From a virus (taxonomy: Duplodnaviria; Caudoviricetes), in IMG/VR virus record IMGVR_UViG_3300028809_000013, positions 332 through 64,331 of that record: a stretch of DNA of 64,000 nt. One strand, 5' to 3'. Positions 1 through 64,000 of the stretch are shown here, one piece after another. The position numbers were made by a program, and so were the translations under genes. A model generated the notes under the pieces. That model saw only the letters and a program-made list of their open reading frames with translations. It was not told the origin of the DNA and ran no database searches. Numbering within the stretch: position 1 is the first letter of the stretch; each line of letters starts with the position of its first letter.

Positions 1-160
1 TGGAGGCCAGCACGAAGTACGCGCCGCGGGCGTCGATGGACAGGGATTCGTCCAGCGCCGCAGTGGTGCAAATCGTAGTGTAGGTAGACTTCTGGCGGCG
101 CAGGACGATTTGTGCCTCGTCTTGGCCCGGCACTTGCGCAGGAGAGGTGTTCAGGTGCAT
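1..160 (-). CDS. Replication initiator/HTH protein, N-terminal part (runs off the left edge)
   Basis: Manual translation from ATG at 160: MHLNTSPAQVPGQDEAQIVLRRQKSTYTTICTTAALDESLSIDARGAYFVLAS. Resembles the N-terminal wHTH start of phage replication proteins (T.I....D..LS..ARG). Confidence 0.55.
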   Translation of the reverse strand, partial: MHLNTSPAQVPGQDEAQIVLRRQKSTYTTICTTAALDESLSIDARGAYFVLAS

Positions 161-636
161 CTTGGTGTGTACCTTTCGTGTCTTGGACGACGCGCCCCTT
201 AGCTTCCAGGCAGAGGGGGCGCGTCGTCCTTTTGTGTTGGGCGCCGACGTGGGAAGGTGTCGGGCGGGGCGAACGAGGAGAAACTTACATCATCCTACAA
301 GTGTTGCACAAGCGCTACGATTCGTCGGAAGACAGTTGCGACGCAGACAGAGCCGCAGTCGCAACCCAAAGCGATTCCCAGCAGCCACTTAGCTGGAAAA
401 CCGTTTCGTCGTAGTTCGGCTTCCATGAAATCGTGCCGCGAAAACGGTGGACGCCGGGTTCCTTCGGATGACCGCAGATCCCAAGCTCGCCCGCCCCCCT
501 CCCGCAGCACGACACGTCCTCGCCAAAGGCGTCGTGTGCCGATAGTGAGAGTTCGCCGGGCTCCGTGCGATCCCCGTCCCAGCCCATCACCCATCCGTCG
601 CCTTCCTCGTTCACGGCGAGGAGGATTTCAATTCGT

Positions 637-1038
637 TCAGGCATCGCCGCGCTCCTGCTTTAGCTCGTTGTAGCGAACCATGTAGGTCGGGTTGAACTCG
701 TACTCCGGCTTGCGCCCCTCCCGTGCGTCTTCTTCCGCGTACTCCACCATCAGCGCGTTCAGTCGTTGCTTGTTGTCGCCCCATTCCGCCCTCAGCGGGT
801 TTCTTCCTTCCTGCGTCCATATCTGCGTTGTGGGCTTCTTCGGGCGCGACTGCTGAAGCCACCTGTGCGCCTCTTCCGCCGTAACCGTGGAGCGCTGCAC
901 CTCGCCGTTCTCGTCCAGCCAGACCAGCGTGATTTGCGAGTGTTGCACGCGGCCCACGGCAAAATACGCTTTCTCCTGTCGTGCTCTTTCATCGCCGGGC
1001 TCGGCTACCTTCTCACCGAAGAGGTTGTGGTATTCCAT
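637..1038 (-). CDS. Hypothetical protein (133 aa)
   Basis: ORF with natural composition, packed in a minus-strand run. Confidence 0.65.
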   Translation of the reverse strand: MEYHNLFGEKVAEPGDERARQEKAYFAVGRVQHSQITLVWLDENGEVQRSTVTAEEAHRWLQQSRPKKPTTQIWTQEGRNPLRAEWGDNKQRLNALMVEYAEEDAREGRKPEYEFNPTYMVRYNELKQERGDA

Positions 1039-1047
1039 GGTTCATTC

Positions 1048-1668
1048 TCAGGGTTGGTGTGGCTGCCGGCGGTGCGGATCGTTGGACGCGTAGAAGATCA
1101 GGGACTTGCGGTCCTCCAGTTGCAGGCGGATCAGCTCGCCGGATTCCTTGTACTCCTCGTACTCCGCCCACGCTTTCGACAGTTCGGCCTTCAACAGCGC
1201 GTGCTGCTCTCGCTGCCGTGCGTCTCCCTCCAACCGGCTCTTGTAGCGAGGGTCGGCCTTGGCGCGTGCCTCCACCTCGCCCTGCGTCAACTGGATGATC
1301 TTGGTGGTGGGCTCCTCCCCGGCGCGCTTGGGCGGCACCTTCTCGGTGTCCGGATTAGCGTAGTAGCGCTGCCGCACCTCCTCCATGATCTCGGCAAGGA
1401 GCTGCGTGCGCTCGTGCTCCGCCTGCGACGGCATGGTTCCGTGCGTCTCGAAGCGAGCCACCAGCCCGGCGATCCTGGATTGCAGTTGGCCGATTTTCTG
1501 CTTGGCCTGCGCCCGTAGCTGCACCGCCGCGTCAAAGCCCTCGAACATGGCCGCGCGATCGTACCCGGTCAGCGCGTCCACCTCCTCCGAAAGCTCGGTG
1601 GGGCGGAAGTACAGGTTGCCGCAGCCGTGGCCGGCGGGCTCGTTGTATAATGGAAACGGGATGCTCAT
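1048..1668 (-). CDS. Hypothetical coiled-coil protein (206 aa)
   Basis: ORF with helical charged composition, tight packing. Confidence 0.7.
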   Translation of the reverse strand: MSIPFPLYNEPAGHGCGNLYFRPTELSEEVDALTGYDRAAMFEGFDAAVQLRAQAKQKIGQLQSRIAGLVARFETHGTMPSQAEHERTQLLAEIMEEVRQRYYANPDTEKVPPKRAGEEPTTKIIQLTQGEVEARAKADPRYKSRLEGDARQREQHALLKAELSKAWAEYEEYKESGELIRLQLEDRKSLIFYASNDPHRRQPHQP

Positions 1669-1676
1669 GGGTCTGT

Positions 1677-1904
1677 TCAGTTCGTGGGGATGGGGAGTGC
1701 GCAGATGTAGCGATAGCCGTACGATCCGCCCCTGCGTTCAATCTCAAGGCCGTGGAATAACGTGTCTACTTCCTCCGTGCTGCCGTCGCTCCAGCGCACG
1801 GTTGCGTACAACTGCCGGCATTCTATAACGCGTCCCGTACGGGTAATGTCGGTGGGTCGCTGTACGCGCTCGCCGCCAACGAGGAGCCTGCCATGTTCGT
1901 CCAT
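1677..1904 (-). CDS. Hypothetical protein (75 aa)
   Basis: Fills the gap between neighbouring genes. Confidence 0.45.
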   Translation of the reverse strand: MDEHGRLLVGGERVQRPTDITRTGRVIECRQLYATVRWSDGSTEEVDTLFHGLEIERRGGSYGYRYICALPIPTN

Positions 1905-1961
1905 GTGTGAATGGGGTTGCTCCCCCTGCGCGGTGAACGCAGGGGGAGACGTGGATGTAGG

Positions 1962-2687
1962 CTAAAAGGGAATTTCGGGATCGAAATCGTTCATCGGCGG
2001 CGCCTGATAGTTGTCGTACGTGTTCGGGCGCGGTCCTTCCCCGATGGGCGGCGACATCGGTCCTCCGAAGGGATCATCGCCGCCGCCGAATGGATCGGAC
2101 GCCGCTTGACGTGCGGGCGGGGTGCCCGGAGTGGCGCCGGCTGCTGGGGCGTCCTGCTGTTGTGCCTCGCGCGGCGGACGGTCCTTGATCCGCACGTAGT
2201 TGCTGGGGATCTTCATCGGCGTGTAGCCGTTCGGCAGCGCCTCGATCCATTTCCCCTTGTCCGCGATGTTGGCGTACTTGCCATCGTCGGAGTGTGTGAC
2301 GGACAGCTCCGCCGTGCGCCCCAGCAGCGGCGCCTCGATGTCGCGCTTCAGCGTCGCAACCTGCTCGTCGGTCAGCGCCCGGCCGCCGTTGCACCACTTC
2401 TCGATGACCTTGCGCAGATTGGCCTGCGGTGCCAGCGAGAACCTGTACCGGTGCGCCACGGTGAGCGGCCAGCCCATCTCCGGGTTGTGGTACGCGTTGC
2501 CCTGAGTGTCGCCCGTGGCGAACACCAGCAGCAGCATCGGCACCAGTTCCTTCTCCTCGCTGTTGAACTTCTTCTGTTCCACCAGCCCCAGGTAGTGCAC
2601 GTCCGCGCAGACTGCGTTCGTGCGCCCCGCGGGGGTCAGGTGCCGGGTAAACCCGCCGCCTTCATCATCAGGTACCGGGATCGCCAT
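1962..2687 (-). CDS. Putative single-stranded DNA-binding protein
   Basis: Beta-rich core, Pro/Gly/Ala linker and acidic-aromatic tail DFDPEIPF typical of SSB C-termini. Confidence 0.6.
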   Translation of the reverse strand: MAIPVPDDEGGGFTRHLTPAGRTNAVCADVHYLGLVEQKKFNSEEKELVPMLLLVFATGDTQGNAYHNPEMGWPLTVAHRYRFSLAPQANLRKVIEKWCNGGRALTDEQVATLKRDIEAPLLGRTAELSVTHSDDGKYANIADKGKWIEALPNGYTPMKIPSNYVRIKDRPPREAQQQDAPAAGATPGTPPARQAASDPFGGGDDPFGGPMSPPIGEGPRPNTYDNYQAPPMNDFDPEIPF

Positions 2688-2702
2688 CGTCTCTTGCCTC
2701 TG

Positions 2703-3020
2703 TTACTGGTTGAAAAGTACGCTTTCTTCCACGCCGAGCACCTGCGCCAGCGCCTTCCGCGCCTGCTCACGGGGTCGCATCCCCGCTTCCCACCGGCTGA
2801 TTTTCCATTTCCCGCTACAGGACGCGCCGAGGTTCTTTACTGCGTCGGCAAGGTCCGTCTGCGACATGCGCCGCTCGATGCGGAGGAAGCGGATGCGCTC
2901 CCCCGGCGAGCGGTTTCGCAGCAGCTCGTGCATCGCCGCCCGCTGGATCATCGCCTCTCGCCCGTCGTCCGCCGCCTCGTGCGGCATCGCATTCCTCCTG
3001 CTGTTGGTGACGCCCGACAC
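2703..3020 (-). CDS. XRE-family HTH regulator
   Basis: GERIRFLRIERRMSQTDLA...ISRWEAG.R.P motif; start uncertain. Confidence 0.85.
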   Translation of the reverse strand: MSGVTNSRRNAMPHEAADDGREAMIQRAAMHELLRNRSPGERIRFLRIERRMSQTDLADAVKNLGASCSGKWKISRWEAGMRPREQARKALAQVLGVEESVLFNQ

Positions 3021-3025
3021 AACCC

Positions 3026-3074
3026 TTGCGCGTCGGTCGAGAGCAACTTAGTATTGTTGCAACGAGGTTGTCAA
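3026..3074. promoter_or_regulatory. Overlapping divergent sigma70-like promoters
   Basis: + strand TTGCGC(3026)-N17-TAGTAT; - strand TTGACA(3074)-N18-TAAGTT; palindrome GTTGCAAC at 3056-3063. Confidence 0.55.
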
Positions 3075-3110
3075 GAGCGCCATCGACCACGGCAACAAAG
3101 GAGAGATAAG

Positions 3111-3329
3111 ATGGGCATGCTTTACGAATATCGAGGTGACTGGGGGCCAGAATGGGATGAGTACAAATCCACCGCACATCCGCCGTTGGAGCCGGTGGAT
3201 CGGCACAGCATCGTGTGCGCAGGCTGCGGTGACGTGTTGGTGGTAGATTGTGGCTGCGGACTGAGCCTGACGGACCACGAGGACGAGTCTTTGTGCGACG
3301 ACTGCACGCTGGAGGAGTTTGAGCGATGA
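3111..3329 (+). CDS. Small Cys-rich (Zn-binding) protein
   Basis: AAGGAG RBS upstream; CxxC motifs; stop overlaps the next ATG. Confidence 0.6.
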   Translation: MGMLYEYRGDWGPEWDEYKSTAHPPLEPVDRHSIVCAGCGDVLVVDCGCGLSLTDHEDESLCDDCTLEEFER

Positions 3330-3820
3330 AAACGGATTACAACGTCATCCGCAGAATTCACGGGCACGCAGGTGAGGAGCTGCCCGTGTGGATGAACGAT
3401 TGGGGCACCTTCAACACTATGCCCGAACCGTGGCGCGAGATCAGCCACGACGAATACTGGCACGGCAACATTTACGTGCATCACGCGGAGGAATACCGGC
3501 AGGTGCGACTGGACCGATACCCGGAGACACACCCCGACCGGGAACGGATTGCGGCCCTTCTTGGCGTTTGTGGGATGTGCGAAGTCACGATTTGCTGGGG
3601 AAACGAGGGCGCGTACGCAATCGTGAAGCCCGCGTTTAGAGCTGCTACGAAAGAAGAACGTGAGTCCAACGGAGGGTGCCCATACCGCTTCTCTCAGCCA
3701 CGGTACCTGCACATCGGTTGCAAGCACGAAGACGTGCACGTAAGGCAGATTTCTGCGTGCTACAACGAGTACAAGTGCACCAAGTGTGGGCGCAGCGTGA
3801 ACATCGATAGTTCAGGATGA
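3326..3820 (+). CDS. Hypothetical protein with C-terminal Zn ribbon
   Basis: ATGA overlaps at both ends; C-x-H...CxxC. Confidence 0.7.
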   Translation: MKTDYNVIRRIHGHAGEELPVWMNDWGTFNTMPEPWREISHDEYWHGNIYVHHAEEYRQVRLDRYPETHPDRERIAALLGVCGMCEVTICWGNEGAYAIVKPAFRAATKEERESNGGCPYRFSQPRYLHIGCKHEDVHVRQISACYNEYKCTKCGRSVNIDSSG

Positions 3821-4068
3821 ACCGACCTATGAAGACGATCACGACGACACACGGGAACCCCGGCCCGATGGACACGATGCCGGGTGAGGCGGAGCAGGTG
3901 CCGCTGGAGATGTCTCACGCCACTGTTTCACTGTCGGCGGAAGATCGGCTGGCGGCCATCGTCGCCATCATCCGCAAGGCGCGCCGTCTGTCCGACGACA
4001 ACGCGCTGCTGCTGCCGGATGAGGTGGAGAAGGTGTACGCACTCGCCATGGGGAGCGCCGAGCCGTGA
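3817..4068 (+). CDS. Hypothetical protein
   Basis: Translationally coupled ORF. Confidence 0.55.
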   Translation: MNRPMKTITTTHGNPGPMDTMPGEAEQVPLEMSHATVSLSAEDRLAAIVAIIRKARRLSDDNALLLPDEVEKVYALAMGSAEP

Positions 4069-4253
4069 AACCCATCCTCGTAATTGCCGCGGCTGCCCTC
4101 CCTGTGGCGCTGGCGTGGGGAGCGCTGGGCTGGTACGCGTTTCTCGCCACGCAGCGGGACCGCAACCGGCTGGACCTGATGCGGGAGATGGGGCGCACGC
4201 GGTTGTCGGAGACGCCGGCCATGGTGCACGCGGCCACGTGGAGGCCACGGTGA
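4065..4253 (+). CDS. Small membrane protein
   Basis: N-terminal hydrophobic helix; coupled start and stop. Confidence 0.55.
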   Translation: MKPILVIAAAALPVALAWGALGWYAFLATQRDRNRLDLMREMGRTRLSETPAMVHAATWRPR

Positions 4254-4438
4254 CGAATCCAGAGTACGACACGGGGGCAGGGTCCGTCCAAGAAGAAATC
4301 AGAAAGCTGGTTGACGCTCTCCCTGATTTGGATCGCGAATGCGCTTGCGGGGGTGTCTACGTTTGCCGTCGTTGCAAGGCACTCTCACAGACACAAATTG
4401 CAACGCGGTGGTTGCAGGGGCGGTTCGGATGCGCTTAG
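4250..4438 (+). CDS. Small Cys-containing protein
   Basis: GTGA overlap; CxC...CxxC. Confidence 0.45.
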   Translation: MTNPEYDTGAGSVQEEIRKLVDALPDLDRECACGGVYVCRRCKALSQTQIATRWLQGRFGCA

Positions 4439-4869
4439 AGGAAATGTCGCCGGACGAGCTGCGGCGCCTGATGGACAGTCCCCTTGCCGGCGACGCGCTT
4501 AAGGACCGCATCCAGCGCATGCTAGCCCTGCGTGAAAACTCGGCTCTGAGCAACAACAGAATCTTTATCCGCCCCACGGAGCCGGAAGCCGCCGAACAGC
4601 AGGCGGGGATCAACCTGCTGCTCTCGCGGGGCTGGAAGAAGTGGCGTGTGGGGCAGCGTGACGCGCGGGGGACGCAAGACCCTGGATTCCCCGACGTGAC
4701 CGCGATACACCCCAAGCACGGCCTGCTCTTTTGGGAGGCCAAGGGAAAGGGCGGGCGCCAGAGCGAGGAACAGAAGGATTTCCAGCGCGCGTGCGAAGAA
4801 GCGGGCCTGCGGTATGTGTTAGGAGGATGCGAGACGATGCGGGCGGCACTCAACGAATTGGACGAATGA
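4429..4869 (+). CDS. VRR-NUC (PD-(D/E)xK) nuclease
   Basis: PGFPDV...FWEAKGKGGRQSEEQKDF motif. Confidence 0.85.
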   Translation: MRLEEMSPDELRRLMDSPLAGDALKDRIQRMLALRENSALSNNRIFIRPTEPEAAEQQAGINLLLSRGWKKWRVGQRDARGTQDPGFPDVTAIHPKHGLLFWEAKGKGGRQSEEQKDFQRACEEAGLRYVLGGCETMRAALNELDE

Positions 4870-5492
4870 CAATGACTACCAAGAAGAAAGAGCGCTTCAT
4901 CAACCTGCGCGACGACGAGGTGCGAGCGGTGCTCGAGGGTGGGCCGGTGCAGATTCGCCGTCCCCTGAAGACTCAGCCCGTGCTGGATCGTCGGCTTTGG
5001 AAGATGCCGGCGCCGTTTGGCGCCGGATGGAGCGACGGGATTACCACCGTCCCATGCTTATCAGGACATACTTTGGCGACGCGTGGCCCGTACGGCGGCC
5101 CCGGCGACCGACTATACGTCCGTGAGGCGTGGACGGCGGACTGCGACATCACGGGATCGGCCTTCGGTGAGCCAAAATGGTGGCACGAGGTGCCGCGCAC
5201 CTTCCGCGGCCTCAAGGCCGTGGACTACCTCCTGTATCGGGCGGACGGGGCAGTCTTGCACGCGCCCCGTCCGGACCCGGAAATCGGGTACATTGGCACT
5301 CCCGCCCAACGAGCGTCCGACTGGCGCCCGCAGGATGAAGACCGCACGGACCTGCGCTGGCAGCCGTCCACCCGCATGCCCCGCTGGGCCTCCCGCCTGA
5401 CCGTGGAGAATGTGAAAACGCAACTGGAGCAAGCAGGGAAGGACGATCCGTGGGAGTGGGTCATCACCATCCAGTGTGTACACGACCAATGA
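4866..5492 (+). CDS. Conserved phage protein, ASCH/PUA-like
   Basis: VRAVLEG...RRPLK, PYG.PGDRLYVREAW and W.PS..MPRWASRL motifs. Confidence 0.7.
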   Translation: MTMTTKKKERFINLRDDEVRAVLEGGPVQIRRPLKTQPVLDRRLWKMPAPFGAGWSDGITTVPCLSGHTLATRGPYGGPGDRLYVREAWTADCDITGSAFGEPKWWHEVPRTFRGLKAVDYLLYRADGAVLHAPRPDPEIGYIGTPAQRASDWRPQDEDRTDLRWQPSTRMPRWASRLTVENVKTQLEQAGKDDPWEWVITIQCVHDQ

Positions 5493-5665
5493 GCACCAAC
5501 CGCATTCAAGATTGCTGGGCGCTGTTCATCGAGGGACAGGCGGAGCCGTTTTGCACGGCCACGCCCATCGAGGCGGCAGTTACGCAGGCCAAGGCGGAGC
5601 GTAAGTCCACCGGGAAGAAGATCACGATCCGCCCCATGGGCGACTCCTTCAAGGCATCCCCATGA
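5489..5665 (+). CDS. Hypothetical protein
   Basis: Coupled ORF. Confidence 0.5.
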   Translation: MSTNRIQDCWALFIEGQAEPFCTATPIEAAVTQAKAERKSTGKKITIRPMGDSFKASP

Positions 5666-6111
5666 CCCCGCGGCATTCGTGGCTGGAGTTGCACGGACGC
5701 TGGGCACAGGCGGACCACGTGCTGAAGGCCCGCGGTGAGCAGGCGTACCGGATGAAGCGCGCGCTACTGATGCCGCCCAAGCTGGACGGACGCACACAGC
5801 GCATGGTGAAGCGGATCGTGCGCAATGTGGAGTTGCTGACGCATTTACAGCGTACGCAATCGGTGGACTGGCTTCGTGGGGGGAATCCAATGGCTCGCTG
5901 GCAGATCGCGGATAGCATCCGTGCCTTGCGCCGTCACATCGCACGACCGGCGGATCACCCCCGTGGCGGCCTGTGGGGGCGCACCAGCGAGTTCAGCCCC
6001 CTCCTGCGCGCGTACCTGCGGGGGGAGACGACCGATGCCGAGTTTGAGACGCGGATGGGCTGGGCGCTGCGGCTACTGGAAAACGTACAGGAGACACAAG
6101 ATGCAGGATGA
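5662..6111 (+). CDS. Hypothetical protein
   Basis: Coupled ORF, 149 aa. Confidence 0.6.
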   Translation: MTPRHSWLELHGRWAQADHVLKARGEQAYRMKRALLMPPKLDGRTQRMVKRIVRNVELLTHLQRTQSVDWLRGGNPMARWQIADSIRALRRHIARPADHPRGGLWGRTSEFSPLLRAYLRGETTDAEFETRMGWALRLLENVQETQDAG

Positions 6112-6577
6112 GAAAAGCTTTACGGTGCTCGCTGTTCTTCAGAACCAGTGGTTCAACGACCCGGACCGTGTTCGCGAGATCGTCTCCGACATGACTCGTC
6201 GTGAGCGCCGCCGGTGGGACAGCGCCATGCTGTTTATGGGCTGTCTGTCCGGCCGTCGCCTGAAGCGCGCGTTTGGCGAGGATGCTGTGTACGAGTGGGA
6301 AACCACCAACGCCTCCGCGGAGATCGGTGGGCAGTCTGCGGCGCGGTTCCCGGCGGACCTCGACCACCTCCGCGCAGAGATCGAGGACGTGCAGCCGGAT
6401 CTGATTCTCGCCTTCGGTAAAATCGCGGCCGTAGCTCTCCCGCGGGTCTGGAATGGCCCGCTCATTATCGGCCCGCATCCCGCAGCCCGCCCGCCGATTG
6501 ATGCTCCGGCGGAGTTGGCGCGCATGGCGGGGGAGCTGGAGGCGTGGCGACTGAAAATGCACGAGGTAAACCGATGA
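6101..6577 (+). CDS. Uracil-DNA-glycosylase-superfamily-like protein
   Basis: SGRRLKR...TNA...LRAEIEDVQPDLILAFGKIA...PHPAAR pattern of the UDG fold. Confidence 0.6.
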   Translation: MQDEKSFTVLAVLQNQWFNDPDRVREIVSDMTRRERRRWDSAMLFMGCLSGRRLKRAFGEDAVYEWETTNASAEIGGQSAARFPADLDHLRAEIEDVQPDLILAFGKIAAVALPRVWNGPLIIGPHPAARPPIDAPAELARMAGELEAWRLKMHEVNR

Positions 6578-6948
6578 AGGAAGATCTTGAATTCGCGCTG
6601 CGTCAGGAAAACGAGGCGCTACGCGCACAGGCGGAGAGCCTGCGCAGGTGGGTCAGCGATCTTCAGTCCGGCATGTACATCAACTGCGTGTACTGCGGGC
6701 ATCGCTACGGACCTGCCGATTCGGTGCAACCCTCCATGCAGGAGATTCTGCACCAGCACGTCCGCGTGTGCCCCAAGCATCCACTCGCGCGAGCGCTGGA
6801 GGATATGGACACCATTCGACGGATGGTGGCAGAGGTGAACGGGGATGACCCGGAGACGTGGCCCAAGCACGGGAACGCGCCCCTCGCCATCGCGTCGTGG
6901 CTGGCCCTGTTAAAGATCGAGCGCGACAGAGCGGAGACGGGCGCGTGA
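6574..6948 (+). CDS. Coiled-coil and Zn-finger protein
   Basis: CVYCG...H...CPKHP. Confidence 0.65.
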   Translation: MKEDLEFALRQENEALRAQAESLRRWVSDLQSGMYINCVYCGHRYGPADSVQPSMQEILHQHVRVCPKHPLARALEDMDTIRRMVAEVNGDDPETWPKHGNAPLAIASWLALLKIERDRAETGA

Positions 6949-7481
6949 GCAAGGGACTGGACCCCGCCCGCCTCGCCCGCAGCCTGACGGAAGCGCTCAA
7001 CCGTCCGTGGGGGCAGAGCCCGCCCGGCGTACACGGCTGTGGGCACACGGAACATGTGCTACGCTGCGTCTACTGCGCGCTGGAGAACAGCCACCGCGCC
7101 ACCAACCGCCGCATGCTGGACAAGCTGCTGGCTGGCGAGCGCGACCGCCTGCGGGACGAAGGCGCCGGAAACATCGCCGCCCGCCGTGCCCGTGCCCGCG
7201 GCAAGGCCCATGTCCTGCTCGTGGACCGCGTGCAGGACAGCCTGCACGCCGCGGGAGTGGTTGAGGTCGAGGTGGACCGCCGCGCCGTTCCTGTGGCCGT
7301 TTCGGCGTCCGGCATGTTCGGGCGGGAGCTGCGGGAGGACGAGGCGTGTGAGATCATCCAGGAGGCGCAGGAAGCATTGGACGCCACGCGCGAATATCAG
7401 ACGCACGTGCTGTGGGACAGAGTGCCGCCAGTCCTCCGTGTCGCCGGGATACCGGATCAGGTGGGACTGCTGGGGATGTGA
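6945..7481 (+). CDS. Hypothetical protein
   Basis: GTGA-coupled ORF. Confidence 0.55.
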   Translation: MSKGLDPARLARSLTEALNRPWGQSPPGVHGCGHTEHVLRCVYCALENSHRATNRRMLDKLLAGERDRLRDEGAGNIAARRARARGKAHVLLVDRVQDSLHAAGVVEVEVDRRAVPVAVSASGMFGRELREDEACEIIQEAQEALDATREYQTHVLWDRVPPVLRVAGIPDQVGLLGM

Positions 7482-7491
7482 AACGCGCCTC

Positions 7492-7569
7492 TTGACTTCC
7501 GCTGCGTAGGAAGATATATTGGTTGTAGTGAGATCAACCAACCCACCAGCACAGGGCAGGCGGAGCATG
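7492..7569 (+). promoter_or_regulatory. Repeated promoter-leader cassette, copy 1
   Basis: TTGACT-N17-TATATT followed by a leader shared with 42322-42398 and 45858-45935. Confidence 0.75.
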
Positions 7570-7839
7570 AGCACGACGACGGCAGCGCGGACGGTGCGGA
7601 AGCAGGTGATGGAAGCAATCCGCGAAGCGGGGTTCGGCGGCCGGCGCTTCTTCTATCAGGCGGTTCTCAATCCGACGTGGGCGGATGAGGACGCGGAGGA
7701 CTGCGTGGATATCCGTGCCCTTGACGAGGTCGTTGCCGAGGCCCGGCCGGGCGACGTGGTGGACGTGTACGTCTACACGCGGACGGACGAGGAGTGGGAC
7801 CAGACCCTCGTGGACAACGTCACCGTCAAGGTGATGTAG
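7567..7839 (+). CDS. Hypothetical protein
   Basis: Follows promoter and leader; hairpin at 7849-7870 after the stop. Confidence 0.65.
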   Translation: MSTTTAARTVRKQVMEAIREAGFGGRRFFYQAVLNPTWADEDAEDCVDIRALDEVVAEARPGDVVDVYVYTRTDEEWDQTLVDNVTVKVM

Positions 7840-7907
7840 TGACACTCCGGAGCCGGGCCATCCCGGCTCCGCGCCTCTCCACCCTTGCACTGACAGGTGG
7901 ACCGACA

Positions 7908-8141
7908 ATGAACGACGCGAATGCGGATCTGGAGCGAGAGATTCAGGCGAGGGTTGCCTACACGTTGAGGACGCGGCCTGAGTTTCAGGCGATGTCGCCG
8001 GAGGATGTCGGCGCGCTGGTGGGGACCAATATAGTGTTGTTGAAGCTCCACTCCGACTTTTCTGCGTCCACCAACACCGCCCGTGCTGTCTTGTCCAGCG
8101 TTATGCGGGACATGGGCGTTGAGTTGTGGCACCTGCTGTAG
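7908..8141 (+). CDS. Hypothetical protein
   Basis: AGGTGG RBS-like sequence; precedes TIGR-like array A. Confidence 0.55.
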   Translation: MNDANADLEREIQARVAYTLRTRPEFQAMSPEDVGALVGTNIVLLKLHSDFSASTNTARAVLSSVMRDMGVELWHLL

Positions 8142-8196
8142 CTAATCCGGCAACGCGGCGGCGGCACCGCGGAACCAATCTGAGTGGGCTAGAACG

Positions 8197-8461
8197 GACG
8201 AGCCGATCCACAGTAGAAGCACCCGAAGCTACAGAGCGAGCCTAGATACTGGAGATACCCGTCTAGTATGAGCGAGCCCGAGCGAAAGGAGTCACCCGCT
8301 GAGAACGAGCGAGCCGTAAGCACCGAGCTATCCGTAATTTGCTAGCGAGTCGCTTTTACCATAGGCATCCGTATACAAAGAACGAGTCGTGCCGCCGAAG
8401 GTAACCTAAGCCTCCAAGCGAGCCGGAGCAGAACAGACGACCTTTGGGTTGGAACGTACAG
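8197..8461 (+). repeat. TIGR-like guide-RNA array A (7 units)
   Basis: Alternating 9-nt repeats ARCGAGYCG and AGNNAYCCG-like, separated by unique 9-11-nt spacers; period 36-38 nt. Confidence 0.85.
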
Positions 8462-8496
8462 CGGGCTACGTAGGGAATCCCTACGTAGCCCGCTGT
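8458..8496. terminator. 19-bp perfect inverted repeat closing array A
   Basis: ACAGCGGGCTACGTAGGGA-A-TCCCTACGTAGCCCGCTGT between convergent units. Confidence 0.7.
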
Positions 8497-8566
8497 TGCA
8501 CCATCGAGCACCCCCACACGGATGTTGCGTACGATAGCCTTCTCCCCCGTGAGCCGCAAGAGGGCT

Positions 8567-10651
8567 TTAGTTGTCAATCGCGGCTAGGGCGCCCGCCTCT
8601 TCCATCTCGATCTCGCTGGCAAGCTCCGTGGCGTCGGGCAGCACACCGGAGGGACCGGGGCGCGACAGAGCGCGTTCCGTGGCAAGCTCCGCCTCTTCGG
8701 GTGTCGGTAGCGCGGACTCCCCGCTGAAGTTGCCGGCCTTGCGCTGGGCGGAAAAATATCTGCGCACGCCGCTGATGGCTTCCTCCATGAACGCGCGCTG
8801 TTCGTTGCGGATCATCCGCTCCACGTCGCGGGGGGTAGAGCCGGGGATGTTCCGTGCCTGCCAGCGCCGCGCCTCCGCGATGGACTGGTACTCGTCGCTC
8901 GTCACTACGTCCGCGAGCACGCCGCGCAGCATGGTGCCGAACGACTCACGGCGCCGATAGAACTCCTCCCGGTCCTCGCCGGGGTTGGGACGCAGGCGGG
9001 TGATCCCCACCTCCAGCCGCTCCAGCTCCCGGCGCACCTCGTCCTGCGTGCTGCGGTCCAGCTTGGAGTTGAACGGATCGAGGAAGTTGCCGGCGAAGCT
9101 GTCCTCCTTGGGCACCTTGTCGCCCAACGCGTCACGCCGCACGGGAAGGCCCCGTGACGCATAGGGGATGCGCGCCTGGATCGCGTCAGGCACGCGGCCT
9201 TGCAAGATCGAGCCCAGCCTGTCGCCGTCTCGCGTCTCCCGCACCACCGGGTCTACCATCGTTGCCCAGCGCGCGATTACCGGGGGGATGAAGCTGGCGG
9301 CCATGCGCTCCACCCACTTGGCCCCACCGCCGGCCGGATCGCGCCGCAGCTCCTCAATCTGCCGCGCCCCCGTAAACGCAGGCTGGTCCGCCATCGTGTT
9401 GAAGATGCCGCCCACAAGGCCGCCCACAAGGCCGCCGATGTTCTCCCCGCCCTCTCCCCGTGCCACGGCAGCCGCCTCCTGCGCTTCCTGCTCCGTGCCG
9501 CCCTGCGCCCGTGTGGCGAGATAAGCGTCACGCTGCGCGTTCTCCTTGGCCTGCGCCGCCTGCTGGGCGTAGGCGCCCACGACGAGCAACGGACCGAAGG
9601 GTGCCATCTTCTTCACGCTCCACCAGCGGTTGCCGATGCGGACGGAGTAGTCTTGCTTCCCGGTCGCCTCCCACCTCCCCGCCTCGCCCTGATCGGTGCC
9701 GGGGTAGCCCAGCGACACCATCCCGCGCTCCGACAGCCACCAACCCACCATCAGCGCGCCGATGCCGGCAGAGCCGCGGCCCATCTGGTCCACGGCGTAA
9801 CGTTGGAGATCGGCGGCTTCGCTCACGTCTCCGTTGGTCGCCGCACGGAAGGCGCGGCGCAGGTTGGCGTAGCCCATCGCCAGACCGGCGCCGCCGTACT
9901 CTACCACCCGATGCGCGGCGTTGGATGGAACGCGGGTGAAGGGGAGCACAACGTCCGCCGCCAGCTCACCCACCGGGTTGTTCTGGCTCACCGCGCGCTT
10001 GGCCCCCGTGAGCAGCCGGGCCATGGGTGTGTTGTCCGCGAAGGTCGCCACCTCGGCGTCATGGAAGGCGCGCATCACGTTTTCGTCCGGCATCCGGGGC
10101 AGGGTGCGGATGACGAAGTCCTCCAGCTCCACGCCAGACAACCCCTCCCGTACGCCCAGTAGCCGCGCCTGCTCCCGCAACGACCGCTCAAAGGCCAGCC
10201 GCTTGAAGGGACGATCGGTCGCCTGCGTGAGCCGGAACACCGTCTTGGTGATGGCGTTCAACAGGGGCGTATCGTACTGCGTCTCCCCCTGATACATGTC
10301 CAGCGCGCGGTTGCCCTGGAATGTGTCGATCCCCTGCATGGCGAGTTTCACGTCCCGCGGCGTCTTCTGCACCGCCTCCCACGACGCGCGCCCAAGGTCG
10401 CTGCTGTCGAACATCCGCGTACGGATGCCCGTACGCCGCGCCGCCAGTCGGTCGATGCCGGAGGCGATGGGGTGTTTGGCGATCTCCGCTCCCGCCATGA
10501 TGGAGTTGGACACCACGTCCGCCAGCCGGGACGCCGGGTTCGCGAGGAGCATCGACTTCCACAGGGTAGTGACCTTGCGGACGTTGGTGCTTCTCTCCAG
10601 CCCGGAGACGTAGTTAGCCATCTCCAGCGTGCAGTTCGTTGCCTGCGCCAT
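8567..10651 (-). CDS. Large virion/ejection protein (resembles the C-terminal part of polyvalent proteins)
   Basis: 694 aa helical protein; PFTRVP.N and DYSVRIG..W.S motifs seen in large phage ejection proteins; position after the ejection genes. Confidence 0.7.
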   Translation of the reverse strand: MAQATNCTLEMANYVSGLERSTNVRKVTTLWKSMLLANPASRLADVVSNSIMAGAEIAKHPIASGIDRLAARRTGIRTRMFDSSDLGRASWEAVQKTPRDVKLAMQGIDTFQGNRALDMYQGETQYDTPLLNAITKTVFRLTQATDRPFKRLAFERSLREQARLLGVREGLSGVELEDFVIRTLPRMPDENVMRAFHDAEVATFADNTPMARLLTGAKRAVSQNNPVGELAADVVLPFTRVPSNAAHRVVEYGGAGLAMGYANLRRAFRAATNGDVSEAADLQRYAVDQMGRGSAGIGALMVGWWLSERGMVSLGYPGTDQGEAGRWEATGKQDYSVRIGNRWWSVKKMAPFGPLLVVGAYAQQAAQAKENAQRDAYLATRAQGGTEQEAQEAAAVARGEGGENIGGLVGGLVGGIFNTMADQPAFTGARQIEELRRDPAGGGAKWVERMAASFIPPVIARWATMVDPVVRETRDGDRLGSILQGRVPDAIQARIPYASRGLPVRRDALGDKVPKEDSFAGNFLDPFNSKLDRSTQDEVRRELERLEVGITRLRPNPGEDREEFYRRRESFGTMLRGVLADVVTSDEYQSIAEARRWQARNIPGSTPRDVERMIRNEQRAFMEEAISGVRRYFSAQRKAGNFSGESALPTPEEAELATERALSRPGPSGVLPDATELASEIEMEEAGALAAIDN

Positions 10652-10679
10652 TGCGTTACGCTAAGGAAGAAGTTATCTT
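10651..10679 (+). promoter_or_regulatory. Sigma70-like promoter for the tRNA-like RNA
   Basis: TTGCGT-N17-TATCTT. Confidence 0.55.
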
Positions 10680-10696
10680 GCTGGTGTCGGAGACAA

Positions 10697-10768
10697 AGCC
10701 CTTCAGTGGTTGCCGAGCCGGGGCCGTGAAGACCCGTGCACGGGCGGGTTCGATTCCCGCAGGGGCTA
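10697..10768 (+). ncRNA. tRNA-like RNA (non-canonical)
   Basis: 7-bp acceptor stem AGCCCTT/AGGGGCT, perfect T-arm GCGGG-TTCGATT-CCCGC, tRNA-like length; D and anticodon arms poor; no encoded CCA. Confidence 0.55.
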
Positions 10769-13700
10769 TCCGCAAGACTCGATGATCTCACGGATGCGGG
10801 CGCCGTGGACCGCTTCCTGAAACTCCAGCCCGCGAGCCTTCAGGGCCGCCGCCGCGCGCTCTCGCCACACCACCGGGTCCATCGTCTGGTTCGCCAGAAT
10901 CTTCAGCGCGTTGAGGTTGCGGCCGGCGTCGGAGCGCTCACGGATGAAGCGGGACAGCAGCAGCGTGTTCTGCGCCTCAGCCTGTTCGATCCCCTGCCGG
11001 AGCAACTGCCGCTCCAACGACGCCTCCGCCGTCTCCAGACCGTCCATCTGCGCCAGCCGCAGCGAGGACCGTTCGATCCCCTCCACGTTCTCGCGCACCT
11101 GATTCCGCACGGCCAGCAGTTCCGCCGCCGTCAGGCCGCGGGTTGACTTGGCGAGCGCGGACACGTCCGTGGGCTGCATCCCCAGCTCGCGCGCCACCTG
11201 CTTCGTCTCCTCCCACGTAACACGCTGCTTGGGGTCCAGTCCTTCCGCCTCCACGATGCGGCGCACGTGGTCCGCCAACCGCCGCTCCCCGGTCGGGTCC
11301 AGCCCGAAGGAAGACAGGTTGGCGTAGCGGCCGGCGTCCAGCACCGGGTTGGCACGGGAAGGTAGGGGATCAAATCCCTCCAGCTCCAGCCCGCCAATGA
11401 GCCGCGAGTACACCCGCTCCACGCCGGGGGTGGCATCGTCGGCAGCGGCCTCCAGTTCATCAATGATGCGACGGCGTACATGCTCGTTCCCGGCCCGGTA
11501 GGCGTCGGTGATGGCGGACTGCTCCGGCGCGGTGAGCGTGCGTGTCACGCGCTGGCGTACGGGCTTCAACGGCCCCTCCGCCAGCAGCGCCACGTCCCGG
11601 TCCGCGATCTGCTGCGGCGTCAGGGTGCGGCGGGCGGCACGCTCTCCCACCTCGCCACGCATGGCGGCGGCCACGTCGGGCACCAGCCGTTCGTAGCGCT
11701 TGGCCAGTTGCTCCAGTTGTCCATCCGTGAACTGCGACAGCGCCACCCGCGCAGTGCCGCGGCGGATTGCGTTGCGCATCTTGCGGCCAGACGTGCGCAG
11801 ATAGCCCACTCTCACCCCCAGCGCACCGGCAGACCCCGCCAGCGCCCCGTAGAGGGGATGATCCGGCTCCATCGCCAACCCCAGCCCCGCACCGGCCGCC
11901 GCCTGCCCGGCCTGCGTCTTCAGCGCATCCAGGATGGGGCCGGGGAAGCTGTAGAGCGCCTGCCCCTGACGTTGCACCGTCTCCCGGAGCGCGGGAGTGA
12001 TGCGGATGGACAGGTTAGTGCCGCCTGCCCCCTCGTCCAGAACGCGCTGCACGGGGTTAGAGCCCAGCAGGTATTCCATCTCCGTGCGAAACCCGTCAGA
12101 CCCCGTTTCCATTAGGTGCACAAGTGCGTGCGCGCGCTGTTGCGGGTTGGCGGTGGCGTTCATCACGTGCAGGATGTCCGCGCGATAGTAGGGCTCCGCT
12201 CGCTCCGCCATATCGCGCATGACGTTATCGGTCAACTCCGGACCCACCCACTCCGTCCGGTACATCTCGTTTTCCATCCCCGGCAGACGGATGGGTTCCA
12301 CCTCCACGCCGAGCTTCTTCCCGTACTTGGCGAGCCAGCGAGGGATGATCTTGTCGTAGAACTCACGCATCCCCTCCAGATTCTTCGGGTCGTTGGACAC
12401 CACCTTCCAAATCTGGTCGCCGGTGCTCCACGCTACACGGTCGTAGCCACCTTCCACCGCCTCATCTACGGCGCGCTTCAGGGTGAGGCCCAGCCACTCG
12501 TCCGTGTTCTTGAACGGGGCGTTGGGGACACCTCGCGTCTCGACTTCACGAATGGCGGCGCTTTCCGCCGCCTCACGAGTCCAATAAGCGGAAATCTCAC
12601 TACCGTCTGGAGCCAATACTGACCATTGGCTCCCGTTCTGTTCAACCTTGTAGGGTTGGTTTGTATAGCCATGCTCCCGCCCCGTCTGATGCCAGTCGCT
12701 CTGTGCCTCCTGCATGAAAAGCACACGCTCACCATCGGGCAGGGTGCGATCGTCCAAGCGGATGTGGGCCATCGTGTTGGGCTCATCCCAATGCGGACCG
12801 CGATAGATAGAGTTGCCCCGCTCCGCGTTGAACTTGTCCAGTGCCTCCCGTAGTGCCGCCTCGCGATTCTGGTTCGCACTCAGGCGACGACCGTTGGCGT
12901 CACGCACGGACCACAGGCTACCATCCTGCTCCATTCGCCAGTCGTCGGGGGCGGAGCGCAGGCGGTCGTTGTCCAGCGTCAGCAGCACTTCGCGGTACGT
13001 CCCCGGCTCACCTCCGGCGACTTGGTAGCCCGCGTAGCGGCCCTTGGTAGCTTCCTGCGCTTCTCGTAGAACTTCGTCGTGCCGCTGGATTACCGACTCT
13101 GCGCCTTTGAACTCATCCATCAATCGGTATATCGCGCTGCGCTCCTGGACAGGCACGTCGCGAAAGTGCGCGCTGGCGTCGATGGCAGCGCTACCCCATT
13201 GCCGGATTTCGCTGATGGCGCTGGCTTCCGCCCACGGCTCGATGGAGGTAGCACGCAATGCGGCAAGCAACTGCTGCTCGATCCCCTTGCTCGCCTCCAC
13301 CGCTACCGAATAGGAGTCATGCAGTTCTTTCAGGCGAGCCCTATTCCCTCGCGTTGCGCCGTAGCCTACCTCGCCCACCCGTACGCGGTTCTGCGCAAGA
13401 TACTGCCCCAACTCCGCGCGCGTGACCTTTTGGTTGCCGCGCTCGCGGAGCCATGCGTCTACGCCGGTCCACTCGCGCTCCCCCTTCGCGATGCCGGCCG
13501 GATGGCCATCCAGGTAGCGGAGCCACTGCGAGGCGGGCGCGGCGTTCTGGCCGCTCCGCACCGCGTTCTCCAGCCGCGAGTAAAAGCGTGGGGCGCCAGC
13601 ACTGGTGCGCAGGGTGGAGATGTCCCCCACGGCACCGATCCGGTTGCCGGCGTGCCGTGCCACGCTGCGTGCAATCGCAGGCCCCGCCGCTCCCACGCCA

Positions 13701-16700
13701 GCGCCGATTGCAGCGCCACGCAGGGGGTCTTCGCGGTCGATGGCCGCCCCTGCCAGCGCCCCGGCTCCGGTGCGAGCTACAGCGCCGAGCAGGCGAGGGT
13801 CGGCGGCGCCTGCGATATCGGGATTGCGGGGATCGAAATTCCCACTGTTGCCAATAGCAGATTTGATCTGTTCCGGATGGAGGGGGATATAAACATCTCC
13901 TTCATCACCGGTGTTGCGGATAACTACACCATCGTAGTTCCCGCTCCTAATGGCATCCCGGAAAGGTTTGCCCTCTGGCCCAAATTGGTATTCGCCCGCG
14001 TAATTGCCCTTGGCATCGATGACGTACGGCTTTTGGATGGACAGGTACACAGGATACACTGAAGGGCCATGTCCTCCCCTTGAATTCACACCCTGCGCAA
14101 ATTGGTTGGCTACATCCTTCGAGGAGGAAAAGAAGCCGGCGATATCTACGTCGGGCTCATCCCCATTGTATGCAGGGAACCCCCCGAATTCGCGGCGATT
14201 GATAGAAGACATGGGCTCTTGACGCTGATCCGGCGGCCACATCCCCTTATAAACCACCAACGGTTCTCCGCTATCGTCCACAATCTTGCTGTTGCCGAAC
14301 CATCGGTTGAACTGAGGCGTACGCGTTTGTGGCTCGCCCTGACTGGGCGCGGAGGCGTTGCGCGACGTTTCAAAATCACCCGCGGCGCCGGTCGAGGCGG
14401 TGGACGCCGGGTGAATAAACTCCGCAGGGATTTCCCCTTCGACGTACGGATATCCCTCTGCATTCACTCCGCCGAAAAGCCCGCTGTTTTCGGGAATCTC
14501 CACGCGCAGCAGTTGTCCGCCGTACTCCTTCTGGAAGTCGGCGGCCTCTGGGAGATTGTCGTGTAGTGCGATGCGGGTTCCGTCCTCATACCCTCCATCC
14601 GCGAAGTCGAAATCCCACTTCCATTCGGGCTCAACCCCCTGTTCGCGCAACCTGAAGAACGACTTCAGAGGGTCACCAGCTCGGTACCCCTCCGGGGCTA
14701 CGTGATAGTAAACGCCCGGATTCTCGGTCGGGTCGGAGCCTCGACGCTTCCCCGTCCAGATGGGGACGGGGGGCTCCTGCCCCTCCAGCCGAGACAAGTC
14801 GCCCACCGCCCCGTACTGGTTCTGAAGCGGGCGCACAGCGACACGGCCGGCGTCCATCAGTGCCTCGGTATCCGGCAGGCGCAGCGGGTCCACCTGCCGA
14901 TCCGGCCCCAGCGCCAGCGGGAACCCGGTGCGGTTGCGCTGCGTGGTCGCCGGAGTCGCTGTCGCCATCTCGTCCGGATTCGTACGGACGAATCCGGCTT
15001 CGGTACGTGGGCGGCTTCGCAGGTCCTCCGCCAGCTCCATCCCGGCACGCCTGCGCGCGGCAAAATTCGCGTCCGCGTTGATGGCACCGCGCATGGACGC
15101 GGCACCGAGGCCAGCCCCGGCCAGCGCCCCCAGCGCCGCGCCGCGAGCAGGATTCTCCGGGTCTAGCGTTCCACCTGCCGCGCCGCCGACAACCGCCCCA
15201 GTTCCGGTGCGGGCGACGAGGTTCAACAGGTCAGGCGTGGCGGCGCCGGTGATGTTCGGATTGCTGGGGTCGAACGCGCCACTGTTACCGGTGGCGGATT
15301 TGATTTGCGTAGGATGGAAGGCGATAAACGAATTTGCAAATCCTTCGGCTTCATTTTTGTAGATTATGCCATCGTAGCCGTGTCGCTCCAGCAGATCGCG
15401 GACGGGTCGCGACCATTCATAGTGAGCCCTTCGTTGAAGAACCTGATCGTCATCCTGTTCCAGATTTTTGCGCAGTCGCTTCCCGAGTATGTCAATTTGC
15501 CTTTGCGCTTCAACGACTTCGGCGGTTGGTAGTTTTGCGCGTACCTGAGCTGTGCCAAGTACACGCGATGGCGTCCATACTCCCATATCCGGCATCTGCA
15601 GGGGATTGCGAATGCTGAGGAATACGGGCATTTCTTTGCCCATCATTTCAGCAGCAGCAGCGTCTCCAAAGTGAAACCCAAACTCTCCTGCTTCAAAAGT
15701 GTCAAAATCCTCTACGGTGCCATGATACACCACCAGCGGCTGTCCCTGCTTGTCTCGCACCTTGCTGTCCCCGAACCAGCGCCGAAATTCCGGCGTGTCC
15801 GTCTGCGCCAGCCTGTCGATGCCTGCGCGGTCGCCTACTGCCCCTACCCGGTTGCCCAGCAAGCGCTGGGCGGGAGACACGGCGTCCGGCATCGCGGAGA
15901 TGACGGAGCCGTCTTCCATGCGCACGCGCACGCGGCCGAAGGTGTTGCCTGCCACGGTGCCGCTTACGGGGCCACCCTCCGTCTGCACTACCACGGGCTT
16001 GCCCACGTAGTTGCTTGCTTCCCGGCGGGCCTCGGCCGCGCGCTCCCGGTCGGTAAGTTGCCCGGTTTCGCGACGACGTTCGGCGGCGCGCTGCATCCCC
16101 AGCGCCTTCAGACGCTTGTCGGCATCCTCACGGGAGAGCGTGCCAGCGCGCACCTGACCGTTGATCGACGCACGGCGGGCGCGGTACGCGTCCTCTGCCG
16201 CTTGGTCGATCTGCCCGGCAGGCGCGGGTGCCACGTCGGGGACGGGTGCCGCTGCGGTTGTGGCGGGCGATTCGCTCCGCGCTACTGGTGCCACGTCAGG
16301 CGCGACGGGGGCGCTTTCCGGAAGCGCACGCACCCACGCGTCGAGATCGACTTCATTACCGGCGTTGGATAGAGACGCCGCGCTTTCTTCGGGCTCTGGC
16401 AAGCCGCGCGCTTTCCTCCATGCACGGTATTGAAGCTCTGCCACACCGCCCGGCTCATATGCCGGTGAATTTCTGTAACTTTGCCACTGCTCTTCCATCC
16501 GTGCACGCCTCGCTGCCTCAAAGCGAGCGCCATACAGCGGGTCTACCTCACGTATCGCGTCCGCCTCGCCCTTGCGACTACCGGAAAGGGACGCGGCTTC
16601 GGCCCTGGATAGCCAGCGGCCAGATGTCGAGGTAAACCCCGCCTCAATGCCCAAGGATGGATCGGGCATTCCTCCTGCGTGTTCATAGGCATCAATCACC

Positions 16701-18013
16701 GATTCATCAACTCCATCATCCAGCATCGCATTAAGGGCCATCCCATGATTCTCGCCTTCGTATACCTTGCCGCCATAACGGATACTGGCGGCACGCACCC
16801 GCTCTCCGCTGCCCGCCGGCGCACGACGCCTCGCCGCGTCTGTCTCCAGTTGACGCAGCCACGTAGGCACCACCTCAGCGCCTTCCTGCGGCCTGTCGAT
16901 GTTCAGATCGGGCGCAAGAAGCCCGCTTTCCCGGCCGGGGCGCGGGCGCACGATCTCGTCCATCCGGTCCGCCGCTACGTCCGCCGTGCCCTCTCCGCGC
17001 CGGACACGCCGCGACGACGGACGGACGAAGAGCTCTTCCGATGCAGTCATGCGGCCACCGCCGGGGCGCAGCAAGCCACCCGCGACACCGCCGGCCAGCG
17101 CGCCGATGGCGAGGTTGGCGCCGCGGCTCTCTCCGTCCTCGTAGTCGTACGCCAGATCGTACGGCAGGCCCTCCGCCACGCCGCGGGCCACGTCCCCTAG
17201 CCGAGTACGTGCGCCGGTGGTCCCGAAGCTCTCCAGCGCCGCACGCATGGCCGTGCCCTCCGGGGCGATCCGCGCGCTGCGGGCCAGCAGGGCGTTTTGC
17301 GCGCCGATGGGCACGGAGGCGCCGAGGATGGCCCCTGCGATACCGGAGGCGCGATCCCCACCCGTTGCAGCCTCCCGGCGGAGCGTTTCGCGTTCACGGA
17401 AATCCTCCGCCGTGGAAACCGGAGACAGCGCCCCCAGCAATTCGTCGCGATACCCCAGCGTGAGCGTCTGCGCGCCGCCAGCCCCGGCGTAGTCCAGCGC
17501 CCGGACCACGGCAGGGCGCTCCTGGAGACGGCGCCGCTCGCGGCTGCGCTCCTCGTCCAGCGCCCGCTGCGTGCGGTTGCGGGTGTCCGGGCCGATGGTC
17601 CCCGTGCGGGAGGGATCGGGGCGGCCCGGAACGCGGGATGGGCGGCGACTCTGCGGCGTACTGGCGGCGTCGGCGGCTACAGGCTGCGCCGTCTCGGACG
17701 CGTCCCGTAGCGCGGCGTAAGGATCGAAGTAGCGGCGCGGAAAGTTGGCAGGAGGAGCCTGCACGCCCGCGGCGCGGAGGGCGGCGCCCTGACGCATGAG
17801 CGGGCTGGAGCCAACGTCCGTGCCGGCGGGCAGGTCTTGGGCCGGTTCCGGCGTGAACGTGTCCTGTAGCCACTGGCGTACGCCGCGCCGCCGCCTGCGC
17901 CTGCGGGGAGGCGTAGTGGCGGTGTCAGGTTGCGGCTGGTTGGCGCCGGCCCGCTCTGCGTCGGCCCGCAGCGAGTCCAGCCAGCCAGTTACCTCGTCCT
18001 CACGCTTCGACAT
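10766..18013 (-). CDS. Giant polyvalent virion/ejection protein with two ADP-ribosyltransferase-like domains
   Basis: 2415 aa; two copies of TP.F.RWFG.SK..D..G.PLVVY(H/K)G...PV.LSI..P...YDG....N...HP.QIKSA.GNSG.FDP.NP.I; also FYSRLE and HW....AHIR..DR...LFMQEAQSDWHQ modules. Confidence 0.8.
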   Translation of the reverse strand: MSKREDEVTGWLDSLRADAERAGANQPQPDTATTPPRRRRRRRGVRQWLQDTFTPEPAQDLPAGTDVGSSPLMRQGAALRAAGVQAPPANFPRRYFDPYAALRDASETAQPVAADAASTPQSRRPSRVPGRPDPSRTGTIGPDTRNRTQRALDEERSRERRRLQERPAVVRALDYAGAGGAQTLTLGYRDELLGALSPVSTAEDFRERETLRREAATGGDRASGIAGAILGASVPIGAQNALLARSARIAPEGTAMRAALESFGTTGARTRLGDVARGVAEGLPYDLAYDYEDGESRGANLAIGALAGGVAGGLLRPGGGRMTASEELFVRPSSRRVRRGEGTADVAADRMDEIVRPRPGRESGLLAPDLNIDRPQEGAEVVPTWLRQLETDAARRRAPAGSGERVRAASIRYGGKVYEGENHGMALNAMLDDGVDESVIDAYEHAGGMPDPSLGIEAGFTSTSGRWLSRAEAASLSGSRKGEADAIREVDPLYGARFEAARRARMEEQWQSYRNSPAYEPGGVAELQYRAWRKARGLPEPEESAASLSNAGNEVDLDAWVRALPESAPVAPDVAPVARSESPATTAAAPVPDVAPAPAGQIDQAAEDAYRARRASINGQVRAGTLSREDADKRLKALGMQRAAERRRETGQLTDRERAAEARREASNYVGKPVVVQTEGGPVSGTVAGNTFGRVRVRMEDGSVISAMPDAVSPAQRLLGNRVGAVGDRAGIDRLAQTDTPEFRRWFGDSKVRDKQGQPLVVYHGTVEDFDTFEAGEFGFHFGDAAAAEMMGKEMPVFLSIRNPLQMPDMGVWTPSRVLGTAQVRAKLPTAEVVEAQRQIDILGKRLRKNLEQDDDQVLQRRAHYEWSRPVRDLLERHGYDGIIYKNEAEGFANSFIAFHPTQIKSATGNSGAFDPSNPNITGAATPDLLNLVARTGTGAVVGGAAGGTLDPENPARGAALGALAGAGLGAASMRGAINADANFAARRRAGMELAEDLRSRPRTEAGFVRTNPDEMATATPATTQRNRTGFPLALGPDRQVDPLRLPDTEALMDAGRVAVRPLQNQYGAVGDLSRLEGQEPPVPIWTGKRRGSDPTENPGVYYHVAPEGYRAGDPLKSFFRLREQGVEPEWKWDFDFADGGYEDGTRIALHDNLPEAADFQKEYGGQLLRVEIPENSGLFGGVNAEGYPYVEGEIPAEFIHPASTASTGAAGDFETSRNASAPSQGEPQTRTPQFNRWFGNSKIVDDSGEPLVVYKGMWPPDQRQEPMSSINRREFGGFPAYNGDEPDVDIAGFFSSSKDVANQFAQGVNSRGGHGPSVYPVYLSIQKPYVIDAKGNYAGEYQFGPEGKPFRDAIRSGNYDGVVIRNTGDEGDVYIPLHPEQIKSAIGNSGNFDPRNPDIAGAADPRLLGAVARTGAGALAGAAIDREDPLRGAAIGAGVGAAGPAIARSVARHAGNRIGAVGDISTLRTSAGAPRFYSRLENAVRSGQNAAPASQWLRYLDGHPAGIAKGEREWTGVDAWLRERGNQKVTRAELGQYLAQNRVRVGEVGYGATRGNRARLKELHDSYSVAVEASKGIEQQLLAALRATSIEPWAEASAISEIRQWGSAAIDASAHFRDVPVQERSAIYRLMDEFKGAESVIQRHDEVLREAQEATKGRYAGYQVAGGEPGTYREVLLTLDNDRLRSAPDDWRMEQDGSLWSVRDANGRRLSANQNREAALREALDKFNAERGNSIYRGPHWDEPNTMAHIRLDDRTLPDGERVLFMQEAQSDWHQTGREHGYTNQPYKVEQNGSQWSVLAPDGSEISAYWTREAAESAAIREVETRGVPNAPFKNTDEWLGLTLKRAVDEAVEGGYDRVAWSTGDQIWKVVSNDPKNLEGMREFYDKIIPRWLAKYGKKLGVEVEPIRLPGMENEMYRTEWVGPELTDNVMRDMAERAEPYYRADILHVMNATANPQQRAHALVHLMETGSDGFRTEMEYLLGSNPVQRVLDEGAGGTNLSIRITPALRETVQRQGQALYSFPGPILDALKTQAGQAAAGAGLGLAMEPDHPLYGALAGSAGALGVRVGYLRTSGRKMRNAIRRGTARVALSQFTDGQLEQLAKRYERLVPDVAAAMRGEVGERAARRTLTPQQIADRDVALLAEGPLKPVRQRVTRTLTAPEQSAITDAYRAGNEHVRRRIIDELEAAADDATPGVERVYSRLIGGLELEGFDPLPSRANPVLDAGRYANLSSFGLDPTGERRLADHVRRIVEAEGLDPKQRVTWEETKQVARELGMQPTDVSALAKSTRGLTAAELLAVRNQVRENVEGIERSSLRLAQMDGLETAEASLERQLLRQGIEQAEAQNTLLLSRFIRERSDAGRNLNALKILANQTMDPVVWRERAAAALKARGLEFQEAVHGARIREIIESCG

Positions 18014-18017
18014 TCAA

Positions 18018-19364
18018 TCACCGTGGGAATTGCGCCAGATTCGCTTCGGGAAGGATCTGCATGATTTCCGCGTCGGATCGCCCCAACTGCCGCAGGCGGG
18101 CCACGGACTGCTCCATGTTCATGCCGGACTGCATGATGTAGGTGCGAGCCTGTTGTGCGTCCCGGCGCGGGAGCGGCCCGTCGCCTACGGGAATCTGCCC
18201 GGCCGTGGCTCCGTTCGCCTGCGCGGTTGTCCTGTTGCCCTGCGTACGGTTCGGCCGCTGTGACGCCCCTGCGCTGGGGCGCGCCTCAGTCCTGTACGAC
18301 CCGTCCGGGCGCAGCACTCCGCTGTCGATGTAGCGCTTCTGCAAATCGTTCAACTGCTCCTGTGCGATGGCGCGGATCTCGCCTTCGGTGAGGCGGACGC
18401 CTTCCGTGCGCGCCCAATCCCGCAGCCTGCCGCGCACGTAGTCCAGTGGCCGCGTGGGCTGCCCGTTGGACATCGTGGGGGCCGCGCCGCCGTGGTCGCC
18501 CGGCCAGTTCAGGATCTCGTAGGCGAAGGACGCCGCGATCCCTTCGGCGGTGTCGCGGGCACGGTCCACGGTGAGCCCGCCGCCCGTGCCCTCCTCCCGG
18601 CGTCTCTCTGCGCGTTCGCGGGCGTCCCTCGCTTCCCTGCGCCCCTCTTCCCGACGGGAGAACTCGTCCGTCAGCTCCAGCTCCGCGCGCTTCTCGGTGA
18701 GCGCCTGCCGCGGCGTGGACGGGATGTTGAGCCCCAGCGCCGCCTGCGTGCCGTAACGGGTCGCCGCGGACTCGTCGTGCCCAGCGGCCAGCGCCGCCCG
18801 GTACGCCTGCTGGAAGCGGTCCCGCTCCTCCGCCTGCTCCCGCTGGCGCCGTACGTCCTCCGTCATCTGTGTGTTGCGGAAGGCGCGGCTCTGCGTGGGG
18901 TCCACCAGCAGGTTGCCGACGCGCCGTACGCCGGGGCGAAGGTGCTGCTCCATGTACGGACGCGTGTTTTCGATGGCGCCGCGCGCATCCGCCAGCAGCG
19001 CCCCCGCCGTGCCCGTGGGGGCCGCGCTCATCGGACCAGCCGGCGCCGGCATGGCCCCGCCGGTGATGGCCGCCAGCGGACCAGCCCGCCGCTGGCTGAC
19101 CGTAGGCACGCTGTCGTAGCCCAGCTCCTCCGGGATCACCCCCAGCTCGTCGTCCTCCAGCGCCATCCGACGCGCGCGGTCTTCCGCGGCGATGCGGTCC
19201 GTCTCCGCCTGCCGTGCCATCAGGGCGGCGCTGCGCTGCTGCTCCTGCTGCATGGCGGCCCGCTGCGCACGCCCCTGCCGGAAGCGGTCGTATCCCTGCA
19301 CCACGCCGGAGGAGAGGGCGCCCGCGAAGTCGTCCCAGCCGGGGCTGATGGGGGCGCGGTACAT
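18018..19364 (-). CDS. Putative internal virion/ejection protein
   Basis: 448 aa Ala/Arg/Gln-rich helical protein between pilot-like and giant genes. Confidence 0.6.
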   Translation of the reverse strand: MYRAPISPGWDDFAGALSSGVVQGYDRFRQGRAQRAAMQQEQQRSAALMARQAETDRIAAEDRARRMALEDDELGVIPEELGYDSVPTVSQRRAGPLAAITGGAMPAPAGPMSAAPTGTAGALLADARGAIENTRPYMEQHLRPGVRRVGNLLVDPTQSRAFRNTQMTEDVRRQREQAEERDRFQQAYRAALAAGHDESAATRYGTQAALGLNIPSTPRQALTEKRAELELTDEFSRREEGRREARDARERAERRREEGTGGGLTVDRARDTAEGIAASFAYEILNWPGDHGGAAPTMSNGQPTRPLDYVRGRLRDWARTEGVRLTEGEIRAIAQEQLNDLQKRYIDSGVLRPDGSYRTEARPSAGASQRPNRTQGNRTTAQANGATAGQIPVGDGPLPRRDAQQARTYIMQSGMNMEQSVARLRQLGRSDAEIMQILPEANLAQFPR

Positions 19365-19984
19365 CAGGGCATCCCCTTGCCGGCGCCGCCCGCCATGCTA
19401 CCCGCGAGCTGGCCAAATCCGCCCGCGAGCTGGCCCCACGCCCGGCGGCGGCTCGCGTCGTTTTCGAGGCGCTGCGCCTCCAGCGTGTTGGCCCGCCCGG
19501 TGATGGCGTCAAGATAACTGCTGTTCAGCCCGGACGCATAGTCGCCGCGCATCCCCAGCAGGTTCATGCGGGCGCTGGCGAGGTTGTCCGCGCCCTGCTG
19601 GCGAATGCGCGCGCGATCCTGCTGCCCCTGCCGGATCGTCTGCTGCGCGTCCCGCAGCCCGAACCCGCTGTACGATGGCGTACGCCCCTGCCCCACCATG
19701 CGCCCCAGCCCGGACGCGTAGGTGCGGGCGAAGTCGTCATCGAAGGCGTCCAGGTTCGCTTCGGTGGACCGCGCGAAGTAGGGCTCCGGGTCGAACGCCT
19801 CCAGATCGCGCTCGAAGCGTCCGCCCATTCCGTTCGCGCGCTGCCCCAGCCCGTAAACGGTGGTGTCGTACATATTGCGGTAACGGCGCTCCTCCGCGCT
19901 TGGCCTGTTGCCACCGCTGAGGGCACCGTAGAGGGCGCTGCCCACGGAGATGGCAGCAGGGATTGCAGCGAGAGGGAAAGGCAT
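19364..19984 (-). CDS. Putative DNA-transfer/pilot (ejection) protein
   Basis: Gly/Ala hydrophobic termini with a Q/R-rich core, typical of podovirus ejection proteins. Confidence 0.6.
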   Translation of the reverse strand: MPFPLAAIPAAISVGSALYGALSGGNRPSAEERRYRNMYDTTVYGLGQRANGMGGRFERDLEAFDPEPYFARSTEANLDAFDDDFARTYASGLGRMVGQGRTPSYSGFGLRDAQQTIRQGQQDRARIRQQGADNLASARMNLLGMRGDYASGLNSSYLDAITGRANTLEAQRLENDASRRRAWGQLAGGFGQLAGSMAGGAGKGMP

Positions 19985-20044
19985 CGGGTGTCCCCTGTGT
20001 GAGATTGCCGGCGATACGCGCAGAACGATGGCGGCCTGTGTGTA

Positions 20045-20093
20045 TTTGGTCGATATCGCCGCCCTTGCGCTACGTATGTATGCGAATTAGATT
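20045..20093 (+). promoter_or_regulatory. TTTGGTCGATA motif plus sigma70-like promoter
   Basis: Motif at 20045-20055; TTGCGC(20065)-N17-TAGATT. Confidence 0.65.
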
Positions 20094-20147
20094 GCGCTGA
20101 GATGCAGGTGGCCAAGGCAGGACACACGCCGCACACGCGAGGAAGGA

Positions 20148-20360
20148 ATGTCAAGTTTGGCGACATGGAACACGGGTGAGGGTCAACTTACGGACGCGAC
20201 AGGGAATGGCAGGCGCGAAACGACAGACCGTAGATTTACCAGCGCCAGATTCGGCCTTAACCATGGCGCGTTTGTAAACCTCTACAACCCCAATAACCCA
20301 CAGCGTGACGCCGATGTTGCTGCTGAGATCGCGAGGGTGCGCGAAAGGATGGGTGTTTGA
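20148..20360 (+). CDS. Hypothetical protein (antisense accessory cassette)
   Basis: GAGGAAGG RBS; follows promoter. Confidence 0.6.
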   Translation: MSSLATWNTGEGQLTDATGNGRRETTDRRFTSARFGLNHGAFVNLYNPNNPQRDADVAAEIARVRERMGV

Positions 20361-20587
20361 TGCCTGAGAACCAGAAGCGACACTTCATCGTCACGCCGGT
20401 CAACGATTTCCACTTCGGCTGGACGGCGTACGTGCTGGGCCTGCCGCGCCCGGTGGGAGGGGCGGCGAGAGAGGGATGGGATGTAGCAGCACAGTGGCCG
20501 TGGACGAATACCATGCATCATGTTGCCATGCCCAAAAATGGACCATTCGCTGTTCAGATCGTGGAGTCGGACGATGCCGATTCCTGA
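20357..20587 (+). CDS. Hypothetical protein
   Basis: Coupled ORF. Confidence 0.55.
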   Translation: MMPENQKRHFIVTPVNDFHFGWTAYVLGLPRPVGGAAREGWDVAAQWPWTNTMHHVAMPKNGPFAVQIVESDDADS

Positions 20588-20768
20588 CGGTACTCACGTA
20601 ATCGCGCGCTTTGGAGAACTTTCCGCCAAACTGGACTTCAAGGTCGTTCTGGTTTGCGGCCAGAACGCCACGCACTATGATGTGATGACGGAGGACGGGG
20701 AGCATTTCGCGGTGCCGTGGCGGAAATTGGAGGCGGACAACCCCGGCGCGGTGCAGGGCACGTCATGA
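20574..20768 (+). CDS. Hypothetical protein
   Basis: GGAG RBS; overlapping ORF. Confidence 0.55.
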   Translation: MPIPDGTHVIARFGELSAKLDFKVVLVCGQNATHYDVMTEDGEHFAVPWRKLEADNPGAVQGTS

Positions 20769-20932
20769 AACCCCACCTGTGCGCCAACTGCAACAAGCAC
20801 AAGGCGCTGTTCTGCACCAGTAAGGACAGGCGCCGCCGGGCGAAGCGGGACCACGAACTCTGCCAACGCTGCTGGCGTGCGGCGGCGAACCGGCTCAGTG
20901 CAGCGATACTGGTACTCGGTGTGATGCTCTAA
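20765..20932 (+). CDS. Small Cys-rich basic protein
   Basis: ATGA overlap; CxxC...CxxC. Confidence 0.5.
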   Translation: MKPHLCANCNKHKALFCTSKDRRRRAKRDHELCQRCWRAAANRLSAAILVLGVML

Positions 20933-21426
20933 GCCGGAATCCTGACCTCTCCTGTCTCCTCCACCTCAACCCACGCCGCGTCCACGGCCACGTCGCTGCC
21001 GGGCCATTCCAGCTCCAGTTGGAAGTTGGTGCCGGAGGGCACGTCCTTCCCCACCTCCACCAAGCCGCGGAAGCGGGGTACGGCGAATGCGACCTCGTAG
21101 GTGCGGCGGACGCGGGAGGGCGGGTTGCCCGGATCGGTGACGGGCTCCAAGGAAAGCTGAATCGTGTCCTCCGTCACCTCCGCGTCGTCCACGATGGCGC
21201 GCACGGTCAGGTCCACGCTGTCCGCGGCCATGGGATCGGACGCCTCCACCCGGTGCGCCAGCGTCAGGTACACGGCAAACCACATGCGCTCGTCGGTGTC
21301 GTCGGGCACTACAGGATTGGAGCGGACACGGGCCGTGTACTCCTCGCCAGCGTCCGTGTAGCCTTCACCGCAGGCGAGAACGCCATCGTCCTCCGCCTGC
21401 CCGAAGAAAAGACCGGGGATGCTCAT
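20929..21426 (-). CDS. Putative tail/virion protein
   Basis: Acidic beta-rich 165 aa protein in the tail module. Confidence 0.55.
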   Translation of the reverse strand: MSIPGLFFGQAEDDGVLACGEGYTDAGEEYTARVRSNPVVPDDTDERMWFAVYLTLAHRVEASDPMAADSVDLTVRAIVDDAEVTEDTIQLSLEPVTDPGNPPSRVRRTYEVAFAVPRFRGLVEVGKDVPSGTNFQLELEWPGSDVAVDAAWVEVEETGEVRIPA

Positions 21427-22298
21427 GGCCGCCTCCGGGCGGTAAGTGCCTCCGCAGGCTTGGGGACGCGGCGCGGCTCATACGTCTCCGGATCATAGTA
21501 CAACCGGTCGTAAATCTCGAACGGCTGTCCCACGACCTTATCCGCCAGCGGCACGCGGTCCAGATCGTAGCGGTCATAGAGGGAGATGTACGTCCCCTCC
21601 TCGTCCTCGCCGTGGTCCAGCGTGAAATTGGCGAGCAGTCCGGTGGACTGATTGACGCCCTGTTCAAAAATGTCGTCTCCCGCGATACGCACCGGCCCAG
21701 CTTCGGTCGCGTCTAGCATCATGCGTACCGCCCGGCGGGCAGGGTCGGCAATACTCGGGCGCGGGCGGATGTAGTGCATGCCCCGATCCTGCTCGCCGTA
21801 GCTTCCCGTAAGCGGAATGGACGCAGTGGAGAGCATGGCGTCCCATATGCGGGGAGCGCGTACGTACACACCCTTCTCCCGTGCATTGGTCGGGTTGTAC
21901 GGGCTGGGCTCCAGCGAGCGGTTCGGCTGCGGCAGCCCCAAGTAGCGGGCGAATCCATCGATGGATTCCTTGTTTACAGGATCGATGGGAGAATTCTGCC
22001 ACTCGTTGAACCCGATGTTGTCCGCCACCCGCCCGAGGGCGCGCTTGGCGGGGCGGTTGCCGTAATAGTCCCCGTCCGTCGCGTCGATGTTGTTGAATAT
22101 GCGCTCTGCCGCGCGCTGGGGTAGCGGACCACCGACGCTGCTGATGGCGCCGAGCTGGAACGGGTTGTCCCGGCCACCCTCCAGCGAGGGGTGCATCTCC
22201 TTCGGCCGTGGCTCGTTGGTGGAGAGCACGCGGGTGATGGCGTCCGCCAGACTGCGGCGGCGGGGTGGATTCTTGTCGGATCTGACGGGTGGCTTCAT
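21423..22298 (-). CDS. Hypothetical protein (291 aa)
   Basis: AGGAG RBS-like sequence; coupled to the next gene. Confidence 0.7.
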   Translation of the reverse strand: MKPPVRSDKNPPRRRSLADAITRVLSTNEPRPKEMHPSLEGGRDNPFQLGAISSVGGPLPQRAAERIFNNIDATDGDYYGNRPAKRALGRVADNIGFNEWQNSPIDPVNKESIDGFARYLGLPQPNRSLEPSPYNPTNAREKGVYVRAPRIWDAMLSTASIPLTGSYGEQDRGMHYIRPRPSIADPARRAVRMMLDATEAGPVRIAGDDIFEQGVNQSTGLLANFTLDHGEDEEGTYISLYDRYDLDRVPLADKVVGQPFEIYDRLYYDPETYEPRRVPKPAEALTARRRP

Positions 22299-22303
22299 GG
22301 ACC

Positions 22304-22332
22304 TTGCGTTCTCCTGTAGGACAAGTTAGTTT
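22304..22332 (+). promoter_or_regulatory. Sigma70-like promoter for the structured ncRNA
   Basis: TTGCGT-N17-TAGTTT. Confidence 0.55.
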
Positions 22333-22338
22333 GATTCG

Positions 22339-22750
22339 CGGGTGGGGCTTCAGCATGCACGAAGGCGACCTAAAACGCCGTATGGGGCATGGCGCAGTTT
22401 GGTGAACTGGACGCGGGACGCCGGAAGGTGCCCAAAACAACATCACCACACCTCAATTATTCTGTCGCCGGTCTGTCGTAAAGCAGCTTCGGCTGCTCCC
22501 CAAGCCAGCCTGCGTTCCATTGGTGGCGCAAGGGAGCGCTTCTCACGGGAGCGTTCGGTTGACGGGCCGGCGACATCATTTTATCATACACCTCAACCGT
22601 GGGTCGCCACGCTACCCTGTGCAGGCGACATCTGGCCCAGCGCTCTATACAACGCGGCTGAACGAGGTGTGAAAGCACCGAAACGGGGGACTACTGTCTC
22701 TCGTCCCGCGGAGTGGCCCCTGCTGGGGAATAACTGGCCACCAGGGGTAG
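22339..22750 (+). ncRNA. Candidate large structured ncRNA of unknown family
   Basis: Gap with no convincing gene, bounded by promoter and terminator; 16-bp helix 22463-22478/22560-22575 with G-U pairs; cUUCGg hairpin 22482-22497; 9-bp long-range pair 22412-22420/22702-22710. Confidence 0.65.
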
Positions 22751-22751
22751 C

Positions 22752-22793
22752 ACACTCACCCCACCAACAGAAAATTGTTGGTGGGGTGAGTGT
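22752..22793. terminator. 18-bp hairpin between convergent units
   Basis: ACACTCACCCCACCAACA-GAAAAT-TGTTGGTGGGGTGAGTGT. Confidence 0.7.
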
Positions 22794-24911
22794 TTACGGG
22801 CAACTGTTGAACGCCGTCTCGTCCACGGCGATCCGCACCGCGACGCTGGGCAGCACCGCCCACTCCCCGTTGTCCGTGACCGTGAACGCCGTCTGGTTGT
22901 GCCGCGCGCGGACGTCGAATTCCGCCATGATCTCCGATCCATCCTCGCTCATGGCGCTGTCCTTCTGCACCGTGTGGCTGACGGTGACGGCATCCGCCGC
23001 TGTGGTGCCGCGCGTGGCGTACACGGACGCGCAAAGGTACTGGTCCTCCACCGTCGTGGTCGCCCCCGAATTTGGCGCGTCCCACTGGAGGGTGTAGATG
23101 TAGTAGTCCGCCGGATACGTGGGGCTGGCGATGATCTGTTCCAGCCCGGTCGGTGCGTTGGGGCCGATCCAGCGTGCGTAGCCGGAGGACGCCGGCCCGG
23201 TGGTCAGGTCGGGGTAGCGGTGGCGCACGAAGTAGTATACGGTCGTCTCGCCCGTGCCCGGTGCGTCGTCGTTGTAGGTGCCGCTGGAGCCGGACGCGGT
23301 GTGGATGAGCGTGGCGGTGCCCGCGTCGTTGGTCGTGTTGCGGAGGATCTGCACGACGAAGGCGCCCGCGTACGTCACCGCCACGCGCTCCACGCTCATG
23401 CTCTGGCGGCTCCAGACCAGCGAAGTGATGCTGGGGGCCGGGGTGGCAACCGTGAACGCGCCCTGCGACACGGCCGGCCACGTGTCCGGCGCGCCGGTGT
23501 AGTCGTACGTGGGCTGCCCCGTCACGGTCCCGGCGGCGGAGTACAGGCCGTCGCGCTTGTAGCGGATCGCCAGCTCGTAATCCCCGGCGTACAGCCCATC
23601 CACCGTGACCTCCGGCGCGAGCGAGATGGACGCGGTGGCGGTAGGCGAGGCACCCCACGCGTCCCCGTCCCGCCGCAGCCACACTTCCACCGTCTCGTCT
23701 CCCTCCGGGCTCACGTCGTCCCACGCAATCGTGTAGGAGTCGGTGTCCTCGGCGGTGGCGCTCACGAAGTCCGGATAGCCGCGGCTCGCGCCCTCGTACC
23801 CGGTGCGGGCGTAGAGGATGGCGCCACAGTGCACCGGCGTGGCGAGTCGGGCGTAACTCCACTGCTGGTACTCCAGCGTGTAGGAATAGGCGTTGGCGCC
23901 GAAGACGAAATGCACCACGCGCTCGCGGGGCTGGTACACGGCGAACCCATCGTCCAGCAACCCCGCGGCGGCGATGTCGAACGGCGTGGGCCACGGATAC
24001 AGCCCCAGCGGCCATGCGATGTTCTGCGACACCCCGCCGCGGCTCTCGCGCGGTCCCTCCAACGACCAGAACCAGTCCGTCGCCCCGTCCGTCACCACCA
24101 GCCGGGGCGCTGCCAGCCCGTGCAGCGCCTCCACCTGCGACGGACCGCCGAAGTTGTCAAAGTTGTCGCCAGTGACGACGAACGTCTCCGTCTGCTTGCG
24201 CGCCAGCAGCGCCCCGCCCAGCCCCACCTGCGACGGCAGGCAGGCGAGCACCGCGTCCCCCGCCTGCCCCGCCTTCAGCCATGCGTCTTCCTGGAAGGTG
24301 AGCGGGTCCGCGATGTCGGAGATGCGGATCATGTGGGGATCGTCCACCAGATTGGTGCCGAAACCCCAACCGACGAGGTAGTCCAGCCACGCACACACCC
24401 CGCGGAAGCGCAGGTAGTTGCCCGTCTCCCCCGCCCACGCCGCGCTGAGGGGCACGACGGTACCCGCGTCCAGGTCCACGACGACCGTGGGCGCCCGGCG
24501 GTCCACGCTGGGCTCATCATGGGCAAGGATGACGTAGGGGCCACTCTGCGTGGCGATGACGCGGGCCTTCTCCACCGACTCGCACGGATCTACCCACGTC
24601 GCGAGCAGCGCCGCGTCGCGCCCGCTACCTGTGCCGGCCCACACCTCCAGCCGGTGATCGCTCTGTCCCGGCGTCCCGAAGGCCGCCACGAAGACGCTAC
24701 GGAGCGTGCTGCGATCGGGGTGCATGCCGGCCACGTAGGTGCAGCCGCCTAGGTTGCTGCGCAGCTCTCCCATCCCCTTGCGCGGCGCCACCCGGCCCCG
24801 GAGCAGGACGACGTTGTCCGCCACCTCCAGGGTCGCAGGCGTAACCGCGCTGGAACCGGACTGGCGGTCTACGCCGCCGCCAAAGACGATGGGGAGCGCG
24901 GCGCGGCTCAT
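22794..24911 (-). CDS. Tail tubular/nozzle (stabilisation) protein with C-terminal FN3-like repeats
   Basis: N-terminal FGGGVD...A.NV...G...RKG, beta-propeller-like body with IRISD..DP..F, Thr-rich beta C-terminus. Confidence 0.7.
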   Translation of the reverse strand: MSRAALPIVFGGGVDRQSGSSAVTPATLEVADNVVLLRGRVAPRKGMGELRSNLGGCTYVAGMHPDRSTLRSVFVAAFGTPGQSDHRLEVWAGTGSGRDAALLATWVDPCESVEKARVIATQSGPYVILAHDEPSVDRRAPTVVVDLDAGTVVPLSAAWAGETGNYLRFRGVCAWLDYLVGWGFGTNLVDDPHMIRISDIADPLTFQEDAWLKAGQAGDAVLACLPSQVGLGGALLARKQTETFVVTGDNFDNFGGPSQVEALHGLAAPRLVVTDGATDWFWSLEGPRESRGGVSQNIAWPLGLYPWPTPFDIAAAGLLDDGFAVYQPRERVVHFVFGANAYSYTLEYQQWSYARLATPVHCGAILYARTGYEGASRGYPDFVSATAEDTDSYTIAWDDVSPEGDETVEVWLRRDGDAWGASPTATASISLAPEVTVDGLYAGDYELAIRYKRDGLYSAAGTVTGQPTYDYTGAPDTWPAVSQGAFTVATPAPSITSLVWSRQSMSVERVAVTYAGAFVVQILRNTTNDAGTATLIHTASGSSGTYNDDAPGTGETTVYYFVRHRYPDLTTGPASSGYARWIGPNAPTGLEQIIASPTYPADYYIYTLQWDAPNSGATTTVEDQYLCASVYATRGTTAADAVTVSHTVQKDSAMSEDGSEIMAEFDVRARHNQTAFTVTDNGEWAVLPSVAVRIAVDETAFNSCP

Positions 24912-25135
24912 GAGGTGTGATTCTCCTTGGAGACGACGGCGTAGGTGTCGAAGTTGATCGCCAGATCAGTCCGCCCGCCCAAGGCCAGCGCTCCCGCCCG
25001 CAGCATGCGTTGGGCGGCGCGGTCGCGGGCCTGTGTGGCTTCCGCCAGTTCCGCCTGCGCCTGTTCGTACTCACGCACGAAGGGGGCAAGCAGCGCAATC
25101 TGCTCCGGCGTCAACTGTGTGGTGTCGTCGCTCAT
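24908..25135 (-). CDS. Small coiled-coil protein (possible fibre chaperone)
   Basis: Coupled ORF in the tail module. Confidence 0.55.
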   Translation of the reverse strand: MSDDTTQLTPEQIALLAPFVREYEQAQAELAEATQARDRAAQRMLRAGALALGGRTDLAINFDTYAVVSKENHTS

Positions 25136-25138
25136 GGA

Positions 25139-25522
25139 TCAGTTGATGACTCCGAAGACCATGCCCGCCCACTCCACCTGCTGCGTGGTGCCGGCCTGGA
25201 TGTAGAGCCCCACCTTGCCGGCGCCGTTCGGCTCCAGCGTAGCGACGGCGCCCAGCAGCGGAGAGAGCAGCGGGGCCAGCACTCCGCCCAGCAGCGTAAG
25301 CACCGCGTCCACCACGGGCGTTCCCGTGGGGTTGGAAACCGAAGCCATGCGCTGGATGCCCGCCCCGGCACCGCTGGACATGATCCGGCCGTCCACGATC
25401 ATCGTGAGCGTGGCGTGCGAGCCGGTGGGCACCTCCACGTCGCAGATCCACGTCTTGGTGTTGCTGGACGTGATGACAACGCCGGACGCGAAGCCGCCGG
25501 GAGAAAAGGATCGCTGACTCAT
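25139..25522 (-). CDS. Tail-associated protein
   Basis: Beta-rich 127 aa protein coupled to the fibre gene. Confidence 0.55.
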   Translation of the reverse strand: MSQRSFSPGGFASGVVITSSNTKTWICDVEVPTGSHATLTMIVDGRIMSSGAGAGIQRMASVSNPTGTPVVDAVLTLLGGVLAPLLSPLLGAVATLEPNGAGKVGLYIQAGTTQQVEWAGMVFGVIN

Positions 25523-27039
25523 GCTGCCTTGGTGGTGAGGATGTACGGACGCGGCCCCAGCTCATTGGCGAGGCAGTTGATACAGAAGGCGAGATAGCCG
25601 TAGGTGGCGTGCTCCCACTCCAACATATAGTCCGTATCGCACACGGGACAGTGGGGCTCGGCGGTCCCGAAGGTGGTCACGGTGCCACTCGGCCCCCGCC
25701 ACTTCCCCGCGCCGGCCTGTGCGTACAGGATGCCGCCGGAACTGGGGTTGGTGGTGGGGACGGTCCCCGCGTTGCCCACGAACGCCACCTTTACCCCGCC
25801 GCCGTAGGAGCCGGTGCCGAACAGGGATAGATTGCCCTGATTGGTGATGCGCATCTGTTCGGACAGCGTGCCGGCCAGCATCGTCCAGAACGTCATGTGG
25901 CCGTCGTCCTCGCCGGTGTCCACGTTGACGAACCCGATGCGGGCGATCTCTCGCGGCGTGGCGGAGCCGGCCCACTGCGACACCGTCCCCACCTGCGTGT
26001 CCGAGGGGATGGAGTCGGAGTCGTAGGCAAGCTGTAGCGACGGGATGCTGGACGAGTTGCGGTAGACGGTGAGCGCGCGCACGCTGCCGCCGAGATTCTG
26101 GCTCGTACCCCCAAGACTCACCCCGGCGCTGTTCCACGCTCCAGCCGTAGTACCTGGTAGGCGCGCATACGCGAGATTGCCGCTGGACAAATCACCCGCG
26201 CTGCGGGTGGCGAGATCGGCCAGACTGCTCCCCGTCTTGCTGATTTTCGCCCACGCAATCGCCGCCGATGCGTCGATGTTGGCGTTGGCGACGAGCCCCC
26301 ACGAAGGCGTACCCCCACTGACCCGCAGTACGTCGTTTTCGCTGCCGGCCGTCAGGTCGCTTACGTCCATCGTGCCGGTGTGGTTGGCACGGTCCAGATA
26401 ATGGGTGCCGTGCTGACCGTCCAGCTTGTCCGCGTCGAAGTTGGTGTTGAGTCCCGACGACGACGGGATGTTGCCCAACGGCACTTCCCCGAAGCTCAAA
26501 CCCACGAATTCCATCGGCCCAAAAGCCCGCAGCCCCGCCACCAGCGCTCCGGCGTTGAAGGACGCCTCCGAATCCGTGACTGCCAGCCCGGCCAGCGTAG
26601 CGTCTCCGTATAGCTTGCCGGCGTCCAGCATCCCGGCGATGCTGTCCAGGTCCAGCGCATCGCCGCCGCCGCTCTCGTGCGAGATGGCGTGCGCCGTAGG
26701 ATCGCGGTCATCGGTGAGGCGAGGATCGCCTTCCAGAATGATGTCGTCGGTGATGCCGTATCCGGCCAGCGTCGTGGGCGTGCCGGTGATGTCACCCCAC
26801 GCGACCGTGCCTCCGCCACCTCCTGCCGGCAGGGTGATGGCCTCGCCGCCAACCCACCCCCGCAGTTCCACGGGGTCCAGGTCGGTGCGCAGCCACAGCT
26901 CACCCTCTCGTGGCTCCGCCGGGTCCGCCGTCAGGCCGCCGTGGTAGTACAGGCTCTCATAGAGCAGGATCAGGTCCGGATCGCCCAGCCCCGTGACCGG
27001 GTGCCGCGGCAATGCGGTACGCCCGCGACCGCGGCTCAT
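25519..27039 (-). CDS. Tail fibre protein
   Basis: W.DITG.PTTLAGYGITD, DPRLTD.R.P..HA.SH..GG.D, DADKLDG and RANHTGT fibre motifs. Confidence 0.85.
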   Translation of the reverse strand: MSRGRGRTALPRHPVTGLGDPDLILLYESLYYHGGLTADPAEPREGELWLRTDLDPVELRGWVGGEAITLPAGGGGGTVAWGDITGTPTTLAGYGITDDIILEGDPRLTDDRDPTAHAISHESGGGDALDLDSIAGMLDAGKLYGDATLAGLAVTDSEASFNAGALVAGLRAFGPMEFVGLSFGEVPLGNIPSSSGLNTNFDADKLDGQHGTHYLDRANHTGTMDVSDLTAGSENDVLRVSGGTPSWGLVANANIDASAAIAWAKISKTGSSLADLATRSAGDLSSGNLAYARLPGTTAGAWNSAGVSLGGTSQNLGGSVRALTVYRNSSSIPSLQLAYDSDSIPSDTQVGTVSQWAGSATPREIARIGFVNVDTGEDDGHMTFWTMLAGTLSEQMRITNQGNLSLFGTGSYGGGVKVAFVGNAGTVPTTNPSSGGILYAQAGAGKWRGPSGTVTTFGTAEPHCPVCDTDYMLEWEHATYGYLAFCINCLANELGPRPYILTTKAA

Positions 27040-27136
27040 CCGATGAACGCGTGTTCGTCGAGCCAGTCCTGCACCTGACGTGGCTTACGCCGCAGCAGCG
27101 CGGCGAAAAGGGCGCGGGACAGGCGGCGCAGATACT

Positions 27137-27550
27137 TCATGGCTGTGCCCGTACCCCCGGCGGGTCGTAGTAGGTGGGATTGGGCAGGAACTCGAAGCAG
27201 GCGGACGGGTCGCGCTGCTCCGCCATCCGCTTCAAGGCGCAGGTCTGCGCACGGTCCTCCTGGTTCTCCTCGTCCAGATGCGCGGCGAAAGCGGCCCGCA
27301 ACTGCCGCTGCTGCACGGCCAGCGTGTCCTGTCTCGCCTGTAGCGCGCGCTGCTGGCGGGGAAAGTCACGCAGGGTCGCGCCGGTGGAGACGATGAAGAT
27401 CATCGTAAGGCCGATGCTGGACGCGGCGCCGATCACCACCTTGCCCCAGCGGGCGGCGCGCTCTGCTGCCAACAGCGTGCGCTCTTCCGGCGGCAACAGC
27501 GATTCCGGCGTACGCCTGCGGCCCTCTGTCCTTGGTGTGGTTGGGCTCAT
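27137..27550 (-). CDS. Membrane-anchored coiled-coil protein (possible lysis component)
   Basis: One TM helix, coiled coil, two C-terminal Cys. Confidence 0.5.
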   Translation of the reverse strand: MSPTTPRTEGRRRTPESLLPPEERTLLAAERAARWGKVVIGAASSIGLTMIFIVSTGATLRDFPRQQRALQARQDTLAVQQRQLRAAFAAHLDEENQEDRAQTCALKRMAEQRDPSACFEFLPNPTYYDPPGVRAQP

Positions 27551-27614
27551 GGGTAGGCGTTGAGATGAGTCGTAATGGCATGAAGTACAGCAACAGGATG
27601 CAACTGTGTGTGTT

Positions 27615-27666
27615 TTTGGTCGATAGTGACAAAAGGATTGACTTCGCACCCTTTCGGCCTAAATAT
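27615..27666 (+). promoter_or_regulatory. TTTGGTCGATA motif plus weak sigma70-like promoter
   Basis: Motif at 27615-27625; TTGACT(27638)-N17-AAATAT. Confidence 0.5.
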
Positions 27667-27707
27667 CCCACAACGCTGTCAACCTGCACCCTTTAAGGGG
27701 ACACTCC

Positions 27708-27896
27708 ATGCCCACCGTACAGGTACGCCACGTCACGCAACGCACCCTGCATCATCAGGAAGCGGGCACGTCTTCTTCGAGCACGATCCATCTGGAGTCG
27801 GAGGACGGGACCGTTCACATCCGCCTTATCGGCTCCGATCCGGAAGCCTATCCGGCCGGGGCGAGCTTCGAGGTAAGCATCACTCCAGCAGACTAA
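27708..27896 (+). CDS. Hypothetical protein
   Basis: AAGGGG RBS; follows promoter. Confidence 0.55.
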   Translation: MPTVQVRHVTQRTLHHQEAGTSSSSTIHLESEDGTVHIRLIGSDPEAYPAGASFEVSITPAD

Positions 27897-28957
27897 CAGC
27901 TTGTCCAGACGGTCGAAGGCGCAGCCCCACACCCGCTCCACGACGTTGACGGTGGATCACCGCAAGTCGCCCACGCGTCCACCGTCAACGTCGGTCCCTC
28001 GTCCCAATCCGATACAAGCCCATCCGCGTCGATGGTGCGCACGCGGGCCTCTGCGGTGCCGCCCCCTGCGCCGGACAGATCCCACGTGTACGTGAGCCCC
28101 GCTTGCGCCGGAAACAGGGCCGTCCACGCTCCCCCGTTGATGCGCTGCTGGCCCGCGTAGGTGAGCACGTCCCCCACTTCTGCGTCAGCGTCCGCCCCGG
28201 CCGTCCACGTGAGTGTCTGCGTGCCTCGCGACACCTCCGGACCCACGGGTGCGGTGATGTTGGGTGGCGTGGGGTAGACCGGCCAGTTGCCGTCAATCGT
28301 GACAGTCTTGTAGCGGGCCACGTTGCTGCGGCTGGCCACGCCGCTGGGGCCGGTCGTTCCCAGCATGTTCACATCCACGAGCACGTCCACCGCCCACGCC
28401 GGCACCGCGTCCCCGTCCTTCCACATACGGATGCGGAGCCGGTTGCGGTTCTGCAAATCCGTGGGGTCTTTGAGGACCTGTGCCTCCATCCACAGCAACG
28501 TGGAGGTGGTGAGGCTGGAGAAGGTGCCCAGTGAGGCGGAGGCGTTCAGGCGCACGGTCCCGTTGGACTGGTACGCCTGATAGGAGACGGTGACGGAGCC
28601 GGTGTTGACGACGATGTCCGTGGTAGCGCGGTAGCCGGCGAAACCATTGGCCGCCGCCGGGTTGCCGGTGAACAGCAGACCGATTCCAGGGCCGCGTTCC
28701 GTGAAGCCGGAGCGGAGTTGGCTGTACCGGAAGGAGACGAGCACGCGGGCGAGGGTGGCACCCGCGGAATCGTTCAGTGTGGCCGCGCCCTGATCGTTGA
28801 CGCCGAGCCCCGTGAACTGCGCTTCCCCGGACGCCACCGTGAGCGTGCCCAGCAGCCCGGCCGTGGTGCCGGAGTTGATGACGCTCGTCCACCCTGCCGG
28901 CGCCCCGTTCGGGTAGCCGGCGAAATCCACGGACAGCGAGGTTCCGGTAACTGGCAT
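27893..28957 (-). CDS. Virion protein with lectin-like and FN3-like domains
   Basis: Gly/Thr/Ser beta-rich; LTWT...D...YA....W...YTW....EARVR..D.DG..SDW. Confidence 0.7.
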   Translation of the reverse strand: MPVTGTSLSVDFAGYPNGAPAGWTSVINSGTTAGLLGTLTVASGEAQFTGLGVNDQGAATLNDSAGATLARVLVSFRYSQLRSGFTERGPGIGLLFTGNPAAANGFAGYRATTDIVVNTGSVTVSYQAYQSNGTVRLNASASLGTFSSLTTSTLLWMEAQVLKDPTDLQNRNRLRIRMWKDGDAVPAWAVDVLVDVNMLGTTGPSGVASRSNVARYKTVTIDGNWPVYPTPPNITAPVGPEVSRGTQTLTWTAGADADAEVGDVLTYAGQQRINGGAWTALFPAQAGLTYTWDLSGAGGGTAEARVRTIDADGLVSDWDEGPTLTVDAWATCGDPPSTSWSGCGAAPSTVWTSC

Positions 28958-28959
28958 GC

Positions 28960-28988
28960 TTGCGCCTTGGCTGTAGGCGAATTAGATT
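28960..28988 (+). promoter_or_regulatory. Sigma70-like promoter
   Basis: TTGCGC-N17-TAGATT; shares GCGAATTAGATTG with the 20065 promoter. Confidence 0.65.
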
Positions 28989-29036
28989 GTTGCGTGAGCA
29001 ATTTAACGTAACCAGCAAATAAGTGAGGCAATACAA

Positions 29037-29267
29037 ATGCAGTCCCCATTTTCACCTCTTGCGTCTCCACCGGCCGCAGACGCTTCGGTGGTCTGGCGGC
29101 CGAATTGGTACGTCACGCGCTTGCACGCTGTACGCGGCCCCGGCAGCTTCGGGCTGTGCGGAAGCGACACCTTCAACCCCGATGAATTACGGGGAGAATG
29201 GCAGGAAAGGCGGCTGGCGAAAGAGGTGCCGCAGTGCAATAACTGTCTGCGCCTACTTGCGAAATAA
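29037..29267 (+). CDS. Small Zn-binding protein
   Basis: H...LCG...CxxC; follows promoter. Confidence 0.5.
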   Translation: MQSPFSPLASPPAADASVVWRPNWYVTRLHAVRGPGSFGLCGSDTFNPDELRGEWQERRLAKEVPQCNNCLRLLAK

Positions 29268-29271
29268 AACC

Positions 29272-29625
29272 ATGAGAGAACCGTACACGCCAAGTGAACT
29301 GAAGGCATGGGCATGGCTAATGGCCCTGCCGCGCATTGACTGGAAGGAGCGCGGCGTCCGTGCCTCCAACCAACAGGTGCTCATCCGCCTGCTGCCCGGC
29401 AAGCTGGGCGCAACCAGCGGCGCCCCCGGCGTTGAAGTGCTGCTGTCCCATCCTGACACGCCGAAGCGCGTCAAAGGCACGGGTAACTCGCTGATGGAAG
29501 CCGCCACCCGTGCGCACGAAGAGTTGTGGGCGGAGGGGGTGCGCATCTATGGTCCGGGGTGGGCACCAAGCGCCGGAAAAGGGCCAACGGATTACGTAGG
29601 CACATTCACGGCGCCGCCGCGGTAG
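29272..29625 (+). CDS. Hypothetical protein
   Basis: ORF directly after the previous stop. Confidence 0.5.
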   Translation: MREPYTPSELKAWAWLMALPRIDWKERGVRASNQQVLIRLLPGKLGATSGAPGVEVLLSHPDTPKRVKGTGNSLMEAATRAHEELWAEGVRIYGPGWAPSAGKGPTDYVGTFTAPPR

Positions 29626-30280
29626 TCTGCGTTCCGTACCGGGTTTGCAGCGAGCCGGCGTAGGTGGAGACGTGCGCACGGAACGCGTCGAGCAACGCGG
29701 CCTCGTCTGCGCTGGCCCGCGCCATGTGCGGCTCCGGCGCCGTCACGCTGCGGCGATAGATGTCCCGCTCCGCGTCCACCACCAGTAGCATCTGGTGCGG
29801 CTCCGGCAGCTCTACGGTCACGGTCTTGTCGGTGGGGCCGATGGACGCAGGGAGGCGCGAGTAGTAGATGCGCACCTCATCCACCCCATCTAAGTCGTTC
29901 GCCACGCCGTACATCACCCGGTCACGCACGATCACCCGCGGCGGGAACGCGGAGCCCTGATCGTGCAGCGTGACCGGGAATACCTCGTCGCCCACCGCGT
30001 AGGCACTCGTCCCCGCGTCGTAAATCTCGATGCGCTGTATCAGGTCGGGCGTGGGCACGGGGTCCGCGATGGTGTTCAGGTTCACGCTGCCCGTGCTCAC
30101 CGGGGCGTGGGCGCAGACGCCGAAGTAGTCCGGGTTGATCTTCCCCGCCAGCGCGAATAGCTCCTGCTGCCGCACCCCGATCCGTGCGTAAATCAGGGCG
30201 CGGTTCTCGTTGACTTCGCTGGTGTACTGCCTGGCGCGGGCCAGCGCCAGAATCGCCACGTCCTCGACGGTGTAGCTCAT
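29606..30280 (-). CDS. Head-tail adaptor/ring protein, paralog 3
   Basis: YTVEDV...A..RAR start, Y.R.P....ELP..H..LLV pattern. Confidence 0.65.
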   Translation of the reverse strand: MSYTVEDVAILALARARQYTSEVNENRALIYARIGVRQQELFALAGKINPDYFGVCAHAPVSTGSVNLNTIADPVPTPDLIQRIEIYDAGTSAYAVGDEVFPVTLHDQGSAFPPRVIVRDRVMYGVANDLDGVDEVRIYYSRLPASIGPTDKTVTVELPEPHQMLLVVDAERDIYRRSVTAPEPHMARASADEAALLDAFRAHVSTYAGSLQTRYGTQTTAAAP

Positions 30281-30504
30281 CGCGTCTTGCAGTTCACTAC
30301 GTCAACGTCAGGAATCCACGGACGCATGCCTTCATACCGGAAAGGCGCTCTGCCTCCCAGCGAGCGGTAGACGTGAACTTCACGGCTCCCCTTGCTCCAA
30401 TCTCCAGCCTCGTAAAGCACTTCCTGCTCTTTCAGAGAACCGATTAGATGACGCTCCCTGCCATCCTGCGGCCCTCCGATCATTGGTACAATTCTGCCGC
30501 TCAC
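30277..30504 (-). CDS. Hypothetical protein
   Basis: GTGA and ATGA coupling; IGGP.DG motif. Confidence 0.55.
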   Translation of the reverse strand: MSGRIVPMIGGPQDGRERHLIGSLKEQEVLYEAGDWSKGSREVHVYRSLGGRAPFRYEGMRPWIPDVDVVNCKTR

Positions 30505-31136
30505 GGTTGATTCCCCATTCTCGCAACGGTAGACGTGCTGCTGGCGCGTACGTAGGTGCGGAAGTTCTCCATCCACGCGGCCCGCTCCGCCGTCTGGCGC
30601 TCCGCCTCTCCGGGCGGATGGTTCGCGGCGTCCTTGCCGATCATGTGGATGTACAGGGCGAGGATGTGGATCTCGTCCCAATCCGACGTGAGCGCCGGGT
30701 CCGTGGTGCCAGCCGGATCGCCGGTGGTGGCGGTCAGCGCCCGCGGCGTGCGTGCATAGTACATCGTCAGGTTGCCGGACGTAGGGTCCAGCGGATTGCC
30801 GGCGCTGTAGAAGCTTCCGCCGAGATCGTAGACCGCCGGCTGCGACAGGTCGGCGGTCTTGTCGTGCAGGGGCACTTCGATGACCCGGCTCCCGGTGGCG
30901 TTCTGGATGCGGTAGATGGCGATGGCGTCGCTGGGACGTGCCCACGCACCGCCGGAGAAGGCCACCGTGGCACTTTTGCCGAAGAACGAGGGACGCACCT
31001 CGGCGGCGGCCAGAAAGCATTCCAGGAGCGACCGACGTACGATGGCAAGCAGCTCCACGTCCTCGTTGAACTGCGCGGGGCGGGCCTTCAGGCTGCGGTT
31101 GTACGCGGCGTCGATGAGCGAGGAGACGAGAGCCAC
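30501..31136 (-). CDS. Head-tail adaptor/ring protein, paralog 2
   Basis: VSSLIDAA start, LTMYYARTP pattern, ~210 aa. Confidence 0.65.
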   Translation of the reverse strand: MALVSSLIDAAYNRSLKARPAQFNEDVELLAIVRRSLLECFLAAAEVRPSFFGKSATVAFSGGAWARPSDAIAIYRIQNATGSRVIEVPLHDKTADLSQPAVYDLGGSFYSAGNPLDPTSGNLTMYYARTPRALTATTGDPAGTTDPALTSDWDEIHILALYIHMIGKDAANHPPGEAERQTAERAAWMENFRTYVRASSTSTVARMGNQP

Positions 31137-31199
31137 GGCGTCAGCGCTTCCGGTAGTAGTAGACGAGCCACAGGGCGAGCACGGAGGAGAAGGCCCACA

Positions 31200-31481
31200 T
31201 CAGTCGTCGTCTCCGGGCACGAAGCCCAGTTCGGCGCGCATCCCCTCCGCCTCCAGCTTGGCCGCCCTGCGAAACGCGAGCTGGTTGCGGCGCCCCTCCG
31301 GCGTGGAGACGATGAGGGTGTCGATGCTGGAGGCCAGCACGCGGATCGCGTCGCCGTCAATGTTGTGCAGGTGCACGAAACAGTCCCTCGTCCCGGCGGA
31401 AGACAGCCAATCGCTCATCTGCGCGTCGATGCTGTCCGCGCTGTCGGTGACGTTGAGCGCCTGTCCGTCCCCCACATGCAT
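31200..31481 (-). CDS. Hypothetical protein (possibly frameshifted from a start at 31519)
   Basis: Natural-looking C-terminal ~93 aa. Confidence 0.45.
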   Translation of the reverse strand: MHVGDGQALNVTDSADSIDAQMSDWLSSAGTRDCFVHLHNIDGDAIRVLASSIDTLIVSTPEGRRNQLAFRRAAKLEAEGMRAELGFVPGDDD

Positions 31482-31515
31482 ACGACCGTATAAACGTCGG
31501 GCGGTGTGTAGCGGC

Positions 31516-32199
31516 TCATGTGATTCTCCAGGTTCCGGCGTTGGACGACCCTGCCACGGTGGCAATGGCCATCGCCTCTGCGTCCATGGCTTGCTGCGGG
31601 AGCAAGGGCAAGTCGGACACCGTCCGCGCCGTGCGGCCGGCCATGAACAGGGCGAGGTTGCACACCAGCGCATCACGGCAGGTGTCGGGGAGAGCGATGA
31701 CGGAGGTGGGGCCGGTCAGGTCGTCCATCAACGGCACGATCATCAGCTCCAGCCCGTCGTACTCCTCCCACCCGTTCGCGCCGTAGACCGTCCCCAGCGT
31801 GTCCAGCAGGTTCAGCGGGTACAGCTTCCCGTTGACGATGGAGGCGGCCGGGAAGCGCCATGCTCCCTCCGTGTTGCGGCTAGCGTGGTCAGTGATCTCC
31901 ACGGGTATGCGTACCTGATCGCAGGTACGGACTACGTACACCTGCCGCAGCAGGAACAGGTGCGCCGGCAGGGTGATGCCCGTTCGACCCGTTACCGCAG
32001 CCATGAGTGCGGCGTTGCTCACCGTCGTGGGCGTGGCAAGACTCGCTTCGTCCAGCGCCACGATCTTCTCCGCCAGCCGGCGTGCGTAGCGGGACAGCGC
32101 CCGCATGCACGCCACGTCCGGCACGTTCTGGCGCGTGAAAGAGGCGTGGAAGTCGCGAGCCTCGTCCAGCAGTTCAGCAACGGTCACGGGCGCATCCAC
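31516..32199 (-). CDS. Head-tail adaptor/ring protein, paralog 1
   Basis: TVAELLDEAR start, I.LP...RDALV..LA end. Confidence 0.65.
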   Translation of the reverse strand: MDAPVTVAELLDEARDFHASFTRQNVPDVACMRALSRYARRLAEKIVALDEASLATPTTVSNAALMAAVTGRTGITLPAHLFLLRQVYVVRTCDQVRIPVEITDHASRNTEGAWRFPAASIVNGKLYPLNLLDTLGTVYGANGWEEYDGLELMIVPLMDDLTGPTSVIALPDTCRDALVCNLALFMAGRTARTVSDLPLLPQQAMDAEAMAIATVAGSSNAGTWRIT

Positions 32200-32276
32200 T
32201 CCCTCAGGCGGTGCAGCACGTCATCGCTGGTGTGCCCATCCCATTCTGGCGCGCTTCTCATCGTAATCATGTCCTT

Positions 32277-32510
32277 TCAGCCGGCCCGCGCGTTGATCTC
32301 CGCCACCGAAATCCCGGCGTCGTGCACCTTGGACACAGGCACGACTTGCTGCCGCGTCCACCATGCCTGTAGCAGCGGCAGGATGGAGATGGCCAGCGCC
32401 TTCCACAACTCCGCCTTGTCCAGGTCCAACAGACCGTAGGCGACCGCCAGCGCAACAATCGTGGATACGACTCCACCCGCCATCAGCGCCGGCTCTCTCT
32501 GCATACCCAT
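32277..32510 (-). CDS. Putative holin
   Basis: 77 aa, two hydrophobic helices, REPAL...R.QV.PV pattern. Confidence 0.55.
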   Translation of the reverse strand: MGMQREPALMAGGVVSTIVALAVAYGLLDLDKAELWKALAISILPLLQAWWTRQQVVPVSKVHDAGISVAEINARAG

Positions 32511-32528
32511 TGTTCGTACCCGGGTTGC

Positions 32529-32558
32529 GGCCCGGCGCTGCGTTTACAGCGCCGGGCC
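32529..32558 (-). terminator. Hairpin
   Basis: GGCCCGGCGCTG-N6-CAGCGCCGGGCC after the stop at 32569. Confidence 0.45.
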
Positions 32559-32568
32559 TCCGTGCGCG

Positions 32569-32919
32569 CTACTTCGTGACGATGTTCCAGACCAGCCCGC
32601 GACTGCCTTGCCGCTCTCCGTACTCCTCGGCCTCCCTGCGGCTCCAGAAGGGGCCTTCCTGGCTGCCGGTCGTTTGATCGAGATTGCTTACAGCCACCCA
32701 GTACTCTACCTGCCGGTCTTCGGTCGTCCGTCCCACCTTGCGCACTGACGATACCAGATCGCGCGGGATAAGCGCCATCACTTCCCGGTCGCCGGAGAGG
32801 AACGCGTAGTCGTTCCCCCACCCTTCGACTCGTTGTGCTTCGACCACCTGTTCGGCGGTCTTCATCTGTACCGGCTCTCCCACCAGCGCGGCCCGGAAAG
32901 TCACCGTAAACTCTGCCAT
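32569..32919 (-). CDS. Hypothetical protein
   Basis: GGAGG RBS. Confidence 0.65.
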   Translation of the reverse strand: MAEFTVTFRAALVGEPVQMKTAEQVVEAQRVEGWGNDYAFLSGDREVMALIPRDLVSSVRKVGRTTEDRQVEYWVAVSNLDQTTGSQEGPFWSRREAEEYGERQGSRGLVWNIVTK

Positions 32920-32980
32920 CTCACTGCCTCCGAAGAAAGAAAGAGAGTGCCGGAGATTACGCCCGCTCCGGCTTCGGGCT

Positions 32981-33514
32981 TCAGCTCTCCACGTCCTCAG
33001 TTGGCGCCGCGGGCAGCATGGCCGCCGGAACCCCGTCGAAGTAGGTCGTGGTGATGGACGCCGCGTTCAGCGCCGTAGTCCCCGGCGTGAAGTTGCCGCC
33101 GCTGCCGTTGCTCACCGTGACGCTGCCAACGATGGCCTTGTCCGCCGGCCACGCGGGCAGCGTCACGGTCCCGGCCGCCAGCACGGTATCCGACGCGGCG
33201 ACGGTGGCGGCTCCGGCACTGTCCAGCAGCAGCAGGTAGGTGCGTTTCTGCCCGGCAGGGATCACGGCGCCGGTGAGCGTCCACAGGTCGTCGGTGGCTG
33301 CCTTCGACTTGAACTCGCCGTTGATGGTATACGAGATGGTGGCGTTGGAGCGCACCTTGCTCGTCGTGGTACCGATTCCCGCGCCACCATCGGAAAGAAC
33401 GCGGTGCAGCATCGCGTTACGGAGCGCCACCGAAGTCGCCCGCATCGTGTTGTGGGCCTCCTTCAGCACGTTCGGGAGGGACTGCGGGTGCGGATAGGCG
33501 AAAGCGTTGGGCAT
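32981..33514 (-). CDS. Putative capsid decoration/cement protein
   Basis: Ala/Thr/Gly-rich 177 aa protein downstream of the MCP. Confidence 0.55.
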   Translation of the reverse strand: MPNAFAYPHPQSLPNVLKEAHNTMRATSVALRNAMLHRVLSDGGAGIGTTTSKVRSNATISYTINGEFKSKAATDDLWTLTGAVIPAGQKRTYLLLLDSAGAATVAASDTVLAAGTVTLPAWPADKAIVGSVTVSNGSGGNFTPGTTALNAASITTTYFDGVPAAMLPAAPTEDVES

Positions 33515-33519
33515 CGGGC

Positions 33520-34308
33520 TCAGTCCTCGTCAGCGGTGGAAGCAGGGTGCTTGGTGGTCTTGTGCGCCTTCAGGCCGCGCTTGCTGCCTGCCTCGAAATC
33601 GCACTGGTTGCACGGGAACGGCGGACCCTCCTCTCCGCTTGCCCCTTCCGGGGTGCCGGCGTCCGCCTGACTCATCGCCGGCTCGTTGTCCTCCACTTCC
33701 ATCGATTCCACGAATTCCCCGTCCGCCGCGCTGCCGGTCTGCTGCGGCTCTTCCTGCCCCCGGCCGGACGAGCTGATGTAGCCGGAACGCCCTTCCGCGT
33801 CCTGCGTGGTGTCCGCGTCCAGCGCTGCGTTCATGTAGAACGGCTCCGCCTCGATGGGCCGGTGGGGACGGTAGGACGCGCCGTCAGGCAGCGGCGTCCC
33901 CGGGGCGTCGAAGTGATCGGCCGGCTGGCCGCCGATAATGCCGCGGTTCGCGTCTACCGACACCGCGCCCATCGAGTGATAGCGGGTGTAGGCATCCCGC
34001 CAGCGCTCATCGCCCAACAAACCGCGGTAGAAGGAATGCACCCCCTCTACCGCACCCGTGACGGCGGACTGCACCATCTCCTGCGCCTGCGCCAGACCAA
34101 TGAGCCCGCTGGGCGAAGGCTGGACAGCCGGCACTGCGCCAATCCGCGCATGGCGCGGATTTCCGGCCAGACCACGGGTGAAAGCGATGTCCGCCCGCGC
34201 AGCCGCGCGCTCTTCCGCCAGCTCGTCACGGGAGCGGCCGGTGACGCTGGTGAGGCGGGGCCGCTCGCGGATCTCGCGGATCGGGGTCATGTCGTCATTC
34301 ATGCTCAT
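33520..34308 (-). CDS. Hypothetical protein with C-terminal C2H2 finger
   Basis: FPCNQCDFEA.SKRGLKAH...KH. Confidence 0.65.
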   Translation of the reverse strand: MSMNDDMTPIREIRERPRLTSVTGRSRDELAEERAAARADIAFTRGLAGNPRHARIGAVPAVQPSPSGLIGLAQAQEMVQSAVTGAVEGVHSFYRGLLGDERWRDAYTRYHSMGAVSVDANRGIIGGQPADHFDAPGTPLPDGASYRPHRPIEAEPFYMNAALDADTTQDAEGRSGYISSSGRGQEEPQQTGSAADGEFVESMEVEDNEPAMSQADAGTPEGASGEEGPPFPCNQCDFEAGSKRGLKAHKTTKHPASTADED

Positions 34309-34820
34309 CAGGATGCGATTTGCAGGGGGTTGGCGATGGGGTGGCCCATCCGCCAGCAGTAGTCAGCCGCGAAGTCCACGAAGCCGTCCCAATCCGCCGC
34401 GTGCACGTCCCGCCGGTTCTGCTGGTAGGCGTTCACGTATGCCGCCCACTCGGTCGGGCCGCGGAAACGGGCGGGATCGAAGCGCTTGACGCGCTCCACG
34501 ACCCACATCCCCGGCTCCCGGTAGTTGTCGTCCTCGTCGCGGAGCACCATGACAAGATAATCATGGCCGCCGCGGTCGGTATCCCACAACTCCCAGCGCG
34601 GTTCGTACTCGACGCGGCGAGGCTCGCCGTTGGCGTCGTAGCTCCCCGACTTGTGCGGGATGACGCGCCCGCGCCGGTTGTACAGCAGGCGCAGCGTGGG
34701 CTTGTGGCTCCGGAGCGCCTGCGCCACCCCATCGGGTGGCGCAAGGCGGAAATCATGGTCGATGTGCGGACCGATGATCTCCCGCTCTACGTCTTTGATG
34801 TTCAGGCTGGCCGGAAGCAT
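34308..34820 (-). CDS. Hypothetical protein
   Basis: TGATG coupling. Confidence 0.7.
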   Translation of the reverse strand: MLPASLNIKDVEREIIGPHIDHDFRLAPPDGVAQALRSHKPTLRLLYNRRGRVIPHKSGSYDANGEPRRVEYEPRWELWDTDRGGHDYLVMVLRDEDDNYREPGMWVVERVKRFDPARFRGPTEWAAYVNAYQQNRRDVHAADWDGFVDFAADYCWRMGHPIANPLQIAS

Positions 34821-35362
34821 CAGAGCGCGCTTTCCATGAATTGACCGGCCACCTTGAAGAACGCATAGAACGGCTTGCGGGCGCGCTCATGCCTTACCCG
34901 CTCCAGGGCCGTCTCCGTCCACTCGGTTTCCTGCGGCGCGAAGTCTCGCGGCTCGCGATTCACCAGTGTCACATACGTGGTGATGTGCTCCGCGTCGGTG
35001 CGCGGCGAGAACGCGTCCAGCACCGGATCGGGAAGCCACCCGCGCTCGGCCTGCTTGCGGATGCGCTCCAGCCACTTGCTCGTGTCGGTGGGGATGCCCA
35101 CTGAGAGCAGGAACTTGCGGGTGCATGGATCACTGAACGTATCCAGCGCGCGCTGGGCTACCTCGTCGCTGCCGGTGGCGACCATGGCGCAGACCTCGTC
35201 CAGCCGCGCCCGATAGGCTTCCTGCGCCCGGAGCAGGGCTTCGATCACCTTGGCCTCGTCCGGGGCGCCGTCCGCGTCCAATACCTCCGGGGGGAGATGG
35301 TCGTACATGTCCGGGCCGATCTTCCACTCCAGGTACCGTCTTTTTTCGGGCGTCGCGCTCAT
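34820..35362 (-). CDS. Hypothetical protein
   Basis: TGATG coupling. Confidence 0.7.
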   Translation of the reverse strand: MSATPEKRRYLEWKIGPDMYDHLPPEVLDADGAPDEAKVIEALLRAQEAYRARLDEVCAMVATGSDEVAQRALDTFSDPCTRKFLLSVGIPTDTSKWLERIRKQAERGWLPDPVLDAFSPRTDAEHITTYVTLVNREPRDFAPQETEWTETALERVRHERARKPFYAFFKVAGQFMESAL

Positions 35363-35396
35363 TCAATTATCTGTGGCAGATTTGTGCGTCGTGGTT

Positions 35397-35428
35397 GCGG
35401 GCCGGGGTTGGTTTCAACCCCGGCCCGC
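35397..35428 (-). terminator. Hairpin after the major capsid gene
   Basis: GCGGGCCGGGGTTG-GTTT-CAACCCCGGCCCGC. Confidence 0.6.
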
Positions 35429-35438
35429 CTGCCCCCGC

Positions 35439-36707
35439 TTACGTACGGGTGATCCCCTCGATCACCGCGTGGTTGGCCGGCGCACGCGTCACCATCTCCA
35501 CATGCTCGCACCAGTCGGCCGTGAAGGCGTGCACCCGCCCCTCGCCGGTCGTGACACGGTGCAGGATGTTGCCGTCGTCGTCAATCCAGCCGGAGGTGCC
35601 CATCTGGCGGAAGAAGACATCGTCCATCCGCAGCCAGTACATGCGCTGCGGGGGGCAGTCCTTGTCCTTCACCAGCGGCTTGCCGCCGTACTCGATGGCG
35701 TCCTGCCCCGACTTCAGCTCCATCGGGTTCACCTGCCGGCGCTCGCTCACGAGGTTGTTGACGTGCGTGTCGTGCACGTTCGTGTTCGAGAACGCGACCA
35801 GCCCGCTCTGGTCCGTGGCCTTGCGGAACAGCGCCGAGTTGGTGGCCCGCATCGCCCTCTCCAGCAGGATCGGGTCGCTGTTGTACGGCGCCGCGGTGTA
35901 GTCCACCACCGTGGACTGGAGCACCGCCCGGCCGGTGCGCGACAGGTTGAAGTAGTTGCCCGTGTCCGTGACGAAGCCGGAGACGCCGGTCAGCTCGTTC
36001 CCGTCGTTGCGGTTGGTCGAAGAAGAACCGAGCTGGATCTCCTCGCCGTCCGTGAGCGTGACCGCCGTGTTGACGGTGATGGTGCCGGCGCTTTCGTCCA
36101 CGGCGGTGATGGTGCGGGAGACGGCAGCCGTGGCGAACCACACCTCCATGTTCTCCTTCAGACACATCACCTTCTCCCAGCCCTCCAGGTCCGCCTGCAC
36201 GTAGGTAAGCCCGTAGGGGTCGGAGACGGGGACCGTCGTGGAGGCCGTCACCGCGCCGTCCACCGTGGCGAGGATGGCGTTGCCATCGCCCCAGCTCTGC
36301 CGCTGCTTGGAGAGCCGGTAGCCCTCCTTGGTGTCGTCCAACGCCTGCGACAGCGCGGCCTTGAAGGTGGCCCGGCTCCCCTTGGTGGCGGCGATGGACT
36401 GGCCGGTGATGTAGAACGAGCCGTAGAGGCTCTTCACGTAGCCGGTGATGCGGTCATACCGGCCGAAGCCGGGGTTGGGGAGGGCTCCGTTCTCCGCCCG
36501 CGCTCCGTGACCCTGCGCAGTGGCGGTCTTCAGCGGCTCCACCCAGTTCAGGCCCACATCGGTGGGCTTGGTCTTGATCCGCGACAGCAGCTCCGTGCTC
36601 GTGTTGACGAGGTTGCGGATCTCGTTGACGACGTAGTCCTCCTTCAGGAAGGCGGCGATGGTGCTTGCCGCACCCGCGTCGTCATAGATTACCTGGCGTC
36701 CTGCCAT
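35439..36707 (-). CDS. Major capsid protein
   Basis: 422 aa after the scaffold; LKE.Y...I..LVN, E.G.LP.PG, G.PLV.D.DCP and P.NHAVI.GI patterns of HK97-fold MCPs. Confidence 0.85.
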   Translation of the reverse strand: MAGRQVIYDDAGAASTIAAFLKEDYVVNEIRNLVNTSTELLSRIKTKPTDVGLNWVEPLKTATAQGHGARAENGALPNPGFGRYDRITGYVKSLYGSFYITGQSIAATKGSRATFKAALSQALDDTKEGYRLSKQRQSWGDGNAILATVDGAVTASTTVPVSDPYGLTYVQADLEGWEKVMCLKENMEVWFATAAVSRTITAVDESAGTITVNTAVTLTDGEEIQLGSSSTNRNDGNELTGVSGFVTDTGNYFNLSRTGRAVLQSTVVDYTAAPYNSDPILLERAMRATNSALFRKATDQSGLVAFSNTNVHDTHVNNLVSERRQVNPMELKSGQDAIEYGGKPLVKDKDCPPQRMYWLRMDDVFFRQMGTSGWIDDDGNILHRVTTGEGRVHAFTADWCEHVEMVTRAPANHAVIEGITRT

Positions 36708-36775
36708 GGGCGTGTGACTCCTGCTCTGGTTCGTTTGCGTTCAGGCGTCCCCGGCAGGATGCCAAGGCGCCGCAT

Positions 36776-37909
36776 TCAGTCTCCGAAGAAACGATCGACC
36801 ATGCTGTCGATCACGTCATTCTCGCGCTTCGGGCGCACCCACTCTGCCTTGCGCCCGCCCGGAGCCGCGGTGTTGGGCGGTGTGGTGCGGCGGGCTCCGG
36901 CCATCTTCGCCGTCCTGCGCACCCGTTCCTGCTGGGCCCTGCGGTCCGCCGCCTGCTGGGCCTTGGCGGCGTCCCTGCGCTCCCCGGCCAGCCGCTTGGC
37001 CACCTTGGCGGCATGCGCCCGCACGTCGGCCGCGACCACCTTCGTCCCGGCAGCCGCGGCCCTGCGAAGGAAGTTGTCCACCGAGTCCTGCACGATCTCG
37101 ATGGACTCCGCCTTGCGCACGCCCAGCTTGCCCGCCTCGTCCTGCACCAGCCTGCGCACTGTCTCCGCAACCCGCTGCTCGGATACCCGCTGCTGCGTGG
37201 CCCGCGTCTGCCCCTCACGATGGTTCTGCATGGCGATGGAGCGTTCGCCGTCGAACACCCGGCGCGCCCGCGGATCGTCGGAAAGCTCCTGCACCCGGTC
37301 CAAGGCGGCGGCCAGCAGCTCCGGGTTGCGCAGACCGAGATCCACCAACACTGTTTCGGTGAACAGCTCCGGCTTGGCGTCGGCCACCGTCAGAAGGAAG
37401 TGCTCTCCTCCCGCGGGCGTGGCGAGGTCGGCCATGAACTGCTCGTACTCGGTCTGGAAGGCGCGGGCAGTGGACACCTCGCGCTCCGCCGACTTGCGCA
37501 GTTCCGCCACCTCCTGCGTCTTGCGGGTATAGTCCCGCACCAGACTCTTGTACGCCTTCTCCGCCACCGCCCGCGCCTTGGGGTCGGTGATGGCGTCGAT
37601 TTCCTTGCGGTCGAAGGGGTCGTCCTCCTCATGGCTCGCGTCGTCGCGGTCGCCTTCGGACTCCTCGCTCTCGTCCGCCTCCTCACCCAGCGCGCCGTCG
37701 TCCCCGGTGCCGTCGTCTGCGTCGGACTCCAGATCGCCCAGGCCGTCGCCCGGCGCCTCCAGGTCGTCCGTGTCGCCTTCCACGGTCAGGTCCGCGTCGT
37801 CGTTCAGGATGATGCCCGTCTCGTCGCCCACCGTGTCCGCTTCCTCGGTGCCGCCGAAATGACGGTCGAAGATGTCGTCGGGGATGGACGTGCCCTGCAT
37901 GTCGCTCAT
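36776..37909 (-). CDS. Capsid scaffolding protein
   Basis: Very acidic N-terminus, DYTRKTQE.AE.RK motif, position before the MCP. Confidence 0.8.
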   Translation of the reverse strand: MSDMQGTSIPDDIFDRHFGGTEEADTVGDETGIILNDDADLTVEGDTDDLEAPGDGLGDLESDADDGTGDDGALGEEADESEESEGDRDDASHEEDDPFDRKEIDAITDPKARAVAEKAYKSLVRDYTRKTQEVAELRKSAEREVSTARAFQTEYEQFMADLATPAGGEHFLLTVADAKPELFTETVLVDLGLRNPELLAAALDRVQELSDDPRARRVFDGERSIAMQNHREGQTRATQQRVSEQRVAETVRRLVQDEAGKLGVRKAESIEIVQDSVDNFLRRAAAAGTKVVAADVRAHAAKVAKRLAGERRDAAKAQQAADRRAQQERVRRTAKMAGARRTTPPNTAAPGGRKAEWVRPKRENDVIDSMVDRFFGD

Positions 37910-38030
37910 CTGTGGTGCCTCTGTGCCGGATGATTGTGCCGCAGGGACCAGAGGTGGACCGTGCTGCGGGAACGGGGTGGAAACTGGTGACTGTGGATGC
38001 CTCGTGGGTGAGGATGTACGACAAACTGTT

Positions 38031-38078
38031 TTTGGTCGATACCCTTGCCCTTGACTTACGGCATAGAGGGATTAGATT
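38031..38078 (+). promoter_or_regulatory. TTTGGTCGATA motif plus promoter of array B
   Basis: Motif at 38031-38041; TTGACT(38051)-N16-TAGATT ending 8 nt before the first repeat. Confidence 0.65.
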
Positions 38079-38086
38079 GAGCCACT

Positions 38087-38421
38087 GTCGAGCCGAAAGT
38101 GGAAAGACAACCGAATCATCTGAGCGAGTCAGTGGAGTGGAAGTAACCCGTAGCCAAAGAGCGAGCCGTGAAACGTTAGACACCCGGACTGGAACAGCGA
38201 GCCGTAGGGATTGAGCCACCCGAAGCAACGCAGCGAGTTGAGTAACGGTAGTCACCCGAGTGCACAACAAGCCGTTTGGTAGTGAGACGCCCGAAGGGAG
38301 GAAGCGAGCCTGACGCGATTGAAGTAACCCGAAAGGGTGTAGCAAGCCGTAGCAATCGATTCAACCGCCTGCCGCCAGCGAGCCGAAGCAGTTGAGATCA
38401 CCGGAAACATCCAGCGCCTTT
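38087..38421 (+). repeat. TIGR-like guide-RNA array B (9 units)
   Basis: Example unit AGCGAGCCG-tgaaacgtt-AGACACCCG-gactggaac; spacers 7-11 nt, mostly 9; followed by hairpin 38426-38460. Confidence 0.9.
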
Positions 38422-38430
38422 CTATGGCCG

Positions 38431-38730
38431 TCAGGGACATGTACCCGCGCCCTGACGGCCGGATTCCTGGTCGTCGCGGGCACGCTGGGCGCAAAGCCAC
38501 TGGATCTGCTGTTCCATGTCGGAGAAACGGGCCTCATAGTTCCGGTCCAGCGTGTTCTGCGCATCGAAGGCACGTTCCATATCGGTGCGCAGGCGTTGGG
38601 TGTCGGCCTCGTTCTCGTTGGTGCGATACTCGGTGCGTGCCACCGCCACGAACACACCCATGGCTGGTAGGATGAAGGCGAGCACCCATCGAGGGATGCG
38701 CAGGTCGTTGTTGCTATCGGATTCAGCCAT
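38431..38730 (-). CDS. Membrane-anchored coiled-coil protein (holin/spanin-like)
   Basis: One TM helix, coiled coil, two C-terminal Cys; same architecture as 27137-27550. Confidence 0.6.
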   Translation of the reverse strand: MAESDSNNDLRIPRWVLAFILPAMGVFVAVARTEYRTNENEADTQRLRTDMERAFDAQNTLDRNYEARFSDMEQQIQWLCAQRARDDQESGRQGAGTCP

Positions 38731-38764
38731 GGCCCCGGATCAACCTTCACCGAAGTGTGCCACC

Positions 38765-39115
38765 ATGCCCAAGGTCGTGATCGACGGAGTACAGTACATC
38801 CCCATGCCCGCGCCGCTGGAAGATGCCGACGAACTCATGCGTGCGCTGGAGGTGCGGTTCGACAGTGACGCTGGCGACAATCTCACGGTCCGCGAGTACC
38901 TGCGCATCCTACTGGACACGCTGTGGGTCGAGGAGGAGGGCTTCAGCGGAAAGCGTCCTTTCGGCAACAGTGGATGGAAGTATGAGTTGTACGAACCCTT
39001 GGTCCGGGACGGCTTCCTCCCTGGCGAAGTGGAAGACGGTAGGCATTTCCCGGATAGCTACGAAGACGCAGACCAATACGTCCGCCTGTTGATTCAGGCG
39101 ATGACGCGTCCGTAA
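38765..39115 (+). CDS. Conserved phage hypothetical protein
   Basis: TVREYL..LL.TLW.E.EGFSGKRPFGNSGW motif; stop overlaps the first repeat of array C. Confidence 0.7.
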   Translation: MPKVVIDGVQYIPMPAPLEDADELMRALEVRFDSDAGDNLTVREYLRILLDTLWVEEEGFSGKRPFGNSGWKYELYEPLVRDGFLPGEVEDGRHFPDSYEDADQYVRLLIQAMTRP

Positions 39116-39560
39116 GCCGAAGTATAGGAGCCACCCGTCGTATCGAAGCGAGTCAAAATTTCAGAGACGCCCGTATTGCAGGAACGAGTCTAACGGACAA
39201 AGCCACCCGTACGGGAAGAACGAGCCGCAACGAACGAGTAACCCTTTGGATAAAGAGCGAGCCAGCGTTTTTGAGACACCCGTCATCGACTAGCAAGCCG
39301 TGGTTCACGATACACCCGACGCTACTAGAGCGAGCCGTGCGAGCTGTGAGTAACCCGTGGCAGACTAGCGAGCCGTAGAATGTGAGATAACCGCGCCGCT
39401 TCAAAGCGAGCCGTACATCTTGAATCACCCTGTCTGACCAAAGCGAGCCGTGTCCGGGGAAGCCACCCTTCTGCCCTTGAACGAGCCGGAACTCGCAAGT
39501 CACCCATCCAGCCAGAACGAGCCGTCGAACCCGATACACCCTGCTCCTTGGAGCGCCGCA
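39111..39560 (+). repeat. TIGR-like guide-RNA array C (12 units)
   Basis: Example unit AACGAGCCG-gaactcgca-AGTCACCCA-tccagccag; 24 unique spacers of 9-11 nt. Confidence 0.9.
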
Positions 39561-39562
39561 GC

Positions 39563-39599
39563 AACCAGCCCCGCCTGTACGGTACAGGCGGGGCTGGTT
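39563..39599. terminator. 18-bp perfect inverted repeat closing array C
   Basis: AACCAGCCCCGCCTGTAC-G-GTACAGGCGGGGCTGGTT between the array and the portal stop. Confidence 0.7.
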
Positions 39600-39605
39600 C
39601 TCTCT

Positions 39606-41903
39606 TCAGTTCAACAGCCCGCCTCCCGCAGCATCTTCAAGGCCCTGCTCCATCATGTCCGCCTCTGCCCCCAGCGGGTCCATTGCGGCCCCCATGCCAC
39701 CCATCGGCCCCGCTGCCGGCTCCCCGCCCTCCTGCGGCATCCCACCGGGCGCACCTCCGGCCAGCAACATGGCGTCCTGGACGCGCTGCTGGTCGATGGC
39801 GGCCTTCACCGCAAGGAAGCGTTGCTGCAACACCATCTGCGCTTCTTCCGGCCACTCCTTCCACTCGGCGCCGGCCAGCGTACGGCGATGCTGGCGGTAG
39901 TGCACGGCTAGGTTCTGCCACGGCTGCGGCATGACCAGCTCCGTGGAGTCGTCCATCCCGTCCATGCCACCGAGCAGGCTGATTTGCTCCTCGATCCGCA
40001 TGGCCTCCGCCACGTCGCCGTCTTCCGACTCGTACGCCGCCTCCAGCCCGCCGAGCTGGAGCGCACGGGCAAAGCGGGCCGGGTCGGGACGTCCCGTCTC
40101 CGGGTCGTTGAACAGGACGGGGAAGCGCTGCGCCAGATCCATGATGACCGCCTGCCGTGCAACCTCGCTTCCCGGACGGCTGCTCCCCGCCTGCGGGATG
40201 ACGTCCACCGCGCCCTCCAGGTCGGAGGCGCGGAAGCTCTGCACCATGTAGCGGCGATCCGGCCCCGCGGCGTAGTACAGACGCTCGTCCGTGTAGTTGT
40301 TCTTGATGAGGATGAGCCACGCACCGGCAAGGTCCGCCACCGCCTCCTCCGCGGAGGCAAGGAACGGCCCCAGGTCCGCGTCGTCGGCCTCCTGCAGCTG
40401 CATGATGGCGATGCCGGCCGTCACCCCGCCCGTGGTCCCGCCCTGCGACACCGCCCGCATCCCCGTCACCCGCTCGAAGTCTACCAGGAGCCGTTCCCGT
40501 TCCTGGTACACGGACGCGGGGAGCGCGGGCACCGGCATGGGCTCCGGCTTGTACGGGTAGGTGTACCGCACCACCTCGCCCGGCTCCGTGGTGAAGGTGC
40601 CCTTTTTGACCCCCGCCTGATTGGGCACGGCGTACTTGCCGTTTGCGAACAGCCGGTGGTGCTCCGCGATGCGGGCGGACAGTTCGTTGTACTCCCGGTT
40701 GATCGCGACCGCCGCCTCCAGCTTGCTCATGCCGTGGTAGCGGCCGGGCACGATGATGTCCTGCGTGTGGATCAGGCGGAACAGCCCGTCCGGGAGGTCT
40801 TGTGGCTCCTCCAGCAGCACGTCGCCCACGCTCACCCAATGCCGCCCCTCCGGATAGTCGGCGCACTGCCTCTCGTAGTAGAACTTCACCAGCGCCCGCG
40901 GCAGGCTCTTCTGCCGCTCGTCCCGCGGCGAGACGCCGAACTCGCTGCCGTCGCTCAGACGCCCGTCCAGCATGCCGCTGAGGGTGGAGAGAATCCCCAT
41001 GACCGTGGACAGGTCTTCCGCCTGCACCTTGGCCGCCGCCTCCGGCCAGCGCTTCGCGATCTCGCGCAGGCTCATGGGCTCCGTGACGATGAACCACGTC
41101 ACGTCCTCGTCGCAGGTAGCTTCCGGGTTGACGCGCACCTGAAACGGAGAGTAGACGCGAAAGTCCACCTCGCCCTCCTCCACCACGTGCGCCTTGGCCC
41201 CCGGCCGTGGGCGCCCATCCTCGCCCAGCATGGGTTCGCCCTCCGCGTCGTAGGGCACCGTCAGGATCTCGGTGGCCGGGACCAGCATCCCCGGCTCGTC
41301 CTCGCTCTCCACCAGCAGTGGCGTGACCCCGTCCGCCTCGTAGACCGGGCACTCCATCTCCGCCTCCAGCCGCTTGATGCGGCCGGCACGGGGGTTCCAG
41401 AAGGGAAGCGCGTAACCGTTGCCCGTGAGGATCGTCCAGCCGCAGAAATGACGGTAGCGCCGGGCCGCCTTCAGCTCCGTCCACTTGGCTTCGATCAGGT
41501 CATCCCCGAGCTGCGCCGCCTTCATGTCCTTGGGGTCGGACGACGCCGGCACGACCTGCGTGGCCGGGCGGGTCTTGGTGACCTTGGCCAGATACGTGTT
41601 GTAGAAGGGGAGGCAGAGATTGTAGGTGGGCTTCAGCTTCCAGAGCGGGTCGGTGCGGTCCACGCGAAAGCCGTCCCGTCCCAGCCGGTGCCAGTGCTGC
41701 CCCACCAGGAAAAGCAGATTCTGCTGCCACGCGAGGTGGAGCGGGCGGAGGTACTGCGTCTGCTCGTCCCACAGCGCGGTCAGGTATGCGGCGTAGGAGC
41801 GGCGGGCGTTGTCGTTCCAGCCCGCGGTGCCGGGCAGCACGGTGGGGTACGGAGCCGGGCCGTGGTCGCCTACGGGCGTGGTGAGGTCGTTGTGCTCGTG
41901 CAA
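39606..41903 (-). CDS. Portal protein
   Basis: 765 aa; W..N..F..G.HW, SPF...V.P.A, TAG.AI..LQEAD patterns of P22-like portals; lies between TerL and scaffold. Confidence 0.85.
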   Translation of the reverse strand: MHEHNDLTTPVGDHGPAPYPTVLPGTAGWNDNARRSYAAYLTALWDEQTQYLRPLHLAWQQNLLFLVGQHWHRLGRDGFRVDRTDPLWKLKPTYNLCLPFYNTYLAKVTKTRPATQVVPASSDPKDMKAAQLGDDLIEAKWTELKAARRYRHFCGWTILTGNGYALPFWNPRAGRIKRLEAEMECPVYEADGVTPLLVESEDEPGMLVPATEILTVPYDAEGEPMLGEDGRPRPGAKAHVVEEGEVDFRVYSPFQVRVNPEATCDEDVTWFIVTEPMSLREIAKRWPEAAAKVQAEDLSTVMGILSTLSGMLDGRLSDGSEFGVSPRDERQKSLPRALVKFYYERQCADYPEGRHWVSVGDVLLEEPQDLPDGLFRLIHTQDIIVPGRYHGMSKLEAAVAINREYNELSARIAEHHRLFANGKYAVPNQAGVKKGTFTTEPGEVVRYTYPYKPEPMPVPALPASVYQERERLLVDFERVTGMRAVSQGGTTGGVTAGIAIMQLQEADDADLGPFLASAEEAVADLAGAWLILIKNNYTDERLYYAAGPDRRYMVQSFRASDLEGAVDVIPQAGSSRPGSEVARQAVIMDLAQRFPVLFNDPETGRPDPARFARALQLGGLEAAYESEDGDVAEAMRIEEQISLLGGMDGMDDSTELVMPQPWQNLAVHYRQHRRTLAGAEWKEWPEEAQMVLQQRFLAVKAAIDQQRVQDAMLLAGGAPGGMPQEGGEPAAGPMGGMGAAMDPLGAEADMMEQGLEDAAGGGLLN

Positions 41904-42036
41904 GGAAGGACGCTCTCCGGGTGGACGGCGCCGCGGGCTGGCGGTCGCCTCGCTACCCGGAGAGCGTAGTGTGTGTGTTGATTTTGGGGTAGATCTGAGC
42001 CCTCGCCTGCCAGTGAAAGAGTGGAGGGGGCGGGGG

Positions 42037-42324
42037 TCAGTAGCAGGAGGCGCAGCGGCCGTTCTCGTGAATGGACGACTCGCTCATTGCAAACCCGCAG
42101 TCGGCGCAGAACCCGTAGCCGGTAGGCAGGCCACGGACGCGAGAACCACGTACGCCATAGCCATCGAGCGGGTAGACGGTCGCCTCGTGATGCGGGCGCT
42201 CGCCACAGCGGCGAGCCTCAGCCTTGGCGTCCGTCGCGCTCTCCGCGAAGACCGCGATCCGGATGTGTGCCCCTCCGTCGTTCACCGATACGCTCCACGC
42301 CCGAAGTCCCGTCGTCATGCTCAT
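42037..42324 (-). CDS. Hypothetical protein with C-terminal CxxC pair
   Basis: Follows the promoter-leader cassette. Confidence 0.6.
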   Translation of the reverse strand: MSMTTGLRAWSVSVNDGGAHIRIAVFAESATDAKAEARRCGERPHHEATVYPLDGYGVRGSRVRGLPTGYGFCADCGFAMSESSIHENGRCASCY

Positions 42325-42398
42325 GCTCCGCCTGCGACGTGCTGTGGGTTGGTTGACTTCACTGTACCTAAGTTAACTTGGGCTATATGAGAAGTCAA
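42322..42398 (-). promoter_or_regulatory. Repeated promoter-leader cassette, copy 2
   Basis: TTGACT-N17-TAACTT then TCAACCAACCCACAGCAC...GCAGGCGGAGCATGAGC. Confidence 0.7.
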
Positions 42399-42980
42399 GG
42401 GCCACGTTACGACGCGTCGCTAGTTCATGGACCTGGCCCGCCTTCATGGGGCGGCACGCGACGATTGGCCGCGGATGGATGGAGCTTCCCATGATTATTG
42501 AAGTTCGGAGCGACGCGGTATCGGTCGCTGCCTCCCGCAGTAGTCGCAGATGCCGGTCGCCGGCCACGTGCGCTTCACCGTGTGGTCGTCGTAGGCAATC
42601 TCCACTGCACCCTCCGACGTGATGTACCACGACTCCCACCCGTTGACACGGCGTTTCACCGTGATGTAGGCGTTCCGCCCGCAGTGGGGGCCGCGAACGC
42701 ACCCACGATCACTGACACACAGATGACGATCAGGTTCTCCATCATGCTGCTTTCTCCTTCGGCTGCTGCGGATGTATGACGAATAGGCTCCTTCCCCTCA
42801 CCTGCACCGGCTCTCTCAGCGGGACACGCTCGTGCACCTCCCCGAGCAGCGGGGCCAGCAGCCGCAGCGCTCCCGTTGTCAGGATGACGCATCCCTGCGC
42901 TTCCAAATCCGCAAGCACCAACTCCACCGCGTGCCTACGTCTCTGCCTCTCCGGTACGTTCGCCACGTCCTCCACGGTGA

Positions 42981-43304
42981 CTACGCAGAGCCGGGAGGAG
43001 GCGTCCGCCAATTGATGGGCTCCGGCACGTACCATTCGCCTTCCTGCTCCTCGCCCTCGTGAACCACTGCCGGCTCTGCTTCCGGCATGTCCACGAAGCC
43101 CTCCCGCTGCATGCGCATCACCCTGTCCATCATGGCGTACGCGTGACTCTTCTCTGCGCGCAGCAACTCCTGGGTTGTCGCCAGAAACTTCTCGGTGCGC
43201 CTCGACTCCCGCTCGCCCATGCGATACATCACCCACCAACCCAGCGCACACATCGTCAGCATCGCCGCTGATGCCACCAGCAGCATCCATTCGCTCATCT
43301 TCAT
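42981..43304 (-). CDS. Membrane-anchored hypothetical protein
   Basis: GGAGG RBS; N-terminal TM helix. Confidence 0.6.
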   Translation of the reverse strand: MKMSEWMLLVASAAMLTMCALGWWVMYRMGERESRRTEKFLATTQELLRAEKSHAYAMMDRVMRMQREGFVDMPEAEPAVVHEGEEQEGEWYVPEPINWRTPPPGSA

Positions 43305-43641
43305 CCTCCATCAACTCAGGTGGGAATTCACGCACATCCAACAGTTCGTACGGCGCCAGCGTCTCCACCGCCAATTGCCCGCTGTAATGCCACACCACAT
43401 CCACATGGGACACGCCCTCCGCGTCCTCGTGGTGCACGATCCACGGGCGTAGCGGAAGGCTTGGACCCTGGTTCACCGTCCCTGCTGTGCAGCGGAGAGG
43501 GTGGGCGATGTCGCATCGATCATGCATCCTCCCACGCAGTGAGTTCGCCCGTCACGGGGTCGTGGCTGTGGTACCGGTGATCTCCGTCACACCCCCAGCG
43601 GCGGCATTCGTCAGCCATCGGGGTCCCGCCATCACCGACCC

Positions 43642-44190
43642 CTACCGGAGACTCCGCAGGGCTGGGGGCGGCCTCGGCGCGCACCTGCTCGCAGAAACGG
43701 CGCATGGCGCCGTGTGCACCCCACCGTCCGGTGGTGCCAAGCCAGCGAGCACCGTGTTGTAAGCGGCCTCGTTGCTCCGGGCGATCCACTCCCAACCGTC
43801 ACGCTCCGCTGCGAGTGCCCGGATGCGGTTCACGACGTCCGACGCGCTGTCCTCGTAGAGGCGCTGGAGCGTCGTCTTGTGGCGAGTGAGTACGTGGGCG
43901 CGCGGGATGCCCAGCCGGTCCAGCTCCGCCTCGATCTCGCGGTACTCCTCTTCCGCTGCGGCCACGCTCTCCTCCAGCACCGAGGCCGGGTGGGAGGCGG
44001 GGTCGCCCATCAGGTGTCTCACCGCGAACGGCGGGTTCGCGACGTAGGCGGCTGCCGTCTCATGCGGGCGGAACGGCTCGCCGTCCTCACCGTGCGCGTG
44101 CCCTCGCGCGTAGCCGTGGCGGAACGCCGCCTCGATCGCCTCCGCCGGCGACAGGCTCAACCCTGCCGGCGTCGTCTGTTCTGCCATCAT
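43642..44190 (-). CDS. Hypothetical protein
   Basis: GGAGG RBS; coupled ORF. Confidence 0.55.
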   Translation of the reverse strand: MMAEQTTPAGLSLSPAEAIEAAFRHGYARGHAHGEDGEPFRPHETAAAYVANPPFAVRHLMGDPASHPASVLEESVAAAEEEYREIEAELDRLGIPRAHVLTRHKTTLQRLYEDSASDVVNRIRALAAERDGWEWIARSNEAAYNTVLAGLAPPDGGVHTAPCAVSASRCAPRPPPALRSLR

Positions 44191-44498
44191 CCCTCCGCGA
44201 GGTCGAAGTTGTCGTCGTCTTGGGCGGGCGGTTCCCAGCCGGCTGGTCGCGGGATGCGGACGCAGAGCAGCCGGGCGATCGCGGGCGGCACCGTCGGATC
44301 ATCCAGACCGTCGATCAGCGGGTCGCACCGCAACCCGTCGTACCCGTCGGCCGGCGCCCAATGACCGGGCGAGAACAGGCCGTCCGGCGCGGTCCCGGCC
44401 TCGATCCACACGGGCTCGCCCTCGAACACCCACACCTCGCCGTTGGCGTCCACCGCCACGTGCGTCGCCCACTCGGGCAACTCGCTCGCCTCAGCCAC
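44187..44498 (-). CDS. Hypothetical protein
   Basis: PEWATHVAVD..G....F...P motif common in phage proteins. Confidence 0.65.
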   Translation of the reverse strand: MAEASELPEWATHVAVDANGEVWVFEGEPVWIEAGTAPDGLFSPGHWAPADGYDGLRCDPLIDGLDDPTVPPAIARLLCVRIPRPAGWEPPAQDDDNFDLAEG

Positions 44499-45183
44499 GG
44501 TCCACCTCCTCCCCCAGCACGGCCGCCCGCAGGATCATCCGGGCGTCACGCGCCGCCTTCTCCGGCTCCACGGTTCCCTCCTGCTCCCGGTCCAGTACCG
44601 CCAGCGCGTCGGCCACGGCATTCCAGCGGAGGCCGAGAAGGCGCGTGGTCTCTTCGACCTCGCCGGGCTCGTCGTACATGGTCACTCTCAGGCTGGCGAA
44701 CCGGCGGCCATCGCCGTCGTACAACGATCGCGGGAGGGGCGTCGTGGAGCGCAGGTCGCCCAGCAACTCGTCGCGGCAGTCCAGCACCGCGCGCCGGATA
44801 TCCCAGTTGTAGATGCCGGCGTTGTCGAGCGCGGCTTCCAGGCTGCGGTCGATCTTGTCCGCCAGCGTCTCGCCGGCCGCTCGCTCCGCTGTCGTCAGTC
44901 CGGCGGGGACGACGGGGGTGGAGGACCGGAGGGCGGCGGAGAGCGTGCTGTGGAGCCGCCCGAACTCCTCGGCCTCCGGATACCCAAGGCGCCCGTCTTC
45001 CCGCCTCCGGATAGCGAGGGTTCGATACCGCTCCAAGGTGGCCTCGATGTCATGCGACCACTCATCCCCCTCGCTGGCGGGCGTGTGCTCCCCGCCGTCC
45101 GGGTGGGAGGGGTCGGGGGCGTCGAGCAGGTGCCGCGCCGCGAACGGCGGGTTCGCGACGTCTCCAACGGCGTTCTCGTGCAT
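44491..45183 (-). CDS. Hypothetical protein
   Basis: ATG just after the upstream stop. Confidence 0.6.
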   Translation of the reverse strand: MHENAVGDVANPPFAARHLLDAPDPSHPDGGEHTPASEGDEWSHDIEATLERYRTLAIRRREDGRLGYPEAEEFGRLHSTLSAALRSSTPVVPAGLTTAERAAGETLADKIDRSLEAALDNAGIYNWDIRRAVLDCRDELLGDLRSTTPLPRSLYDGDGRRFASLRVTMYDEPGEVEETTRLLGLRWNAVADALAVLDREQEGTVEPEKAARDARMILRAAVLGEEVDRG

Positions 45184-45185
45184 CG

Positions 45186-45860
45186 TCAGTCTCCGGTCAG
45201 GGTGCGAGCGCGGAGGATCAGCGCGTCCAGCCGCGTGTCGATGTGGGTCGGGAGTGCCGCCAGCTCCGCCACCAGCGCAGACAGGGCGGGTAGCGCCCGG
45301 ATGGAAGCCGCGCCGAGGCGGCACGCGTCCGCGTCCCTGCGGGCAAGTTCCGCCAACTCCCGTTGAACGTTGTCCTCACGCGCGGCCAAATAGTCGGCAA
45401 CGCGGTCGGTTTCTTCGGCCTTCACGATGAGCCTCGCCGCCGCCCTGGAGCCCAGCCGCTCCATCTGAGCCTCCGCTGCGATCCGCAACGCGTCGGCTTG
45501 GATGCGGGCCGCGTCCATATCGAGCAGCAGGTTGGCCGCCGCACGGAGCTTGGCGATCTCGCCGGCGGACCACCCGCCCGCGCTTTCGATGGCGCTCGCC
45601 GCGCCGTCCACGATCTCGACCGCCTCCAGGACGGGACAGGCGAGGTGCGCGTTCACCCGCGTGTGCGGTCTGCCCCTCCCTTCGCGCAGGAACCGGAGGT
45701 GTGCGGCGGCCTCTGCGGACCGCTCCCGGTACGCGCCAAGCCCTGTCGTCGTCGCGCACCGCAACCCGCCCTGCGTGTGCGTGGCCGCGACCGGCGCTCC
45801 GTCGCGAGTGATCGTCCCGTCGTCCTCAAAGACCAGCTTCCCGGTCGTCGTCGTGCTCAT
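45186..45860 (-). CDS. Hypothetical coiled-coil protein
   Basis: Follows the promoter-leader cassette. Confidence 0.65.
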   Translation of the reverse strand: MSTTTTGKLVFEDDGTITRDGAPVAATHTQGGLRCATTTGLGAYRERSAEAAAHLRFLREGRGRPHTRVNAHLACPVLEAVEIVDGAASAIESAGGWSAGEIAKLRAAANLLLDMDAARIQADALRIAAEAQMERLGSRAAARLIVKAEETDRVADYLAAREDNVQRELAELARRDADACRLGAASIRALPALSALVAELAALPTHIDTRLDALILRARTLTGD

Positions 45861-45935
45861 CTCGTCGCCTGCCCCGTGCTGTGGGTTGGTTGATCTCACT
45901 ACAACCAATCTATATTCTCACGCATCCGAAGTCAA
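45858..45935 (-). promoter_or_regulatory. Repeated promoter-leader cassette, copy 3
   Basis: TTGACT-N17-TAGATT; 29 nt identical to copy 1. Confidence 0.75.
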
Positions 45936-48715
45936 GAGCCTTCTTCAACTCGCTCCGCGAGTCGCTCCCGGTGCTCCCTGACCCGACGTTCCCGCGCCGT
46001 CTCGCCTCGCCTCTCCTGCGTCACTAGCTCCGGCGGCGCGACGCGGGCGAGGGTCGCATAGCGCTCGCCGTCCAGCATGTGCATACCTCCAGCCGTGTTC
46101 TTGTCCGGCCCCGGTGTGTGCGCTTCGTAGGGTTTGGGCTTCTTCCAGCGCAGGTTCTTCATCTCCCACAGCAGGCGCGAACCAGCCATGAATTCACCCT
46201 CGTCGCTGGCGTCCGCCCCCGGTCGCAGATGCACCCATTCGCTGTACAGGTTGTCAAAGATGTACCAGCGCGGCTCGCCCACGGCGCTGGGCGAGCCGCG
46301 CTCCACCGTCAGCGGCGGCTCCCGCTTGGTGCTGGGGGCCAGCAGGTTTTGCAGCATGCGAATGCCGGCGTCCACCGCCTTCAACTTCTGGTCGAGCTGC
46401 GTAAAGACGAGCCGGGCGCCGATCTCTGCCGCGGCAGCGTTCAACTCGATGCTGTCCTGTAGCGCAGCGGTGTCGATGTAAATGGTGAGCGTGGCGTCCC
46501 GGTCCTCATTCAACCACGGCAGCACGGGTGGATAGAACCGGCTCCGGGTCTTGCCCTCCTCGTCGGTGCTCTCCACCGTACGGCCCCTGGTGAGATCGCG
46601 CCACACCGCGGACACCCGCTGCTCCGCCGTCTCCCCGCTGCCGCTGAAATACTCGTACACCGTGTACACGCGCCCCGTCTCGTCCATCGCCTTGATGACA
46701 AGGGCGAAGAAGTACGCCGAGTCGCAACCGCCCCACACCTCATAGTGTTGCGGCACCTTGAAGGCGGGGATGACGTGCACCGCCGGGTCGAAATCCGCAT
46801 ACACGCCCCCGGTGCGGCGCTTGTAGATGCCGAAGACGCGTACCATCCGCTCCGCCGGGTCTTTGTAGCGGCGGGCGAAGCGGAGTACCTTCTCGCGGTC
46901 CATGTGGGGCACTTTGATGCGACCCACCCCCATGCTGGCGCGATCCCGCTTCTCCAACGCTTCGTCGTACTCCGCGAGCCCGCCTTCGATCACGTACACG
47001 TCCGGGTTGTCCCCGCCCTTGTTGCCCGCCGGCAGGTACAATCCCTCCTCCATCCAGCCCAGCCCGTTGACCGGGGTGACGGTGATGTAAATCTGCCCGC
47101 CCGTGGTCGCCACGCGCGCCGCGGCCTCGTTGAAGTGCTCCTCCGGCACCGGCTCGTCCAGATGGATGTGCCCCACCGCGTCACCCGTCCAGCTCGTTGC
47201 GGCCTGCTCGTACGACACGAACCAGATCCGGCAGACGCCACCGTCCACCCGCCGGATCGTGGCGCACTTGTGCTGCTCGCTCCAGTGCACCAGCAGGCGA
47301 TGCGGGACGAGGGAGAGAAAAATCTTCCGCGTCACCTTCTCGTAGAAAGGGAAATCCGGGAAACCGGACCACAGCGTCTCGATGAGCGGCACCCGCTTGT
47401 ACGGGTGCACACCGTGGGCTCGCCAGATGTTGTCAATATGTGCGATTGTCGTGTTGTGGGTAACAATGCAGTTCTCCACAACATAGGTACGCTCCGGGTG
47501 CGCCACCTCTATGCAGACCTGCTCGGTTTCTCCGGCGGGATCGATGCGAACCAAGATGCGTTCTTTGGTAACGCAAGGGTTTCTCTGGCGCGCCAACTTG
47601 CGGGAAAGCCTGAATAAAGGCACGTCGTGGACGCGTATGTTGACGCGGTACGACTCCCGTCCCAGCCGTTTTTCTCCTTTGTACGTGTACGATGTTCTGC
47701 GTACTCCCATAACCGCAGTACCACCCAACGACTGAGCCAGGAAAACAACCGCATCAGCCAGACACTTTGATGTAGAACTAAACTCAATCTGCCCATTCTT
47801 TAGCGCCGATCCATCCGTGTCCATCAGTCCTTGCAAGAGCGCAAGTCGCTGAGGGGCGTCGTTGTACAAATAGCAGTCGGGGACGTGTTTCTCCCATGAC
47901 CGCTTGCCCATCAACCCCAGCCCCCGCAGGGACGCAGTCAACGGGTTTGAACGAACGAAGTCCCCCTTCGCGTTGCGCGCATACGGGGCCGGTATACTCC
48001 AGTCGCAGTTTGTTCCTTTGACTTTTTGCAAACTGACGCCATCAGGAAGCAACCTGCGCACCTCTTCCAACAATTCATCATCAACGCTGGAAAGCCTAAC
48101 CGCATCTTTGCTGATCCCACCGTCGCCCAACAGCACGCCCATCAGATACGGGTCTACCGGCACGTCGCAAGCGGGCAAGCGCACAGCCCCTACGGCGGGT
48201 ATGCTGAACCTCTGAGGCGGCTTGGGCCGCATGCCGCCGGGGCTACTCAGAATGTCACGCAGCGAGTACACACCCCATTGCATGTAGCGCCGACCAAAGC
48301 TCTGCTTGCCAGTGGCGTTCGGGTTGGCTTTGACAAAGCGAGCCTGCGGGTCTTTGGCCTTCCACAAATGGTCCAAGCCGCAACGGGTAGAGGCGCCATC
48401 GTTGAAAGTAAGCCGGTACACCGGCTTCACACCTTGGGGATAGACCCCTACCACAGGAGTAGGCGTGCCATCTCCAGCTATCACCAAGTCACCCACGCAC
48501 AACTCTCCCATCTCACGCCATCCGCTCGGCGTGAGTACGGGAGTGTCTACCGGCATCTCCTTCCCGTACCGATTTGAGGCGATATTCAGGACAACGGGGT
48601 AGTCCGCAATGCAGTATTCTTCCTGTCCCTCGTGGGGGGTAAACGGAAACTCGGCGGGACGCAGCAAATCCCGCCGAGGAGCCCACGGAGATACCAGATC
48701 GTCAATCGCGCTCAC
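45932..48715 (-). CDS. terL: Terminase large subunit, intein-containing
   Basis: Walker A ASNRYGK/TT split by the intein; Walker B IHLDEP; TVTP..G; nuclease motifs GGCD and H.LD..RY. Confidence 0.9.
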   Translation of the reverse strand: MSAIDDLVSPWAPRRDLLRPAEFPFTPHEGQEEYCIADYPVVLNIASNRYGKEMPVDTPVLTPSGWREMGELCVGDLVIAGDGTPTPVVGVYPQGVKPVYRLTFNDGASTRCGLDHLWKAKDPQARFVKANPNATGKQSFGRRYMQWGVYSLRDILSSPGGMRPKPPQRFSIPAVGAVRLPACDVPVDPYLMGVLLGDGGISKDAVRLSSVDDELLEEVRRLLPDGVSLQKVKGTNCDWSIPAPYARNAKGDFVRSNPLTASLRGLGLMGKRSWEKHVPDCYLYNDAPQRLALLQGLMDTDGSALKNGQIEFSSTSKCLADAVVFLAQSLGGTAVMGVRRTSYTYKGEKRLGRESYRVNIRVHDVPLFRLSRKLARQRNPCVTKERILVRIDPAGETEQVCIEVAHPERTYVVENCIVTHNTTIAHIDNIWRAHGVHPYKRVPLIETLWSGFPDFPFYEKVTRKIFLSLVPHRLLVHWSEQHKCATIRRVDGGVCRIWFVSYEQAATSWTGDAVGHIHLDEPVPEEHFNEAAARVATTGGQIYITVTPVNGLGWMEEGLYLPAGNKGGDNPDVYVIEGGLAEYDEALEKRDRASMGVGRIKVPHMDREKVLRFARRYKDPAERMVRVFGIYKRRTGGVYADFDPAVHVIPAFKVPQHYEVWGGCDSAYFFALVIKAMDETGRVYTVYEYFSGSGETAEQRVSAVWRDLTRGRTVESTDEEGKTRSRFYPPVLPWLNEDRDATLTIYIDTAALQDSIELNAAAAEIGARLVFTQLDQKLKAVDAGIRMLQNLLAPSTKREPPLTVERGSPSAVGEPRWYIFDNLYSEWVHLRPGADASDEGEFMAGSRLLWEMKNLRWKKPKPYEAHTPGPDKNTAGGMHMLDGERYATLARVAPPELVTQERRGETARERRVREHRERLAERVEEGS
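47453..48559 (-). mobile_element. Intein with LAGLIDADG homing endonuclease (369 aa, class-3-like)
   Basis: Block A EMPVDTPVLTPSGW, block B DHLW, motifs YLMGVLLGDG and LLQGLMDTDG, block F VCIEV, block G IVTHN|T; visibly lower GC. Confidence 0.9.
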
Positions 48716-48909
48716 GGATTACTGCTTGGATTGAATGGGGGGGGGATTGTTCTAAAGGAGGCGGTTGCGTTCATGCGGCGGTACGATCCCGTACCTGCGC
48801 CACTTTCGTCGCTCCGCTGTCCGCTCCACGACGTGCAGCGCCACGGTGAGCAGCAGCGCCGGGGTGCAGAGCCCCAGCAAGACGACGATCCAATCCCATA
48901 GAGTCGTGT

Positions 48910-49212
48910 TCATGGCTCTTCCGCGATAGCCGGTTGTGTCGGGTTCTCCGAATGGTGACGGCAGCCCTGATGCTCAAAGGTAAGCAGGCCGGCGCGGTGG
49001 GACACAGGGTTCATACATACGCCCCAATCAGAACTGCCGCGCAACTCCGCGAACCAGATGCATCCCGTGGAGCAATCGCTACCCCACTTTCCGTTGCCCT
49101 CCCGGTCGTCCCTGCCGTACGGCTGGTAGTCTTCAGGCAGATCCTTCACAACACGCTTCGCCGCGATGTGTGTGACCCGCGCCGCCATGGGCATTTGTGA
49201 TTCATCCAGCAT
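48910..49212 (-). CDS. DUF3027-like Cys-rich protein
   Basis: CS.GC.WF..L.G..DWGVC.NP.S.RAGLLTFEH.GC. Confidence 0.65.
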   Translation of the reverse strand: MLDESQMPMAARVTHIAAKRVVKDLPEDYQPYGRDDREGNGKWGSDCSTGCIWFAELRGSSDWGVCMNPVSHRAGLLTFEHQGCRHHSENPTQPAIAEEP

Positions 49213-49339
49213 CGCTCACCTCCATCCGATGTGCAGGTGGGTCGCGACCCAGATCAGGCCGCCCACGATCGCCGCCCCACCGACGAGGGCGAACACGAGC
49301 ACCGCGTAGATGACTCGCATCCGGGGCATAAAGTCGTAG

Positions 49340-49717
49340 TCACCCATCGCTCACCTCCATGAGGTCGGACAGGTCGATCCCCTGCCAGGCGCAGTAGCAG
49401 CGGGCGATGGCTTCCTCATCCGAAGACCCCTCTGCGACGTACACGCCCTCCGGCGTGTAGGCTGAGAAGATCCCCGGCGTGAGGGCGTACGTCCCGCCGC
49501 CGGCTCGCATCTCTTCCACCAGTTCGCACACGTCGCACCAGTCCTGCGGCCAGCGGGGGACGACCGTGGGGCCCTCGTCGGCGTGCAGAGTCCCCGTCAA
49601 TCCAGTCGTCGGACCACCCCAGCTCCACGGCGGGCTGCGCTGCAAGTCCGTGTAGCCCTTGCGCACCGCGATCCGCCGTTGGATCTCCAGCAGCACCTCG
49701 TCCCTCGTCATCTGCAT
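49340..49717 (-). CDS. Hypothetical phage protein
   Basis: RIA...G, VP.W..D....ELVE.M...AIAR pattern; overlaps the upstream stop. Confidence 0.55.
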   Translation of the reverse strand: MQMTRDEVLLEIQRRIAVRKGYTDLQRSPPWSWGGPTTGLTGTLHADEGPTVVPRWPQDWCDVCELVEEMRAGGGTYALTPGIFSAYTPEGVYVAEGSSDEEAIARCYCAWQGIDLSDLMEVSDG

Positions 49718-50370
49718 CCGTCCTTTCCCAGCAGGCGGCGCACGGCGATAACGAATCGATCCCACCGCGTGGTCTGCCACGTAAGCTCGCGATACCGGCG
49801 CAAGAAGCGGCGCTTGGCCTTCGCGTGGCTCCACGGACGGCGCACGAACAGGTGCGAGTAGGGGGCATGGCTCAGACTCCATCCCTTGACGCGTCCGGGG
49901 CCATCCTGCGGCATAAGGTCGCGCGCCTCCGTCGCCAACATGCGCTCATCGGCGGTGACGACGCAGGCGGGCATCTTGTAGCGGCCCAGTTTGGACCGAT
50001 CACCAAGCCCGAATCGGTCCTCCACGCAATCCATCAACTGCGCCTCCATCTCCGCGTACCCCGCCAGCGATGCTCTGGCCGGACGGGGCACATCCACCAG
50101 ATACGCCTCGCTGGCGTCGTGCAGCAGGCCGTCCAGCGCGTACCTGCCGCAGCACTCGTACGACACGTGCACGCAGTGCTCAGCCACGGAGTAGTGACGA
50201 CGAACATGGCCCCCGAACCTGCATTGTAGAGAGAGCGCGTGCGCGATGTCTTCGATGTCGAAGTCCCCGGAGCGGGGATCAGCGGGATAATACCTGCGTC
50301 CGCTGCTGGTGCACCCCCAATCACCTACTCGCTCGCGCTCCTCGGTATGAGCATCCGCCTTGGCCGTCAC
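49708..50370 (-). CDS. HD-domain 5'-deoxynucleotidase (YfdR-like)
   Basis: IEDIAHALS.QCRFGGH...YSVAEH...LLHDASEAYLVD.PRP. Confidence 0.9.
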   Translation of the reverse strand: MTAKADAHTEERERVGDWGCTSSGRRYYPADPRSGDFDIEDIAHALSLQCRFGGHVRRHYSVAEHCVHVSYECCGRYALDGLLHDASEAYLVDVPRPARASLAGYAEMEAQLMDCVEDRFGLGDRSKLGRYKMPACVVTADERMLATEARDLMPQDGPGRVKGWSLSHAPYSHLFVRRPWSHAKAKRRFLRRYRELTWQTTRWDRFVIAVRRLLGKDGCR

Positions 50371-50597
50371 GGCACCGGCTTCCCGCTCACCACGTAGTCC
50401 AGCCCCAGCCCCATGGCGCCACAGATGCGCTTCAGCGTCCCCACCTTGACGCTCTCGATGGGACGCTTTCCCTTCTCGATGGAGCAGAGGTGCGTCACCG
50501 ACATGTCGGCCGCCTCCGCCAACTCATCCTGCTTCATCCCCCGTAGCGCCCGCGCCGCCTTGATGCGGTTGCCGGGGGTGGACGTCTCGCTTGCCAT
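50367..50597 (-). CDS. XRE-family HTH regulator
   Basis: GNRIKAARALRGMKQDELA...SIEKGKR; promoter TTGACT(50672)-N16-TACATT upstream. Confidence 0.85.
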   Translation of the reverse strand: MASETSTPGNRIKAARALRGMKQDELAEAADMSVTHLCSIEKGKRPIESVKVGTLKRICGAMGLGLDYVVSGKPVP

Positions 50598-50814
50598 TTT
50601 TATCTTCTCTCCCTCGCTGATGATACAGACTGCCATCCAACCTGAATGTAATGCGCGGACGCAAGAAGTCAACAGGCATGAAGCCATACCCACATCTCAC
50701 ATAACGGATGCAATCCACCGCTCCCTTGCCCATCATCAGCCACCTTCCTATTTTGTGGGCTGTCTCTTGTTTTAGCCACGGACTTGCATCTCTCGCCACA
50801 AAAGGAGCAACAGA

Positions 50815-51045
50815 ATGAAGTACACGCGCATCAGCTTCGGGATCGCGGCCTGCCTCGCCGTCATGGCGCTGGCCGCCTGCAACGACACCCCCACGCACGC
50901 CCGCGACTGCACGTCCCCGTCCGTCTGCGGCGCCAACGCGAACGGCGGCGTCCTCGGCGGTGGCGGTGGCCGCACCGACACCATCCCCCAGCCCTCCAGC
51001 ATGGGCGACTCCACCGGCGTTCTCGGGGGCGGTGGCGGGCACTGA
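50815..51045 (+). CDS. Small lipoprotein or secreted peptide precursor
   Basis: AAGGAG RBS; signal peptide with lipobox LAAC; GVLGGGGG occurs twice. Confidence 0.75.
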   Translation: MKYTRISFGIAACLAVMALAACNDTPTHARDCTSPSVCGANANGGVLGGGGGRTDTIPQPSSMGDSTGVLGGGGGH

Positions 51046-51066
51046 GCCTGGATCTTACCCACGTAG

Positions 51067-51115
51067 GTAAAACCAGAAGGGCGGCGCTCTTACGGCGCCG
51101 CCCTTCTGGTTTTAC
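51067..51115. terminator. Bidirectional terminator
   Basis: 21-bp inverted repeat including A/T tracts, between convergent genes. Confidence 0.75.
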
Positions 51116-51396
51116 TCGCCTTCGTACTTGGCGATGGCGGCACGCATCTGCGCGTAACTACGCACGCTCTTCGCCTCGCCAGCGTCACACTTCCGCACAA
51201 ACTCGCGACAGGCGGCCAGCAGGTCCGGCGCAGCATTCCAGCGGGCGCAAAGATGGCGGATGAATTCGGATGTCTCCTCCAAATCCAACATACCTCCAGT
51301 CTCCACAAAGAAACCGAAATCCCCCGCCTCCACAAAACCGTCATCCCCCGCCGTCAGTATCATACTTTCGATCCCCGACACCTCAACGTCACTCAT
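51112..51396 (-). CDS. Hypothetical protein
   Basis: AAPDLL.AC motif common in phage proteins. Confidence 0.65.
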   Translation of the reverse strand: MSDVEVSGIESMILTAGDDGFVEAGDFGFFVETGGMLDLEETSEFIRHLCARWNAAPDLLAACREFVRKCDAGEAKSVRSYAQMRAAIAKYEGE

Positions 51397-52231
51397 CTGT
51401 CACCTGTCCCTGTAGTTGGCTATCCAGCGTCAACCCGTGAACCTGCACCACCCCCAGCCGCACCATGATCTCGTCGGCACGGGCCCGCACGATGGGCTCA
51501 CGGCGCCGTGACGCGATGTGACGCGCGCTGGCCGCGTAGTCCATCGCCTCGCCCCGACGTCCCATCAACTCCGCCCCACGCGACACGTCCAACATCTGCA
51601 ACGCCACCCCTTCCTCCGCCCCCGCCAACTCGTTCACCGCGTGATCGAAGCGGCTCCGCGAAGAATGGAACCAACGCTCGTGCTGTAGCGTGCCGGCCGC
51701 GAACGCCTGCGAGGCGAAAAGCACCATCCGCTCGAACGGGTTCTGCGCGTAGAAGGCCGCCTGCGCCGCGGTCTGGTAAAGGAACCGCGCGTCCGTCTCC
51801 CGCCGCAGCAGGCGCAGGTACGACAAATCCTGCACGAAGGCGAACAGGCCCGCGGGAGAGTCCCGCCACATGTCCATCCGCACCACCGCGTGCGGCGAGG
51901 CGGTTCCCTTGTCGTTGAGCTGCATGGCCTCCACGAAGCAATCATGGTGCGCCGGTCCCAGCCATTCCGCCAGCCGGTTGCTCTCCGCCTCCCGCAGCGC
52001 GCTGCGGTAGGCCATGTACGCCTCCTCGTGCTCGGCGCGGTAGCGGTGCATGCGACCCACGCACGCGCGACTCTGGTACATGGTTTCCCCGTCCCCCACC
52101 GCGTGTGCCAGATCGTACGCCTTCTGCGCCATCTTGCGGCACAGGCCCACGTCCGCGATGGAGCGCGCCATCCGCGCATGCTTCAGCGTCCGCCGCGCCT
52201 CCTCGAACTGCTCCGGAACCTCCTGGATCAT
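51389..52231 (-). CDS. TPR-like helical repeat protein
   Basis: Repeated A..LA...GD, G......E.EEA...Y..AL and G...EA..YA..A patterns; start uncertain (ORF open to 52315). Confidence 0.7.
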   Translation of the reverse strand: MIQEVPEQFEEARRTLKHARMARSIADVGLCRKMAQKAYDLAHAVGDGETMYQSRACVGRMHRYRAEHEEAYMAYRSALREAESNRLAEWLGPAHHDCFVEAMQLNDKGTASPHAVVRMDMWRDSPAGLFAFVQDLSYLRLLRRETDARFLYQTAAQAAFYAQNPFERMVLFASQAFAAGTLQHERWFHSSRSRFDHAVNELAGAEEGVALQMLDVSRGAELMGRRGEAMDYAASARHIASRRREPIVRARADEIMVRLGVVQVHGLTLDSQLQGQVTDE

Positions 52232-52330
52232 GTCGCTTCCTCGCATCGGGACCGGACCCTTCCCATTGACGGGTGATGGCTGCCTGACTTTCGATACAAG
52301 ATAACTTCCGCGCACCTATCCGGTCAAGGA

Positions 52331-52738
52331 TTATCGGAGCTGGCGACTACCGGGAGCGAATGCTTCAGCCGCGGTGCGCACCCGCCCCATGGACTCGGCG
52401 TCATAACCCCAGCGGTTTCCGTCGTAACACCCCTCGCCAAAGAACCAACGGGGCACGGGCGTCGAGTGGCAAACGTACCGACGTAGCGCGATGATGAGGG
52501 CGCGCAGCGTTCCGCCTTCCGAGAAGCCCCGCCACCGTCCTTGCTCGTAGTGGGTGTAGACCAGCTTTCCGCTGTACTTGTCGCGGAGCCATACTCGTCC
52601 ACGAGCGTCAATCTCCAACTGAGAGACACATCCCTCGTGGTGGAAGAACTGACGACCACAGGAGGCGATAAGCCGTATGAATTCGTTGGCCTGCTCCAGC
52701 CGGGCGCTCTTCTCGGCCCGCTCCTTGTGGGTGCTCAA
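52331..52738 (-). CDS. Conserved phage hypothetical protein
   Basis: N..I..IAS.GR.FF...WRGFS.GGTLR.LI motif. Confidence 0.65.
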   Translation of the reverse strand: MSTHKERAEKSARLEQANEFIRLIASCGRQFFHHEGCVSQLEIDARGRVWLRDKYSGKLVYTHYEQGRWRGFSEGGTLRALIIALRRYVCHSTPVPRWFFGEGCYDGNRWGYDAESMGRVRTAAEAFAPGSRQLR

Positions 52739-53565
52739 CTTACACCAGTCCCCTTCGAGTTGAGCACCGCGTTGACGATCTCCTCCTGCAAATTCGCCAG
52801 CTCGTCCAACACCTCCTCCGCGGGCACCCCATGTCGCGCGCCGAAGGCGAGCAGGCGCCGCCGGTTGATCTCCAGCAGCGTTTGCGAAAACAGGCGGACG
52901 GCGCCGCCGGAAAGCGTGTCCTGCGCCGCCTTCACGCGCGCGATTTCCGTACGGGCCAGCTTCGCCTTCAGCTCCACCAACGCGTCGTATCGCTCCGTGG
53001 CCGCCGCCCTCTCCTTGTGCCACTCAGCAATCTCCTTGGCGCGCTGGCGGTGCTCGGCCTCCCTCGCCTTGGCCGCCTCCTCCCCGTGCACCTCCGGGTT
53101 CAGCATGGGCAGATCCAGCGGCTCCGGACAGGGGGCGGGATCGTCCAGCACCTCCACGGCGGCGGAAATCAACTCCTCCGTAATCTTCAGCTCGGGGTGG
53201 AGCGACAGGTAATCCATGTCGTCCAGCCGGTCGTGGTAGCCCGCGAGCCGCCCCCGCAGCGTGTACCGGGACGCGGTGCCGTTGCGATAGGCGGGGCTCG
53301 CGATCCCGGCCAAGCTGTGTCCGCCATGGTTCCGGCAGGCCGGGCGTCCATACCGCGGGTCGCCATCCAACCTGCTCGTCTGGATGGGGCTGCGGACCAT
53401 GCAGGGTTCATCGAAGCGGTTGCTCCGCCCGCAGACCTTGTAGCCCATGCGTCCGTCACACTCCTCGATCCAGGACACCCACTCCGCCGAACCGGGCTCC
53501 AGCCCGTGTCCCACCCGCTCGGGGAAGAGTGGCCCCCGCGGGTCCGTAAGCGCTGACGGCCTCAC
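52735..53565 (-). CDS. Putative terminase small subunit (HGGxSTG-like)
   Basis: CG......PC...CRNHGG.S..G.....Y..G..SRY followed by helical region. Confidence 0.6.
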   Translation of the reverse strand: MRPSALTDPRGPLFPERVGHGLEPGSAEWVSWIEECDGRMGYKVCGRSNRFDEPCMVRSPIQTSRLDGDPRYGRPACRNHGGHSLAGIASPAYRNGTASRYTLRGRLAGYHDRLDDMDYLSLHPELKITEELISAAVEVLDDPAPCPEPLDLPMLNPEVHGEEAAKAREAEHRQRAKEIAEWHKERAAATERYDALVELKAKLARTEIARVKAAQDTLSGGAVRLFSQTLLEINRRRLLAFGARHGVPAEEVLDELANLQEEIVNAVLNSKGTGVS

Positions 53566-54371
53566 CGCCGCTCCTCCCTGTCCCGCGCGATAGCATCCGC
53601 CAGCGCCAAGGACCGCTCCTCCGCCAGCAGGTCGTCCAGCGCTTCCGCCGGAGACGCAGGCTCCTTCAAATCCGGCAGCGCTGCGCGCATCTCCGCGTTG
53701 TAGCCGTTGTGGCGCTGACGGATCGCGGCGAGGGCAGCATACGCCTCGGCATGATCCTGCGCGGGAGCGGAGCGGAGGGCGGAAACGACAGAAGCCGCGA
53801 TCCCGTCCCACGGAAGACGGTTCATCTCGCGCGGGTAACTCTGCGCATAGTTCCTCAGAACTGTGACCACCGTAAGCCGATCGGCCTCCTCCCGCTCACG
53901 CGCGGTGGCCTCGGCCACTACCCTGTCCCACTCGGCGCCCGGTCCTTCGTCCGTCTCCCGCGCGGCTCCCTGCTGGGAGGGGACGGGAGGCGTGGCGTAA
54001 ACACGCTCGAACTCGCGGCCGGGGGCGAAGTCGGCCGGCGCGCCGTGCACGCAGCAGTAGGGGTCCAGCACGTGCGGGTGCAGCAGGCCCACCGAGCCGT
54101 CCTCCGGGCTCGCCCATTCACACGTGCAGCATACGCTTTCTTCCTCCCCGTCCCCCTGCTGTGCACCGGAGGGAGCATCCCCCTCCTCACCGATGAAACC
54201 GTTGGCCCGCCGCACCCGCTGCACCGCCTCGGGGATGGTGTCGGCACACTCCCGATTATCGCCCTGCGTCGCCCACCACACCGGAGACCCCCACACCGTT
54301 CCAGAACTCATCGTCACCGTGGGCTCATCGCTCGCCACGGTCACATACTCGCTCTCGTCAATCTCGCTCAT
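53562..54371 (-). CDS. Hypothetical protein
   Basis: GAGG RBS; starts just downstream of array D. Confidence 0.6.
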   Translation of the reverse strand: MSEIDESEYVTVASDEPTVTMSSGTVWGSPVWWATQGDNRECADTIPEAVQRVRRANGFIGEEGDAPSGAQQGDGEEESVCCTCEWASPEDGSVGLLHPHVLDPYCCVHGAPADFAPGREFERVYATPPVPSQQGAARETDEGPGAEWDRVVAEATAREREEADRLTVVTVLRNYAQSYPREMNRLPWDGIAASVVSALRSAPAQDHAEAYAALAAIRQRHNGYNAEMRAALPDLKEPASPAEALDDLLAEERSLALADAIARDREERR

Positions 54372-54395
54372 CGCCTCTGTCCTTGTGTCCGGTTT

Positions 54396-54625
54396 GGTTA
54401 CGTTCAAGACGTACGGGTGACTCTACACTCTACCGGCTCGTTCCAAATTCGTCCGGGTTACTCGTCTGCTACGACTCGTTCTTTTGGTCCGGGTTACTCC
54501 GCGCGGCCCGACTCGCTCTTAGCATACGGGTTGCTCTAGTACGGCGGCTCGCTCACACACTTCGGGTGACTATTCAGTTACGACTCGTTCCCGAATTCCG
54601 GGTTACTTGTGCCAAACGGCTCGCT
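54396..54625 (-). repeat. TIGR-like guide-RNA array D (6 units), directly downstream of the tas-like gene
   Basis: Minus strand reads AGCGAGCCG-tttggcaca-AGTAACCCG-gaattcggg-AACGAGTCG-taactgaat-AGTCACCCG-aagtgtgtg...; 7 nt gap after the stop codon. Confidence 0.9.
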
Positions 54626-54632
54626 GTGTGTC

Positions 54633-55913
54633 TCAGTACCTCCCAATCATCTGCCACGGTCCCACGTACGACGCCTCGGAATGGCCCAGCACGGAGATGG
54701 CGTAGGGCTGACCCACCGGCAGGCCCAGCGCTTCCCGCCACACTTGCCAGAGATGCGACAGGAAAAGCTTCTCCGTCTTGCGCAGCGCCGTCAGGTGCTT
54801 GCGCCCGTCCGCCCAGCCCACGCGCTCGCGGTCCAGCTTCGCCCGCTCGGCGCGGTACACCTGCTCGTACTTGCCCCGCGGCACCTTCAGGAAGCCAGTG
54901 CCTACCAGATACATCTGCTTCTTCACGTAGGCGTCGTAGGTGGACTTCTGCCCGCGCGCCGGCTTGGGCTGGGCCGCACGCACACCGTCCTCCGGGCCGG
55001 CCACCTTCACCAGGGCGCCGGTGCACGAGGCGGTGCTTCCGAGCGCCTGATGCTTGCCGGTCACGTTGTAGCCCACCGGCCAGTCGCGCGTCATACCGCA
55101 GGCGGCGCAGGCGTAGCGCTCGCCGGGCACCGTGGCGAGGCCCGCGTACGCCCAAAACGCGGACGCCGTGGTCGCCTTCCTCGGGTCCAGCCGCGCCAGC
55201 AGCTTGCACGCGAGCGTAGGCCCGATCCCCTTCACCTGCGACAGCCACGGCCAGCAAACGTGGTCTTTCAGCGCACGCTCCATCTCCTTGCGAAGCTCCT
55301 GCTCCTCGGACCACGCGCGGTGGTACATGCGGCCCAGGATCGGCACCGGCCCGCTCTCCTCGCCACGGGCGATGGCGCCCAGCATCTCCTCCACACCCGC
55401 GACCTCCTCCGTCCCCTCGCCCCACGTCTCGTCGCGGCCCTGAAGCACGGCGCGAATCTGCTCGCCGCACCCGATACGCTTGCGCTGCGCCTGCTCGTAC
55501 CCGTCCGCGAGGAAACGCAGCATGCGGTCGTTCTCGGACTGCGGGGGCGCCTCGTGGTTGGCCGCCGACAGAACCGTCTGCGTCGCCACAAAGGAGTCCA
55601 GATCGGCTTCATGGCGTCCGACAAGGCCACGCCGTGCCTTCCACTCCTCGTTCTCCTGATGCTCACGCAGTTCCGTCAGCCCCTTCTTGCCGAAGCCGCG
55701 AATCAGCAGCAGCGCTTCGTCCGACAGCCGCGCCGCCGCCGCGGGCGTGGCGAAGCCGTCGCTGCGCAGCGCGTTGGACGTGCGCGCCGACAGATCGGAC
55801 CAATCCTCGTCCCGCCCGGCCACGGCGGCTCCGTGGCGGGAGGAGAAGAACGTCACGTCCGTGCGCTCCCCGCTTGCCAGCTCCTTCAGCGCTTCCCTCT
55901 CGATGGTGCTCAT
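54633..55913 (-). CDS. TIGR-associated (Tas)-like Nop-domain protein with N-terminal RNAP alpha-CTD-like domain
   Basis: IS110/Nop-type core (Q..RI...QIR coil; WLSQVKGIGP.LA..LLA; SAFWAYAGL; H..A.RK..KLFLSHLW..WR...GLP); no RuvC DEDD domain; aa 37-84 resemble alpha-CTD; adjacent array. Confidence 0.85.
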   Translation of the reverse strand: MSTIEREALKELASGERTDVTFFSSRHGAAVAGRDEDWSDLSARTSNALRSDGFATPAAAARLSDEALLLIRGFGKKGLTELREHQENEEWKARRGLVGRHEADLDSFVATQTVLSAANHEAPPQSENDRMLRFLADGYEQAQRKRIGCGEQIRAVLQGRDETWGEGTEEVAGVEEMLGAIARGEESGPVPILGRMYHRAWSEEQELRKEMERALKDHVCWPWLSQVKGIGPTLACKLLARLDPRKATTASAFWAYAGLATVPGERYACAACGMTRDWPVGYNVTGKHQALGSTASCTGALVKVAGPEDGVRAAQPKPARGQKSTYDAYVKKQMYLVGTGFLKVPRGKYEQVYRAERAKLDRERVGWADGRKHLTALRKTEKLFLSHLWQVWREALGLPVGQPYAISVLGHSEASYVGPWQMIGRY

Positions 55914-55967
55914 CTTCGGCTGCCTTGCTTCCGGTTGGTAGTATACAAATTGTACTGCGACGTAATC

Positions 55968-55996
55968 AACTTACATCACGGCATAACTCCGCGCAA
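55968..55996 (-). promoter_or_regulatory. Promoter of the tas-array D unit
   Basis: TTGCGC-N17-TAAGTT. Confidence 0.65.
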
Positions 55997-56004
55997 GTGT
56001 CTCG

Positions 56005-57180
56005 TTACTGCGGACCTGCCATCGTGGATGCCGCGGTAGGCGAGGCGGGGTGCAGAGGCGCCAGCAGCAGCGTATAGGGCGGCGAGCCCTCCGGCACCGC
56101 GGCCGGGGTGATGATGATCGGCTGTCCGGGATGGCCGGGCAGGTCGATCCGTGCCTTGTCCCCCGGCACCTTGTCCATCAGGGCGAGCATCTGCTTGGCG
56201 TTGATGCCGCAGGTGAAGTCCGGCCCGTCCCCCTCCACATCCACCATATCGCGTGCGAGCCCGTTGCGGGTGGCGCTGTACAGGTGCAGTTCCTTGGCGT
56301 GACGCACCGCGAAACGCACCGGATGGATGTCCTCGCCGCTCGCCACCACGTCCATCCGCATCAGCGCCTCGATCAGCGGCTTGCGCTCCGCCTCAATCCA
56401 GGAACAAAGCTGCTGGCGCGCCCGATTGAGCACGTCGTCCACGACGGAGGGGAACAACTCGGTGAGCGTCTTGGCGTGGTACTCCCGGTCGCCGGCCCGG
56501 AACGATGCCCATCCCTTGTCCACCGACACGCCGACCGAGTCCGTGGGCTCGAAGAAACGCTGCACGTTGGCGACGGACGGGGGCAACAGGCTGATTTCGG
56601 TTCCCGGCTCCGGCTGCCGTCCGCCCTCATAGGGAACCTGAAGCTCCGCGAACACAGCGCTGTCCCCCGCGATGACCTGCATGTGCGTGGGCTTGAAGCG
56701 CAGCGCCATCCCCAACAGCGCCGGCCGCCCCATCTCCGGGGTCGCCACCGCGAACGCCACATGATCCGCGGCGAGGTGCAGGTACTCCCCCGGCACGTAC
56801 AGGATCGGGTCGTCCGGGGCGCCACCCACCGGCGGGAAATCGTCCACGTCCATCTGTGGGATGTCGTACCGGCTGCGGCCCACGGCGATGGCCACCATCC
56901 CCTTGCCTTCCACCGCGAACGACACCTCCAGCCCGCTCGGCTTGCGCAACGCCTCGGCCAGCATGTGCGCGCCCAGCAGCAGCCGCCCCGGCTGGCGCAC
57001 CATCGCCGCGACCCGGATGCGGGCGGCGGTCTGGATGTCCGTCCCGGTCAGCGTCACGTACCCGCCGGACGCCTCGATGAGCACGCCCCGGCCAGCGGTG
57101 ATGGGCAGGCGGGGGTTAATACTCCGCATCACAAGGGCGAGCGCGGACGAAAACACACTCGCGTTGGCTGTGAATTTCAC
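56005..57180 (-). CDS. dnaN: DNA polymerase III beta sliding clamp
   Basis: GVLIEA....TLTGTD, DDFPP, FAVA....RP.L.G, FP, INAK.ML and P.II patterns; 391 aa from a GTG with GGAGG RBS. Confidence 0.85.
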   Translation of the reverse strand: MKFTANASVFSSALALVMRSINPRLPITAGRGVLIEASGGYVTLTGTDIQTAARIRVAAMVRQPGRLLLGAHMLAEALRKPSGLEVSFAVEGKGMVAIAVGRSRYDIPQMDVDDFPPVGGAPDDPILYVPGEYLHLAADHVAFAVATPEMGRPALLGMALRFKPTHMQVIAGDSAVFAELQVPYEGGRQPEPGTEISLLPPSVANVQRFFEPTDSVGVSVDKGWASFRAGDREYHAKTLTELFPSVVDDVLNRARQQLCSWIEAERKPLIEALMRMDVVASGEDIHPVRFAVRHAKELHLYSATRNGLARDMVDVEGDGPDFTCGINAKQMLALMDKVPGDKARIDLPGHPGQPIIITPAAVPEGSPPYTLLLAPLHPASPTAASTMAGPQ

Positions 57181-57419
57181 CACTTCCTCCTTTTCATGTC
57201 CTTTGCACCCTCCGTCAACCACGCGCCGATAGCGATCAACCAGCACAACACCCACACTACTAGCGGAATCCAGACTGGAGACAACACCAACCACCACGAC
57301 CAATCCAGCTTCCCGCTCATCTTCATTCCTACCAGTGCTCCCTGCACGCTACCCATCAACATCCTTGCGATTCCTTCAAAACCAAACAGATTCGCGCCGA
57401 CCTGCTTCCATTTACTCAT
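57177..57419 (-). CDS. Small membrane protein
   Basis: K..G.LDWSWWLVLSPVWIP motif. Confidence 0.7.
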   Translation of the reverse strand: MSKWKQVGANLFGFEGIARMLMGSVQGALVGMKMSGKLDWSWWLVLSPVWIPLVVWVLCWLIAIGAWLTEGAKDMKRRKW

Positions 57420-57786
57420 CTTCCCCTCCCCCCTCACTTATCACCACGTCACCGTCCGCCAACGGGATCGCCTGCCCATACTCCGTCCTGCACACCCGTT
57501 TGAAACCGTTGTTCTCCATGTTGGACAGCAAGATTCTTTCATTCGGGTCCGCCCTCTCCCTGACTTCCTCCACCGTTTCTTCGCGACCGTACATCGTCCA
57601 CGGCGAACAAACCTTCCAATCCCCTGTCAGGGCTCCCGACTCTCCTTCCACCTCCTCACGCTCCACCAATCGATACCCAAAGGTATGCGGTCGCTTCCCG
57701 GTCAGCCCTCCTTCGGGAAACTTCACATAGCTGTTTTCCGAAAACAGCAATCCAGGATGCAGATACTCCACATATCGAACGATCAT
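57412..57786 (-). CDS. Hypothetical protein
   Basis: GAGGAG RBS-like sequence; ILLSNMENNG motif. Confidence 0.7.
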   Translation of the reverse strand: MIVRYVEYLHPGLLFSENSYVKFPEGGLTGKRPHTFGYRLVEREEVEGESGALTGDWKVCSPWTMYGREETVEEVRERADPNERILLSNMENNGFKRVCRTEYGQAIPLADGDVVISEGGGEDE

Positions 57787-57813
57787 CTGCTCCGTCTCCT
57801 CGCAAAGGGGGTC

Positions 57814-60474
57814 TTATGCCGCACGTGCGGCCATGCGCTCCAACAGCTCCTCCATCATCCCACGTTCGTCGCTCGCCATCTCTCCGTCCGTCGCGGTGGA
57901 CACCTCCCGGCGCCTGCGGTCCAGGATCGCCATGATATCCTCCTCGATGGTGTCCTCCGCCAGCAGATACCAGTGGTTCGCCGGATCGGGCTTGTCGATG
58001 TGCCCAACTCTCATCTCCAACTGGTCCATGTCGTCCGGCGTCCACCCCAGTTCGATGATGGCGGTGTCGTTGGCTGCGGTCAGCGTCAGGCCCATGCCGC
58101 CACTCTGGAAGTTGATGGAGATGAGCGGGCACGCCGGGTCCGCTTTGTACTCCCGGCACGGGAATTCCGCGGCATAATGCAGCTCGTGGGAACGTCCGCA
58201 CGCAGCACAGCGCTGGAACCGCGTCACCGCCTCGTCCTTGCGCCCGGCCGTCACCCCGCCGTGGATGTACGGGGCCTGGAACCGCCGCGCCACTTCCTCC
58301 ACGACCTCCTGATGCCACGCGCCGACGATCAGCTTTTCGCCGCTCTCCTCCATGAAATTGCCGATCCACTCCACCACGCCCGCCATCTTGCCGAACGCGG
58401 CCAATCGCTTCAACGCCCCGATGCGTACCAACCCCTCCGCCCGCTGCGCCCGGTAGGCGGCATCCTGCGCCCTCGCCTTGCGCGCTTCCCGGCGCTGCTC
58501 CGGGCTCATCCCCTCCAGCGACGCGTTGAACTCGCGGTCCTTCAGCGCATGCTCCGCCGCCCAGCCGGCCACGTCACGCTCCGCGCGCTGGTATTCGGCG
58601 CGGTTGTCGATGGTGAAGGGCACGATGTGCCGCTCCACCATGGGAATTTCCGCATACACGTCGCGGCGGCGGCGGCGCACCATGCAGACGCTCCGGAGTC
58701 TCTGGTTCAGCTCCACCATGGCCTCCGGCGGCACCCGCACGCTGCCCATGACGCCGCCAGCATAGCCACAGTAGCGGGTGGCGTAACCGTAGAAGCCACC
58801 CATGTCGTCCAGCCGGTCGATGATCTGCAAAGGCTCGATCAGGTCCGCCGCCTGCTTGCGCATCGGCGTGCCGGACAGGAGAAGCTGCACCATGTCGTGC
58901 ATCACCTCCCGGCAGCGCGTTCGCCAGCCGGCGGCGAGGTGTCGCAGCACCAGCGTGCGCTGCGCCTTCCGCCCCAGCACGTGGCGGTGGAACTCGTCGC
59001 AGACCAGCCCGCGAAACAGCATCTCCGCCAGCGGGCCGTCGCAAGTATCCACGATGCGCTTGCCGCGGTTGTTCACGGTCCAACGCACCCCGGCCCAATC
59101 CATCAGGATGTCGTAATTGATGATGAGGACTTCGGCGCTACGGAGCTGGCGCAGGCACTCCCCGAACCATTTCTCGTGCCGCTCGGCATAGCGCAGCGCC
59201 GGCCCCGTCTCGATCCAGTTGTCCGGCTCGCGCGGCGCCTTGCCGTCCAACACCGCCACGGATCTTCCGAGCAACCAGCGCTCCGCTTCCCGGCGCCATG
59301 CAGACTTCAGGGTGGCCGGCACCACCAGCAGCGCGGGATAGGATTCGGTGTGGCAGAGGGTCGCCAACGCCTGTGCGCTTTTCCCCAAACGCATCTCGTC
59401 CGCAAGGATGATCCGCCGCTGCCGGGACGCGTAGGAGACGCCCACGCGCTGGAAGGGGCGCAGCGTGCCGCCGAGATTGTCCACGTGGAATTCAGTGTCG
59501 GGCAGGCGACTTTCTTCAAGGTTGGCTTCCGCGCGCTGGAGCGCCGACTCCGCCCGCTCCAGCGCGTCGGCCTCCACCTCGAAGTCGTGCTCGGCGGCGA
59601 AGCGCAGCAACTCCGCGCCGGTGAGCTCCGGAACCTCCCACACCTTCTGTGCGTTGACCCAGCGCGCCCCCGGCAACTGCTTTACCGCAGTCACCAGCGC
59701 CGCGCTGTACGGGAATGAGACGCAGAACCGTTCTCCACCCCAAGTCACCCGGCGAGGGTTGGGACGAGGCTGGGCTTCGGTATCCACCTTGGGCTCCTTC
59801 CGCTCCCACGTGGCCCGCGCCGCCGCCACTCGCTCCGGGTCGCTGAGATAGGCGTCCGCCTTGGCCCAGCGCACGCGGGCCTGCCGCGCTAGTTCTTGCT
59901 CTCGGGATACAACAGATTCATCAACTTGTCCGCCTCTTCCACTACGGACTCCAGAATCCCTTCCATGAATCGCACCGGGTCGGTGCGGTCCGCAGTCTTG
60001 AAACGATGTACCGCTTCGCTCTTCGCTCCGACAATGGCGGACTGTATCAATCCCCTCGCCTGCTCCCTGTCCAGCATCGGATTCCTTGGGTTGATGGGAA
60101 CGCAGATCCACGCACTTGCGCGGCAACCAGCATTCGATTGTGGTTTCTGTGGCGACACGATTCCGGATGGCTTCCCGCTCGGCGGGGCTCATCGCGGCGT
60201 AGGTTTCGGCGTGGGGCAGGCCCAACTCTTTGGAACAATCGGTCCCGAATCCCAGCAGGCGAGAGGCGGGGTTATCGATGTCGCGACCGCAGCGCTGGCA
60301 AACCTCACATTCACGCACCAACACGTGCGCGCGAACCTGCACCGCAGCCGGCGTTACGCGGACAACCTCGGCGGCGATCTCGCGGCTGGCGATGCCCTTG
60401 TCCTTGGCCAGCCACGCGGGCAGGCCCAATTCAATGCGATCCCCTACCGCAAACTGCACTTCCGCTGTCGTCAT
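57814..60474 (-). CDS. SNF2-family helicase with HARP-like and N-terminal Zn-finger (DUF6011-like) domains
   Basis: LRPFQ..GV, ILADEMRLGKS, CDEFH, LLSGTP, GLTLT.A, Q.E.R; FPYS..LV..VK.LPG.RW; CQRCGR....P.S...G.G.DC. Confidence 0.9.
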   Translation of the reverse strand: MTTAEVQFAVGDRIELGLPAWLAKDKGIASREIAAEVVRVTPAAVQVRAHVLVRECEVCQRCGRDIDNPASRLLGFGTDCSKELGLPHAETYAAMSPAEREAIRNRVATETTIECWLPRKCVDLRSHQPKESDAGQGAGEGIDTVRHCRSEERSGTSFQDCGPHRPGAIHGRDSGVRSGRGGQVDESVVSREQELARQARVRWAKADAYLSDPERVAAARATWERKEPKVDTEAQPRPNPRRVTWGGERFCVSFPYSAALVTAVKQLPGARWVNAQKVWEVPELTGAELLRFAAEHDFEVEADALERAESALQRAEANLEESRLPDTEFHVDNLGGTLRPFQRVGVSYASRQRRIILADEMRLGKSAQALATLCHTESYPALLVVPATLKSAWRREAERWLLGRSVAVLDGKAPREPDNWIETGPALRYAERHEKWFGECLRQLRSAEVLIINYDILMDWAGVRWTVNNRGKRIVDTCDGPLAEMLFRGLVCDEFHRHVLGRKAQRTLVLRHLAAGWRTRCREVMHDMVQLLLSGTPMRKQAADLIEPLQIIDRLDDMGGFYGYATRYCGYAGGVMGSVRVPPEAMVELNQRLRSVCMVRRRRRDVYAEIPMVERHIVPFTIDNRAEYQRAERDVAGWAAEHALKDREFNASLEGMSPEQRREARKARAQDAAYRAQRAEGLVRIGALKRLAAFGKMAGVVEWIGNFMEESGEKLIVGAWHQEVVEEVARRFQAPYIHGGVTAGRKDEAVTRFQRCAACGRSHELHYAAEFPCREYKADPACPLISINFQSGGMGLTLTAANDTAIIELGWTPDDMDQLEMRVGHIDKPDPANHWYLLAEDTIEEDIMAILDRRRREVSTATDGEMASDERGMMEELLERMAARAA

Positions 60475-60523
60475 TCGCCATGCTCTGATCGGTCAACCCG
60501 CGAACCAAATTCATCTGCATGGC

Positions 60524-60552
60524 AATCTATGCTAACCCGGAGCAGAAGTCAA
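60524..60552 (-). promoter_or_regulatory. Sigma70-like promoter for the helicase-clamp unit
   Basis: TTGACT-N17-TAGATT. Confidence 0.65.
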
Positions 60553-61124
60553 GCAGCCTGCGAAACGGCGCAGCAGGGTCCATGGCGGCTGAGATTGATA
60601 TCCTCCATCGGATGCAGCTTGCCGCATTCCAGGCACGGCGCACGCACGATCTCGCGGGTTTGATAGATGCCGGTGAAGCGGAAGCCCAGCCGCCCCTTCA
60701 GTAGATGCTCGGCCGCACGGGGGTGCACTCCCAGTCGCCGCCCAAGGTCGGGCCACGTAAGGCGTCGCTCCGGCGGCTCGCGCAGGCTTTCGTTGACGGC
60801 GCGCCACCCGTCGTCCGTGGTGATCTGGTGGCGCCTGCGGCTGGGTCGATTGTCCGCCGGCTGCATCAACACCGGCTTGCGCATCACCTCCTTGCGCCGC
60901 TGGCAAAAAAGCTCGACGGCCTCCATGTAGATGGCTCCGGCGTCGGGGCTCCAGTCCGCCCAGCGCCACGGAGCGCCGGACGGATAGAGGGCCGCGGTAA
61001 TCTCGGCGTCCATGGTAAGCTCACCAAAGCGGGCGAGCACACGTTCCACGACGACGACGATCTCTTCGCGGGACAGCGGGGAGAAGGGGAGGTATGTTTG
61101 CGGTGGGTTCATGGCAACGGTCAC
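60549..61124 (-). CDS. Hypothetical protein, possibly DNA-binding with Zn site
   Basis: TW.DLGRRLGV HTH-like segment; CLECG...H..CC. Confidence 0.55.
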   Translation of the reverse strand: MTVAMNPPQTYLPFSPLSREEIVVVVERVLARFGELTMDAEITAALYPSGAPWRWADWSPDAGAIYMEAVELFCQRRKEVMRKPVLMQPADNRPSRRRHQITTDDGWRAVNESLREPPERRLTWPDLGRRLGVHPRAAEHLLKGRLGFRFTGIYQTREIVRAPCLECGKLHPMEDINLSRHGPCCAVSQAA

Positions 61125-61549
61125 GTAGGGTGAAGCAATCTCGTCCCAACAACACTCACGCGGTTCGTAAAGAGATCGAACGCAATCGCTTCCTGACCGG
61201 GACGCCAGACCGGGTATCCCATCTCCTCCGCGTATCCCACGGTAGAGGCAGTGCCCCTTCCTCCAAGAAACGCAACCACTAAATCAGGATACGATTTCTT
61301 CAGCATTTCCCGATTGCGGATCGGGCCAGCGCGCCTTCCGTGCTTCTGCCAGTCGGCAGGAAACTCCATCAGCGCCACATCCATGCGTTCAGCCCACTCC
61401 TTGGCAAACATATCCGCGCCCGGTGCCCCACCATGCACCAAGAGCGTGATCGGCCGCTTTTCGTGCAACTCACACAGCGCTGCGAACACAAAAGTCCGGG
61501 ACGCATAATCACGACCCCCGGTCACCACCACCACGTTTCGTGTCACCAT
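61121..61549 (-). CDS. SLOG-family (DUF2493/YspA-like) protein
   Basis: VVVTGGRDY...LVHGGAPGAD...FPADW..HGR.AGPIRN..ML...GGRGT. Confidence 0.9.
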   Translation of the reverse strand: MVTRNVVVVTGGRDYASRTFVFAALCELHEKRPITLLVHGGAPGADMFAKEWAERMDVALMEFPADWQKHGRRAGPIRNREMLKKSYPDLVVAFLGGRGTASTVGYAEEMGYPVWRPGQEAIAFDLFTNRVSVVGTRLLHPT

Positions 61550-63345
61550 TCTTCACCTTCCTGCACGTGGCGCTGCGTGATCCGGAGGTTCCTACGGTTG
61601 AAGCGAAAAGGCACTTCCAGGGTCGGACCGTGGCGGTTCTTGGCGAGCACCGCCACGCTGTCAACGTCTCCGGTGGGGTAGGCGTGGCCGTTACCGTGCA
61701 GGTTGATGCTCTCCGTGACCGGCCGGACGCGGGAATGGTCGGGGATGATGATCTGGTCCGGATCGGCGGCCATCTGCATGCCCCCGTAGAGATCCTGCAT
61801 CACCGGCGTCTCCTTCTTCTTCGCGGCCTCGTTAGTGAGCTGCGACAGGCCAAAGATCAACAGACGGTGCTCTTTTGCCAGCCGGAAAAGCGACTGCGAG
61901 CCAGCGATGGCATGCTCATGCACCTTCTTCTCCACGCCGTGCGAAAGCATCCACAAAAGCTGGAGATAGTCCACCACGAAGGTGCGACAGCCACAGTACT
62001 CCCACAGGTGCAGGATGGACGACGTTACATCGTCTACACTGCGCAACAGCTCGCGGTTCGCTTTGATGACACCACCCGTCTCCTCCATGATGATCGCCAT
62101 CCGCTCGGCGGCAATATCCCACGTCGCGCGGTTGAAGCGCTCGCCGTAGCCAAGCTCCGCCGCCGTCACGTCCGCGATCATGGGCAGGAACCGGCCGGCG
62201 TTCTGCCCCTGAGACATCTCCATGGAGACAAAGCCCACGCGCTCGCCGTGCATGAAGGCGGTGGCGGCGCAGTTCTGCGCCAGCATGGACTTGCGACCGT
62301 TCTGCCCGCCGCCGATCACCACGTACCAGCCGTGGGCAAGCCCCGCCTCGCCGCCCTCGTCGCCACAGGCTTCGGACCACTTGGCCCACGGCGTAGGTAC
62401 CACGTCGAGCGGACGTTCCCGCTCCTCCGCCATGCGCTCCAGCGTGTCGCCAACCAGCGAATCGAAGGCGAACGGCGGCTTGGGGGTGCCAATCTTCTCC
62501 GCGGCCCGCATCAGCCCGTCCATGCGGACACGGAAGCCGGCCGGGTCCTGCTGGCGCAGCGCGCAGGGGTCTTTGGCCCCCGCCGCGGCGGCGCGGATCA
62601 CCTTGGCATCCGGTAGGTCAGCGGCGATGGAGCGCACCATGATCGCACCGCCGCCGTCCGGCTCCTCCCACACGTAAACGTCACGGTCCGTCAGGAAGGG
62701 CAGCACGGCTTCCCGGCAGTGCAACCACGTATCGGCCCCAGGAAGGCCCAAGGCCATGATTCCGACGCACCAGAGTGCCTGCGTGTCAGTCTCCCCTTCC
62801 ACGAGGAACACAGGAGCGTCTGGCGCGATCTTGGGGAGCATCCAGAGCCCGTAGCAGCCGGGGATGCTGCCGCCCTCGCCCTCCCAATACTGGTTCTTCT
62901 TGCCCGGCCGCTTCTGGAGGCGCAAGCGGCGGCGCAGGAGCGCGCCGTCCAGCCCATAATAGGGGATGTACACCACGGGCGAGCCGAACTTGCCCACTTC
63001 GGACACCACGCCCCACGACTCCAGCCGGTCCGCTGGCAATCCCTTCTCCGCCGCGTAGTCGTCCACCGTGTAGCCGCGATGCTGGCGGATGCTCACCTCG
63101 ATTCCCAGCGCGTCGGCCAGCCCCATCAGGCGCCCGCTCCCCTGACCGCCGCACCCGCTGCACTTCCAGCCGTACTCGCCCAGCATGGCGGACGCGGTCG
63201 TGTCGTCGTGGGCCACCAACGGGCAGCGGAAGCGGAGCAGGCCGTTCGGTCCCGGCGTCGGCTTCAGCTCGGACCTGCGGCGAATCTCGTCCGCCAGCAG
63301 GGCGCGCAGCCCGGCGATGTCCGCGACTTCGATTGCGGCGCTCAT
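61543..63345 (-). CDS. Primase-helicase (Zn finger, Toprim, DnaB-like)
   Basis: CP...HDD...C.GC; LVEGETD; KDP; FVSMEMS; VVDYLQL; LSQL; AKNRHGP. Confidence 0.9.
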   Translation of the reverse strand: MSAAIEVADIAGLRALLADEIRRRSELKPTPGPNGLLRFRCPLVAHDDTTASAMLGEYGWKCSGCGGQGSGRLMGLADALGIEVSIRQHRGYTVDDYAAEKGLPADRLESWGVVSEVGKFGSPVVYIPYYGLDGALLRRRLRLQKRPGKKNQYWEGEGGSIPGCYGLWMLPKIAPDAPVFLVEGETDTQALWCVGIMALGLPGADTWLHCREAVLPFLTDRDVYVWEEPDGGGAIMVRSIAADLPDAKVIRAAAAGAKDPCALRQQDPAGFRVRMDGLMRAAEKIGTPKPPFAFDSLVGDTLERMAEERERPLDVVPTPWAKWSEACGDEGGEAGLAHGWYVVIGGGQNGRKSMLAQNCAATAFMHGERVGFVSMEMSQGQNAGRFLPMIADVTAAELGYGERFNRATWDIAAERMAIIMEETGGVIKANRELLRSVDDVTSSILHLWEYCGCRTFVVDYLQLLWMLSHGVEKKVHEHAIAGSQSLFRLAKEHRLLIFGLSQLTNEAAKKKETPVMQDLYGGMQMAADPDQIIIPDHSRVRPVTESINLHGNGHAYPTGDVDSVAVLAKNRHGPTLEVPFRFNRRNLRITQRHVQEGEEW

Positions 63346-64000
63346 GCGGCCACCTCCAGCGGAGCGTCAAACTCCTCCGGCCACGGCGCATACTCCCGTT
63401 CCGCCAGCCCCACGGTTTCCCCAGCGATGCCCATCTGCCGCTTCAGCCGCACCGCCTCCGCCCGGCGACCGTCCCGGAGCGCCGCAACGAGGTGGATCAT
63501 GTCCAGCTCACGGCCGGTGTAGCCCCGGAACCCGCCGCCACTGGCCGCAGCCCGCATCGGCGCCGCTGCCGGCACGTCGGCGTCCTCGTCCACCGGCCAC
63601 CACGGCTCCAGCTTCAGCTTGGACCGGGCAGTCCGCATGTGGCGCTCAACCGTATCGTCGTCCCGGAAGATCGTTTCCGGGTAGGTGTAGTCCACGCCGT
63701 CCGGATTCCGACTGCGGTCCGCCCCGGTCATGAACCCATCGGCCCGCGCCCCGGCCACCGCCAGCCGAAGCTGCTCCCGGTTGTAGCCGGCCCGGAGCCG
63801 GTCGCGGACTTTCCGCCACCCGCGGCTCTTGGGATCGTAGTTGCGCTTCCGCCCCGTCGCTGAACGCCAATCGTCCAGCACTGCCGCCACTTCCGTAGCC
63901 TCCCGGTCCGACTTCCTCTCCTTTGGCGCCTCAATTTCCTTGTGGGGAAGGGAAGAGGGGAGAAAGGGGGAGGAGGAAGAGGCGGGGGGGACTATAGGGG
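63342..64000 (-). CDS. Replication initiator protein, C-terminal part (enters from the right edge)
   Basis: Frame stays open to the edge (PIVPP...); RL..GY....L..AV...W/F...PETIFR pattern of phage replication-protein C-terminal domains. Confidence 0.65.
   Translation of the reverse strand, partial: PIVPPASSSSPFLPSSLPHKEIEAPKERKSDREATEVAAVLDDWRSATGRKRNYDPKSRGWRKVRDRLRAGYNREQLRLAVAGARADGFMTGADRSRNPDGVDYTYPETIFRDDDTVERHMRTARSKLKLEPWWPVDEDADVPAAAPMRAAASGGGFRGYTGRELDMIHLVAALRDGRRAEAVRLKRQMGIAGETVGLAEREYAPWPEEFDAPLEVAA

Follow-up and report, generated by a model that had tools for sequence, protein, structure and literature searches.

A soil phage, represented by a 64-kb contig, encodes a TIGR-Tas system with dual-repeat arrays that belongs to the nuclease-less (TasA) type; its Tas protein bears an N-terminal domain of the RNA polymerase (RNAP) alpha-CTD family. 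When TIGR-Tas systems were reported in 2025, their effectors fell into three classes, with no extra domain, an HNH domain, or a RuvC domain. The combination of a TasA with an alpha-CTD-like domain is apparently undescribed so far; no account of such a fusion was found in the parts of the TIGR literature covered, in line with a first-pass annotation of the same DNA, whose author did not know it as a described Tas class. A fourth class of Tas effector may exist, with a natural non-catalytic N-terminal module from a domain family of the transcription machinery. If so, evolution has added a function other than cutting to a guide-programmed binder. On balance, we lean towards a protein that binds or blocks DNA under the direction of guides and holds the flanking DNA with its tethered domains.

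Results

The tas locus

The window, which is the whole stretch of DNA analyzed (64,000 nucleotides), holds the tas gene on its minus strand at 54633–55913. The gene is an ATG-started open reading frame of the tasA type, encodes 426 amino acids that include the N-terminal alpha-CTD-like domain, and ends with a stop codon at 54635–54633. A predicted sigma-70-like promoter, TTGATT-18 nt-TATACT, precedes it on the same strand (55940–55969); the prediction is a consensus match, and a scan upstream of tas gives one such site against 0.1 expected from shuffles. On the other side, the first repeat of a TIGR array begins at 54625, 7 nt past the stop codon. The first-pass annotation had placed a promoter, a 426-residue gene, and a dual-repeat array in this order, and all three are found there.

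The GC3 of the gene is 0.87–0.91 in the N-terminal part and likewise in the core, which indicates a single reading frame, and 0.74 in the linker between them. The AF2 model of the full-length protein is confident, with a mean pLDDT of 90.5. The gene sits in a replication module, where it adjoins a sliding-clamp gene (56005–57303) and genes of unknown function, with Snf2 and primase-helicase genes near. Integrase, ParB, and partition genes are found neither among the 38 proteins of a PHROGs scan nor among the 19 of a Pfam scan.

The Tas core

Residues 126–426 (54636–55538, minus strand) form the Tas core, which is delineated by VIA structure comparison and alignment as a coiled coil and an RNA-binding domain of the Nop/IS110 type, together with a Cys2-His-Cys insert and the residues Tyr404 and His411. 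The protein passes the NCBIfam model NF052498 (TIGR_Tas_endo) with 204.7 bits against a cutoff of 100, over residues 132–393 and the full profile (1–215). A phmmer search of the PDB retrieves TasR (9mty_A, E 1.3e-17) and TasH (21kl_A, E 2.3e-6), and the best 10 Foldseek matches of the model are all TasR or TasH chains. Structural alignment by VIA is strongest with the Tas structures (Z 18–20.6), where 9w04_B of TasH gives a Z of 20.6 and 9mty_B of TasR a Z of 20.1 with an rmsd of 2.2 over 199 residues. IS110-type structures follow at Z 13.5–13.9, with 9t56_A and 8wt9_A at 13.6–13.9, and Nop5/Prp31 at Z 6.4–7.6. Together with the 36-nt dual-repeat array, these matches bear out the earlier assignment to a TIGR-Tas-like system.

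No nuclease family (HNH, RuvC, or DEDD) matches the 426-residue protein in Pfam at E ≤ 10, in agreement with the proposed absence of a RuvC DEDD domain. TaTasR (PDB 9MTY) and SpTasH (PDB 9W03, 9W04, and 21KL), the best sequence and fold matches to residues 126–426, have their extra domain at the same N-terminal place. Theirs is a target-cutting RuvC or HNH nuclease, whereas the domain found here is a non-catalytic helix-hairpin-helix domain; an alpha-CTD-family domain thus stands in the place of the nuclease, as had been suggested.

Tyr404 and His411 align with Tyr289 and His296 of SpTasH in the PDB phmmer alignment and are invariant in all five fused proteins described below. In SpTasH, these residues are named as catalytic for tigRNA processing (PMC13421893). 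The four residues of the Cys2-His-Cys insert (Cys269, Cys272, His288, and Cys297) are the same in each of 61 sequences.

The label of IS110 transposase, which PHROG and some database names attach to this family, was rejected. Matches of the core to Pfam Transposase_20 and to a PHROG named “transposase” are present, but the NCBIfam IS110-transposase model NF033542 falls short of its cutoff of 140 bits, at 35.8, and Pfam gives no match to DEDD_Tnp_IS110. The IS110/IS621 bridge-RNA recombinases (PDB 8WT6 and 9T56) share the fold of the RNA-binding core, as reflected in the VIA scores, but the phage Tas lacks their DEDD/RuvC domain and lies beside arrays instead of a single bridge RNA.

The N-terminal domain and its linker

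In the AF2 model, the first 125 residues comprise a helix, the alpha-CTD-like domain, and a linker. The domain, a helix-hairpin-helix unit spanning residues 34–94 (55632–55814, minus strand), is supported by Pfam, BLASTP, and VIA. Pfam PF03118 (RNA_pol_A_CTD) matches residues 40–84 with 26.9 bits (gathering score 23.8, E 4.1e-6). BLASTP aligns residues 34–84 with residues 255–305 of E. coli K-12 RpoA, ungapped, with 14 of 51 positions identical and an E value of 7e-5, so that the gap-free alignment first put forward from a remembered RpoA sequence is reproduced. Of the 15 sequence matches in the PDB, 12 are RNAP alpha chains, over residues 37–87.

Fold comparison with solved alpha-CTDs agrees with the sequence searches. 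VIA aligns the domain with 7vpd_S at a Z of 6.0 (rmsd 2.3, 56 of 57 residues), with 9dvt_A at 6.0, and with 8igr_G and 5i2d_A at 5.5, the alignments extending over 56–58 residues. All five matches to the domain among the 50 listed are RNAP alpha chains, several of them in activator complexes (9dvt, 8igr, and 5i2d). Foldseek gives a TM score of 0.76 and an rmsd of 1.2 over 48 columns. The structural check proposed at the outset, of the N-terminus against alpha-CTD, therefore came out in favor of the domain. Within the full-length model, the pLDDT of the domain is 80–95. Modeled alone by AF2 with three close sequences, it gave a poor result (pLDDT 69.6, three long helices), and the fold support for this domain of ~57 residues comes from the full-length model only. 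The following linker, residues 95–125 (55539–55631, minus strand), has low confidence (pLDDT of 75, 51, and 53 in successive blocks of residues 91–120) and varies in length and sequence among the five fused proteins.

We take Arg265, Asn268, Cys269, Gly296, Lys297, Lys298, and Ser299 of the E. coli alpha-CTD to be its DNA-contact residues (the “265 determinant”), and Asp258, Asp259, and Glu261 to be its contacts with sigma region 4. In the BLASTP alignment, Arg44, Asn47, Gly75, and Lys77 of Tas correspond to Arg265, Asn268, Gly296, and Lys298, which are thus kept as first noted. Position 76 is the equivalent of Lys297, which is kept as well, and Ala48 and Gly78 stand in place of Cys269 and Ser299. 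Across the five fused proteins, Arg44, Asn47, Ala48, Gly75, and Gly78 are invariant, position 76 is Lys or Arg in all five, and position 77 is Lys, Lys, Arg, Lys, and Ala. At the sigma-contact positions, this protein has Asp37 (Asp258), Trp38 (Asp259), and Asp40 (Glu261). The acidic residues that had been pointed out at the Asp258 and Glu261 positions are therefore present here. In the five fused proteins, the Asp258 equivalent is Asp, Asp, Asp, Ala, and Asp; the Asp259 equivalent is Trp in all; and the Glu261 equivalent is Asp, Asp, Glu, Gly, and Ala.

The alpha-CTD of RNAP and the domain of Tas also have in common a flexible-linker tether and two copies per dimer. They differ in that Tas has no alpha N-terminal domain: Pfam finds neither RNA_pol_A_bac nor RNA_pol_L, and the NCBIfam RpoA models match only residues 40–91, at 24.1 bits where the cutoff is 277. 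Without that domain, Tas cannot be assembled into the polymerase.

The fused clade and the kin of the domain

The fusion of an alpha-CTD-like domain to Tas is present in 5 of the 120 relatives listed, which form one clade. The Pfam PF03118 scores of the other fused proteins are 28.7 for P0002 and, below threshold, 21.2 for P0003, 17.8 for P0004, and 13.4 for P0005. The processing dyad and 26 positions of the N-terminal domain are invariant across proteins that are only 64–67% identical. Codon differences from relatives in the part of the gene encoding residues 1–84 are synonymous in 12 cases and non-synonymous in 5.

Two phages encode a Tas that is 88–89% identical and have syntenic arrays with the same repeats at four sites. 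The spacers of these two phages are a mixture of identical, point-mutated, and wholly different ones, indicating turnover. An array syntenic to array 2 of the present phage is found in relative G001 (L019). Among solo-TasA relatives, L007–L009 (55% identity) all have arrays with a 36-nt period; those of L008 and L009 are long, with repeats near-identical to those of this phage. A metagenome scan for Tas loci returned only the two close relatives and four solo-TasA loci. No more distant fused loci were found in scans of viral collections with P0003 and P0005, nor in GTDB genomes, and a word-index search with the N-terminal 125 residues retrieved P0001 and P0002 as the only longer proteins and none of similar length.

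By sequence, the domain is nearer to multi-repeat proteins of the alpha-CTD family, which often also have sigma-70 region 4 and HTH domains, than to RpoA. Among 44 relatives of the domain that were scanned, the alpha N-terminal domain (RNA_pol_L) occurs in 1, sigma-70 region 4 in 11, and HARE-HTH in 3; the latter two place the domain in DNA-binding contexts. The same N-terminal module is found on P0122, a 177-residue protein with a different, Cys-rich tail. Its presence there could speak for partner recruitment, and against a DNA grip, as the function of the module.

TIGR arrays

The window contains 34 TIGR units in four arrays with the same repeats. Array 1 (54401–54625, minus strand), located by pattern search, has six units and a truncated terminal edge, AACG. 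Each unit consists of an edge repeat, A[AG]CGAG[CT]CG, a spacer of 9–11 nt, a loop repeat, AG[TC][AC]ACCCG, and another spacer of 9–11 nt; the repeats are 9 nt long, and the units start 36, 36, 36, 37, and 38 nt apart. In the whole window, CGAGYC-N9-13-AGNNACCC is matched 18 times, where 0.17 matches would be expected, and 0 of 100 shuffles reach that number. Tandem Repeats Finder makes no call at array 1 or at the other arrays. The next gene begins ~30 nt past the array, and no hairpin lies directly 3′ of it (the fold of 54370–54425 has −6.7 kcal/mol, z 0.85).

Beyond the array beside tas, which the first-pass annotation reported, the plus strand holds three more built from the same repeats, 15–46 kb from the tas gene. 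Array 2 (8197–8456) has seven units, ends in AACG, and is directly followed by a hairpin (8456–8499, plus strand; −38.2 kcal/mol, z −9.1). Array 3 (38087–38416) has nine units, some of them degenerate, and ends in AGCG. It is preceded by a sigma-70-like promoter, TTGACT-16 nt-TAGATT (38051–38078, plus strand; one site against 0.3 expected), and followed by a hairpin at 38425–38461 (plus strand; −26.1 kcal/mol, z −3.2). Array 4 (39111–39555) has twelve units and ends in AGCG. It begins at the stop codon of a 116-residue gene on the plus strand (38765–39115; phrog_15618, function unknown) and is followed by a hairpin (39560–39601, plus strand; −38.0 kcal/mol, z −5.8) and then a T-rich stretch. 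The hairpins 3′ of arrays 2–4 are strong folds, and none was called by the terminator scan; that of array 2 was missed owing to the lack of a T run after it. With three of the arrays far from the tas gene, surveys confined to the surroundings of tas genes would undercount guides.

Edge repeats have the form A-R...YCG and loop repeats the form A-G...CCG. Positions 1, 7, and 8 of the loop repeats are invariant in 34 of 34; in the edge repeats, position 1 is kept in 31 and position 8 in 33 of the 34, and position 7 holds either C or T. G stands at position 9 in 27 of 34 repeats of either type. Shared first and last bases of edge and loop repeats (box D and box C) are described as the rule for a symmetric dimer (PMC12045711), and the A-purine start and CCG end common to both repeat types here provide the pseudo-symmetry expected of such a dimer. 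The letters of the motif are not the UG...CCA that the same paper gives for TasR.

Spacers and possible targets

Lengths other than 9 nt occur in 10 of the 34 A spacers and in 7 of the 34 B spacers; together with the degenerate state of several repeats, this means that some units may be dead. The GC content of the spacers is 49.2%, compared with 65.6% for the phage and a rough 61.6% for its non-coding DNA. None of the 34 spacer pairs has a self-target with up to two mismatches in the contig under any of three search schemes: 9+9 nt with gaps of 0–2, a shifted register with gaps of −2 to +4, and 8+8 nt with gaps of 0–4. The 9+9-nt scheme returned eight matches, all with three mismatches, where chance is estimated to give ~8–9. 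The shifted-register and 8+8-nt schemes returned none, with one each in the reversed-spacer controls. Cross-targets between the phage and its relatives are likewise absent among 87 units at up to one mismatch. In public sequence collections, a single target of 16–18 nt would by chance be matched an estimated few to more than a thousand times per pattern. With no targets within the phage itself, the guides are probably directed at host genes or rival mobile elements.

Discussion

By homology to Tas proteins that have been solved and tested, the four arrays would be transcribed and their transcripts cut by Tas itself, through the Tyr/His dyad, into tigRNAs of ~36 nt. A coiled-coil Tas dimer would hold one tigRNA, and the two ~9-nt spacers of this RNA would each recognize a different strand of a ~16–18-bp target by pairing. 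The complex would then bind without cutting and obstruct any process that has to pass or assemble at the site, most likely transcription. Guide-dependent repression of transcription is reported for TasA and for dead TasR (bioRxiv 10.64898/2026.09.09.750476).

Each protomer has an alpha-CTD-family domain on a flexible linker of ~30 residues, which would make two domains per dimer. These two could serve as tethered, largely sequence-unspecific grips on the minor groove and backbone of the duplex arms that flank the unwound target, and they may prefer A/T-rich, UP-element-like DNA. With such a grip, a binder that uses short guides would gain in affinity and dwell time, and in a G+C-rich host it could be drawn preferentially to DNA near promoters. 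The DNA-grip reading draws on the DNA-contact residues, which are kept in the clade while the sigma-contact equivalents are not, on the DNA-binding contexts of the relatives of the domain, on the low-confidence, variable linker, and on the excess of synonymous changes in residues 1–84. The conserved DNA-contact residues are compatible with protein contacts as well, and the Asp37 position, equivalent to Asp258, is Asp in four of the five fused proteins.

The first-pass annotation had suggested an activator, a repressor, or an alpha-CTD decoy. The repressor part of that suggestion fits the TasA experiments in the preprint cited above; the link to RNAP is not supported in the form put forward. 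An effector coupled to RNAP is considered unlikely though not negligible. In one form, the guide would set the N-terminal domain at promoters, where it would activate transcription through contacts with sigma region 4, with an activator, or with the alpha-CTD of the polymerase itself; in another, the domain would vie with the host alpha-CTD for UP elements or activator surfaces, as a decoy or anti-activator. The domain scores above the Pfam alpha-CTD threshold, its matches among the VIA rows listed are RNAP alpha chains, and two domains on flexible linkers reproduce the geometry in RNAP alpha, but Tas lacks the alpha N-terminal dimerization domain through which it could join the polymerase. 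Asp37 and Asp40 occupy sigma-contact positions in this protein; in the fused clade, however, the Glu261 equivalent varies, with Gly and Ala in two of the five proteins, and an invariant Trp replaces Asp259. Alpha-CTD-family repeats and sigma-70 region 4 share a polypeptide in the 11 scanned relatives, yet the closest kin of the domain are non-RpoA paralogues with RNA_pol_L in a single case. A/T-richer spacers would fit targets in promoter regions, but the low GC could belong to the arrays and not to the targets, and no spacer pair matches the promoters or other parts of the phage. A more specific form of this coupling is a shade less probable still. It would be a natural guide-RNA-programmed transcription factor in the contact network of the polymerase, the dimer bringing two alpha-CTD mimics to chosen promoters, where they would take the place of the host alpha-CTD, or compete against it, at UP elements, sigma region 4, or activators. 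If true, 36-nt RNAs from four arrays under separate control would allow the phage to turn as many as 34 loci of its host or of rivals on or off.

We regard as improbable a role in DNA transactions of the phage other than transcription, such as guided bending or blocking of DNA to control replication, to exclude rival elements or cause their loss, or to help recombination, with the N-terminal domain as an adaptor for DNA or a partner. The position of tas within a replication module and the occurrence of the module on the small P0122 with its Cys-rich tail speak for it, as do the plasmid loss, instead of defense, that TasR drove in E. coli and the roles in mobile-element inheritance and in aiding integrases suggested by the authors of that work (PMC12045711). 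However, the scanned proteins of the phage include no integrase, ParB, or partition genes, self-targets are absent, and existing TasA experiments show transcriptional repression (bioRxiv 10.64898/2026.09.09.750476). It is very improbable that the locus is decaying or inert, a leftover of an IS110-like or Tas element whose repeats are degenerate and whose N-terminal extension is accidental. Off-length spacers and degenerate repeats in several units, the missing hairpin of array 1, and the lack of targets in the phage contig or its relatives would suit such a relic, but the reading frame is intact with a uniformly high GC3 in the N-terminal part and core, and the model is confident. The dyad and N-terminal positions are invariant despite an overall identity of only 64–67%, synonymous changes exceed non-synonymous ones, and related phages keep arrays at the four syntenic sites while their spacers turn over.

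The protein has its nearest described counterparts in FpTasA, MbTasA, and PlTasA (Faure et al. 2025, PMC12045711; bioRxiv 10.64898/2026.09.09.750476). It shares with them a Nop-type core and coiled coil without nuclease, an adjoining dual-repeat array with paired spacers of ~9 nt in a 36-nt unit, a phage origin, and the Tyr/His processing dyad of dual-repeat systems. Described TasA proteins are solo Nop proteins or have disordered N-termini in the parts of these sources covered, whereas here a folded alpha-CTD-family domain is attached by an N-terminal linker. The Cys2-His-Cys insert in the core and the possession of four arrays, three of them distant and on the other strand, are further differences.

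For programmable repressors or activators that work in bacteria and need no PAM, the phage Tas may offer a compact natural template. It also allows a direct question to be asked, namely how a tethered alpha-CTD-like grip affects affinity, target choice, and transcriptional outcome. Nuclease-free CRISPR interference (type IV and type V-M) and engineered activators that join dCas9 to a polymerase subunit are guide-programmed binders that act by occupancy, optionally with a part of the transcription machinery. Types IV and V-M are named in the Discussion of the TIGR-Tas paper (PMC12045711). The phage system is unrelated to these in protein family and in its two-strand, split-spacer recognition, and its fusion is a natural one.

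An alpha-CTD-family domain precedes the Tas core

The first 94 residues of the 426-aa Tas protein include a domain that matches the C-terminal domain of the RNA polymerase alpha subunit (alpha-CTD). Pfam RNA_pol_A_CTD aligns to aa 40–84 with an E-value of 4.1e-6 and 26.9 bits, over a gathering score of 23.8, while HHH_5 stays below its threshold (22.3 vs 27). Among the PDB sequences matched at E ≤ 10, 12 of 15 are RNA polymerase alpha chains, aligned over aa 37–87 (E 0.044–2.4). With the E. coli K-12 RpoA reference taken from the annotated genome, BLASTP aligns aa 34–84 to RpoA 255–305 without gaps (14/51 identities, pairwise E 7e-5). Paired residues are R44 with R265, N47 with N268, A48 with C269, G75 with G296, K76 with K297, K77 with K298, and G78 with S299; R265, N268, G296, and K298, among others, are positions of RpoA that we take to be DNA-contact residues. 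At the sigma-contact positions, D37 pairs with D258, W38 with D259, and D40 with E261. The first-pass annotation had assigned alpha-CTD residues, and all of its assignments are correct in this gapless alignment.

The predicted structure points to the same fold. In a full-length AlphaFold2 model built from a 61-sequence alignment (mean pLDDT 90.5, pTM 0.71), aa 31–94 reach block pLDDT values of 80–95 and have the short-helix pattern typical of helix-hairpin-helix folds; blocks spanning aa 101–120 of the linker fall to 51–53. All five rows for this domain among the best 50 VIA rows are RNA polymerase alpha chains, and the proposed likeness of the N-terminus to alpha-CTD is borne out in the full-length model by superposition on solved chains at Z 5.5–6.0: 7vpd_S (Z 6.0, rmsd 2.3, 56/57 residues), 9dvt_A and 9dvu_A (both 6.0), and 8igr_G and 5i2d_A (both 5.5). 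Foldseek aligns 7vpd_S with a TM score of 0.76 and an rmsd of 1.2 over 48 columns. These fold matches all derive from one full-length model, and their Z values are no more than modest, which is normal for a domain this small (~57 residues). Modeling the domain by itself, with three close sequences, gave a poor result (pLDDT 69.6). By sequence comparison and prediction, the N-terminal region is thus an alpha-CTD-family domain carried on a variable linker modeled with low confidence.

With aa 25–95 as the query, an exhaustive phmmer search of 1.84 billion representative sequences yielded 80 proteins at E ≤ 1e-3, 44 of which were scanned with Pfam. RNA_pol_A_CTD is present in 41 of the 44, and in two to eleven copies in 31 of those 41. 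Sigma-70 region 4 also occurs in 11 of the 44, HARE-HTH in three, the DnaA C-terminal HTH in one, and the RNA_pol_L dimerisation domain in one (P0153). Given this Pfam content, the domain belongs to the alpha-CTD family, with its nearest relatives being paralogues in other DNA-binding proteins and not RpoA. The matches P0123–P0200 form a large, apparently uncharacterised set with 2–11 tandem alpha-CTD-family domains, often joined to sigma-70 region 4, HARE-HTH, or DnaA-C HTH; the alpha N-terminal domain occurs in only one of those scanned.

The core is a Tas protein

The remainder of the protein matches the NCBIfam equivalog NF052498, “TIGR-Tas system RNA-guided endonuclease”, over the full model length (aa 132–393, 204.7 bits, cutoff 100). 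The best PDB sequence matches are TasR 9mty_A (E 1.3e-17) and TasH 21kl_A (2.3e-6), and the best ten Foldseek rows for the full-length model are all TasR or TasH chains. VIA-align places the core nearest TasH 9w04_B (Z 20.6) and TasR 9mty_B (Z 20.1, rmsd 2.2, 199 residues), followed by IS110-type recombinases (Z 13.5–13.9) and Nop5, Nop56-58, and Prp31 (Z 6.4–7.6). The core is a Tas protein and the system a member of TIGR-Tas. Transposase_20 is the sole Pfam family in the core (22.4 bits, GA 21.3). An IS110 transposase identity was rejected, the NCBIfam IS110-transposase model scoring 35.8 bits vs a cutoff of 140. Pfam at E ≤ 10 finds no HNH, RuvC, or DEDD family in the protein, which is therefore TasA by domain content.

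SpTasH is reported to cut its own pre-tigRNA using Y289 and H296 (PMC13421893). These align in HMMER with Y404 and H411, which are invariant across the five fused proteins described below; the predicted processing dyad is intact at the sequence level. C269, C272, H288, and C297 are invariant in 61/61 aligned Tas relatives and resemble a putative zinc site. All four belong to a beta-rich segment inserted into the Nop core (aa 261–314; gene part 54636–55538, minus strand). No mention of such a Cys2-His-Cys site was found in the available portions of the TIGR papers. P0007 (402 aa), a relative from the 5.8-billion-protein search that is close to the fused protein P0003, keeps the first ~20 residues, lacks the alpha-CTD-like domain, and has a ~70-aa Cys/His-rich insert within this region.

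The fusion occurs in a small clade

The full protein matched 202 sequences in the search of 5.8 billion proteins. Of 120 listed, 115 span 53–74% of the query, and ~100 of these are 297–345 aa long with ~64–74% coverage, as expected of the Tas core alone. Coverage of 93–100% is reached only by P0001–P0005 among the matches listed; P0002 shares 89% identity with the query, and P0003–P0005 share 61–62%. The N-terminal domain is common to all five, with 26 invariant positions between W38 and R83, including R44, T45, N47, A48, G73, G75, G78, and L79. Pfam alpha-CTD scores are 28.7, 21.2, 17.8, and 13.4 bits for P0002 to P0005 (gathering score 23.8), and ten other relatives scanned have no such match. 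A core-only FastTree (61 rows) groups P0001–P0005 with the solo protein P0006 in a single clade (local support 99), and the fusion may have arisen once. P0006 is a 325-aa solo Tas from a 1.8-kb contig.

P0122 (177 aa) has the N-terminal helix, domain, and linker start of the query (57% identity over 84 aa), followed by a Cys-containing tail, CP...CPSCG, that differs from the Tas core. Because the module is joined there to a different tail, it appears to exist apart from Tas; it may be mobile, or the fusion may derive from a neighbouring gene. P0122 may also be a frameshifted Tas gene.

The tas gene and its dispersed arrays

The gene is an ATG-initiated ORF on the minus strand at 54633–55913, with its stop codon at 54635–54633. 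GC3 is equally high (0.87–0.91) in the N-terminal part and the core, so this is a single coding frame. Codons 1–84 differ from those of two close relatives by 12 synonymous and 5 non-synonymous changes. A sigma-70-like site, TTGATT-18-TATACT, lies upstream at 55969–55940 on the minus strand (1 site vs 0.1 expected from shuffles).

Array 1 (54401–54625, minus strand) starts 7 nt past the tas stop. Its six units each consist of the edge repeat A[AG]CGAG[CT]CG, spacer A of 9–11 nt, the loop repeat AG[TC][AC]ACCCG, and spacer B of 9–11 nt; start-to-start distances are 36, 36, 36, 37, and 38 nt, and the array ends in a shortened edge, AACG. Tandem Repeats Finder did not report it. The pattern CGAGYC-N9-13-AGNNACCC has 18 matches in the window vs 0.17 expected (at least 18 in 0/100 shuffles), all within four arrays. 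The other three, on the plus strand with the same two repeats, are array 2 (7 units, ~8197–8456), array 3 (9 units, ~38087–38416), and array 4 (12 units, ~39111–39555). Each ends in a shortened edge followed by a strong hairpin of −38.2, −26.1, and −38.0 kcal/mol, respectively (z −9.1, −3.2, and −5.8), none of which is called by a simple terminator scan; RNA folding of the flank found no hairpin behind array 1. TTGACT-16-TAGATT precedes array 3, and array 4 begins where an uncharacterised 116-aa gene on the plus strand ends, at its stop codon.

Across the 34 units, several of which are irregular, both repeat types start with A-purine and end with CC-G, position 9 being G in 27/34 of each. These shared ends are the edge/loop covariation expected of a symmetric dimer under the rule given in PMC12045711. 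Spacers are 9 nt long in 24/34 cases for A and 27/34 for B. Both have the same positional bias, with T then A enriched at positions 1–2 and G at position 9, so the effective variable part may be perhaps 7–8 nt. Spacer G+C is 49.2%, vs 65.6% in the window and 61.6% in the rough non-coding fraction, a value that covers the window's four arrays and may or may not be particular to the fused clade.

Tas proteins with 88–89% identity to the query are encoded on two viral contigs, each of which has 9 pattern matches, vs 0 for a reversed control, at syntenic sites. The search proposed earlier for the same fusion beside arrays succeeded in these two close relatives. Some of their units are identical to those of the window, some carry single-base spacer changes, and many are wholly different; repeats are unchanged. 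Constant repeats with changing spacers are the behaviour of a guide array. In one relative (L002/L004, a 37.5-kb contig), ~450 nt of extra, apparently coding sequence separates the tas stop from the array (L004 7285–7740), unlike the window and the other close relative, where the array lies within ~20 nt or less of the gene. Three solo-TasA loci (L007–L009, 55% identity) have strong 36-nt periodicity 3′ of the gene, with array repeats GAACGAGTC and GAGTAACCC in L008 and L009.

Proposed mechanism and the role of the added domain

According to Faure and colleagues (PMC12045711), TIGR arrays yield ~36-nt tigRNAs, a coiled-coil Tas dimer holds one tigRNA, and its two spacers pair one with each strand of an adjacent target, with strong DNA bending. 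By homology, the four arrays would be processed to ~36-nt tigRNAs, one held per coiled-coil dimer, and spacers A and B would pair with opposite strands of adjacent target and bend the DNA strongly. A preprint describes guide-dependent, reversible repression of transcription by TasA and catalytically dead TasR (bioRxiv 10.64898/2026.09.09.750476), and the same outcome might be expected here.

The two alpha-CTD-like domains of such a dimer would act as a pair of tethered grips on the duplex DNA that flanks the target, a role that we favor somewhat over the others combined. It is suggested by four features: the residues matching alpha-CTD DNA contacts are the conserved ones, positions equivalent to sigma contacts are either variable or substituted, the alpha N-terminal domain is absent, and the closest domain relatives sit in DNA-binding proteins. 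Coupling of the domain to RNA polymerase is rather unlikely by comparison. Somewhat less probable still is a DNA role outside transcription. An inert relic is very improbable, with 26 N-terminal positions invariant in five proteins.

Target searches covered the phage itself and its relatives. With 9+9 nt and gaps of 0–2, there were 8 self-matches, all with 3 mismatches, where ~8–9 are estimated by chance. A shifted register (gaps −2 to +4, ≤2 mismatches) and 8+8 nt (gaps 0–4, ≤1 mismatch) each gave 0 matches, with 1 in each control, and 87 units from the phage and relatives gave 0 at ≤1 mismatch against the contig and nine further loci. No spacer pair matches the phage's own genome.

Comparison with described TIGR-Tas systems

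The system is of a known kind, TIGR-Tas, and departs from the described members in two respects, a folded N-terminal domain that is non-catalytic and scattered arrays. Described effectors are solo, HNH, or RuvC forms according to Faure and colleagues (PMC12045711). Three of the phage's four arrays lie 15–46 kb away from the gene and on the opposite strand. Xu and colleagues report extended disordered N-termini in TasA clades. A text look-up in both found no occurrence of “RNA polymerase”, “helix-hairpin”, or “HhH”, and in the accessible part of a third TIGR preprint “alpha” is used only for helices. No description of a Tas and alpha-CTD fusion was found in the literature searched, although supplementary tables and the TIGRSafari catalogue may list the clade.

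Phage genome and host

The source is a single 64,331-base contig with 65.6% G+C, labeled as a virus record in the genome search, and represents all or a large part of a tailed-phage genome. PHROGs, with Pfam scans alongside, label a major head protein (35439–36707), scaffold (36776–37909), portal (39606–41903), and a 927-aa large terminase candidate (45932–48715, minus strand), and likewise a sliding clamp (56005–57303), a Snf2-type helicase (57814–60474), and a primase-helicase (61543–63345). The N-terminal P-loop region of the terminase candidate also matches PHROG families labeled DNA primase and DnaC-like loader, so the label is insecure for the whole protein. Nearly all of the genes for head, scaffold, portal, terminase, and replication functions are on the minus strand. 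Searches for exact terminal repeats (20–200 bases) on the contig and for relatives in GTDB representative genomes were negative, and no integrase turned up among 38 proteins scanned. Among the matches listed, the source records of a few solo relatives name Gemmatimonadota or Longimicrobiales.
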